Both the position numbers and the translations under genes were made by a program. Below, piece after piece: positions 1 through 31,427 of a DNA stretch of 31,427 nucleotides. The DNA is taken from the NCBI GenBank assembly GCA_016196885.1, contig JACPWU010000007.1:1-31427 (forward strand), written 5' to 3'. The notes under the pieces were generated by a model, which did not search any database, was not told where the DNA came from, and saw only the letters and a program-made list of their open reading frames with translations. Position 1 is the first letter of the stretch; the number at the start of each line of letters is the position of its first letter. Source of the stretch: Chlamydiota bacterium (lineage in GTDB: Bacteria > Auribacterota > JACPWU01).

Positions 1-140
1 GGACAAAACCACAAGCCATCTACACGCTCTGACAACTGGCCTAAATGCGTAGGCGAGTATCTCTGAAGAGCCCGATGCGATAATTTCGCACGTCGGGATC
101 TGTGAGGGGGCGGCTGGGCAACTGGCCGTCCTACCTCGAT
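1..140 (+). mobile_element. Group II intron, 3'-terminal part only (domain V about nt 68-100, domain VI about nt 104-135); the window starts inside the intron
   Basis: nt 68-100 GAGCCCGAUGCGAUAAUUUCGCACGUCGGGAUC closely matches canonical domain V (GAGCCGUAUGCGAU..GUCGCACGUACGGUUC), including the AGC triad and AC bulge. nt 106-131 form a ~10-bp stem capped by a GCAA tetraloop. A133 is bulged 7 nt before ...GAU140, a typical branch-A to 3' splice-site geometry. Confidence 0.7.
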
Positions 141-550
141 TAAATTCTAAGATAAAGAAAGGGATCTCAATAGAGAAGCGATATGGACATCTTGAGCCCA
201 TTCAATGCCGGGCCGATCAAATCAATCAGGTGTTGATGAACGTTCTGGATAATGCGATTGATGCTGTTAGGGGTGAGGGAAAAATTGTGATTAAAACAGC
301 ATGGCATGATCCTGTTGTTGAAATTTGTATTCGAGATACGGGGTGTGGGATTCCACCCGAACTCATTTCTAAAATCTTCGATCCATTTTTTTCAACGAAG
401 GGGACGCACGGGACAGGACTGGGATTGGCTATCAGCTACGGAATTATGAAGGAACATGGCGGAGATATTATCGTAGAAAGCCATGTAGGCCTCGGAACTG
501 AATTTAAGATTATACTTCCGGATCAGAAGAATAATGAGAATAAGCCCTGA
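141..550 (+). CDS. Sensor histidine kinase, C-terminal HATPase_c portion only (putative 3' exon, or a truncated gene)
   Basis: Kinase-like sequence starts right after the intron end: ..KGISIEKRYGHLEPIQCRADQINQVLMNVLDNAIDAV (N box), RDTGCGIP (G1), FDPFFSTK (F), GTGLGLAISYGI (G2). There is no HisKA/H-box and no credible start. The frame is open back to nt 53 only by reading through intron RNA. Confidence 0.75.
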
Positions 551-571
551 CCAAACTCATAACTCCCCCAT

Positions 572-696
572 CCAGACTGTCTGAAAACGCTGTTTTTCCC
601 CTCCCTTGATGGGAGGGGTTAGGGGAGGGTGAGCTCAAATACTCCCCCTCCCTAACCCTCCCCACAAGGGGGAGGGAACTTTTCGGATAGTCTGGG
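572..696. repeat. GC-rich nested palindromic (REP/MITE-like) element
   Basis: An outer inverted repeat CCAGACTGTCTGAAAA (572-587) / TTTTCGGATAGTCTGG (681-696) encloses three hairpins built from CCCCTCCC/GGGAGGGG-type arms (about 597-677). Confidence 0.6.
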
Positions 697-855
697 GGAA
701 ACTCTCCACTCAAGATTTTCTAGCCCTTTAGGGTTAGTTCAAAGGGGAGATGGTCTCACCACCTGGCTGTTTAGGTGGTGGGATAGAGGGGTTATTTTTG
801 TCCATTTGGGCCCCGACGTGCATCGGGGTGGGTTATAAAATAAAGGAGAGACTCT

Positions 856-2019
856 ATGGGCTCTATCAACTACAAAAACTATCCCATTCTTTTGGTAGAT
901 GACGATATGAGCAGCATCGCGCCGATTAGACATAGGCTCGAAAAGGTTTTTCAAGTAGATGCTGCGACAAGTGGCAAGGAGGCGCTGGAAAAACTTAAAA
1001 TGAAAAACTATGCGGTTATTTTATCCGATCAAAAAATGGAACCCATGGACGGCATAGAACTTTTAAGTCGCTCGTCTAGAGAATATCCTGATACGGTCAG
1101 AATACTGATCACGGGATACCCCGATTATGCGGCCTCTGTAGACGCAACGAACAAGGCAAAAATCTATCAATATGTTTTTAAATCTCCCAACATTGCAACC
1201 GACATTGTCTATGTTGTTTTCCAAGCGGTTGATCATTATTGGGAACGAGAGGAGCGACTTCGCCTTCAAAAAATGCTCATGCGCGAAAATCGTCTTTCAG
1301 CGATAGGGCGTCTTTCACACGCCCTGGCTCATGAAATGAACAACCCCTTATCAGTCATCAGTAACTTCACTCAAATGCTCCCAGAAAAATACGACAACCC
1401 AGAATATAGAAAAGGCTTTTTTGAACACGTCCCTGAAAGTCTCAAGCGGATCCAGGCAATTGTAAGTCGCATGAGCAGTCTTACAGGCGAGGAAGAAAGA
1501 ATCGAAAAAAATCCTATCAACCTACATGACCTTATCAAAGAAGCCAGTGATTTATTTACGAAAGACCCTGAAGCGAAGAAAATAAAAATTCTAAAACGCT
1601 GCGAGAATACGAATCCTCATATCAAGGGCAATCCCAGTCAACTGATACAAGTTTTATTAAATTTATTTACCAACTCTGCCCAGGCGGTCAAAGAGGGAGA
1701 TAAAGGCAAAGTAGAGATTATGACAGAAAAAGATTCCATTATCTTAAAAGACAGAGAAGGGAAAGAGAGCCCATACATTCGTCTCATCGTTAAAGATAAC
1801 GGGCCTGGAATGGATGAGAAAATCTTGAAGAATATCTTTGACCCCTTGGTCAGTACCCACATCACGGGAAGCACGAACCGTCGGCCGGGCTTAGGCCTAT
1901 TTATCAGTCAGCTCATCATCGAAGGACATCATGGATATATTGACTTACAATCAAAAGTAGGGGAGGGGACGACCGTTGTGATCGAGCTTCCGATTTTTAT
2001 GGAATCCTCGCATCTTTAA
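856..2019 (+). CDS. Hybrid sensor histidine kinase with N-terminal receiver domain (REC-HisKA-HATPase_c)
   Basis: REC: ILLVDDD..., ILSDQKMEPMDG. H-box: RLSHALAHEMNNPLSVI. N box: LLNLFTNSAQAV. G boxes: DNGPGMD and GLGLFIS. AAGGAG-like RBS lies upstream of ATG 856. Confidence 0.9.
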   Translation: MGSINYKNYPILLVDDDMSSIAPIRHRLEKVFQVDAATSGKEALEKLKMKNYAVILSDQKMEPMDGIELLSRSSREYPDTVRILITGYPDYAASVDATNKAKIYQYVFKSPNIATDIVYVVFQAVDHYWEREERLRLQKMLMRENRLSAIGRLSHALAHEMNNPLSVISNFTQMLPEKYDNPEYRKGFFEHVPESLKRIQAIVSRMSSLTGEEERIEKNPINLHDLIKEASDLFTKDPEAKKIKILKRCENTNPHIKGNPSQLIQVLLNLFTNSAQAVKEGDKGKVEIMTEKDSIILKDREGKESPYIRLIVKDNGPGMDEKILKNIFDPLVSTHITGSTNRRPGLGLFISQLIIEGHHGYIDLQSKVGEGTTVVIELPIFMESSHL

Positions 2020-2311
2020 GATATTTTTCAATACAAGCAAGAACAATTTTTCTTGCTTCTCTAAGGGGCATCCAGCTTGCTTTATAGGGTGTTTGCCCAT
2101 ACTCTTCTTCCATGATAAATCCTTCCTCCTCGGAATCAATGCTCTCTGGCCGTATGTTGGGATCCTTGGTGACAACAAACTTCCAGGCGTTGTACCGAGC
2201 GCGAAAATAAAAAGGGTTTCCGTTGACAGTTCCGAAAAACTGAACAGGTGCTCCCCATGTAACAATCTCGTACTCAATCTTTTTATTTTTTAAGAATTTT
2301 ACATGTTTCAT
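1997..2311 (-). CDS. Hypothetical small protein (start chosen at internal MKHVKF...)
   Basis: Clean ORF convergent with, and overlapping, the kinase stop. GAGGA lies 11 nt before ATG 2311. I recognise no family (..WGAPVQFFGTVNGNPFYFRARYNAWKF..). Confidence 0.5.
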   Translation of the reverse strand: MKHVKFLKNKKIEYEIVTWGAPVQFFGTVNGNPFYFRARYNAWKFVVTKDPNIRPESIDSEEEGFIMEEEYGQTPYKASWMPLREARKIVLACIEKYLKDARIP

Positions 2312-2312
2312 T

Positions 2313-2423
2313 TCAAATAAAATCCTCACCCATCTCTTCGCAGATTGCTTTTCTGGGCTTCACAAACCAAACATCCAGCGTGTTTCCTTTTTCATCGTAG
2401 AATATTTAGGGAGCGTGTTTCAT
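2313..2423 (-). pseudogene. DUF2283-like remnant (frameshifted and truncated)
   Basis: Minus-strand ATG 2423 gives MKHAP-stop. Shifted by one frame it reads IFYDEKGNTLDVWFVKPRKAICEEMGEDFI-stop, which resembles the YDxExDxLxIxF..EE core of DUF2283 from recall. Confidence 0.3.
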
Positions 2424-2607
2424 AAATGTGATAACTCCCTTCTTTTTCTTCCGATCGTGGGTTTAAGCTTTACAATCGGAAGTGTCCGAACCCGATCTTC
2501 CAACCCCAACTCCTTGATCAATAAGGTTATATCCTGCGGTTATGCCTCTCTTTTTTTATACTCAGAAAAGAGGGAGGTTCATTGATTTATTGATTTTCAT
2601 CATTATT

Positions 2608-2868
2608 TTACAGATTTCTATAAACTTCTCTACGATGTCCAACATGGACAACAGTGACAGAGAGGACCTTATCGTCCACATGATAGACAATTCTATAATC
2701 TCCAAGCCTCACACGAAAGAGATGATTCCCTTCTAGTTTTTCACAACCATGGGGCCTTGGGACAGTGGATAACAAGTTAATTTTAGAGTCAATTTGATCC
2801 ATAAAATTTGGTGGAATAGATTTAAGATCTCTTCTTGCCCTCGGTGAGGTTGTAACAAGGTAGGTCAT
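2608..2868 (-). CDS. RelE/ParE-family type II toxin
   Basis: 86 aa with the LFRVRLGDYRIVYHVDD...VVHVGHRREVY signature. It sits 3 nt downstream of an antitoxin gene. Confidence 0.85.
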   Translation of the reverse strand: MTYLVTTSPRARRDLKSIPPNFMDQIDSKINLLSTVPRPHGCEKLEGNHLFRVRLGDYRIVYHVDDKVLSVTVVHVGHRREVYRNL

Positions 2869-2871
2869 CTG

Positions 2872-3132
2872 TTATTTAAGCCCAAGCTCTTTACGAACAC
2901 TCTTGTATGAAACGAATTGTTTGGATTTTTTTAACTCAGCTTTAGCAATCCTTAGATCTATTTCATTTTCCATTTGTCTGAGAACATCCAAATCAGACAT
3001 AGGAATAAATGCTGCAACGTTCTTGCCGCGCCTTTTTACAATAATTCTCTCGCCCTGATAGAAAACTTTATTGAGAGTGTCTGAAAAATGACCTCTCATC
3101 GTCCTCACGGATATGCTTGTCATACTCGCCAC
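2872..3132 (-). CDS. Phd/YefM-family type II antitoxin
   Basis: 86 aa: ISVRTMRGHFSDTLNKV..GERIIVKRRGKNVAAFIPMSDLD. Typical Phd/YefM N-terminus, located upstream of the RelE-like gene. Confidence 0.85.
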   Translation of the reverse strand: MASMTSISVRTMRGHFSDTLNKVFYQGERIIVKRRGKNVAAFIPMSDLDVLRQMENEIDLRIAKAELKKSKQFVSYKSVRKELGLK

Positions 3133-3138
3133 CTCTAT

Positions 3139-3155
3139 GTGTACACAGTGTACAC
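3139..3155. promoter_or_regulatory. Tandem palindromic operator candidate for the phd/relE-like operon
   Basis: GTGTACAC-A-GTGTACAC lies 7 nt upstream of the antitoxin start codon (minus-strand gene). Confidence 0.5.
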
Positions 3156-3423
3156 TAATAGAATCCCATTGTCAAATAAAATGAACGCTTTAAACATAAC
3201 TCCCTTCATTCCAAGGAGGTTAGGAGAGCTCAATGGCCCAAGAAAAAACGGGACATCCATTTTCTAGCATAATCATACCTTTAGCCCGGCGACTTTCACA
3301 CCCGTAAAAAAGCATCACATAAAGTCATCTCCTCAAAGAAGTCTATCCCATTCCCTATTTTGTTTAATTTCAATGATCTTTCGAGATCATCGTGAGTGAT
3401 GAAAGTTCTCTCCACCATGTTTT

Positions 3424-3475
3424 TTTGTAGTCGCCCGATTCATCGGGCAGCCCCATAAATGGGTCGACACCAAAA
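3424..3475. repeat. Degenerate copy of the GTAGTCGCCC...palindromic repeat family
   Basis: TTGTAGTCGCCCGATTCATCGGGCAGCCCCATAAATGGGTCGACACCAA. It shares the GCCCGAT(G/T)AATCGGGC and GCCCCATAAATGGGG hairpin modules with 18934-19011 and 30548-30632. Confidence 0.55.
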
Positions 3476-3507
3476 TGAGCCTCCTTTTCATAACAAGATC
3501 ACAAAAC

Positions 3508-4104
3508 TTAACGCGCTGAAAATTCTTTGTGATTTCTTACATTTTTGATTTCTAGCTTCCAGAAGCAAGCTTGAATGGATTTTTCTTTCCTGGGACTTGT
3601 CAAATACGGATTTTCCCAATCAAGGTCAAAGATTCTTCTCCAACTTTTTTCTATTTTCTTATGATAAATAAAGTGGGGCGGGGGTTTGACTGTATAAAAC
3701 GATAAGTTTTTCTTGGCAAGTTCAAGTTCAAAAGCTTCTCCGTCATCCTTGGAAGAGGGAAGATACCAATAGTTTAAAACATGATGCCATAGCTCAAAAT
3801 CTGACAAGAGGACAAGCTCGTCTGAAATTTCAAATTCAATGAGGACTCCCTGTTCACCTTTTTCCAGAAAACCTTTGAAACGTAGATCAGGCCTTTTCTT
3901 CTTTGAACTTTGCCATTGATACCAAGCCCATAAAGGCATTGAATTTCTAAAGGGAGCAGGCCCTATTCTCTTTTCCATTTGTCTACTCATCCACCGATAG
4001 GAAGGTAGAAAATGATTAAAGGAAGGGTTTGGATTTGCGTAGAGAACGCTTTTTTCCTTCAAATTTTTCCATTGAGTGGGAGATTGAATTGTCCAGAGGT
4101 GCAT
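3508..4104 (-). CDS. DUF3841-like protein
   Basis: 198 aa: MHLWTIQ..., PLWAWYQWQSSKKKRPDLR, VLLSDFELWHHVLN. Matches my recall of the DUF3841 signature. Confidence 0.65.
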   Translation of the reverse strand: MHLWTIQSPTQWKNLKEKSVLYANPNPSFNHFLPSYRWMSRQMEKRIGPAPFRNSMPLWAWYQWQSSKKKRPDLRFKGFLEKGEQGVLIEFEISDELVLLSDFELWHHVLNYWYLPSSKDDGEAFELELAKKNLSFYTVKPPPHFIYHKKIEKSWRRIFDLDWENPYLTSPRKEKSIQACFWKLEIKNVRNHKEFSAR

Positions 4105-4120
4105 AGAATCACAGGAAAAC

Positions 4121-4318
4121 TTATTGATCCAGCCACTCTTCCAAAGTTTCTAGGAGTTCTCTCCTGCAAATTTTTAAAGTAGGTCCTTTAGCCCAAAGTC
4201 CTGGGAAAGCAGGAATATGACCAAAGAAGATAGGGTTATCTTTTAAAAGTTTATAACGGGCTTTTGAGATTGCCGCTTTAACGTATTTTCTGAACAGGAA
4301 GTTTACAGAGACGGTTTT
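4121..4318 (-). pseudogene. HicB-like (UPF0150) antitoxin remnant with no canonical start and a truncated C-terminus
   Basis: The open frame reads ..VNFLFRKYVKAAISKARYKLLKDNPIFFGHIPAFPGLWAKGPTLKICRRELLETLEEWLDQ-stop. This resembles the HicB-family pattern A.YE.L.D...YYGEIPGF.GVWA...TLE.CR.EL.E.LE.W. It has no ATG/GTG/TTG in frame and overlaps ORF 4278-4460. Confidence 0.4.
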
Positions 4319-4460
4319 CTAAGCCCAGCTCTTTAGGGTGTTGGTTGCTTTCGCTTTTGAGCTGTTGAAGAAACTTTTTAGGGCCAAGTTGATAATACTC
4401 GCGGGCCATTGCTTCACGAATCTTATGCAACTCTTTATCGGGATTTAAATATCTCTTCAT
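4278..4460 (-). CDS. Hypothetical 60-aa protein immediately downstream of the GHKL ATPase gene
   Basis: The ORF starts 3 nt after the GHKL stop. I recognise no family, and its 3' end overlaps the HicB-like remnant. Confidence 0.35.
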   Translation of the reverse strand: MKRYLNPDKELHKIREAMAREYYQLGPKKFLQQLKSESNQHPKELGLENRLCKLPVQKIR

Positions 4461-4463
4461 TTG

Positions 4464-5936
4464 TTAAGCATCCTCACTCAGGGCATCTTTCAAGAGTCTG
4501 CTCTGTCGCTCGAAGGCTTCTCGAGGGGTAGGAGGTTGAGTCATTAGGGCAATTTCCTGAGCCAGGAGTCGCGTGATGTGTAAAGTAAATGTTTGAGGCC
4601 GATTTTCCTCTCTTTTATAAAGGGGGTGGTCGCGGTTGATGTAGATGATGGAATTTTCTGTGAAACATTCAGTCGTCTCGGATCCAAAATTGTCAATACA
4701 GCAGGAGACTCCAAGTTGCCCCAGCTTCACTTTTTTGACAATGGCCTGGGGACTCAGGGATTGAACGGTTGGTTTTTTCTCTTGCTTGGGATGATCCCTT
4801 GCTGAATTATCTGAGGGGTTCTCACCGACGAGTTCTTCTTTTAATTTTTTCTCCTTCTTTTTCGCAATAAGACCGCTCCCTCCAATGCCGCCTTCATCCG
4901 CCAGTGGAATAGGGCCAAAGGGTGAGATTTCAGGATGAACCGACAATGAATGTTTGATCCGTTCAAGGGCATCTTTGAGTACGCGGGAGGCCTTGCGACC
5001 CTGAGTGGTATCACTCAGGTGTGTCAGCATTTTCTTTACCTCTGCCATGACTTTATTCATAATCTCATAGAACATCTTATATTCTTCAGAGTCCAAGACG
5101 AACCCGGAGCGGTCACTGGTGACAGGAAGAAAGTCTGCATGAATCTCGCCCCGGAGTCGTGTCATGGCCCGCCCCCAGGTTTCCATGCCAAAGAGTTCTC
5201 GTTTGACAGTTACTTTCTTCACTTTAACGTCTATCCCCAAATTTAGGGTTGAGGCGGATGAGGCGGGGAGAAGGATCATCTCTCCGTGAATGATTCCGAA
5301 GGGGGTTCCCTCGAGGATGGGGATTTTCTTGCCCTGATATCTTCTGGGGAGAACTTGATAGCCATCCAAAAAAACATCAAAGTTAGGGTCCATCAAGGGA
5401 ACGCTCTCGATGAGACGCTGTTCTACTTTTATCTTGTCAAATTTCTTTGTCAGATGGGTTAATGTAAGGGTGGTGCCATTTCCTCTTTGGGGATCTGCTT
5501 TTAGAAGGGTCAGAGGGAGCTCCCAAGAATCCTGCGACGCCTGCCATGAATCTTTGTCGAAGGTGGCCCGTGCACGGAAATCTCCTTTTTGAGTTTCAAC
5601 TTCAAAAGTCTTTGCAGCCGTGAGGGCAGCAAATTTCCCGATTCCAAATTGTCCAATGCGATCACGGTTCAACCGTTCGGATTTGTTTTGAGCGAGTTTT
5701 TGTTGAGAGCCGATGTTGAAGTATTGTTTAAGACCTTCCAAATCCATTCCGGTTCCATTATCCTGGACAGTCATTGCATCCTCTAAGATGTTGATTCGGA
5801 CTTCTGTTGCATCGGCGTCATAGGCGTTGTTCACAAGCTCTCGGACAAGTTCAACGCTCTCTCCATAAAGCCGTTCGCCGATGGTTACAATGTGGGATTT
5901 ATCAACGGTTACCTTCAAACTGGTTGTCTCTGGCAT
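4464..5936 (-). CDS. Stand-alone GHKL/HSP90-like ATPase (HATPase_c_3-type ATP-binding protein)
   Basis: Bergerat-fold motifs: ELVNNAYDADATEV (N box), QDNGTGMD (G1), IGQFGIGKFAA (G2). They are followed by ~350 aa with no domain I recognise. Confidence 0.85.
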   Translation of the reverse strand: MPETTSLKVTVDKSHIVTIGERLYGESVELVRELVNNAYDADATEVRINILEDAMTVQDNGTGMDLEGLKQYFNIGSQQKLAQNKSERLNRDRIGQFGIGKFAALTAAKTFEVETQKGDFRARATFDKDSWQASQDSWELPLTLLKADPQRGNGTTLTLTHLTKKFDKIKVEQRLIESVPLMDPNFDVFLDGYQVLPRRYQGKKIPILEGTPFGIIHGEMILLPASSASTLNLGIDVKVKKVTVKRELFGMETWGRAMTRLRGEIHADFLPVTSDRSGFVLDSEEYKMFYEIMNKVMAEVKKMLTHLSDTTQGRKASRVLKDALERIKHSLSVHPEISPFGPIPLADEGGIGGSGLIAKKKEKKLKEELVGENPSDNSARDHPKQEKKPTVQSLSPQAIVKKVKLGQLGVSCCIDNFGSETTECFTENSIIYINRDHPLYKREENRPQTFTLHITRLLAQEIALMTQPPTPREAFERQSRLLKDALSEDA

Positions 5937-5992
5937 TCTTGCTTTTCCTCTTTTCGAGCACTATCATACCACAAGCTCTTTTACGGGTGAAG

Positions 5993-6601
5993 CTAAGGTG
6001 GGGTCGGTCGAATGAATTCTAAGAGCATCGAGTAGTCTTCTTTATCCGCTTTTTGTAATGCGGTGATGTAGAAATTCCGGACGTCTTTTTCGGTGTTTAA
6101 ATTGTTGATGTTCCAAGTGAATGGTTTTTGCTTTAATATCCTTTCCAATAAGAGATCTGTCATCAATCTTGCGTGACGACCATTACCGTTCACAAAGAGG
6201 TGAATTGCAACCAAGCGATGATGAAATCGTACTGCAATCTCGTCGGGGGGATAAGTCTTCCCTTCTATCCAATATCGAACGTCGTTCAGTAAGTTGTGTA
6301 GATGAAAAGGAAACTGGGTCCAATTGACTCCAATGTTTTTGCCAGAACGGCGATAATTTCCAGCCCACCGCCATACTTTCCCAAACATTTTCTTATGAAG
6401 TGTCTTGATGAACTTTTCGGTTAAAATCTCATCATTTCTTCGGCAATTGGCTAACCATTGGAGCGCATCATTGATGTTATCTTGTTCAAAACGGTTGAGC
6501 TCTTCTCTTGTGGTGATAGGGTGGATCTTTAATCCTTCTATTTCGTCTGGCTCGAGCGGCGTTGCACCAGGTGGATCAAGATCATCATTCATGGGGGTCA
6601 T
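5993..6601 (-). CDS. Fic-family protein, 'mobile mystery protein B' type
   Basis: Fic motif HLFVNGNGRHARL. The 202-aa size and a 17-nt overlap with an upstream HTH gene match the TIGRFAM mobile mystery protein A/B pair (from recall). Confidence 0.85.
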   Translation of the reverse strand: MTPMNDDLDPPGATPLEPDEIEGLKIHPITTREELNRFEQDNINDALQWLANCRRNDEILTEKFIKTLHKKMFGKVWRWAGNYRRSGKNIGVNWTQFPFHLHNLLNDVRYWIEGKTYPPDEIAVRFHHRLVAIHLFVNGNGRHARLMTDLLLERILKQKPFTWNINNLNTEKDVRNFYITALQKADKEDYSMLLEFIRPTPP

Positions 6602-7058
6602 TCCAGAAATCCTTCGGTGGGGCGATCATTATTTTTTCAATCATGGTTTCAAGAGCTTTTTTTTGTTCTTCATCAGGAAGTCCTTGTTTTTCGAGGCCCA
6701 TCGTTGTGCTGAGTTTTTGAAGCCTTTTGAGGGCAATCACCCTTGCTTGTGTTCGCACCTCTTTCTCGAGTGTCTGCCGGGGAACAAAGCCGTAAACGAA
6801 CTTCATTCCAAGGGCCTTGGCTATTTTTTTTAAAGAAGAAAGTTTCAAATTGCCGCAGGTTTCAGCCTTTTCCAATCGAGAAATCCTAGATTGGTCCAAG
6901 CCGGCCCTTTTCCCCAGTTGAGAGCTCGACATTCCCAAGGCTTCTCGAATGGTTCTCATCCAGCCTTGAGGAGGAGGTTCTAAAGACGCAAAATTCTTTA
7001 AAAGTGTGAGTTTTTTGTCTAGGTGCTCACGAGCAACTTTTCTATTCCAAGAGTCCAT
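6585..7058 (-). CDS. XRE-type HTH protein, 'mobile mystery protein A' type
   Basis: GWMRTIREALGMSSSQLGKRAGLDQSRISRLEKAE is an HTH_XRE pattern. The gene lies upstream of, and overlaps, the Fic gene. Confidence 0.8.
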   Translation of the reverse strand: MDSWNRKVAREHLDKKLTLLKNFASLEPPPQGWMRTIREALGMSSSQLGKRAGLDQSRISRLEKAETCGNLKLSSLKKIAKALGMKFVYGFVPRQTLEKEVRTQARVIALKRLQKLSTTMGLEKQGLPDEEQKKALETMIEKIMIAPPKDFWNDPHE

Positions 7059-7310
7059 ATTTATACTCTTTCTATCATACTAATATAGTATTTTAATTCA
7101 CTATATAGCATAATTATTTTATTGTCAATGCTGTTTAAAGCATATTAATGTCGTGCAATAGAATCAAGGTGATAAAGTGTGTGAATAACGGATTTAGAAG
7201 AGGATTGCTTATTCGTCCCTCTTAAGGATTATGGATATTGGAGAAGTTTCATTAGGAAACGCACCCACGCTGAAATTTTTATTTTTAATAAGGAGATTGG
7301 CCCTTAGGAC

Positions 7311-7466
7311 TCACCATTTCTTCAAGGGTGTCGCCGGGGACATGATAAACATTGAGCAATCGAGCGCTGCGTGTGCTTGCCATTTTATTTGAATCTCGGA
7401 GTTCTTGGCGACCTCTTTTTTATCTGGACAGAGCAGGTCAGCTCGTAAGACATTAAACATTCCCAT
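7311..7466 (-). CDS. Hypothetical small protein (possibly frameshifted)
   Basis: AAGGAG lies 7 nt before ATG 7466 (MGMFNVLRADLLCPDKK..EIQIKW..). An alternative frame after IQIKW also stays open, so the 3' part is uncertain. Confidence 0.3.
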   Translation of the reverse strand: MGMFNVLRADLLCPDKKEVAKNSEIQIKWQAHAALDCSMFIMSPATPLKKW

Positions 7467-7595
7467 GGTATTTCTCCTTAAACCAATTTTTAATATATGA
7501 TAAATTTTATTCATGTGACCATCGAATTTTGTCTTAATTTAAAAAATAGACAAACGTATTCTATTGTAATACACTTAAATGAGAGTGGGGGATGC

Positions 7596-7865
7596 GTGAA
7601 AAACACCGAGATTGAATGGAGTGAAGAGAGCATTGAGCATATTGCTCGTCATGGGGTCTTACCAGAAGAAGTTGAGGAAGTTTGCCGCTCTTCCTTTCAG
7701 TGTAAGGAAAGGGGAAGAGGAGGCTTTTATTACGTAACAGGGCAAACGCATGCTGGCCGGTACCTTTTTATTGTTGTCCGATATCTGGGTCATAGGAAAG
7801 TTAAGGTCATTACGGCCAGAGACATGGACGAAAAAGAAAAATATAGATATAAAAAAAGAAAGTGA
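7596..7865 (+). CDS. brnT: BrnT-family (DUF497) type II toxin
   Basis: GTG 7596 follows a GGGGGA RBS. EIEWSEESIEHIARHGVLPEEVEEV...GRYLFIVV...VKVITARDMDEKEKYRY fits the BrnT pattern. Confidence 0.8.
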   Translation: MKNTEIEWSEESIEHIARHGVLPEEVEEVCRSSFQCKERGRGGFYYVTGQTHAGRYLFIVVRYLGHRKVKVITARDMDEKEKYRYKKRK

Positions 7866-7873
7866 GATGACTT

Positions 7874-8149
7874 ATGGCTAAAATACCGAAGTTTAAATCA
7901 GACAAAGAAGCCGCTGAGTTTTGGGATACACACAGTCTTGCAGACTATGAAGAAGATTTAAGACCTGCCAATGATATCGTGTTTGTGAAACCGAAACGGC
8001 AGGTTGTAACCCTGAGATTGGATAAAAAAATTGTGAATTCGTTAAAGGCTTTGGGAACAAAAAAAGGGATCGGATACTCGGCTATATTGAGGATGTGGAT
8101 TTTAGAAAAGTTTAATCAAGAAATGCATTTGCATGCGAAGAGGCGCTGA
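7874..8149 (+). CDS. brnA: BrnA/CopG-like antitoxin
   Basis: FKSDKEAAEFWDTHSLADY...VTLRLDKKIVNSLKALGTKKGIGYSAILRMWILEK. Typical BrnA, 8 nt downstream of brnT. Confidence 0.8.
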   Translation: MAKIPKFKSDKEAAEFWDTHSLADYEEDLRPANDIVFVKPKRQVVTLRLDKKIVNSLKALGTKKGIGYSAILRMWILEKFNQEMHLHAKRR

Positions 8150-8265
8150 TTTTTAGATTGTAACCTACTTTGGTGCAATACGAAACAGAAAATAGAGAGT
8201 AATTATAGGTGATGTCCGTTAATTTATTAGAACCTTAATAAATACAAGATTTTCGAAACTTTTAT

Positions 8266-8293
8266 TTGACAATTTCTAACAATTTCTGATATT
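8266..8293 (+). promoter_or_regulatory. Sigma70-type promoter, copy A (TTGACA-16 nt-GATATT)
   Basis: TTGACA at 8266-8271 and GATATT at 8288-8293. The whole promoter, spacer included, aligns without gaps to 19201-19230. Confidence 0.6.
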
Positions 8294-8299
8294 GCTATA

Positions 8300-8998
8300 G
8301 ACGCTTTAAGATTTATCCAATGAAGCTCTTCACCCTTATGTATGAATGAGGCCAGGCGAACTTGCGCTGACGGTGCAAGGAAAGCTGGCGCGATGGTGTG
8401 TGACGGTTCCAATTCGGAATTGCGTACATTGTCAGGGAGTGCCGGGACGAGGGGGAAGGGGAGGAGCTTTTCCATTTGAAGGACCTCCTGCTTTTTCAAA
8501 GCAGAATTTCTTTTCTCCAAGGGATTTCTCTGCCCAAAAATAGCCTTTCATCTCTGAAATTCTTGCCGTTATTTCTCATCACGGGTCTGAACTATTTAAA
8601 ACTATTCAAAACAAAGCAGTTCGCGACAAGCTTGAGACTTTCGAGAGCCTCAAAAATTATTCCTTTTTTAGAAGAGAGAATTTTCTTTTTAAACCCAGAT
8701 TTTGCAATAGACGCGAGAACCGAGACGCAAGAGCTTGAGCCAGATTGGCCTGAAGAAAACGGAGGCATACTGGTAAACAGTACGTCGAGGCTTTCTGAAG
8801 GTCAAGATGGACAAGATCTTGCGTCGAATTCCGCGGCCTATTGCAAATTCTGGGTTGAACATTCAAGCTGCCGGGCATGAAAGGGATGAAAGACGATGGG
8901 AGAGAAATAAGAAATGATGGTTTGAGACGGGTCTCAAGACCCCTATATCTCGGATGAAAAATTCATTAAAAACACAATCATAATAAGGAAATACTCAA
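8300..8998 (+). promoter_or_regulatory. Long untranslated leader A upstream of OMP1 (module 1 about 8300-8610, module 2 about 8655-8870, 16-nt motif 8870-8885)
   Basis: Module 1 is homologous to 19236-19460 and module 2 to 26390-26770. Substitutions between copies do not follow codon periodicity. Confidence 0.55.
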
Positions 8999-9658
8999 AT
9001 GAAGAAGTTAGTCATGATGGGACTCGTGATGTTGACTTGCAGTTTTGCGGCGGCTGAAGTGGCCGAAGTTGAGAAAGGATTTTATGTTGAAGGTCAGGCT
9101 TCGGCCATGATTCCCACGGAGGATGGCCTGGATACGGGGATCTATGCAAATGGCAGATTGGGGTATTGCCTCAATCATTATATTGCGCTTGAGGTGGAGT
9201 CCGGGTACGCAAATATTAACGAGGATCTGGACGTGGTGGATTATGATCTCATCCCCTTGCTCATCAATGCACGTATTCACCCGATCAAGGGAGAGAAATT
9301 TGATCCTTATCTGATGGGTGGCTTGGGTGTGCTGTTTGTAAATGTTAATGTGGATGAGGAGGCTGCGATTGATGAGGCATCGGCCTTGCTGGGTGTGGAT
9401 TTGAGAGCTTTGAATACGAATGTTTCTGTGGATGCAGATGCCGATGAAGCCTTTGCAGGACAAATCGGAATCGGGGCCCTCTATCATTTCAATGACAACA
9501 TTGCGGCCTTTTTAGAGGTTCGAGGTCTTTTTGCACAGACAAATGTAAATGTGAAAGAAATCGTAACTTCGGATATAGGTAGCAGTGAGACAGAAGTTGA
9601 TACTGAAGTAAAGTTCAATTCGGTTATAGTGGGCGGTGGCTTAAGGATCAAGTTCTAA
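8999..9658 (+). CDS. Small outer-membrane beta-barrel protein (porin/OmpW-like family), paralog 1
   Basis: Signal peptide MKKLVMMGLVMLTCSFAAAE, alternating beta-strand pattern, and C-terminal GGGLRIKF. About four-fifths identical by eye to 24890-25552. Confidence 0.85.
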   Translation: MKKLVMMGLVMLTCSFAAAEVAEVEKGFYVEGQASAMIPTEDGLDTGIYANGRLGYCLNHYIALEVESGYANINEDLDVVDYDLIPLLINARIHPIKGEKFDPYLMGGLGVLFVNVNVDEEAAIDEASALLGVDLRALNTNVSVDADADEAFAGQIGIGALYHFNDNIAAFLEVRGLFAQTNVNVKEIVTSDIGSSETEVDTEVKFNSVIVGGGLRIKF

Positions 9659-9672
9659 GCTTTTTTAACAAA

Positions 9673-9732
9673 AAGCCCCGCCTCATTTAAAAATCGTCAC
9701 ACCCCCGACGTTGGGGCGGGGCTTGATTTTTT
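9673..9732 (+). terminator. Rho-independent terminator with compound stem
   Basis: AAGCCCCGCC (9673-9682) pairs with GGCGGGGCTT (9715-9724). There is an inner CGTC..GACG hairpin, followed by a T-run at 9727-9732. It is conserved at 25578-25638. Confidence 0.7.
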
Positions 9733-9801
9733 GATTAAATAAGAGAGTTGGTAAGGCTTTTCTCATGATGCATATCTTGCCGGGAATGAAAGGGAGTTGT
9801 G

Positions 9802-10419
9802 ATGAAAGGTGTATGGATGTGTTGTGTATTTTTTTTGACCGTGTTCCTGGCGGGGTGTGGGACGGTGACGCATGTTAAGACGGTTCAGGAAGGGGTGGAG
9901 TTGGATGTTAGCGATTGTAGGAAAGTGATGGTTCGTGATTTTGTGGATGGGGCCAGTGAGAAGGCGTCGTCTAAGAAGAGGGAAGAGAAGCAAGAGGTGA
10001 TGAAGCGGGTGGTGAGGGATTTTGCGGATGTGATTGCTCTGGAGATTAAAAAGTTGAATGTGTTTGATGAGGTTTTGAGGGATGGGGTGCTGGATGAGAA
10101 TACTTTGCTGATTGATGGTACAGTGACCCGTTATGAAGCGGGCTCTCCTATGGCGAGGCTTTTGATTGGTTTTGGGGCTGGGAGTTCTTATTTTGATGCG
10201 TGGGTGAATGTGAAGCGAGGGCCGTCGGAAGAGTTGTTGGGAACAGTGAAGGTAGATAAGAACAGCTGGGTGTTGGGTGGTGGGATTGCGGCGACTCAGA
10301 CGCCGGATGATTATATGAAGGCGGCTGCAACGAGAATTGCACAAGATCTTTATAAGGCCAAGACGGGCCAGGAGTGGGTGAGAGAAAGAAAAGTAAGTCA
10401 GAAAGATCAAAAGAAATAG
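9802..10419 (+). CDS. Lipoprotein, DUF4410-like
   Basis: Lipobox FLAGC and an AAGGGAG RBS. The ..RYEAGSPMARLLIGFGAGSSYFDAWV.. pattern resembles DUF4410 from recall. Confidence 0.75.
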   Translation: MKGVWMCCVFFLTVFLAGCGTVTHVKTVQEGVELDVSDCRKVMVRDFVDGASEKASSKKREEKQEVMKRVVRDFADVIALEIKKLNVFDEVLRDGVLDENTLLIDGTVTRYEAGSPMARLLIGFGAGSSYFDAWVNVKRGPSEELLGTVKVDKNSWVLGGGIAATQTPDDYMKAAATRIAQDLYKAKTGQEWVRERKVSQKDQKK

Positions 10420-10440
10420 TAGAGGAAAGAGTTTTATGCA

Positions 10441-10483
10441 CCCTGCTCAATGTGTCGAAAGACCTTGAGCAGGGAATTTTTTT
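10441..10483 (+). terminator. Rho-independent terminator
   Basis: CCCTGCTCAA (10441-10450) pairs with TTGAGCAGGG (10465-10474), followed by AATTTTTTT. Confidence 0.75.
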
Positions 10484-10565
10484 GTGGGATGAAAAACTGG
10501 TTTTGATATTGAATAAAGTGTACCTTCATTTGGAAGAATTCTTCTAATCAAAAAATGGATCATAA

Positions 10566-11336
10566 ATGTTTGTAAAACAGATGATGGCATTAAAAAGTGA
10601 GTGTGTGCTGATGTGCCGAAGGATTCTTTGCCTTGTCCTTCTGTTGGCCGCTTTTTGCAGGACTCTGTCGTGGGGGCAAACCCATTCGATAGAGAAAAGT
10701 CGAGAGACTGTGATTCTCCTCCATGGAATTCTGAATCGTCCTATAATCATGGCAAGGATTGAACGTGCCCTTGAGAGAGAGGGGTATGAGGTGATCAATT
10801 GGGGTTATCCCAGTAGACAGGGTACGATCGAAGAGCATGCTGCTGCATTGAACAAGTTCATAAAGACCCTAGACAATCGTCAGACGCTTCATTTTGTGGG
10901 ATTTAGTCTGGGCAGTATCATTATCCGCTACTACCTGACTCACTATTCTATCAAAAATATGGGTCGCTTTGTCATGATTGCTCCACCGAATCACGGTTCG
11001 GAAAGGGTGGATCGCCTCTATCAGTATCAGTGGTTCAGGTGGCTTTACGGTACAAAGTCTGTGTGGCAACTGAGGGCCAGTAACACCGATTTTTTTAAAG
11101 AGTGTGGGATTCCCCCTGTGGAATTTGGGATTATTGCAGGGAGTCGAGAGAACAGAATCGGTCGGAGCCGGATTTTTCCAGGAGATAATGATGGAACGGT
11201 TTCTGTAGAAAGCACCTGTCTCCCGGAGGCCAAAGACATGCTCAAGCTAAACTATCCGCACACCCTGCTCGTTTTTGCCTCAGAGACAAAAGACTATGTT
11301 GTGAATTTTCTTAAATCAGGGAGATTTCAGAAATAG
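10566..11336 (+). CDS. Secreted alpha/beta-fold hydrolase (esterase/lipase-like); start uncertain (10566, 10584 or 10611)
   Basis: Hydrophobic signal LCLVLLLAAFC. VILLHGIL.. and the nucleophile elbow GFSLGS, then APPNHGS. Confidence 0.8.
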   Translation: MFVKQMMALKSECVLMCRRILCLVLLLAAFCRTLSWGQTHSIEKSRETVILLHGILNRPIIMARIERALEREGYEVINWGYPSRQGTIEEHAAALNKFIKTLDNRQTLHFVGFSLGSIIIRYYLTHYSIKNMGRFVMIAPPNHGSERVDRLYQYQWFRWLYGTKSVWQLRASNTDFFKECGIPPVEFGIIAGSRENRIGRSRIFPGDNDGTVSVESTCLPEAKDMLKLNYPHTLLVFASETKDYVVNFLKSGRFQK

Positions 11337-11433
11337 GATAATGGCTATATACTAAGACGGGTCAGAAGATCAAATGAGTCAAGATTTAGCTATGCTTTGG
11401 CACATAAGTAATCCAAAAGGGTAGGGCTTCAAA

Positions 11434-11661
11434 ATGGAAAACGAGTTAGGGGTTCAGCCGCTTGATGTTGTGATGAGTCAGCTTGGGATTTCTAACAGTG
11501 ATTTAGTGCATGTATCAAAAGAGCAACTGACTTTCAAGATGGTTCGAAAGGGTCGCATGGGTCGCCGGATTACCCCCAATATTCAAAATAAGATTCAAAG
11601 GGCGTTACAAGCCGCGAGCCCCACGAACGCGTTTACGCTTAAGGATCTTTTTAATTATTGA
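11434..11661 (+). CDS. Hypothetical 75-aa protein
   Basis: Clean ORF. Its last ~95 nt are duplicated, with an in-frame stop, at 12949-13048. Confidence 0.5.
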   Translation: MENELGVQPLDVVMSQLGISNSDLVHVSKEQLTFKMVRKGRMGRRITPNIQNKIQRALQAASPTNAFTLKDLFNY

Positions 11662-11721
11662 GGGGGTGGAATAGATTTTCAGATAGGTGTGGTTTTTAAA
11701 ACAACGATTTCAATTTAGTTG

Positions 11722-11949
11722 TTATCTAACCCATGACTTGAAATGATCAGCAATCCATAATTTAATGAGAGATTGCCGTGTAACTCCCAGTTTTCTTGCT
11801 TCTTTGTCCAAAGAGCGAATGATCCAAGTAGGGAAATCGACATTGACTCGATGGTGTTCTTCTTCAGGTCTCCTGGCTTTAGTCAAATCTAGATATTGTG
11901 TAATATCTTCACCCTTGTCGAATTTTTTATCAAAATCTTTAGCTTTCAT
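11722..11949 (-). CDS. brnA: BrnA/CopG-like antitoxin (second copy)
   Basis: MKAKDFDKKFDKGEDITQYLDL..RVNVDFPTWIIRSLDKEARKLGVTRQSLIKLWI is a typical BrnA-family pattern. Confidence 0.8.
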   Translation of the reverse strand: MKAKDFDKKFDKGEDITQYLDLTKARRPEEEHHRVNVDFPTWIIRSLDKEARKLGVTRQSLIKLWIADHFKSWVR

Positions 11950-12055
11950 AGAGTTGTACCTCCTCTTTTCGGGCTCGCCTAACAGAAATGATGCGTACCT
12001 TTAGATCTCGATATGTGATGATAGCAGACCAGTGCTTCTCTTTAATTTTACCGAT
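11939..12055 (-). pseudogene. BrnT toxin remnant (C-terminal ~38 codons only)
   Basis: Reads IGKIKEKHWSAIITYRDLKVRIISVRRARKEEVQLYES-stop and overlaps the brnA start (ATGAAAGCTAA). It has the ..RIISARxAxxxExxxY signature. There is no N-terminal half; a stop codon and then the IR element lie upstream. Confidence 0.6.
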
Positions 12056-12094
12056 TTAGCTCATCTGATCAATGGTTTTGTTGTGTTAGATCGT

Positions 12095-12272
12095 GTATTA
12101 AAAGTGTGTCCTTTTAAAAGGAGGCGGGTCCTGTCCCTCCTCGCCCCCGCTGACGGCATCGGTCTCGGTTTGGTTCTTGAAGAGTCATTTTCAAGTCTCG
12201 ACCTGCTGGCGATCAGCGGGGGACCCCCAGTCGGGCCACCCGCATCAATAAAAGGACACACTTTTAAATACA
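12095..12272. mobile_element. Structured GC-rich inverted-repeat element (MITE-like), non-coding
   Basis: Terminal IRs TTAAAAGTGTGTCCTTTTA (12098-12116) / TAAAAGGACACACTTTTAA (12249-12267). Nested arms CCCCCGCTGA/TCAGCGGGGG and GCGGGT/ACCCGC. ORFs are open on both strands, a palindrome artefact. Confidence 0.6.
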
Positions 12273-12303
12273 GCATCTTGCATTACCCCTAAAAAATAAT
12301 CGA

Positions 12304-12339
12304 TTGACGAGGTAATTTAAAAAGGCTATACATAGTATA
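12304..12339 (+). promoter_or_regulatory. mazEF promoter with overlapping palindromic operator candidate
   Basis: TTGACG (12304-12309), 17-nt spacer, TATACA (12327-12332). The palindrome TATAC-ATA-GTATA spans 12327-12339. Confidence 0.55.
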
Positions 12340-12361
12340 TCCAATTAGGAGTGTGTGTTAT

Positions 12362-12610
12362 ATGGTTACCCGAGTTCAAAAATGGGGAAATAGCCAAGGT
12401 CTTCGTGTGAGCAAAGATGTGCTGGAAAAAGTGCATATCACTATTGGTGATATGGTTGATGTTCGGGTAGAGAAGGGCGGTATTTTTATTCAACCGGTTC
12501 GTCAGCTGCGTGGAAAATACAGTTTGCGAGAACTCGTGCGTCAAATGCCCAAAAATTATAAACCCAGTCTAGAGGTGTGGAGTGAACCGAGTGGGAAGGA
12601 AGTTTGGTGA
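12362..12610 (+). CDS. mazE: MazE/AbrB-type antitoxin
   Basis: MVTRVQKWGNSQGLRVSKDVLEKV.. is a SpoVT/AbrB swapped-hairpin motif. An AGGAG RBS is present, and the stop abuts the mazF ATG. Confidence 0.85.
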   Translation: MVTRVQKWGNSQGLRVSKDVLEKVHITIGDMVDVRVEKGGIFIQPVRQLRGKYSLRELVRQMPKNYKPSLEVWSEPSGKEVW

Positions 12611-12946
12611 ATGTTGAGATATGTACCCTGTAAAGGTGATTTGGTTATATTGACATTTGATCCGCAAGCGGGTCATGAACAAAAAGGACGAAGGCCTGCG
12701 CTGATTGTGAGTAATGACTTATTTAATCAGCGTACTGGTTTTGCCATCGCATGTCCCATTACAAACACAGATCGTAAAATCCCATTTCACGTAAAAATAC
12801 ATCCATCTTCCTCGCTCACGGGTTTCGTGATGGTAGACCAGGTTAAATCCATAGATTATCGAACCAGACAGGTCAAGTACGTTGAACAAGCCCCGATAGA
12901 ATTGTTAGAGGACGTATTAAGTATTTTGGATGCCTGCCTTTTCTAG
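12611..12946 (+). CDS. mazF: MazF/PemK-family endoribonuclease toxin
   Basis: YVPCKGDLVILTFDPQAGHEQKGRRPALIVSND..FAIACPITN..VMVDQVKSID. Classical PemK/MazF. Confidence 0.9.
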   Translation: MLRYVPCKGDLVILTFDPQAGHEQKGRRPALIVSNDLFNQRTGFAIACPITNTDRKIPFHVKIHPSSSLTGFVMVDQVKSIDYRTRQVKYVEQAPIELLEDVLSILDACLF

Positions 12947-12948
12947 CA

Positions 12949-13048
12949 GATTACTCTTACAATATTCAAAATAAGATTCAAAGGGCTCTCTAGGCCACGA
13001 GTCCCACGAACGCATTTATGCTTAAGGATCTTTTTAATTATTGAGGGG
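12949..13048 (+). repeat. Degenerate duplicate of the 3' end of ORF 11434-11661 (gene fragment)
   Basis: Aligns base-for-base with 11568-11665 with roughly a dozen mismatches. It would encode NIQNKIQRAL-stop-ATSPTNAFMLKDLFNY. Confidence 0.75.
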
Positions 13049-13126
13049 AGGGGATGCATCAAGGTTGAAATTTGTGATCTTGATGCAAATTTTATTGTTT
13101 TTGAAAAACATGTATTTTCTTCACAT

Positions 13127-13168
13127 CTGTATGTATATTTCATACAATTGTATGAAATATACATACAG
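13127..13168. repeat. Perfect 42-bp palindrome
   Basis: CTGTATGTATATTTCATACAA|TTGTATGAAATATACATACAG, 21+21 nt with no mismatch. It lies 8 nt upstream of ATG 13176. Confidence 0.95.
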
Positions 13169-13257
13169 TAAAAAGATGAAAAGTATCCTCACCAAAAATC
13201 AATTGCTGCTTCTAAGGATTTTTTACACAAATCCTCGGAAATCCTTTGTTCCTAGAG

Positions 13258-13599
13258 ATGAAGAGTATCGTTTCTAAGAGTGTGGGGATTGAGGCAAGCC
13301 TTACAGGTATTGTCCAAAAAATTAAGGGTTTGGTACTGGCTATTCTCTATGGTTCTTTTGCCAAGGGGACTGAACGTGCACATTCTGACGTTGATCTTCT
13401 GGTGGTTGGAAATTCCTTAGCAGAGGATCGTCTCTTAAGCCAGATTGCTGCTTTGGAGAAGAAGATTCAACGGGAAATCAATTATAAGTTATACAGTGAA
13501 AAAGAATTTAGTCGGCGAATGAGAGAAAAAGATCCCTTCCTTCAAGAACTTCTTTTAAGTAAGCATAGGGTTCTTAAGGGAGATCCCCATGCTTTTTGA
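13258..13599 (+). CDS. Nucleotidyltransferase-domain protein (MNT-like), probably a deletion derivative of a wHTH-NTase gene
   Basis: LAILYGSFAKGTERAHSDVDLLVVG is the NTase GS..D.D motif. A short ORF at 13176-13277 (MKSILTKNQLLLLRIFYTNPRKSF..) looks like the N-terminus of the same family in another frame, with the wHTH middle missing. Confidence 0.65.
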   Translation: MKSIVSKSVGIEASLTGIVQKIKGLVLAILYGSFAKGTERAHSDVDLLVVGNSLAEDRLLSQIAALEKKIQREINYKLYSEKEFSRRMREKDPFLQELLLSKHRVLKGDPHAF

Positions 13600-13890
13600 C
13601 GTATATTTGAAGCAAGGAAAACTCAAACATCAAACACCTCATTTTAAACAGATCGAGAAACAGATTCGTTGTGCGAGATGCGATTTGGCAACCGCTAAAC
13701 GTTTGATCAAGGAAGATTCAGATGGATTATGACAATCAATACCGTTCTCTCAAAGATATTTACCGCTTGGATTTTGTAGGTCCTTGAGGCTATCACAAAT
13801 TTTCACACAGATTTGAACAGATTTTTCGTGACAAAGGCTTATTTAGCTGATATCCTCAAAGATGTTTTGGTGGTGCATAGGGTTTTTGAC
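13589..13890 (+). pseudogene. HEPN-domain partner of the NTase, decayed by stops and frameshifts
   Basis: ATG 13589 overlaps the NTase stop. It reads ..IRCARCDLATAKRLIKEDSDGL-stop after 47 codons. HEPN-like continuations (WIMTINTVLSKIFTAWIL.., ..SHRFEQIFRDKGL..) occur in other frames. Confidence 0.5.
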
Positions 13891-13983
13891 TGAATATAAG
13901 GAAAAGGGAAAGAGGGTTTTTTGGGAACACAGAAGGAGGCAATATCGGCCTTTAAGTGAGTGGGGGGAGAAGGGATATGTTCC

Positions 13984-16900
13984 ATGAAGACATATCTTTC
14001 ACCCTGGTGGTTGGTTACTCTTTTCTTTTTCCTCGTTCCTCAGGTTTCGCCTTTAGCAAGTGATCTTAAAGTTCCTCTCCAAGTCGAGAATGATTTAAAT
14101 ATTGACCGCACCGATGAATATGTCACCTCAGGCGTTCCTGTTCCAAAGGACTCTCAGCTTTTTTCTACCCATTCCCTCAATATTTTAGATGAATCGGGAG
14201 GTGTGATTCCTTCTCAGGTGATTGTCACGGCCCGATGGGGCGGTGTGTCCACAGATACCAGTAAGCCGATCAAATGGATTTTGGCCACTTTTCCGGTTCA
14301 TGTTTCTCCCTTGAGCAAAGCGAATTATTTTCTTATTTCAGGATCTTCCAATCAAACTTCGAGCAATCTCAAGGTAGTTTCCGATACTGCCGATGCCATG
14401 GTGATAGATACTGGAAAGGCTGTGTTTTCCCTGAACAAGAAAAACTTTAATTTGTTGAGTTCTGTAACGGTGAGGGGTCAGCCAATTGCCACAGGAGGAG
14501 GGATCAGCCTTCTAGATGACCAAGGCGCTCTTTTTGATTCTTTGCAGGATGCTCCGAAAACTTTTTCAATTGAAGAGCAGGGTGCTTTAAGAATTGTGCT
14601 CAAGGTTGAAGGTTCTTTGAAATCAACGGGTGGGGCTTCTAAGACGGACTATCTTATTTATATTTATTTTTATTCCGATCAAAGTTATGCCCGTATGATT
14701 TATACGATTGGAAATCACAACAATGCTTTACAAAATAGCTGTTGTGGTTACGATGTTTTTAATTATTATGGGATTAACAGCATTACCTTCCGTGAGCTTT
14801 CCGTGAGTGAGGCTCTGGATCAGCCGAGTGGGTCGCTCTCTTATTTATTTCCGACAGGAAAGGGTGATCAATCAGGTGCTGTGAGCGGGCTCAATGTTTA
14901 TCAGGATTCATCAGGGACTTCTTATTGGAATCGGTACAATTCCACAGATAATCCTCGTCCCAACAGTGACGTCCAGTTTAAGGGATATGAGGTGAGGAAT
15001 GGTTCTACTCTCGTGGATTCAGGCAATCATTTTTCAGGATGGCTGGATCTTTCGGATTCCTCGAAGGGCGTTACCATGGGGATGATAGACTTTTGGCAAA
15101 ATTTTCCGAAAGGTTTAAGTGCCTCTCCAAGCGCTAGCATCAGGCTGAATCTTTTTCCTGTAGATTATGCGGGGCTTTATAACTTTAGGGTGGGAGAAGA
15201 GAAAACAACGGATCTCTTTTTTTATTTTCACAGTGGAGATGCGAATGCCGCGCATGTTTCTGACGTGGCTCAGGGCTTAGCGCATCCCATGATGGCTTTG
15301 GCTCCAGCCGATGTATACAGCTCATCAAAGGCAGTTCAAGAGTTTACGAGTCTTGCGGGAAGCTTGGAAGATCGGTATGGCCAATGGGCAAACGCAGATG
15401 ATCGGGTGAAGTTTGATTATTACAATGACCGAACCCTTCTTGCGGACCCCTTGTACAAAGGGATTGACAGCGATTATTATATTTTTTCAAGTCTTTGGTT
15501 GAGCACGTCTGATAAACCCAGCAGTGTGGATTATTTTGACTTTTATGGTTGGACTTGGTACGGCGATCAGCCTCTGGACTTTGAGTCTTATGGGGATGGC
15601 AAGGCAGGGCCCTTTGATGTGAAATACAATTTTGATTTCGGGGCCTGGATTCAATTTTTGAGAACGGGGGATTTCCGGTGGGAGGAAATGGCCAGTGCCT
15701 TTAGCAAACATTTGGAGCTTTTGATGCTGCATGATGTCGTGACCCTCACGGATGCTTATGGACCGACGGATGTGTCCAGGTGGCAAAACGCGGTTTTTGG
15801 GATGTCACAGCACAATGAAACGGGAAATTCTAATTCTGTGCGAAATGGGCTGGGACCCGTGATGGATACAGCGTTTGGGGCTCGCGGATCGCTGCTCCAT
15901 TATTATTTAACAGGGTATCCAGAGAGTCGAAGATTTTTGGAAAAAATAGGCGATTATGCCTATCACTTTTTCACGGATAATCCTGGGATATACGAAAACG
16001 TGCCTTATCTTGAGGACAGTGGGTCTGGAACGCGCACCTTTGCAAATTTTCTGACCATCATGGTAGAGGCCTTTAAATATTCTGGTGATTTAAAATATCA
16101 AAAACTTGCAAAACAAGTGATGGATCATTTTGCTCCGGAGAAACAGCCTTGGATCAATGGGCCTGTTGCAGGCAATGCTGGTTTCATGCAGCCCATGTTT
16201 TTCATGCAGTATGTGAATGCGATGGCCAGATACGCGCAGGTGGCGGACGAGTTTGGAATGAGTCAGGAAAGCAATCTCGCCAAGCAGCGGGTGGTTGCCT
16301 TTATGGATTGGTTTTTAAAATATGCTGTGATTAAACCTTATGAGTGGTACTCCACGTGGTACAAGTATTACTACAGTGGAAATAATCCTTTGACCCACGA
16401 TGATGGAACTCTCTACGACGACATGGTCAATAACTGGATGTTGGTCTTTGCAGATGCGTGTGCCTACGCCTATGCCTTTACCTTAAATCCCACTTACATC
16501 CATCAGGCGAAAGAATTTTTTAGAACAGGCGTTAACAATCCATTCTATCGGGGGAGTCCGCTGACTTATGCGACGGCGAAAGAAGCGGTGAATCATTTGG
16601 TGAATGGACATGTGTATCTTTATTATCAAAAATTTTACGACAATCTTCCACCCGACAGCGAACCGCCTGTCATTACAATCACGAACCCCGTCTCGAACGC
16701 GATGCTTTCAGGGGCCGTTGATTTGACTGTGAATGCGACAGACAACGTAGGCATTCAAAAGGTGTCTTATTTTTTGGAGGGTCAGGAATTGGCGAGTACT
16801 TGGCTGAGTCCTTTTAGCTATTCATGGAATACCGTTGGAACGCCTAACGGCAGTGATACGCTCCTGGCGAAGGCCTATGATTATGCCAACAATGAAACGG

Positions 16901-18858
16901 TGAGTGCACCCATTTCTCTTACGATTGCAAATATCATAGATATAGATGCTCCAAGCTGTACCATTTTAAGCCCTCAACAGAATGAATTCGTCAGGGGTGT
17001 TTTTTTGATTGAGGTACAGGCGCTCGACAATGTTGGGATACAAAAAGTAGAGTGCTATGTGGATGATAAATCAGTCGGGACCCTTACGAAAAGTCCGTAC
17101 TCTTTTAGCCTCGATTCTTCGCAATATACGGATGGGACTCACTTCATCCAAGCGAAGGCCACCGACACGAGCAACCTCGTTGGGCAGAGTCAAAAAATAG
17201 AGGTGATGATGGACCACACGAATCAGGCGCCGGTTGCCATTTTAACCTTCGATACCAGTCTCGTTTATCAAATCGAGCAAGCGGTTGCTTTTGATGGATC
17301 ACAATCAACGGACTCTGATGGGGATCCCCTGACTTATTCTTGGAGTTTTGGGGACAATGCGAGTGGCAATGGAGCCTCTACTTCTCATGCTTACCAGGTA
17401 GAGGGGAATTATGTTGTTGAATTGACCGTGTCAGATGGCAAGGTCCCATCAAAGACCCAAGCAAAGATTGCAATTTATCCTAAAGGTAAAATTTATACGA
17501 TCATTCTTCAACAGGGCCCGGATTATTCCGGAGCTCAAGATGCCTTGATCCGCGCCTCTTATGAAGGAAATTATGGAGGATCAACGCAGCTCCAAATCTA
17601 CAATGGCTACAATCCAGATTATAGGGCGTTGATGAAATTTGATTTGGGCAGTGTGACGCCTCCTCAAAATGCTATTTTTGTTTCTTCACAACTGATGCTT
17701 TTCTGCACTTCAACGGATTCCGTGAAAAATAATATTTACAGGCTGACAAAATCCTGGAAAGAGGGGACAGGAACTTACGGAAATACATTCAATGGAGCAA
17801 CCTGGAATACATTCGATGGGGTTTCGCCATGGACCCTGCCTGGGGCAGATCTAGATTTAACGACGGATTTTGGGGAAGGGCCGAATGGTTTGGTTTCTTC
17901 AGTGACTCCTGTGAAAGGGTCTGTGACTTTTGATGTTTCATCCCTTGTCTCGAAAGGGTTGACGGGTGAACTCGAGAACGATGGGTGGGTTGTTTTAATG
18001 CCGGACGACATTTATTATTCTCAAACGGCTTATGTTTCTAAAGAGGGGAGCGATGTTTCCGAGCGACCTAAACTGGTGATGAATTATTTAATTCCTTCTG
18101 CGGCGCCCGTTGATGATATACCTCCTCAATGCGAACTGATCAGTCCTACGGATGGCGCGATGGTTTCAGGAAAAATAGATATTGCTGTGAATGCGACAGA
18201 CAATGTGGCTATTCAAAAAGTGACTTATGTTTTAAACGATCAGGAAATAGGGACACAGACCGCCACTCCTTATTCACTGACTTTTGACACGGCTCAAGTG
18301 CCGGATGGCAGTTATATTCTTATCGCAAAGGCGTATGACACGGCTGGAAATCAGACTCCCAGCAGTCCGGTGACGTTTTTTATTTATCAGGGCAAGAATC
18401 TTGTTTTAAATCCACAGGCGGATGAAAATCTGCAATACTGGAAATTAACTTCAGGGGCAAAAGCCTCTGTTGTTACTTTTGAAAACGATAAAGTTTTTGC
18501 AACAACGGCAGGTTCTCTCTATCAAGATATCGTTTTGAAAAATATTCCCAATATTAATTCTGGAAGGCTTCAAATCACGCTCAGTTCAGATATGAAGGCT
18601 CAAAAGGATAACCAAGATCAGGGAAATCCCTACCTCTACGGTTATTTGGTTGGAACGCTTGATAATTTCGGCAAGATCACAACCTATATGCAAACTCCAT
18701 CTGTAAGGACAACGGCATGGCAAGTGAAACAAGTAACTTACACCCTCCCTGCCTATACAAATAAAATGAGAATTTATTTGAAAAGAAGTTCAAAAAATAA
18801 ATCAAAAACCACAAATCCGACGGCCTATTTTGACACGGTGAGTGTGAAAATAGGTTAG
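13984..18858 (+). CDS. Giant secreted multidomain protein 1. Modules: YetA/PcRGLX-like (PL26-like) N-terminal region, 2 Ig-like, PKD, DNRLRE/CBM96-like, Ig-like, C-terminal jelly-roll
   Basis: GGAGAAGGG RBS with ATG 13984, then signal MKTYLSPWWLVTLFFFLVPQVSPLA. Ig-like modules carry the NATDNVGIQKV motif three times. PKD: FDGSQSTDSDGDPLTYSWSFGD..GNYVVELTVSD. DNRLRE-like: ..YRALMKFDL....YRLTKSWKEG. The N-terminal family call is from recall only. Confidence 0.9.
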   Translation: MKTYLSPWWLVTLFFFLVPQVSPLASDLKVPLQVENDLNIDRTDEYVTSGVPVPKDSQLFSTHSLNILDESGGVIPSQVIVTARWGGVSTDTSKPIKWILATFPVHVSPLSKANYFLISGSSNQTSSNLKVVSDTADAMVIDTGKAVFSLNKKNFNLLSSVTVRGQPIATGGGISLLDDQGALFDSLQDAPKTFSIEEQGALRIVLKVEGSLKSTGGASKTDYLIYIYFYSDQSYARMIYTIGNHNNALQNSCCGYDVFNYYGINSITFRELSVSEALDQPSGSLSYLFPTGKGDQSGAVSGLNVYQDSSGTSYWNRYNSTDNPRPNSDVQFKGYEVRNGSTLVDSGNHFSGWLDLSDSSKGVTMGMIDFWQNFPKGLSASPSASIRLNLFPVDYAGLYNFRVGEEKTTDLFFYFHSGDANAAHVSDVAQGLAHPMMALAPADVYSSSKAVQEFTSLAGSLEDRYGQWANADDRVKFDYYNDRTLLADPLYKGIDSDYYIFSSLWLSTSDKPSSVDYFDFYGWTWYGDQPLDFESYGDGKAGPFDVKYNFDFGAWIQFLRTGDFRWEEMASAFSKHLELLMLHDVVTLTDAYGPTDVSRWQNAVFGMSQHNETGNSNSVRNGLGPVMDTAFGARGSLLHYYLTGYPESRRFLEKIGDYAYHFFTDNPGIYENVPYLEDSGSGTRTFANFLTIMVEAFKYSGDLKYQKLAKQVMDHFAPEKQPWINGPVAGNAGFMQPMFFMQYVNAMARYAQVADEFGMSQESNLAKQRVVAFMDWFLKYAVIKPYEWYSTWYKYYYSGNNPLTHDDGTLYDDMVNNWMLVFADACAYAYAFTLNPTYIHQAKEFFRTGVNNPFYRGSPLTYATAKEAVNHLVNGHVYLYYQKFYDNLPPDSEPPVITITNPVSNAMLSGAVDLTVNATDNVGIQKVSYFLEGQELASTWLSPFSYSWNTVGTPNGSDTLLAKAYDYANNETVSAPISLTIANIIDIDAPSCTILSPQQNEFVRGVFLIEVQALDNVGIQKVECYVDDKSVGTLTKSPYSFSLDSSQYTDGTHFIQAKATDTSNLVGQSQKIEVMMDHTNQAPVAILTFDTSLVYQIEQAVAFDGSQSTDSDGDPLTYSWSFGDNASGNGASTSHAYQVEGNYVVELTVSDGKVPSKTQAKIAIYPKGKIYTIILQQGPDYSGAQDALIRASYEGNYGGSTQLQIYNGYNPDYRALMKFDLGSVTPPQNAIFVSSQLMLFCTSTDSVKNNIYRLTKSWKEGTGTYGNTFNGATWNTFDGVSPWTLPGADLDLTTDFGEGPNGLVSSVTPVKGSVTFDVSSLVSKGLTGELENDGWVVLMPDDIYYSQTAYVSKEGSDVSERPKLVMNYLIPSAAPVDDIPPQCELISPTDGAMVSGKIDIAVNATDNVAIQKVTYVLNDQEIGTQTATPYSLTFDTAQVPDGSYILIAKAYDTAGNQTPSSPVTFFIYQGKNLVLNPQADENLQYWKLTSGAKASVVTFENDKVFATTAGSLYQDIVLKNIPNINSGRLQITLSSDMKAQKDNQDQGNPYLYGYLVGTLDNFGKITTYMQTPSVRTTAWQVKQVTYTLPAYTNKMRIYLKRSSKNKSKTTNPTAYFDTVSVKIG

Positions 18859-18933
18859 TTCTTTAAACCCCTGTCCGTCATCTATGAACATTCATGCCGA
18901 CTGAGGTCGGCACAAAGGGGGATGAAAATCACC

Positions 18934-19011
18934 CTTGTAGTCGCCCCATTTATGGGGCGGTCTATGACATTGGGGCATTGGGCATTGCCCGATAAATCGG
19001 GCGACTACAAG
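18934..19011. repeat. Palindromic repeat-family copy (three-hairpin MITE/REP-like)
   Basis: CTTGTAGTCGCCC...GGGCGACTACAAG outer arms enclose GCCCCATTTATGGGGC and GCCCGATAAATCGGGC hairpins. It is preceded by the separate hairpin TGCCGAC-TGAG-GTCGGCA (18895-18912). Confidence 0.75.
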
Positions 19012-19200
19012 CCATCATGAGTCATTGTATAAGAAAGAGTAGAGACTATTTTCAGATGAAGGTTCAAAATTCTAAGTTGGCAGAAGAGGGGAAAGAAGTT
19101 TATTTTTATAACATATTGCAGATAAGCAAGTTCCGAATTTAAAAAATGATGAATTCTGTTCTTGGGTAGGGATAGGGGAATATTTTTTTAAAAATTTTTG

Positions 19201-19230
19201 TTGACAACTTCTCAACGTTCCTGGTATTAC
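19201..19230 (+). promoter_or_regulatory. Sigma70-type promoter, copy B (TTGACA-17 nt-GTATTA)
   Basis: TTGACA at 19201-19206 and GTATTA at 19224-19229, preceded by an A/T-rich tract. It aligns without gaps to 8266-8293. Confidence 0.6.
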
Positions 19231-19235
19231 TATTT

Positions 19236-19828
19236 CCGGTTTAAGATTTATCCACAACGAAGCTCTTTACCCTTATGATGAGCAGTGCCGGGACGAGGGA
19301 AAGACGGGGGGGAGCTTCTTCATTGAGGGCCAACCTGCTTTCTCAAGGCGGCGTTTCTTTTCATCAAGGGACTTCTCTGCCCAAAAATAGCCTTTCATTT
19401 CTGAGATTCTTGCCGCCATTTCTCATCGCGAGTTTAAAGTGTCTAAAGTTCTTCACGAAACTTTCTTTTTGTCTACATTCAATCAACCAGCCGGGAATAA
19501 AAGGGGGTCAAGGGAAAGAGGAGAGTTAAAACAACGATAACCTCTGAAAAACCCTTATTTCTGGAGACCTCTCAAAAAGGTCCCAGAGGGAAGCGCGCCT
19601 GCAAGCGAAGGAGGAGGCGTACGTTTGTAGGGTACGCCGCACGACTGAGCGAAGCAGGAAGCGTTGTCAGATGGGCCTTTTTCAGAGGTCTCAACAACGA
19701 TAACTTTTTTATTTATGTAGGGGCACATACCATGATGGACACGCGCGAAGAGAAATGTTTTGTGTTCCCGCAGTTCAGGAGTTTTCCTGGATAAACCGTC
19801 TTATATTGCACAAGAAAGGATTAAATTT
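19236..19828 (+). promoter_or_regulatory. Long untranslated leader B upstream of giant gene 2 (module 1 about 19236-19460, 16-nt motif 19490-19505, inserted IR element 19542-19692)
   Basis: Homologous to leader A module 1. The motif-plus-purine tract aligns with 24806-24860. Confidence 0.55.
19530..19704. mobile_element. MITE-like inverted-repeat element flanked by a perfect 12-nt direct repeat
   Basis: AACAACGATAAC occurs at 19530-19541 and 19693-19704. Arms GAGACCTCTCAAAAAGGTCCCA (about 19563-19584) and TGGGCCTTTTTCAGAGGTCTC (about 19672-19692). Inner hairpin GGCGTAC..GTACGCC. The paralogous leader at 24846-24870 lacks it. Confidence 0.65.
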
Positions 19829-22800
19829 ATGTTAAGGAAAATGTTGGGAATGTTTTTAGATAGAAGGGTTAGCAGTTCTTTTTTGGCTTTAGGGATTTTG
19901 CTGGTTAGCACTTGCAGAATTTGGGGTTGGTCTACGGAGGAAGTGGGTGCTTCTAAGAGCTTTTCTGACATGGGCCAAAGATGGCTCGTCTTAGATGGCT
20001 CGGGCAATCCTCACATTGCCTATGGAGGTGATTCTTTGTATCACGCCTATTATGATGGGACTTCTTGGCATACAGAGACTGTTGATACTTCAACTGGGGT
20101 AGGTTCTTTTACCTCTATTGGTATCAATTCAAGTGGATATATGTGTATCAGTTATTATGATGAGACAAATGCTGATCTCAAATACGCGACGAACGTGAGC
20201 GGCTCTTGGGTGAAAACGACAGTGGATTCTACAGGGTCCGTGGGTCAGTACACCTCCCTTGCTTTGGATTCAAATGGGAAGGCGCATATCAGTTATTATG
20301 ATAATACAAATGGCGATCTCAAATACGCGACGAATGCCAGTGGCTCTTGGGTGAAAACAACGGTGGATTCTTCAGGATCTGTGGGTGGATACACCTCTCT
20401 TGCGTTGAATTCAAGTGGTAAGGCGCATATTAGCTATTATGATAATACAAATGGCGATCTCAAGTACGCGACGAATGCCAGTGGTTCTTGGGTGACAACG
20501 ACAGTGGATTCTTCAGGGTCTGTGGGTTGGTACACCTCTCTTGCTTTGGATTCAAATGGGAAGGCTCATATCAGTTATTATGATGCTTCATACGGTTATC
20601 TCAAATACGCGACGAATGAAAGTGGATCTTGGGCAACATACACAGTGGATAGAGAGAACAATGTGGGGAAATATACCTCGATTGCTCTGGATTCAAGTGG
20701 GAAGATCTATATCAGTTATTATGATGATACAAACGATGATTTGATGTACGTGACGGGTGACACCACGGGTAACAATGCGTCTTGGAATATTACCTCTTAT
20801 TCAAGTTCAGCAAATATCGGTTTGTATACCTCGATTGCCGTAGATTCGAGCGGCCGTGCCCATGTCAGTCATTATGATAGCAGCAATAAAGCGATCGAAT
20901 ATACGCTCATCAGTACCGAGGGACAATCACCAGCGACAACGACGGTAGATGTTTCGGAAGACAATGGTTTGTACACCTCACTTGTCCTGGATTCAAATGG
21001 TAAGGCGCATATCAGCTATTATGATAATGCAAATGCTGATCTCAAATACACGACGAATGCCAGCGGCTCTTGGGTGACAACGACGGTGGATTCTTCAGGG
21101 TCTGTGGGCTCGAACACCTCCCTCGCCTTGGATTCAAATGGGAAGGTGCATATCAGCTATTATGATATCACAAATGGCGATCTCAAATATGCGACGAATG
21201 CCAGCGGCTCTTGGGTGAAAACGACCGTGGATTCTACAATAACTGTGGGTTGGCACACCTCCCTTGCCTTGGATTCAAATGGGAAGGTGCATATCAGTTA
21301 TTATGATATCACAAATGGCGATCTCAAATATGCGACGAATGCCAGCGGCTCTTGGGTGAAAACAGTGGTGGATTCTTCAGGATATGTCGGTGGATACACC
21401 TCCCTTGCCCTGGATTCAAATGGGAAGGTGCATATCAGTTATTATGATTGGACCAATAGTGATCTCAAATACGCAACGAATGCGAGTGGCTCTTGGGTGA
21501 AAACGACGGTGGATTCTTCAGGATATGGGGGTTACTACACCTCCCTTGCCCTGGATTCGAGTGGTAAAGTTCATATCAGCCATGCCGATCCCGTAAATGA
21601 TGATCTCAAATATGCGACGAATGCCAGTGGTTCTTGGGTGACAGAGACGGTGGATTCTACAGGATATGTGGGTCAATACACCTCCCTTGCCTTGGATTCA
21701 AATGGGAAGGTGCATGTCAGTTATTATGATAATACAAATGGCGATCTCAAATACGCGACGAATGCAAGCGGCTCCTGGGTGGCAGAAGCTCTGGATTCTT
21801 CTGGATCTGTGGGTTCATACACCTCTCTTGCCTTAGATTCAAATGACAAGGTTCATGTCAGTTATTATGATGATACAAATAGTGCTCTCAAATACATCAC
21901 CAATGCAGACTCTCCTATCGCAGGGGGTGATAGCTATGCTTTGGATGAAGCAGCTTCGCTAGCGGGGTCAAGTGTTTTGGCCAATGACAGTGATCCTCAG
22001 GGGAGTTCTTTGACTGCAAGTTTGGTCAGGGGTCCTGCCTATGCGAGTTCATTTGGCCTGAATAGTGATGGGACTTTTTCTTATACCCATGATGGCTCTG
22101 AAACCACAAGTGACAGTTTTACTTATCAGGCCAGTGATGGGTCTCACAGTTCTTCAGAGACGACGGTGACCCTCACTGTCAATCCCGTCAATGATGCCCC
22201 TCTCAATTCTCTTCCAAGCGCTCAAGGTATTGATGAAGATACTTCATTAACATTTTCGAGTGCCAATGGCAATCTCATCAGCCTCTCGGATGCGGATGCA
22301 GGTTCAAGCGCTGTTCAGGTGAGTCTTTCCACCAGTAACGGGGCGCTTACGCTGGGAAGTAGTTTCGGCTTGACGTTTAGCACAGGAGACGGGACAGAAG
22401 ATATTTCCATGACCTTTACGGGAACGATGACAAATATCAATGCGGCCCTGAATGGCATGGTGTTTTCACCCACTGCCAATAGCAATGGTTCTGTTTCCCT
22501 TTCCATGACCACAAACGATCAGGGGAACACGGGTTCAGGAGGGGCCCTGTCGGATGCGGACAGTCTCACGATCACCGTTAATTCTATCAATGATGTCCCT
22601 CAGATAGAGGAGGGTCAGTCGTTTAGTGTAGATGAAACGGCCTCGGACGGGACCGTGGTGGGAACTGTTATCGCAAATGATGCCGATGGAGATGCGATTG
22701 CCTTTAGCATTGTGGGAGGCAATACCGATGGCACATTTAGCATAGATTCTTCAGGGGTGATTCGAGTTGCGGATTCCGACAGTCTAGAAGGGTCTTACAC

Positions 22801-24706
22801 TCTCTCGATTACGGCGACGGATGGAACGCTCACCTCTTTAGAAACGGAGGTTGGGATTGCTGTGTCGCCCGACACCGATGACGATGGGATTCTGGATATC
22901 GATGAAGTGTCTTTGGGAACGGATCCTTTGAATCCCGATACCGATGGCGATGGTTTCACGGATGGTGAAGAATTGGAGGCGGGAACGGATCCTTTAGATG
23001 CGACCAGTCTTCCAGCCATCATCACGATTACGGCAGACAATCAATATAAGCTTTACGTGAATGGGGTGGAAGTGGGGAGCGGGAGTGATTGGGCGAGCCC
23101 CGATAGTTACCTTGTCCATTTGTCAGATGATGGGACGGGCGAGGTTAGCATTGAGGCGACGGACGTGGGTGGGATTGCGAGTATTGCCTGCCAGATTCAA
23201 TATGGGGATGAAATTCAAGTTTCAGATTTCACCTGGCAAGTTTCTACTTCTCTCCCATCGGCCTGGCCCTCTCCTACAAATACCTCTAGCATGCCGGGTG
23301 CCACAGAGCATTACGCGATGGGGGAAGGTCCTTGGGGAAGCACGGTTTCGAGTGCCTTTGAAGACAAGGTAAAATGGATTTGGTCCAGTGATCCTAACAA
23401 TCACGATCAGGTCTATCTTTGGACGAAATTCAACCCCCATCAGAACGGCATTTTTAGGGGCAGCGTGGATAACGTCGGAACCATTTTTAAAAATGGTGAA
23501 ACGATTGCCACGGGCTCTGATTGGTCGCAAGGTGTTTTTGCGGCAGCCGAGGTTCGCGCAGGCGATATTTTTGCCATCGAAGCCCGTGATGAAGGTGGCA
23601 TTGGAGCGGCTCTGGGTGAAATCACCTGGCGTGATGAGAATGGCATCACCCACACTTGGGCCTCGAACAGCAACTGGAAAATGGTCACCAGCATGTCCGA
23701 AGGCTGGGAGACAACTCTGGATGACACGCTTTCAGACTCCACTGAAATAGGAGCGCTCGGGGTGTCACCTTGGGGCAAGGACGGGAATCTTTCCGGAATC
23801 TCCCCTAAGGCGCAGTGGATTGGACCTGTGGATCCCTATGGGACCGATGAATTTGGGGTTATCACTCAGATTCCGGAAATCCTGCTCGAGATCACGGCGG
23901 ACAATGCGGCCACGGTGCGTGTGAATGGGACAGAGATTGGAAGCCTGTCAGACTGGACGCAGGGTGCCACGTTGGGTCTTTCAAATTTATCCGATGGGGA
24001 CACAATCGTTATCGAGGCCGAGAATTTCGGTGGCCCGGCAGGTGTCCTTGCTGTGTTGTACACACCCGACGAGACCCTTGTCACCAACTCCACTTGGAAA
24101 GCCTCTCGGGATGGCTCAACTTGGGTGCAGGCAAGCGCGTATGGAGCCAATGGTGTCTCGCCTTGGGGAAGCTTTCCTAATATTCCCGATGACGCCCAAT
24201 GGATTTGGACCTATTCAACAGACCACAGCCCTGTCTTCTTGAGCTTCACCCTGGGTGAGAGTAATACAGAGGAAGATTTGACCACTGTTCAAATCGCAGC
24301 CGACAACGCCTTCGAGCTTTATTGGAATGGCACACTCGTTGCTTCCGGAGATGATTGGAGCACTCTTCAGCGCGTGCCCATTTCCGGCACAGGTGTCTTG
24401 GCTGTGAAGGCGATAGATCTGGGTTACAAGGCAGGACTCATTCTCAGTGCGACAGGTTCCCATGAATTTGTTTCAGACGCTTCTTGGAAAGTTTCTACTG
24501 TGGAGGAAACGGGCTGGACAGACGTAGGTTTTGATGATTCTCATTGGAGCCCCGCGACAAGTTGGGGACCTTACGGGACAGAACCTTGGAACAGCAATGT
24601 CTCTGGTTTTTCAGACACGTCAGCAGAATGGATATGGACGGACAAGAATCAAACGGGATCAAGCGACATTGATTCCACCGTTTACTTTAGGAAAGTGATC
24701 GAATAA
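19829..24706 (+). CDS. Giant secreted multidomain protein 2. Modules: 14 x 47-aa propeller-type repeats, cadherin/VCBS-like modules, TSP3-type Ca-binding repeats, 4 C-terminal jelly-roll modules
   Basis: Start chosen at ATG 19829 (MLRKMLGMF..SSFLALGILLVSTC signal/anchor). The repeat unit is YTSLALDSNGKAHISYYDNTNGDLKYATNASGSWVKTTVDSSGSVG. Also VNPVNDAP and IANDADGD (cadherin-like), DTDDDG..DTDGDGFTDGEE (TSP3-like), and ITADN..LYVNG..GSDW four times. Confidence 0.9.
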   Translation: MLRKMLGMFLDRRVSSSFLALGILLVSTCRIWGWSTEEVGASKSFSDMGQRWLVLDGSGNPHIAYGGDSLYHAYYDGTSWHTETVDTSTGVGSFTSIGINSSGYMCISYYDETNADLKYATNVSGSWVKTTVDSTGSVGQYTSLALDSNGKAHISYYDNTNGDLKYATNASGSWVKTTVDSSGSVGGYTSLALNSSGKAHISYYDNTNGDLKYATNASGSWVTTTVDSSGSVGWYTSLALDSNGKAHISYYDASYGYLKYATNESGSWATYTVDRENNVGKYTSIALDSSGKIYISYYDDTNDDLMYVTGDTTGNNASWNITSYSSSANIGLYTSIAVDSSGRAHVSHYDSSNKAIEYTLISTEGQSPATTTVDVSEDNGLYTSLVLDSNGKAHISYYDNANADLKYTTNASGSWVTTTVDSSGSVGSNTSLALDSNGKVHISYYDITNGDLKYATNASGSWVKTTVDSTITVGWHTSLALDSNGKVHISYYDITNGDLKYATNASGSWVKTVVDSSGYVGGYTSLALDSNGKVHISYYDWTNSDLKYATNASGSWVKTTVDSSGYGGYYTSLALDSSGKVHISHADPVNDDLKYATNASGSWVTETVDSTGYVGQYTSLALDSNGKVHVSYYDNTNGDLKYATNASGSWVAEALDSSGSVGSYTSLALDSNDKVHVSYYDDTNSALKYITNADSPIAGGDSYALDEAASLAGSSVLANDSDPQGSSLTASLVRGPAYASSFGLNSDGTFSYTHDGSETTSDSFTYQASDGSHSSSETTVTLTVNPVNDAPLNSLPSAQGIDEDTSLTFSSANGNLISLSDADAGSSAVQVSLSTSNGALTLGSSFGLTFSTGDGTEDISMTFTGTMTNINAALNGMVFSPTANSNGSVSLSMTTNDQGNTGSGGALSDADSLTITVNSINDVPQIEEGQSFSVDETASDGTVVGTVIANDADGDAIAFSIVGGNTDGTFSIDSSGVIRVADSDSLEGSYTLSITATDGTLTSLETEVGIAVSPDTDDDGILDIDEVSLGTDPLNPDTDGDGFTDGEELEAGTDPLDATSLPAIITITADNQYKLYVNGVEVGSGSDWASPDSYLVHLSDDGTGEVSIEATDVGGIASIACQIQYGDEIQVSDFTWQVSTSLPSAWPSPTNTSSMPGATEHYAMGEGPWGSTVSSAFEDKVKWIWSSDPNNHDQVYLWTKFNPHQNGIFRGSVDNVGTIFKNGETIATGSDWSQGVFAAAEVRAGDIFAIEARDEGGIGAALGEITWRDENGITHTWASNSNWKMVTSMSEGWETTLDDTLSDSTEIGALGVSPWGKDGNLSGISPKAQWIGPVDPYGTDEFGVITQIPEILLEITADNAATVRVNGTEIGSLSDWTQGATLGLSNLSDGDTIVIEAENFGGPAGVLAVLYTPDETLVTNSTWKASRDGSTWVQASAYGANGVSPWGSFPNIPDDAQWIWTYSTDHSPVFLSFTLGESNTEEDLTTVQIAADNAFELYWNGTLVASGDDWSTLQRVPISGTGVLAVKAIDLGYKAGLILSATGSHEFVSDASWKVSTVEETGWTDVGFDDSHWSPATSWGPYGTEPWNSNVSGFSDTSAEWIWTDKNQTGSSDIDSTVYFRKVIE

Positions 24707-24724
24707 ACCAGTCCATCACTTGTT

Positions 24725-24782
24725 CGGGCATCCTCCTCGCCTCCTATTGGGAGGGGGGTTGCCCGGGCACGGACCTGTTTTT
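24725..24782 (+). terminator. Hairpin plus T-run after giant gene 2 (possible terminator or attenuator)
   Basis: CGGGCA..CCTCC-TATT-GGGAGG..TGCCCG at 24725-24765, then CTGTTTTT. Confidence 0.45.
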
Positions 24783-24889
24783 GGAAGAGTCACTTTATTC
24801 AACTGGCCGGGAATGAAAGGGGACAAAGGGAAAGAGGAAGAATTACAACAACAGTTTTGTAAAAAACAAATAGAAAAGGAAAGATTCAA

Positions 24890-25552
24890 ATGAAAAAGTT
24901 AGTGATCGTAGGGTTGATGATGGTGTTATCAGGTGGTTTTGCAATGGCCGAGATGGATGAGGTCAAGAAAGGGTTTTACATTGAAGGTCAGGTTTCAGCC
25001 ATGATTCCTACAGAGGATGGCTTGCAGACGGGGGTCTATTCCAATGGCAGATTGGGATACCGCTTCAATGATTATATGGGTCTTGAGGTGGAGTCCGGCT
25101 ATGCAAATATCAGCGAGGATCCGGACGTGGTGGATTATGATCTCATCCCCTTGCTTCTCAATGCACGTCTTCACCCGATCAAGGGAGAGAAATTTGATCC
25201 TTATCTTGTGGGAGGTTTGGGCGTTCTCTTCGTAGATGTGAATGTGGATGAAGAGGGCGTGGTAGATGAGGCATCGGCCTTGCTAGGTGTGGACTTGAGT
25301 GCTTTTAACACAAGTGTTTCTGTGGATGCGGATGCTGATGAGGCCTTTGCGGGGCAAATCGGGATCGGGGCCCTCTATCATTTCAATGACAACATTGCAG
25401 CGTTTTTGGAGGTTCGAGGCTTTTTCGCCCAGACAGATGTACATGTGAAAGAAATCGTCACTTCAGATGTTGGGAGTGCCAAGACAGAAATAGATGATGA
25501 AATGAAGTTTCATTCCGTGGTGGTGGGCGGCGGTTTGAGGATTAAGTTCTAG
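24890..25552 (+). CDS. Small outer-membrane beta-barrel protein, paralog 2
   Basis: Signal MKKLVIVGLMMVLSGGFAMAE and C-terminal GGGLRIKF. About four-fifths identical by eye to OMP1. Confidence 0.85.
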   Translation: MKKLVIVGLMMVLSGGFAMAEMDEVKKGFYIEGQVSAMIPTEDGLQTGVYSNGRLGYRFNDYMGLEVESGYANISEDPDVVDYDLIPLLLNARLHPIKGEKFDPYLVGGLGVLFVDVNVDEEGVVDEASALLGVDLSAFNTSVSVDADADEAFAGQIGIGALYHFNDNIAAFLEVRGFFAQTDVHVKEIVTSDVGSAKTEIDDEMKFHSVVVGGGLRIKF

Positions 25553-25577
25553 CCTGCGGGGTAGAGATTTTTAGCAA

Positions 25578-25638
25578 AAGCCCCGCCTCACTTTAAAATC
25601 GTCAATACCCCCCTGACGCTGGGGCGGGGCTTTGTTTT
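25578..25638 (+). terminator. Rho-independent terminator, paralog of 9673-9732
   Basis: AAGCCCCGCC (25578-25587) pairs with GGCGGGGCTT (25623-25632), followed by TTTGTTTT. Confidence 0.7.
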
Positions 25639-25664
25639 GCAATGATAATATAAGGAAGATAAAA

Positions 25665-26285
25665 ATGAATACAAAACTGTTAAAACTTTATTTTTTGTGT
25701 TTTTTTACTGGGGCATCCATTATTTTTTTGTCGGGTTGTGCGTCTTATAAGACAAAGATGTTAAATGTGATGCCCGTAGAGAATTATGCAACAAAAACGG
25801 AGGTTAAGGGTCTGAAAATAGCTGCGGATTCCTATGATACAGCCGAAAAGGCAAAGTCAGGATTTGATGTTGATGTCACGAAAGGTGGATATGTTCCCAT
25901 TAATTTGATTTTTGAAAACGAAACAAACAGTCGGTTTTTAGTGTTTAAAAATCAGATTACATTGTTGGGTGTAAATGGAACGGTTTTTTATCCGGTTTCT
26001 TCTCAGGTAGTGGCAGATGATATGGAAAATAATGCGATCGCTTATGGATTTTTGGGTGGTATACTTTCTTACATGTCGGCCGCGGATGCAAATAAGAAAA
26101 TGCAAAGCGATTGGCACGAAAAAGAACTGCCGGAGAATAAAATGATTCTTAAGGGAACAATGGCGTCTGGGGTTGTATTTTTTAAACTTCCCAAAGGAAC
26201 CAATGTACTCAACGGGTCATCCTTATCAATTCAAATAGAAGATATGGACACACAGGAGAAAACAGAAGTAAAAATTAACTTATAA
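25665..26285 (+). CDS. Lipoprotein, family not recognised (not alignable to lipoprotein 9802-10419)
   Basis: AAGGAAG RBS with ATG 25665, lipobox FLSGC. The track start at 25632 lies inside the terminator and was rejected. Confidence 0.8.
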   Translation: MNTKLLKLYFLCFFTGASIIFLSGCASYKTKMLNVMPVENYATKTEVKGLKIAADSYDTAEKAKSGFDVDVTKGGYVPINLIFENETNSRFLVFKNQITLLGVNGTVFYPVSSQVVADDMENNAIAYGFLGGILSYMSAADANKKMQSDWHEKELPENKMILKGTMASGVVFFKLPKGTNVLNGSSLSIQIEDMDTQEKTEVKINL

Positions 26286-26389
26286 AGTAAGAAAAACAAG
26301 TGGCTGGGTCTAGGGCAATAAGGGGGGAACGGGGGTTGCTTCCTTCAATCAATACCCCCTCTTAGATAAGAGGGGTCTGGGGAGTTAGT

Positions 26390-26770
26390 TCCTTAAAGGT
26401 TTCTTCTCCTTCTTTAGCAATGAGGTCTGATCATGCAGAATAGAATTTTGGGAAAACTCCATCAACCCAAGGACAGAGATAGGAAATGAGAACTCAAGAG
26501 CAACAGCTTGAGCCAGACAGGCCTTTGCAGTCCCTGTGGGATTGACCTGAAGAAAACGTAGGCATACACTGACAGGTGTCTGTCGCTTCCTAAGGAAAAG
26601 AAACATCTACTAGCGCAGTTAGCCCTTTGTCTGCCATTAAGGCAGCGGGCCTTCTTTGCTGGCATTTCTGAAGGTCAAGATGGCCAAGATGTCATGTTTT
26701 TATAGTCCCCAGGGGATGCGTCGAATTCCATTTTCCTATCCCTGTTCTTGGGTCAACATTCCTCTGGCAA
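26390..26770 (+). other. Non-coding copy of leader module 2 (homolog of 8655-8870) with copy-specific insertions
   Basis: Shared blocks, collinear and in the same orientation as leader A: CAAGAGC..CTTGAGCCAGA, CCTGAAGAAAACG-AGGCATAC, TTTCTGAAGGTCAAGATGG-CAAGAT, GCGTCGAATTCC, TGGGT-AACATTC. Confidence 0.55.
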
Positions 26771-26833
26771 CCTCTCTTCAAAAATATTAAAATAATCTCT
26801 AGCGTCTCATGCATTCATTCTCACGAAGCGTGT

Positions 26834-28774
26834 ATGCACGAAGAAAGAGCTATGGATTCTGACTCGTCCTCTCATCGGCTGGAGAATCAGTTTAAGGTTA
26901 CCGAGATCGCTTCCTGGACTTTTGGGGCGACTCTTTGCACCTTGATTCAAAGCCCATTCTTGAGCGTGGGTTCTCATTTAATTCTCAATGTTGTGGTCGG
27001 AACTTTTCTTTTCGTCTCTGTTGTAACTCACCGTTGGCTTCCTAGAAAATGTTCTCTGGAAACCTGCTTTTTTGTGGAGGCCATTTCCTTTTTGGTGTTG
27101 GTGTCTTTTTTGATTCATTTTACGGGGGGACCCCAGAGCCCTTTTTGGCTGCTTTATTATTTGCCGGTGATGATTGCCTTGGTCACTTTGGGGACACGCG
27201 CCTGCTTTGCCGTTTTGTTGTTTGCCATTGTGCTTTATATTTTAGAGACGGCCAAAACCTATTGGGAGAGAGACTGGGAGCGACTGCCCGTCGTAATCTT
27301 GAACGTGTTTAATTTGATTGCAATGACCGCGCTTGGTTATTCCCTCTCCAAGGCATTGGGGGAAGAGAGGATGTTAAAAGACATTGCCTTGAGGGAGAAA
27401 GAAGTTGCCCTTTTGGAAAGGGACCGCAACATGAAATTGCTTCGAGAGCGGCAGGAAGAAGTGGAAGAATTTGGCCGCCGGCTTTCTGAAACCAATCAAG
27501 AACTTATGGCACAGCAGGCCCAGCTTCTGCATGCAACCGAGGCCTTGGAGCGTATGAATAAGGAATTGAGAGAGATGGATCAGGTTAAAAATGATTTTGT
27601 TTCAATGGTGAGCCATGAATTGAAAACACCCTTGACTGTGATCAAAGAAAGCCTCTCTTTGATTCTGGAAGACACTCAGGTCCCGCTCAGCCCAGAGCAA
27701 GGTAAGTTTTTGGGCATTGCTCAGCACAGTGCGGGGCGACTTTCCAGTTTAATTCAAGAGGTGCTGGATTTTTCGAAATTGGAATCGCGAAAGGTGAAGA
27801 TGCACCGGGAAAAATTGGATGCGAGTTTAGAGATTCAATTTTTAAAGGAGCAGTATCTCACCTTGCTGGGCGATAAGAAATTAAATTTGAATGTGGTTGC
27901 CTCCGTGGAAGCCTTGATTTATGCGGATCGTGGACGTTTTCATCAAGTGATAGATAATTTGGTGAACAATGCTGTAAAATTTACTCCGGCGCAGGGGACG
28001 ATTGAGATTGGCATTGAAAAAATGGATCAAGCAGCTATTTTAAAGGCCCTTCAATCCACAGGGGCGGATCAGGATGTTTTGAAAGATCCTGAAATGCTTC
28101 AACTGACACTTTGGAAAAATTTTGTTGTGATTTTTGTAAGGAATTCAGGCCTCGGCATTTCCAAAGGTGATCTGAATAAAGTTTTTGAAAAGTTTTTTCA
28201 GGTGGATACGCGGGAGGGTCGTCCCAAGGGGGCCGGCCTGGGTCTAGCGATTGTGAAGAAGTTGATTCTCATGCATCAAGGGGGAGTCTGGGTGGAGAGT
28301 GAAAATGCAAAGGGGACATGTTTTAAAATTGCCTTACCTGTTTTTGAGGAGGCGTCGGATGTGTGGGAAAAATTGGGTGAATGGGTCCGTCAGGTTCGCG
28401 CCTCGCATGAAGAGGCCATGCTGATGACGCTCGATTTTAAAAATGCCTTTATCACATGGGGGGAGTGGGAGGTAGCCAAGGGCATGATGGAAGAGGTTTA
28501 TCGGGTGATGCTCAATTTAATTGTTTTGGGCAAGGAGGTTGTTTATCGTGTGGGGCCTTATCAATTTTTGATGTTGTCTCTAGGGTCTGATCATGCGCGG
28601 CCGGTGGAGGTGTTGGAAGAGGTTCAATCACATCTTCATGAACAGGGTTGGACAGAATTAGAAACGGGAATTCATTCAACCTTTGAATCGTTTTCTTGGA
28701 ACAGCTTAAAATTGGAAACGCTTTTAGAATATGTGGAAAGATTGATTTATGGAGTTCAGGATGAAGAGGGATGA
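26834..28774 (+). CDS. Membrane sensor histidine kinase with an extra C-terminal domain (possibly a degenerate GGDEF-like fold)
   Basis: About 5 N-terminal TM segments and a coiled coil. H-box FVSMVSHELKTPLTVI. Also NLVNNAVKFTP and GAGLGLAIVKKL. The C-terminal ~130 aa contain VYRVGPYQFLMLSLG where GGDEF domains have RxGGDEF (weak call). Confidence 0.85.
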   Translation: MHEERAMDSDSSSHRLENQFKVTEIASWTFGATLCTLIQSPFLSVGSHLILNVVVGTFLFVSVVTHRWLPRKCSLETCFFVEAISFLVLVSFLIHFTGGPQSPFWLLYYLPVMIALVTLGTRACFAVLLFAIVLYILETAKTYWERDWERLPVVILNVFNLIAMTALGYSLSKALGEERMLKDIALREKEVALLERDRNMKLLRERQEEVEEFGRRLSETNQELMAQQAQLLHATEALERMNKELREMDQVKNDFVSMVSHELKTPLTVIKESLSLILEDTQVPLSPEQGKFLGIAQHSAGRLSSLIQEVLDFSKLESRKVKMHREKLDASLEIQFLKEQYLTLLGDKKLNLNVVASVEALIYADRGRFHQVIDNLVNNAVKFTPAQGTIEIGIEKMDQAAILKALQSTGADQDVLKDPEMLQLTLWKNFVVIFVRNSGLGISKGDLNKVFEKFFQVDTREGRPKGAGLGLAIVKKLILMHQGGVWVESENAKGTCFKIALPVFEEASDVWEKLGEWVRQVRASHEEAMLMTLDFKNAFITWGEWEVAKGMMEEVYRVMLNLIVLGKEVVYRVGPYQFLMLSLGSDHARPVEVLEEVQSHLHEQGWTELETGIHSTFESFSWNSLKLETLLEYVERLIYGVQDEEG

Positions 28775-29684
28775 GCAGGGACAATTGATTGACTTTGGGA
28801 CAATCGAGTCCAATCTGGACCGCGTTTCGGAGTTTCACCGCGGTATCATGCCGATTCCCATTCGAAAGATTGTGGGGAGCCTCGGCCGCTATCGGGATTT
28901 TAATAAAGAATTTTTGCCGAGAAAAAAAAGAATGGATGCGAAGTACTTGAGTGTGCTCATGGCCATTCGTTCAGGCCTGGAGCTTCCGCCGGTTCAAGTG
29001 TATCAGGTGAATGATAAGTATTTTGTGATTGATGGGCATCATCGGGTGTCGGTTGCAAAATTTGAGGAGAAGAAGGAATTTATTGATGCAGATGTAATTG
29101 AGATTCGATTTGATTTTAAATTAGATCCGCTCCGTAAGTATAAAGTATCCACAGAAGGGGCACAGCAGTTTTTGATCACCTTGGAAGAAGAGGCTTTTCA
29201 AAAGAAGACGCTTCTTCGCAATCGGATTTTGGTTTACCCTTTAAAAGTTTCCGAGTTGACAAGTTTTGGAAAGCTTTTTGAGGAAATTTCAGATTTTAAG
29301 AAAACCTATGAGCATGGTGCTTTAATTTCCAAAGATATGATTTATGCCAGCTACGGTTGGTATGACAAAAGATTTCTCCCAGCCGTTCGCACGATTCTTG
29401 AAGAAAAAATCCTGGAGCATTTTCCCAAAAGAACATACACCGATCTTTATGTATGGATGAATTTGCATAAGTATTATCTCAGCCAAAAGGCGGGATACGA
29501 TGTGGGCTTTGATTTTACCAAGAAGGACTTTTTAAAAAAATACAGCCCGCCGGGCTTCCTAGAAATTTTGCCGAGTCGTGTGAAAGAGCTTTTGGGGGTG
29601 TTGAGGAGGGGTAAAGGAACAAAATCCGAAATTCTAAATCCGAAATTCGAAACAAGCACGAATGACCCAAATCCGAAATTATAA
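28761..29684 (+). CDS. ParB/Srx-fold (ParB N-terminal-like) domain protein; overlaps the kinase stop
   Basis: PPVQVYQVNDKYFVIDGHHRVSVAK is a ParB-like DGHHR motif. GGAG lies 6 nt before ATG 28761; ATG 28749 is an alternative. The last ~20 codons are encoded by the AAATCCGAAATT repeat. Confidence 0.7.
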   Translation: MKRDEQGQLIDFGTIESNLDRVSEFHRGIMPIPIRKIVGSLGRYRDFNKEFLPRKKRMDAKYLSVLMAIRSGLELPPVQVYQVNDKYFVIDGHHRVSVAKFEEKKEFIDADVIEIRFDFKLDPLRKYKVSTEGAQQFLITLEEEAFQKKTLLRNRILVYPLKVSELTSFGKLFEEISDFKKTYEHGALISKDMIYASYGWYDKRFLPAVRTILEEKILEHFPKRTYTDLYVWMNLHKYYLSQKAGYDVGFDFTKKDFLKKYSPPGFLEILPSRVKELLGVLRRGKGTKSEILNPKFETSTNDPNPKL

Positions 29685-29750
29685 ACATTGAGAGTTTTGA
29701 ATTTAGGTTTTCGAATTTGTTTCGAATTTCGTGCTTCGGATTTCGAGTTT
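29622..29750. repeat. CGAAAT-rich direct/inverted repeat cluster
   Basis: AAATCCGAAATT occurs at 29622, 29636 and 29669. CGAAATTCGAAAC (29641-29653) is the reverse complement of GTTTCGAATTTCG (29719-29731). AAGCACGAA is the reverse complement of TTCGTGCTT. Confidence 0.65.
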
Positions 29751-29761
29751 TATTTTTATTT

Positions 29762-30493
29762 ATGAATATTCTCGCTGTCTCTGACAAAGAAAGCAGCACC
29801 TTGATGAATTGGATTGAGGTGGGGGATCCAACTTTAAGGGCAGTGGATCTCGTCGTTTCGTGCGGGGACCTGTCGAGTTCATATTTGGAATTTATTCGAG
29901 ATGCCTTGGGGAAAGATTTGCTCTATGTGCGGGGGAACCACGACCCCAAGGCCCGTTGGGGGATAGACAGTTTTTCAGGTCCAAGACCTTTGCATGAAGG
30001 CCATGTCTATGAGCACCTTGCTGAGGGACTGGAGGATTTGCACGGCAAGATTTTTAGATTTCGGGATTGGGTGGTGGTGGGCTTCGAAGGTTCTCTTTGG
30101 TATAACGGTCAGGGGCCTCAGTATCATGAAGAAGAAATGAAAAGCATGGTTCGGAAAATGGAGTATCGCCTTAGATTAGAGAAAGTTTTTAATAGGATTC
30201 GCAAGATTTCAAAAAAAGTGATGGTCATTTCTCATGCCCCTCCCTTGGGTGTGCATGATGCGAGTGATTTATGCCATAAAGGTTTTGAATGTTTTCATCA
30301 TATGATTCATGCGTTTTCTCCCGTTTTATGGATTCATGGGCATACGGCGACTCAAACAGTGACTCAGAATCAAGCGAGCACTGTTGGAAAAACGATTGTG
30401 CTCAATGCCTATGAACACAAATTCATTCATGTGGAAGAAGGGCATGAACCTCTGATTTCTTATCGGCCAACGGTGTTGGTAAATCAAAAATAA
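29762..30493 (+). CDS. Metallophosphoesterase (calcineurin-like)
   Basis: MNILAVSD.., VSCGDL, VRGNHD, ISHAPP, IHGHT: canonical MPE motifs I-V. The track start at 29717 lies in the repeat and was rejected. Confidence 0.85.
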   Translation: MNILAVSDKESSTLMNWIEVGDPTLRAVDLVVSCGDLSSSYLEFIRDALGKDLLYVRGNHDPKARWGIDSFSGPRPLHEGHVYEHLAEGLEDLHGKIFRFRDWVVVGFEGSLWYNGQGPQYHEEEMKSMVRKMEYRLRLEKVFNRIRKISKKVMVISHAPPLGVHDASDLCHKGFECFHHMIHAFSPVLWIHGHTATQTVTQNQASTVGKTIVLNAYEHKFIHVEEGHEPLISYRPTVLVNQK

Positions 30494-30547
30494 GGAATTG
30501 GCATATGCACTTGATTCCCCTTAGATAGCAAGCGCCATGGCAAGAAG

Positions 30548-30632
30548 TTGTAGTCGCCCCATTCATGGGGCTGTGTCCCTTGCATGGGTTTGCCCGATGA
30601 ATCGGGCAGCCCCATAAATGGGGCGACTACAA
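30548..30632. repeat. Palindromic repeat-family copy (most complete)
   Basis: TTGTAGTCGCCCCAT...ATGGGGCGACTACAA outer arms. Inner hairpins GCCCCATTCATGGGGC, GCCCGATGAATCGGGC and GCCCCATAAATGGGGC. Confidence 0.8.
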
Positions 30633-30897
30633 AATAAGGGAGGCGAGGTGAGGTAGAGGCGGGCGGGGCTTTCATTGCATACGATGACCCCCAAAAGGGT
30701 CATTGAAATTAAAATAAGAGGGGAGTTCTCCCTTTATACAGTAGGAAAGTTTTTAGCTCTTCCCTTATTTCAAGCTCTTACAAGATTTTATAGTCCCCGC
30801 GGGATAGTCCCTGTAGGAAAGGGGAGTTGGAGGGGTTAAATGAGACTTCAAAACACAGCTACTTTTTATTCATCATGATGAGAATATACCCTTCAAG

Positions 30898-30970
30898 ATA
30901 GCGTTCAGCGTTTAGCGGACAGTGTACAGTTTGTAAGGAGTTCATTGTTTTTCTGTCCGCTGAACGCTAT
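30898..30970. repeat. Long imperfect hairpin
   Basis: ATAGCGTTCAGCG(TTTAG)CGGACAG at 30898-30922 pairs with CTGTCCGCTGAACGCTAT at 30953-30970. Confidence 0.6.
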
Positions 30971-31130
30971 GCGCTGTACGCTATATTTTTGGAACGATTC
31001 TTGCTGTATAACCTTCCACGTCTTCGTGTACCTATGGGTTTGCAAATCTCTCGGATTGACAGAATTTGAAACTCATGGTGAGATAGTAAGAATTTTTTAA
31101 AAACAGTGGCTTAAGCACTTAAATATAACT

Positions 31131-31427
31131 ATGAACGGGTTACCACAAAAACAAGGGCTTTATGATCCGCGCTACGAGCACGATGCTTGTGGGGTGGGCT
31201 TTGTCGTGAACATCAAGGGGCGAAAGTCCCACGATATTGTTCGCGAGGCCCTGACCGTGCTTTTGAATTTACGCCATCGAGGGGCCTGTGGTTGTGAAGC
31301 CAATACCGGGGATGGGGCAGGCATTCTATTTCAAATTCCGCATACCTTTTTAAAACAATCTGCTCGAAAAGAAAAAATTGATTTGCCGGGTCCCTCTGAA
31401 TATGGCGTCGGAATGGTTTATTTGCCC
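31131..31427 (+). CDS. gltB: Glutamate synthase large subunit, N-terminal amidotransferase part (runs off the window)
   Basis: [68 protein letters not shown]. The GltB N-terminus is highly conserved, including the catalytic Cys in DACGVGF. Confidence 0.9.

What the first reader, a model, noticed from the sequence alone, without database searches (positions are those of the whole stretch)
8266..8640. Duplicated promoter plus conserved untranslated leader (module 1): candidate undescribed cis-regulatory RNA, copy A
- **Seen:** From the -35 box onward, 8266-8340 and 8438-8610 align almost base-for-base with 19201-19460. The alignment covers the promoter spacer and a core ...CAAGGGA(T/C)TTCTCTGCCCAAAAATAGCCTTTCAT(C/T)TCTGA(A/G)ATTCTTGCCG...
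- **Not coding:** The ORFs that cover it (8476-8880, 19275-19529) differ only by substitutions at codon positions 1 and 2. In the core there are five substitution sites, none at a third position, and all change the amino acid. So conservation is at the nucleotide/RNA level.
- **Possible hairpin:** CTTTT-CCATTT-GAAGG in A and CTTC-TTCATT-GAGG in B occupy the same position with different pairs.
- **Complementarity:** The core 8-mer CCTTTCAT (8544-8551) is the exact complement of ATGAAAGG inside the recurring 16-nt motif (8877-8884).
- **Inference:** The leader could sequester that purine-rich, RBS-like motif.
Basis: partly seen in the sequence, partly recalled or inferred. Interest (0 to 1): 0.75.

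Follow-up and report, generated by a model that had tools for sequence, protein, structure and literature searches.

The report
Duplicated promoter-leader of outer-membrane genes
An uncultured Chlamydiota genome carries two ~80% identical copies of a promoter plus a ~280-base untranslated leader upstream of duplicated outer-membrane-protein operons; the repeat is real and non-coding, but nothing yet shows it is a structured regulatory RNA.

Summary
The duplication is real. Window 8250-8345 and 8438-8608 match 19185-19281 and 19284-19455 at 78-80% identity, and copy A carries an extra ~90-nt GC-rich insert. No reading frame behaves like a gene, and no Rfam family, protein, plasmid, phage or IS match exists. 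The copies are the 5' ends of two duplicated transcription units. Each has an A/T-rich tract, a perfect TTGACA, a TGnTATT extended -10, the leader, "module 3", a 219/220-aa outer-membrane beta-barrel gene and its terminator. Two leader blocks are far more similar than neutral sites of the adjacent paralogous genes. The first ~40 transcribed nt are 88% identical and a 64-nt pyrimidine-rich core is 91% identical, against 54% at four-fold sites. The promoter spacer and leader tail sit at the neutral level. This points to constraint on sequence, though gene-conversion-like patches in the OMP genes keep a neutral rival alive. Evidence for RNA structure is weak: MFE z is about 0, substitutions hit predicted pairs at chance level, and only two small + strand hairpins are kept. 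The 8-mer complementarity to module 3 is at chance level. Only this one population carries the element, so covariation cannot be tested. My verdict is an ordinary duplicated promoter and leader of unknown regulatory role.

The parts
8240..8265 (+). A/T-rich UP-like tract upstream of the -35 box (copy A)
   Evidence: GC 0.18-0.25. It is A/T-rich in both copies, but only 16/31 columns are identical.
8266..8271 (+). -35 hexamer TTGACA (copy A)
   Evidence: It matches the consensus perfectly and is 6/6 identical in copy B.
8287..8295 (+). Extended -10, TGaTATTGC, after an 18-nt spacer; the inferred transcription start is near 8302
   Evidence: The pattern TTGACA-N15-17-TGnTAT occurs only at the two copies in the window, against 0.07 expected. 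The -10 is 5/6 identical while the spacer is only 11/18. The start site is inferred, not mapped.
8303..8340 (+). Conserved 5' block of the leader (TTTAAGATTTATCCA...GAAGCTCTTCACCCTTATG)
   Evidence: 35/40 columns are identical, P 6e-6 against the four-fold-site baseline. A 5' hairpin predicted in A is broken in B (read).
8341..8437 (+). GC-rich insert present only in copy A, folding as two hairpins
   Evidence: It appears as a gap in copy B. Folding energy is -38.2 kcal/mol, z -3.25. It has no other copy in the window.
8438..8489 (+). G-rich segment containing hairpin H0 (8459-8489)
   Evidence: 39/52 columns are identical. H0 folds at -12.9 kcal/mol in both copies, but in different registers.
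8488..8515 (+). Hairpin H1 (8488-8504, 7 bp) plus a U-rich tract; a weak intrinsic-terminator-like site
   Evidence: The terminator scan finds it at the homologous place in both copies. Two A-to-G changes in B keep pairing as G-U on the + strand only.
8505..8526 (+). Hairpin H2
   Evidence: It folds the same way in both copies. Its closing pair changes from A-U to G-C. The structure is lost on the minus strand of copy B.
8518..8581 (+). Pyrimidine-rich core; 8526-8551 is invariant between the copies
   Evidence: 58/64 columns are identical, P 2e-10 against the four-fold baseline. The consensus fold and the full-leader fold of copy B (mean unpaired probability 0.70) leave it mostly unpaired, but the full-leader fold of copy A pairs it with module 3 (0.28).
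8582..8612 (+). Tail of module 1, at neutral-level similarity
   Evidence: 19/31 columns are identical.
19185..19459 (+). Copy B of the whole module. -35 at 19201-19206; TGgTATTAC at 19222-19230; 5' block 19238-19277; H0 19305-19337; H1 19335-19351; H2 19353-19372; core 19365-19428
   Evidence: It is identical in the sibling assembly L004.
8689..8859 (+). Module 2: an inserted ~170-nt near-perfect hairpin between module 1 and module 3 in copy A only
   Evidence: It is 70% identical to its own reverse complement over 173 columns. Folding energy is -86.7 kcal/mol, z -10.8. It is absent at the homologous point of copy B.
8857..8902 (+). Module 3 (ACATTCA..GCCGGG.ATGAAAGGG..), a purine-rich motif shared with 19474-19530 and 24793-24838
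   Evidence: (family D9).
8999..9658 (+). OMP1, a 219-aa outer-membrane beta-barrel protein and the first gene downstream of copy A
   Evidence: Pfam OMP_b-brl, E 4e-13. It is 80% identical in amino acids to OMP2.
9663..9730 (+). GC-rich terminator hairpin after OMP1, duplicated after OMP2 (25568-25638)
   Evidence: (families D16, D19).
19829..24706 (+). Giant repeat-rich surface protein (1625 aa), the first gene downstream of copy B
   Evidence: The gene call in sibling contig L004 gives this start. The 47-aa repeats appear.
24890..25552 (+). OMP2, the paralogue of OMP1 and second gene downstream of copy B, preceded by its own module 3

Best explanation
Copy A (about 8246-8612) and copy B (about 19181-19459) are the paralogous front ends of two duplicated transcription units for a small outer-membrane beta-barrel protein.

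Each copy is a sigma-70-type promoter followed by about 280 nt of untranslated leader. The promoter has an A/T-rich tract, a perfect TTGACA, an 18-nt spacer and a TGnTATTnC extended -10. Copy A is longer because of a ~90-nt hairpin insert. Module 3, the OMP gene and its terminator were duplicated together with the promoter and leader.

Later, locus 2 acquired a giant surface-protein gene between two module-3 copies. Locus 1 acquired two hairpin inserts.

The likely mode of action is that the shared promoter and leader place both operons under the same control. Inside the leader, three adjacent + strand hairpins (H0, H1, H2) precede a 64-nt pyrimidine-rich core with 26 invariant bases. H1 is a weak terminator-like or pause site. 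I infer that the core is a sequence-specific contact for a trans-acting protein or small RNA, not part of a compact aptamer.

Shown:
- the duplication and its extent
- absence of coding signal
- promoter hexamers conserved while the spacer is not
- two leader blocks conserved far above the synonymous-site level
- H1 and H2 retained on the + strand only

Inferred:
- the transcription start
- read-through into the genes
- any regulatory role of H1 or the core
For: - **Extent of duplication.** It covers promoter to leader, module 3, and OMP gene plus terminator at 82% nt and 80% aa identity.
- **Promoter.** TTGACA-N15-17-TGnTAT occurs only at the two copies, against 0.07 expected. The -35 is 6/6 and the -10 is 5/6 identical, while the spacer is 11/18 and the upstream tract 16/31.
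- **Neutral baseline.** In OMP1/OMP2, four-fold sites are 54% identical (n=80), third positions 66%, and pS is 0.47.
- **Constraint.** The core is 58/64 identical (P 2e-10) and the 5' block 35/40 (P 6e-6). The tail is 19/31, at the neutral level.
- **Non-coding.** This holds in all six frames, with no protein relatives.
- **Hairpins.** H1 and H2 fold identically in both copies on the + strand (-10.3 and -9.9 kcal/mol). The fold is lost on the minus strand of copy B. There are two G-U-compatible changes and one compensatory change, and none that breaks a pair.
- **Terminator-like call.** It falls at the homologous position in both copies.
Against: - No transcription data exist, so the start site and read-through are inferred.
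- The -10 ends in C rather than the usual T.
- H1 is weak and its U-tract is interrupted. Real terminators here, such as 9663-9730, are long GC-rich stems.
- Whole-module folding is no more stable than shuffles (z -0.01 and +0.16).
- Pairs predicted from one copy are kept in the other only at chance level.
- The OMP genes contain an 85-nt patch with only 3 mismatches, third positions included. Gene conversion could therefore also explain the high-identity leader blocks.
- The nearest available OMP orthologue (42% aa, L005/L006) has only a ~200-nt upstream region without the module.
- Promoter-like sequences closer to the genes cannot be excluded.
Confidence: 0.45

Rival explanations
1. Only the promoter is functional. 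The leader is neutral sequence that looks conserved because the paralogous loci exchange short tracts by gene conversion, or because the module was copied more recently than the genes.
For: - OMP1/OMP2 show patches of near identity that include third codon positions. One is 85 nt with 3 mismatches and another is a 33-nt identical run. Third-position identity is 0.93 in codons 75-104 against 0.43-0.70 elsewhere.
- Within the 3' part of the module, a 26-nt identical run is only marginally unexpected for 80% identity (my estimate, about 0.1).
- There is no structural or pairing signal above chance.
Against: - Similarity drops to the neutral level exactly in the promoter spacer, the upstream tract and the tail. 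It stays high in both hexamers, the 5' block and the core.
- Conversion tracts would not be expected to skip an 18-nt spacer lying between two conserved hexamers.
Confidence: 0.25
2. Module 1 is an independent small-RNA gene. It would run from the promoter to H1 (about 120 nt in B, about 215 nt in A) or to the U-run at 8682-8690 / 19462-19470, and act in trans, for example on envelope-protein mRNAs.
For: - A promoter is followed by a terminator-like hairpin with a U-rich tract at the same place in both copies.
- The pyrimidine-rich core is complementary to purine-rich, start-codon-like motifs (ATGAAAGG).
Against: - H1 is weak, and the most conserved block lies downstream of it.
- The later U-runs are preceded only by marginal A/U hairpins (-5.2 and -1.7 kcal/mol, z > 0).
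- Complementarity to targets is at chance level.
Confidence: 0.12
3. Module 1 is one module of a dispersed, mosaic intergenic repeat family (BOX/ERIC/Correia-like, or a 'mobile promoter') with more copies elsewhere in the genome.
For: - The same window holds other repeated intergenic modules. These include module 3 (at least 4 copies), palindromic hairpin elements (8689-8859, 26465-26757, 19548-19710) and REP-like hairpins.
- The first genes downstream of the two copies are unrelated.
Against: - Only two copies exist in 31 kb plus about 4 kb of extra sibling DNA, and both lie upstream of paralogous OMP genes.
- The module has no terminal inverted repeats.
- There are no matches in plasmids, phages, or genome, metagenome or viral collections.
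Confidence: 0.1
4. The core encodes the start of a small minus-strand protein. The candidates are MKGYFWAEKSLGEKKFCFEKAGGPS... of 39 aa in A (ATG at 8551) and 41 aa in B (ATG at 19398).
For: - Both copies keep the ATG and an AAGAA about 10 nt upstream.
- The first 25 residues are kept, with 4 synonymous against 5 non-synonymous codon changes. This is the best ratio of the six frames.
Against: - The C-terminal halves are frameshifted relative to each other.
- Codons 1-9 are invariant at third positions too, which coding constraint does not explain.
- There is no conserved promoter on that strand.
- There are no Pfam or database relatives. The two 20-mer hits in phage genes share only the KGYFWA motif by construction of the search.
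Confidence: 0.04

Closest known systems
Long 5' untranslated leaders of outer-membrane protein genes, such as the E. coli ompA 5' UTR
   Same: Both are non-coding leaders upstream of a small beta-barrel OMP gene that begin at a strong promoter and contain hairpins. The ompA leader controls mRNA stability and is a target of small RNAs.
   Different: There is no sequence or Rfam similarity. This leader is several times longer: about 700 nt to OMP1 and about 590 nt to the giant gene. The 5'-terminal hairpin is not conserved between the copies. No function has been tested.
Putative mobile promoters / promoter reuse (Nijveen, Matus-Garcia and van Passel 2012, PMC3575422)
   Same: Both are upstream regions at least 80% identical over at least 50 nt within one genome, lying in front of unrelated first genes and unknown to Rfam.
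   Different: The region lies far outside the -150 to -50 window used in that survey. A paralogous OMP gene and terminator follow in both loci, so this is a segmental duplication of a transcription unit and not a promoter moving alone.
Riboswitch or attenuator leaders
   Same: It is a promoter-proximal conserved non-coding block followed by a terminator-like hairpin with a U-tract.
   Different: No Rfam family matches, stability does not exceed shuffles, and covariation is not testable. The terminator is weak, and the most conserved block lies after it instead of before it.
Mosaic intergenic repeats (pneumococcal BOX, enterobacterial ERIC, neisserial Correia elements; named in PMC3575422 as promoter-carrying repeats)
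   Same: The leaders are mosaics of reusable modules and carry inserted palindromic hairpin elements.
   Different: Module 1 itself is not palindromic, has no terminal inverted repeats and is seen only twice.
ops/JUMPStart and other processive-antitermination leader elements of surface-structure operons (from my own knowledge)
   Same: Both are short invariant sequences in a long leader ahead of genes for cell-surface components, one of which is a 4.9-kb gene.
   Different: The ops consensus GGCGGTAG is absent from both leaders. No NusG paralogue was seen among the window's genes that were examined. Locus 1 has only a 660-nt gene before its terminator.

Membership tests
Any described RNA family (Rfam 15) | Covariance-model score at or above the family's gathering threshold | tested here: not met
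   There were 0 matches in the whole window. At E <= 10 only eukaryotic lncRNA, miRNA or snoRNA noise appeared, far below threshold.
Riboswitch / transcription-attenuator leader | Conserved ligand- or factor-binding fold supported by covariation | tested here: inconclusive
   Only two distinct sequences exist. The consensus fold has SCI 0.76 against 0.55 in column shuffles. However, pairs predicted from one copy are kept in the other only 12/28 and 12/24 times, and the shuffle control is uninformative (240/500).
Riboswitch / transcription-attenuator leader | Expression platform: an intrinsic terminator or an SD-sequestering helix | tested here: inconclusive
   The terminator-like hairpin H1 is conserved in place, but it is weak. 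Pairing of the 5' block with the start regions is no better than shuffles or other genes' start regions.
Riboswitch / transcription-attenuator leader | Location in the transcribed 5' leader of the regulated gene | not testable with these tools
   The promoter motif is conserved, but the transcription start and read-through need RNA data.
Putative mobile promoter (PMC3575422) | At least 80% identity over at least 50 nt between upstream regions of one genome | tested here: met
   80.3% over 173 columns.
Putative mobile promoter (PMC3575422) | Region lies at -150 to -50 from the start codon, and the flanking coding sequences are not paralogous | tested here: not met
   The module lies about 390-730 nt (A) and 370-640 nt (B) upstream. 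Paralogous OMP genes follow in both loci.
IS / MITE terminus | Terminal inverted repeats, a transposase nearby, or similarity to known mobile elements | tested here: not met
   No inverted repeats bound the module. None of the 20 ORFs scanned against Pfam is a transposase. There is no match in plasmids or phages.
Protein-coding gene or pseudogene | A frame open in both copies with excess synonymous change, or protein homologues | tested here: not met
   The + frame 0 has 3 synonymous against 17 non-synonymous changes, and the other frames contain stops. No homologues were found. The minus-strand 39/41-aa ORF is frameshifted after residue 25.
RfaH ops / JUMPStart leader element | GGCGGTAG core in the leader | tested here: not met
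   No match with up to 1 mismatch in either leader.

The most novel reading that the evidence does not exclude
The leader is a new, lineage-restricted class of cis-regulatory element for envelope-protein operons. In this reading, a factor or small RNA recognises the invariant single-stranded core, and the H0/H1 overlap works as a switchable attenuator. Long-range pairing of the pyrimidine-rich half with purine-rich sequence 70-130 nt upstream of the start codons also contributes. In B, 19417-19433 with 19741-19757 scores p about 0.003. In A, 8494-8567 with 8873-8925 scores p about 0.01.
Probability: 0.15. Interest if true: 0.5.

Novelty: new member of a known kind. Interest (0 to 1): 0.25.

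Why it matters
If the leader is functional, two envelope operons of an uncultured Chlamydiota lineage share one control region, and a 26-nt invariant sequence could be used to look for the factor that reads it. As it stands, it mainly illustrates how a whole transcription unit (promoter, leader, gene, terminator) is duplicated and then remodelled by gene and hairpin-element insertions. It also shows that conservation between paralogous leaders must be measured against synonymous sites and against gene conversion before an RNA function is claimed.

Tried and rejected
**Searches for relatives**
- The core 20-mer had no hit in 185,579 species genomes.
- It had one chance hit in metagenomes (L001, flanks unrelated) and one in viral contigs (L008, same phage-protein motif).
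- Searching for OMP relatives in genome contigs gave only a 35% partial match in Kuenenia.
- OMP homologues are the window's own two proteins plus one 42% relative whose locus lacks the module.
- A search with the giant protein was swamped by repeat-domain hits.
- Translated-ORF searches returned only the window's own ORF.
- Contigs that could be fetched (L004, L007, L009) are 99.99-100% identical to the window, so they add no diversity.
- An nhmmer profile of the two copies found no third copy in any held DNA.

**Hypotheses rejected**
- Coding on the + strand.
- tRNA or tmRNA.
- IS end.
- ops element.
- The 5' block acting as an anti-SD for the start regions.
- Module 3 being an inverted copy of the core in both loci. 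This is significant only in A (p 0.01); in B p is 0.44-0.996.
- A conserved 5'-terminal hairpin: two of six pairs are broken in B.

Full report
**Source and context.** The window is a complete 31,427-nt contig of a metagenome-assembled genome that NCBI labels "Chlamydiae/Chlamydiota bacterium". The 219-aa protein at 8999-9658 is 100% identical to MBI1882748.1 / MBI3265657.1. A sibling assembly (GCA_016178005.1, locus L004) matches window 18887-31306 at 99.99%. A Logan contig (L007) matches 3434-8716 at 100%. Genes near the finding are:
- a BrnT/CopG-like toxin-antitoxin pair upstream of copy A
- two paralogous outer-membrane beta-barrel proteins, OMP1 (8999-9658) and OMP2 (24890-25552)
- two giant repeat-rich surface proteins
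- several histidine kinases

**The observation.** The duplication is real.
- 8438-8608 aligns to 19284-19455 at 80.3% over 173 columns (E 3e-37).
- 8250-8345 aligns to 19185-19281 at 77.6% over 98 columns.
- The 22-nt centre of the core occurs exactly twice in the window, with 0 expected.
- Copy A carries an extra GC-rich segment (8341-8437) that folds into two hairpins (z -3.25).

- Across the whole aligned ORF stretch, 6 of 26 substitutions are at third positions. Only within the core are all six at positions 1 or 2.
- The small CTTTT/GAAGG hairpin exists in both copies, but in a shifted register.
- The 8-mer complementarity is exact but not above chance.

**What the repeat is part of.** The similarity begins about 20 nt upstream of a perfect TTGACA. 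It runs through the leader and, in copy B, continues directly into "module 3" (19474-19530).
- In copy A, module 3 (8857-8902) is separated from module 1 by a ~170-nt near-perfect hairpin (8689-8859; -86.7 kcal/mol, z -10.8). That hairpin is absent from B at the homologous point.
- Module 3 occurs a third time at 24793-24838, directly upstream of OMP2.
- OMP1 and OMP2 are 80% identical in amino acids and 82% in nucleotides. Their GC-rich terminators are also duplicated.

The simplest history is duplication of a whole transcription unit: promoter, leader, module 3, OMP gene, terminator. Afterwards the giant gene (19829-24706, start taken from the L004 gene call) was inserted between two module-3 copies in locus 2. 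Hairpin elements were inserted in locus 1. The genes after the terminators, and the two giant genes, are not alignable as paralogues.

**Promoter.** Both copies have an A/T-rich tract, TTGACA, an 18-nt spacer and TGnTATT(G/A)C.
- The pattern TTGACA-N15-17-TGnTAT occurs only at these two places in the window, against 0.07 expected.
- The hexamers are 6/6 and 5/6 identical, while the spacer is 11/18 and the upstream tract 16/31.
- This is the pattern expected of a promoter under selection.
- The generic scan reports copy A's promoter with a different -10 register and misses copy B's.
- The -10 ends in C, which is unusual.
- The transcription start (about 8302 / 19237) is inferred.

**Coding is rejected.**
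- The + frame open in both copies shows 3 synonymous against 17 non-synonymous codon changes, and the other + frames have stops.
- A profile of the translated core found no database candidate.
- An exhaustive search with copy B's 84-aa ORF returned only copy A's own ORF and two unrelated repeat proteins.
- Pfam gave nothing.
- A minus-strand ORF starting at the invariant ATG (8551 / 19398) keeps 25 N-terminal residues. It then becomes frameshifted between the copies, and its first nine codons are invariant even at third positions. Coding does not explain that conservation.

**Conservation against a neutral yardstick.**
- In OMP1/OMP2, four-fold degenerate sites are 54% identical (n=80), third positions 66%, pS is 0.47 and pN 0.10.
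- Against the four-fold baseline, the core (8518-8581) is 58/64 identical (P 2e-10) and the 5' block (8303-8340) 35/40 (P 6e-6).
- The G-rich segment is 75% identical and the H1/H2 segment 79%.
- The tail, spacer and upstream tract are at 52-61%.
- This mosaic argues for constraint on specific leader sequences.
- The caveat is that the OMP genes contain an 85-nt patch with three mismatches and a 33-nt identical run, third positions included. Gene conversion between the loci is therefore plausible and could mimic constraint.

**RNA structure.**
- Whole-module folds are no more stable than dinucleotide shuffles on either strand (z -0.01, +0.16, +1.53, +0.63).
- RNAalifold gives a 43-pair consensus with no broken pair. 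Its structure-conservation index is 0.76, against 0.55 in column shuffles (p about 0.013). That structure was fitted to both sequences.
- When the fold is predicted from one copy and scored on the other, changed pairs are compatible only 12/28 and 12/24 times. Substitutions are not depleted in paired columns.
- Locally, three adjacent hairpins are kept on the + strand.
  - H0 is at 8459-8489 / 19305-19337 (-12.9 kcal/mol in both, different registers).
  - H1 is at 8488-8504 / 19335-19351 and is followed by a U-rich tract. The terminator scan calls it in both copies.
  - H2 is at 8505-8526 / 19353-19372.
- H1 has two A-to-G changes that remain G-U pairs. H2 has one A-U to G-C compensatory change. 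On the minus strand the fold is lost in copy B.
- With two sequences this cannot reach significance.

**Pairing hypotheses.**
- The core's best duplex with the downstream leader is no better than for shuffled cores (p 0.38 in A, 0.30 in B).
- The 5' block pairs with the start regions no better than shuffles or than with other genes' start regions.
- Two long-range complementarities stand out. In B, 19417-19433 matches 19741-19757 at 15/17 (p about 0.003). In A, the reverse complement of 8494-8567 is colinear with 8873-8925 (p about 0.01).
- Neither is conserved in the other copy, and both were found post hoc.
- Full-leader folds leave the core centre mostly unpaired in B (mean unpaired probability 0.70) but pair it with module 3 in A (0.28).

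**Relatives elsewhere.** None were found.
- Rfam gave no match.
- The core 20-mer is absent from 185,579 species genomes.
- It gave only chance hits inside a phage gene in metagenome and viral contigs.
- Plasmid and phage collections gave nothing.
- The nearest OMP orthologue available (42% aa, with a syntenic abhydrolase gene) has a ~200-nt upstream region without the module.
- An nhmmer profile found no third copy in any DNA held.

**Conclusion.** The finding is a genuine duplicated promoter plus non-coding leader belonging to a duplicated OMP transcription unit. The most likely role is common transcriptional and leader-level control of two envelope operons, with a sequence-specific (not fold-specific) conserved core and a weak terminator-like hairpin. 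A structured cis-regulatory RNA remains possible but unsupported. Gene conversion of a neutral leader, an independent small RNA and a dispersed repeat are the live rivals. Comparison with putative mobile promoters (PMC3575422) shows resemblance but not membership. Interest is modest.

Noticed in passing
window 8689-8859; related 26465-26757: A ~170-nt near-perfect hairpin (-86.7 kcal/mol, z -10.8) is inserted in leader A and absent at the homologous point of leader B. A longer relative lies upstream of the histidine-kinase gene at 26834 (z -4.3). The two share internal motifs and the tips AACCCA/TGGGT, but the inner part of the outer stem differs in sequence while still pairing.
   Followed up: partly
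window 19548-19710: An unrelated ~165-nt imperfect palindrome lies in leader B between module 3 and the giant gene (z -5.3). Both leaders therefore carry a very long hairpin, which could be a double-strand-specific RNase target.
   Followed up: partly
window 8857, 18884, 19474, 24793; L004 ~3990: There is a recurrent 'module 3' family (ACATTCA..GCCG[hairpin]CGGCA..AAAGGGG.ATGAAA). The 18884 copy carries a full hairpin (GCCGACTGAGGTCGGC). It is also exactly where the sibling assembly L004 departs from the window, with LpxK upstream there instead of the first giant gene. This suggests rearrangement or an assembly break at this repeat.
   Followed up: partly
window 3425-3479, 18935-19010, 30548-30638: REP-like paired hairpins (TTGTAGTCGCCCCATTTATGGGGCGGT and inverse partners) recur in intergenic regions (families D8, D12, D13).
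   Followed up: no
window 11577-11672 and 12960-13055: A second duplicated upstream region (88% identity over 96 nt, ending in GATCTTTTTAATTATTGAGGGG) lies next to toxin-antitoxin and nucleotidyltransferase genes (family D6).
   Followed up: no
window ~9228-9312 vs ~25122-25206: An 85-nt patch of OMP1/OMP2 has only 3 mismatches, including at third codon positions, within genes that are otherwise 47% diverged at synonymous sites. This looks like a gene-conversion tract.
   Followed up: partly
window 19760 vs 19829: The mechanical ORF for the second giant protein starts at TTG 19760. The sibling assembly's gene call starts at ATG 19829, which is preceded by AAGAAAGGA and is the likelier start.
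   Followed up: partly
window 20063-21931 and 22868-22995: The giant surface protein contains 13 tandem 141-nt (47-aa) repeats (YTSLALDSNGKAHISYYD...) and thrombospondin-type-3-like Asp-rich repeats. Database relatives are dominated by this repeat region.
   Followed up: no
window 24720-24790: A GC-rich hairpin followed by TGTTTTTGG sits between the giant gene and OMP2. OMP2 may therefore not be fully co-transcribed with the giant gene (read).
   Followed up: no

Follow-up and report, generated by a model that had tools for sequence, protein, structure and literature searches.

A possible second copy of an outer-membrane protein gene leader upstream of a giant surface protein gene in a chlamydia-like bacterium

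Results

The window analysed here is a stretch of 31,427 nucleotides which contains, on the plus strand, two paralogous outer-membrane protein genes, OMP1 (8999-9658) and OMP2 (24890-25552, PF13505), and giant gene 2 (19829-24706). The latter encodes 1625 amino acids, the same length as in the NCBI gene call. In its product, a signal peptide is accompanied by a propeller-type repeat of 47 aa (141 nt in the DNA), present in 13 copies, and, according to Pfam, by cadherin-like, Big_9 and TSP3 domains. Relatives share the N-terminal repeat region only and occur in unrelated phyla; a search for giant-protein paralogs with similar leaders returned nothing beyond these repeat-domain relatives. The region upstream of giant gene 2, referred to as leader B, begins with blocks paralogous to the leader of OMP1. 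Next come a 16-nt motif together with its purine tract and then a palindromic insertion flanked by a 12-nt direct repeat, ahead of the start codon, ATG 19829. All features that an earlier, sequence-only reading had listed for leader B were found in their places when read from the sequence. The gene-proximal segment (19705-19828, plus strand) is unique and did not align to copy A or to the upstream region of OMP2. It carries AAGGA (19816-19820) as the ribosome-binding site of giant gene 2, 8 nt before the ATG.

The counterpart, copy A, extends over 8250-8998 on the plus strand and ends right before OMP1. It is composed of a promoter block (8250-8345), an insert (8346-8437), module 1 (8438-8608), a palindromic repeat (8689-8859) and the 16-nt motif (8870-8885). 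Leader B (19185-19455) matches 8250-8608 of copy A on the same strand with 80% identity in the promoter block and 81% in module 1, which bears out the claim that the two upstream regions are true paralogs. Given blastn E-values of 3e-13 and 1e-37 for the two shared blocks and identities well above the approximately 53% at neutral OMP sites, the similarity of the leaders is far beyond chance. The segments between the conserved blocks are unalignable. As the differences between A and B are discrete insertions, the leader is modular, as had been proposed. Copy B indeed lacks both the insert of copy A and the part previously termed module 2; the insert, given earlier as 87 nt, measures about 91 nt.

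The conserved promoter-proximal block of leader B (19185-19281, plus strand) is identical to 8250-8345 at 76 of 95 aligned bases, with an abrupt onset of similarity approximately 16 nt before the -35 hexamer. It holds an A/T-rich upstream tract, TTGACA, a non-canonical -10 and an identical 15-mer, TTTAAGATTTATCCA. The -35 TTGACA is perfect and the same in both copies (19201-19206 in B, 8266-8271 in A). The promoter of copy A reads TTGACA-16-GATATT and scored 10/12 in the consensus scan, which the promoter of copy B failed. GTATTA, the -10 originally proposed for B, stands at 19224-19229, and the hexamer homologous to GATATT is GGTATT (19223-19228), at 16-nt spacing and without the A at -11. 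The copies also share an alternative register, TTGACA-15-TGn-TATTRC, in which position -7 is C. In B it corresponds to TGgTATTAC (19222-19230), where TATTAC stands at 18 nt, after TG, and lacks the T at -7. At a distance of 16-18 nt from the -35, copy B offers no hexamer that matches TATAAT or TANNNT and has both the -11 A and the -7 T; its -10 is non-canonical in both registers. Sigma-54 and sigma-28 promoters were looked for in the leaders and at the motifs and none was found. The candidate promoter would be of the sigma-70/sigma-66 type.

Module 1 (19284-19455, plus strand) is identical to 8438-8608 at 138 of 170 aligned bases and carries a 26-nt core, TTCTCTGCCCAAAAATAGCCTTTCAT, which is the same in both copies. 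Its sole open frame showed 3 synonymous against 17 non-synonymous codon changes, and the differences were distributed over the codon positions as 10, 10 and 6, without codon periodicity. A small protein-coding gene in module 1 was rejected for both strands, since indels break the frames, a synonymous excess is lacking and no Pfam matches were obtained. A search of the leader against Rfam 15 gave no hit at gathering scores and only noise at E up to 10 (best E 0.6). The folding of module 1 was not better than that of shuffled sequence on either strand.

Several structural features point to an RNA read from the plus strand. A putative 5' stem-loop, P1 (19259-19319, plus strand), is formed by GAAGCUCUUUACCC pairing with GGGGGGGAGCUUCU and appears as a 13-bp helix in RNAalifold; all three substitutions in it are compatible with G·U pairing on the plus strand only. 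The 91-nt insert of copy A occupies the loop of P1, and P1 encloses it in the MFE fold of A itself (z = -4.2); P1 alone in B was no better than shuffles (z = -0.13). The insert of A folds with -38.2 kcal/mol on the plus strand (z = -3.4) as against -19.6 kcal/mol on the minus strand (z = -0.6). Within module 1, a 7-bp hairpin followed by a T-run (19335-19361, plus strand) was called terminator-like by the scan in both copies and is a weak terminator or attenuator candidate. Its energy of about -10 kcal/mol is not significant (z = -0.7 and -1.7), and two A-to-G changes in it are paired only as G·U on the plus strand. Since both P1 and the small hairpin tolerate their one-sided changes as G·U on this strand only and the fold of A's insert is strand-biased, the predicted fold asymmetry favours a plus-strand RNA. 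The consensus fold of A and B kept 47 of 47 pairs with 11 one-sided changes and one double change, a result equalled by 266 of 500 shuffles in a two-sequence comparison that has no power. No convincing alternative pairing, be it of the terminator/anti-terminator kind or one that sequesters the ribosome-binding site, was found in the leader. Specific pairing of the 5' block or module 1 with the purine motifs was also rejected: dinucleotide-shuffled motifs pair equally well (z = +1.3, -1.1, -2.6 and +1.0), so that the complementarity is compositional.

Behind the 16-nt motif of leader B, GCCGGGAATAAAAGGG (19490-19505), a purine tract extends as far as about 19527; the whole segment (19483-19535, plus strand) is 83% identical to 24799-24852, and the tract contains the 11-mer AAGGGAAAGAG (19510-19520). 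Motif copy C, GCCGGGAATGAAAGGG (24806-24821), with its purine tract (24799-24852, plus strand), is located 84 nt upstream of OMP2. A uORF of 26 codons (24813-24893) begins within motif C and ends in a stop codon overlapping, as ATGA, with the start codon of OMP2. The fourth exact copy (9779-9794, plus strand) follows the terminator of OMP1 at approximately 44 nt; the ATG of a DUF4410 lipoprotein gene comes 8 nt after the motif, which provides the Shine-Dalgarno sequence of this gene. Altogether, the motif occurs four times on the plus strand versus 0.08 expected, always in intergenic DNA and each time upstream of an envelope gene; motif B has ATA in place of the ATG found in the other three. 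The 11-mer has 6 matches versus 1.17 expected and is present upstream of giant genes 1 and 2 as well as of OMP2. In reference genomes, the 16-nt motif gave scattered single matches across phyla and none in Chlamydiae, and its reading as a widespread signal was rejected on these matches.

Leader B is further interrupted by a palindromic MITE-like insertion (19530-19704) with a hairpin at 19564-19693. Its inverted arms (19559-19583 and 19673-19697) are 25 nt long and 84% complementary, and a perfect 12-nt direct repeat, AACAACGATAAC, flanks the insertion (at 19530 and 19693). The element thus shows the terminal inverted repeats and the target-site-like duplication by which MITEs are recognised. 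The hairpin folds with -69 kcal/mol (z = -5.0) and is followed by a T-run 12 nt further on. A second copy of this element was found neither in the window nor in an extra 14 kb of the same genome. The region 8689-8859 of copy A had been regarded as a second leader module; it is instead a dispersed palindromic repeat of approximately 170 nt with a degenerate relative at about 26480-26740. Like MITE/REP-type repeats, 19530-19704 and 8689-8859 are long near-perfect hairpins, and the B element has a 12-bp target-site-like duplication. Unlike such repeats, these palindromes had no transposase partner or wider family that could be found. An integron attC-like or hammerhead-like reading was dropped by eye, as the core motifs are missing. 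The palindromes are passengers in the leaders and not a conserved regulatory part, a caution that a leader "module" can simply be a mobile palindromic repeat. Through the insertion, the promoter is separated from ATG 19829 by a 130-nt hairpin of very high stability, which could impede transcription.

According to the sequence-only reading, two very different genes had each received the same regulatory cassette upstream. This description has to be revised, as the duplication took in the OMP gene and its terminator as well as the leader; the OMP2 paralog and motif C, which are absent from that reading, lie immediately 3' of giant gene 2. The OMP2 unit (24861-25638, plus strand) comprises the proximal 5' region, OMP2 and a conserved terminator, and is 80% identical over 780 nt to the OMP1 unit (8969-9730). 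The two proteins share 80% amino-acid identity, with dS of 0.75 and dN/dS of 0.14. Because OMP gene and terminator were co-duplicated with the leader, both cassettes are OMP cassettes; and because motifs B and C flank giant gene 2 and are each other's closest match (53 of 69 aligned bases, versus 36 for A and B and 39 for A and C), the second cassette has giant gene 2 inside. Giant gene 2 is followed, directly past its stop codon, by a terminator-like GC-rich hairpin with CUGUUUUUGG behind it (24711-24784, plus strand). The hairpin (24711-24774) with its UUUUU run folds with -39 kcal/mol (z = -2.6) and has an internal loop, due to which it was overlooked by the pattern scan. With this predicted terminator between them, giant gene 2 and OMP2 lack the terminator-free spacing expected of an operon driven by leader B, and a co-regulation of OMP2 by leader B is doubtful.

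The silent sites of the OMP genes served as a neutral reference. OMP1 and OMP2 are about 53% identical at silent sites and 54% at four-fold degenerate positions (pS 0.47), and against the neutral mismatch rate of 0.473 the conservation of the promoter block (P = 3e-8, binomial) and of module 1 (P = 9e-15, binomial) is pronounced. The excess of the leader blocks (80-81%) over these sites agrees with the earlier proposal of selection on the regulatory element itself and argues for a constraint acting on the leader regulatory sequence. It could also reflect strong past constraint combined with a fairly recent loss of function in B, or gene conversion. A 22-nt leader core was absent from 185,579 reference genomes. 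Ten metagenome contigs with a 20-nt core were discarded, as they represent one unrelated family with only 21 nt in common, which is chance level. Among 5.8 billion proteins, the OMP family comprised OMP1 and OMP2 only, without orthologs, and the extra 14 kb from this genome, searched for other partial copies of the leader, gave noise-level matches only. By these searches the leader is known in two copies, both in one genome, and the pair is a modest, lineage-private regulatory duplication.

Upstream of leader B lies a REP-like hairpin repeat (18887-19032), which folds with z = -4.8 and has related hairpins at 3420-3479 and 30548-30638. At this repeat, the window joins two regions that are located on separate contigs of the NCBI MAG GCA_016178005.1 from the same organism, contig 4 matching window positions 3984-19060 and contig 74 matching 18887-31306. 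The window carries the allele of contig 4 at 18921 and that of contig 74 at 19013, which places the crossover within 91 identical nt. The window joins giant gene 1 to leader B across the repeat, in disagreement with the NCBI MAG. In the latter, leader B is preceded by lpxK in divergent orientation, and giant gene 2 must there have a promoter of its own within this intergenic region. Conclusions on gene order in the window depend on the repeat-crossing junction, for which the other assembly of the same organism differs. The alternative named in the sequence-only reading, transcription of giant gene 2 by read-through from giant gene 1, depends on this junction as well.

Discussion

We tentatively favour, with a confidence that falls a little short of an even balance, the reading that 19185-19535 is a diverged second copy of a non-coding promoter/leader that first served an outer-membrane β-barrel gene. 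An ancestral cassette in the order promoter, P1, module 1, 16-nt motif with purine tract, OMP gene and terminator would have been duplicated within a Chlamydiae-type genome. In the second copy, the 5.3-kb segment between the two motif copies would represent the palindromic insertion, giant gene 2 and the terminator-like hairpin. Transcription would start near 19236 from a promoter of the sigma-66/70 type, with a perfect conserved TTGACA and a weak -10, and the plus-strand leader RNA would combine a stem-loop close to its 5' end with the conserved pyrimidine-rich module and the purine-rich motif. Such a leader may work in cis on the stability, elongation or translation of envelope-gene transcripts, comparable to the ompA 5' UTR of E. 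coli, and giant gene 2 would come to share the control of OMP1.

The ompA leader of E. coli is 133 nt long, forms a 5' stem-loop and is a target of MicA/Hfq. Like it, the leaders described here are long and non-coding, precede an outer-membrane β-barrel gene, and combine a putative stem-loop near the presumed 5' end with a purine-rich element resembling a ribosome-binding site. They differ in the absence of a sequence or Rfam relationship, in their palindromic insertions, and in a length which, from the presumed start site, is roughly 590-700 nt and thus about four times greater. In E. coli, the 5' UTR of ompA is known to stabilize the mRNA, and a strong Shine-Dalgarno sequence has a protective effect on the transcript even when translation is absent (PMC7509114). 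Among chlamydial genes, leaders of more than 100 nt are common and six exceed 400 nt; ompA of Chlamydia pneumoniae has a long leader with several upstream starts, at -266, -254 and -165 (PMC3333780). The source organism is annotated to the same phylum as C. pneumoniae and C. trachomatis with their long ompA leaders and tandem sigma-66 promoters. The candidate promoters resemble chlamydial sigma-66 promoters in being sigma-70-like with a -35 TTGA, whereas the -10 misfits TANNNT at normal spacing. Unlike in chlamydial ompA, the OMP is not MOMP but a PF13505 barrel without homologs outside this genome. We know of no paralogous leader common to two loci that has been described in Chlamydia.

Other readings of the locus were weighed against this one. 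Leader B might be a decaying relic, with giant gene 2 having come later together with its own proximal promoter and terminator and having severed the leader from OMP2. We regard this as unlikely, if a serious contender. The -10 hexamer of B has lost the -11 A of GATATT, the motif has changed from ATG to ATA in B alone, a palindromic element has been inserted into B, and the divergence of motifs B and C (17-23%) permits, as a rough estimate, a recent insertion with a formerly constrained leader still at approximately 80%. However, a consensus scan of 19705-19828, where the proximal promoter would be expected, found no promoter-like site of at least 9/12, and TTGACA, the 15-mer after the -10 and the 26-nt core are all still identical. 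Copy A has gained insertions as well (the 91-nt insert and the 170-nt palindrome) and is not thereby deemed dead, and the arrangement in the NCBI MAG demands some promoter in this intergenic region. A neutral by-product of a recent duplication or gene conversion, devoid of regulatory function, is to us the least credible explanation. It would suit a leader known from two copies in one genome and the lack of a secondary-structure excess, but silent OMP sites that are only about 53% identical indicate that the duplication is old. The patchy conservation with sharp promoter boundaries and unalignable spacers is also unlike a recent copy, and conversion tracts confined to exactly these blocks would be ad hoc.

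It is rather improbable that the promoter, P1 and the small hairpin with its T-run constitute an independent gene for a trans-acting sRNA, of approximately 125 nt in B and 215 nt in A. The 3' end of such an sRNA would be 19361 for B and about 8514 for A, and the sRNA may target purine-rich envelope mRNA motifs via CUCUUUACCCUU. The retention of a terminator-like hairpin and T-run in both copies would fit, as would the 5' segment CTCTTTACCCTT, which is nearly the reverse complement of AAGGGAAAGAG; the plus-strand structure evidence applies equally to an sRNA. Yet the strongest conservation, including the 26-nt core, falls downstream of the small hairpin, the hairpin itself is weak, the complementarity to the motifs does not exceed that of dinucleotide-shuffled sequence, and an Rfam family match is lacking. 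Very improbable is a role of the 16-nt motif as the actual control element, be it an alternative sigma promoter or an operator, to which the upstream leader would be secondary. Its four plus-strand copies are far in excess of expectation and all intergenic before envelope genes, two of them follow terminator-like hairpins by 22-44 nt close to the next start codon, and the DUF4410 and OMP2 genes have no other recognisable promoter. Scans and inspection by eye, however, detected no sigma-70, sigma-54 or sigma-28-like hexamers at the motif, its distance to the start codon ranges from 23 to 339 nt, and at 9779 it overlaps the ribosome-binding site, which leaves no room for a promoter and a 5' UTR. 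Its purine- and G-rich composition is also unlike a melting region.

A more far-reaching proposal, which strikes us as quite improbable, is a post-transcriptional regulon private to this lineage, in which the leader, combined with the 16-nt GCCGGGAATRAAAGGG motif and the purine tract, would serve as the signal for at least five envelope/surface genes. The proposed members are the two OMPs, the DUF4410 lipoprotein and the two giant adhesin-like proteins, and the purine motif would be recognised by a pyrimidine-rich leader RNA or an RNA-binding protein. Chlamydiae, the phylum to which the source organism is annotated, are not known to possess Hfq and CsrA. If true, the regulon would represent an RNA-based envelope control circuit in an uncultured chlamydia-like bacterium. 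Under the preferred reading of leader B as a diverged second copy of an OMP leader, and provided that the leader is functional, a giant surface protein gene nested in a duplicated cassette would gain the control circuit of an existing OMP. Almost nothing is, to our knowledge, known about regulation in environmental Chlamydiae, and the conserved leader together with the recurrent 16-nt motif offers a testable handle on the control of their envelope genes.

Paralogous leaders upstream of OMP1 and giant gene 2

The region upstream of giant gene 2 was read directly on the plus strand. It comprises TTGACA at 19201-19206, a conserved stretch to about 19455, GCCGGGAATAAAAGGG at 19490-19505 followed by a purine tract, and a unique 124-nt segment with AAGGA located 8 nt before the ATG at 19829. 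The arms of a hairpin-forming element lie at 19559-19583 and 19673-19697, with a perfect direct repeat of 12 nt (AACAACGATAAC) on either side. Giant gene 2 encodes a secreted protein of 1625 aa with 13 propeller-type repeats of 47 aa as well as cadherin-like, Big_9 and TSP3 domains. The G+C content of its 3' half (22000-24700) is 50-53%, compared with 42-46% in the rest of the window, which is compatible with a foreign origin of the gene or with an effect of amino-acid composition.

This region (copy B, containing leader B) is paralogous to copy A at 8250-8998 on the plus strand, upstream of the gene for OMP1, a 219-aa beta-barrel outer membrane protein (PF13505). The two copies share a promoter block (8250-8345 and 19185-19281; identity at 76 of 95 aligned bases) and a second block, module 1 (8438-8608 and 19284-19455; 138/170 identical, including a 26-nt identical run). 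Two segments of copy A are missing from copy B, an insert at 8346-8437 (about 91 nt) and the stretch 8689-8859 (170 nt). Sequence and alignment thus bore out the features listed at 19201-19828 in the sequence-only reading, together with the differences it noted between the copies.

The paralogs OMP1 and OMP2 served as internal clock and neutral yardstick. They share 80% amino-acid identity and 54% identity at four-fold degenerate sites (pS 0.47, dS 0.75, dN/dS 0.14). Measured against the OMP neutral mismatch rate, the 19 mismatches in 95 positions of the promoter block and the 32 in 170 of module 1 are far too few (binomial P = 3e-8 and 9e-15, respectively). The leader stretches separating the shared blocks are unalignable between A and B, indicating that the blocks were conserved, or homogenised, as non-coding sequence. 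Copy B may also be a relic, constrained until the giant gene inserted fairly recently, and decaying ever since; a rough calculation from the divergence between the motif copies of leader B and OMP2 permits this. The earlier proposal of selection on the regulatory element itself holds insofar as the paralogy is real, non-coding and conserved above neutral sites, but it has to be recast in terms of a duplicated OMP cassette.

Proposed history of the OMP cassette

The similarity between the two loci extends to the OMP genes. The segment 8969-9730, covering OMP1 with its proximal 5' region and terminator, matches 24861-25638 at 80% over 780 nt. Only 184 nt separate OMP2 (24890-25552) from the giant gene 2 stop codon. 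The motif and purine tract of leader B (19483-19535) recur just upstream of OMP2 at 24799-24852 with 83% identity. In a three-way alignment of the motif copies in leader A (A), in leader B (B) and before OMP2 (C), 53 of 69 aligned bases matched between B and C, 36/69 between A and B and 39/69 between A and C. The simplest reading is the duplication of one cassette consisting of promoter, leader, motif, OMP and terminator, the second copy of which holds between two motif copies a 5.3-kb segment with a palindromic element and giant gene 2 as well as a GC-rich hairpin. The reverse history, in which recombination between motif copies removed the giant gene from copy A, is equally compatible with the data. 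Under either history, the claim that one regulatory cassette had come to precede two widely differing genes does not hold, as both copies are OMP cassettes, one with a giant gene inside.

The GC-rich hairpin (24711-24784; -39 kcal/mol, z = -2.6) is followed by UUUUU, so that co-transcription of OMP2 with giant gene 2 is not obvious. A perfect sigma-54 consensus (TGGCACACTCGTTGCT) lies at 24328-24343 on the plus strand, within the 3'-terminal part of giant gene 2 and 562 nt before OMP2, with a terminator-like hairpin between it and OMP2; from the information content of the pattern, we take about 0.03 perfect matches to be expected per window. Both OMP genes are followed by genes for lipoproteins of about 205 aa (9802-10419, lipobox LAGC; 25665-26285, lipobox LSGC). 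The two lipoproteins showed no homology to each other (BLASTP E = 0.1), and the duplication therefore stops at the OMP terminator.

The 16-nt motif

Four copies of the motif GCCGGGMATRAAAGGG are present (0.08 expected by chance), all on the plus strand, in intergenic sequence and upstream of envelope genes: at 8870-8885, 129 nt upstream of the OMP1 start codon; at 9779-9794, 23 nt upstream of a DUF4410 lipoprotein gene, whose Shine-Dalgarno sequence it forms; at 19490-19505, 339 nt upstream of giant gene 2; and at 24806-24821, 84 nt upstream of OMP2. Two copies are positioned 22-44 nt past terminator-like hairpins, and the purine 11-mer AAGGGAAAGAG is also present 80 nt upstream of giant gene 1. 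Reference genomes gave only scattered single matches to the 16-mer across phyla, indicating that the motif is private to this lineage. Specific pairing of the pyrimidine-rich leader with the motif was not supported, as shuffled motifs paired just as well. Two upstream ORFs of 26 codons (8877-8957 and 24813-24893) begin at the motif ATG (MKG...), the latter ending in ATGA and overlapping the OMP2 start codon. Their peptides are not conserved, the ORFs lack a Shine-Dalgarno sequence, and copy B reads ATA in place of the ATG.

Palindromic insertions and other repeats

Segment 8689-8859 of leader A, which had been termed module 2, folds into a near-perfect hairpin of 170 nt (-86.7 kcal/mol, z = -11.2). 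It is related to a degenerate and interrupted element at about 26480-26740 (z = -3.1), which lies upstream of a gene for a histidine kinase. The element in leader B (19530-19704) folds into a hairpin of 130 nt (z = -5.0) and shows a target-site-like duplication of 12 bp. No transposase was seen for these elements. The elements of leaders A and B both behave like MITE-type insertions and are best seen as passengers. The view of a modular leader was correct in that A and B differ by discrete segments, but module 2 is a hairpin passenger and not a leader module; the leaders are modular because mobile hairpins landed in them.

The window contains further repeats. A 96-nt direct repeat (11577-11672 and 12960-13055, 88-90% identical, ending in GATCTTTTTAATTATTGAGGGG) has both copies within a toxin-antitoxin-rich stretch (BrnT/CopG, MazE/PemK, NTase) and may represent duplication of a regulatory or 3' region. 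The perfect 42-nt palindrome at 13127-13168 (CTGTATGTATATTTCATACAA / TTGTATGAAATATACATACAG), just upstream of a nucleotidyltransferase-type gene pair, looks like an operator. Direct repeats of the AAATCCGAAATTC type cluster at 29614-29754 as a 45-nt inverted pair (76% complementary) located where one gene ends and the following one begins.

Coding potential and RNA structure

No ORF was found whose frame is kept through the A/B indels. In the only open plus-strand frame of an ungapped 132-nt stretch, 3 synonymous and 17 non-synonymous codon changes were counted, and third codon positions had the fewest A/B differences. Small leader ORFs had no Pfam matches. In Rfam searches of the leader no family reached its gathering threshold, and a cutoff relaxed to E = 10 yielded only noise.

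Module 1 folded no better than shuffled sequence on either strand (z +0.06 to +2.9), which makes it unlike an aptamer. Two elements are predicted in a consensus fold, a helix of 13 bp termed P1 (GAAGCUCUUYACCC with GGGGRGGAGCUUYU, 19259-19319 in B) and a 7-bp hairpin with a U-run at 19335-19361. The one-sided substitutions in both are all G.U-compatible on the plus strand only, a pattern drawn from two sequences for which controls are powerless. The copy A insert is located in the P1 loop. Its plus strand is predicted to form two hairpins (-38.2 kcal/mol, z = -3.4), which the minus strand does not form (-19.6, z = -0.6), and the minimum-energy fold of copy A itself closes P1 around the insert (z = -4.2). 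The predicted fold of the insert thus lends independent support to a plus-strand RNA.

Genomic context and promoter

The MAG GCA_016178005.1 represents the same organism and matches the window at 99.95-99.99% identity, split over two contigs. Contig 4 (L013) covers 3984-19060 and runs on into a gene for an Asp/Asn-tRNA synthetase. Contig 74 (L001) carries a divergent lpxK, a 1.2-kb intergenic region and then 18887-31306. In the MAG, giant gene 1 therefore has the synthetase gene behind it, and leader B has lpxK in front. The contigs overlap in a REP-like repeat (18887-19032; L013 14904-15049, L001 3998-4143), within which one Logan contig ends. The window has the allele of contig 4 at 18921 and that of contig 74 at 19013, placing a crossover within 91 identical nt of the repeat. 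That giant gene 1 adjoins leader B in the window reflects either a chimeric assembly or a rearrangement between strains. In the arrangement of the MAG, with lpxK divergent, giant gene 2 needs its own promoter in this intergenic region. REP-like hairpin units (TTGTAGTCGCCCCATTTATGGGGC and variants) occur as inverted pairs at three intergenic sites (3420-3479, 18934-19011 and 30548-30638), and another dispersed repeat, roughly 130 nt long and 83% identical, links L001 480-611, on the lpxK side, to 12118-12244 in the toxin-antitoxin region on the opposite strand.

The A/B similarity begins abruptly about 16 nt upstream of a perfect TTGACA that is the same in both copies, an onset that looks like a promoter boundary. 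Copy A reads TTGACA-16-GATATT (score 10/12). The homologous -10 hexamer of copy B is GGTATT, without the near-invariant -11 A, and copy B did not pass a consensus scan; the -10 element of the putative leader promoter is weak. The TTGACA of the previously proposed TTGACA-17-GTATTA is present and conserved, but its -10 register is one base off from GGTATT. Both copies also fit an alternative register, TTGACA-15-TGn-TATTRC, in which position -7 is C. No sigma-54-like or sigma-28-like sites were found in the leaders.

Comparative reach and proposed function

The promoter block with module 1 had only two copies in everything searched. The leader core found no match in reference genomes, and the extra 14 kb of this genome held no further copies. 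No OMP orthologs were found among 5.8 billion proteins. Searches with giant protein 2 gave no full-length relatives. For ten JGI/ENA metagenome contigs (L002-L011), the exact 21-mer CTGCCCAAAAATAGCCTTTCA is all that they share with module 1. Downstream of the 21-mer the ten are mutually homologous, and upstream they show three different contexts, resembling the situation at the end of a mobile element; they were rejected as leader homologs and the match was judged to be due to chance.

Chlamydia pneumoniae sigma-66 promoters have a -35 TTGA and a -10 TANNNT; leaders of more than 100 nt are frequent, six exceed 400 nt, and ompA transcripts start at -266, -254 and -165 (PMC3333780). This provides a precedent for a long OMP leader in the phylum to which NCBI assigns this MAG. 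Promoter activity, start site and leader function are each what we infer here. Most likely, a sigma-66/70-type promoter would feed a long plus-strand leader, which would act in cis by analogy with the ompA 5' UTR (PMC7509114). The leader would be a new, lineage-private example of a kind of element that is already known.
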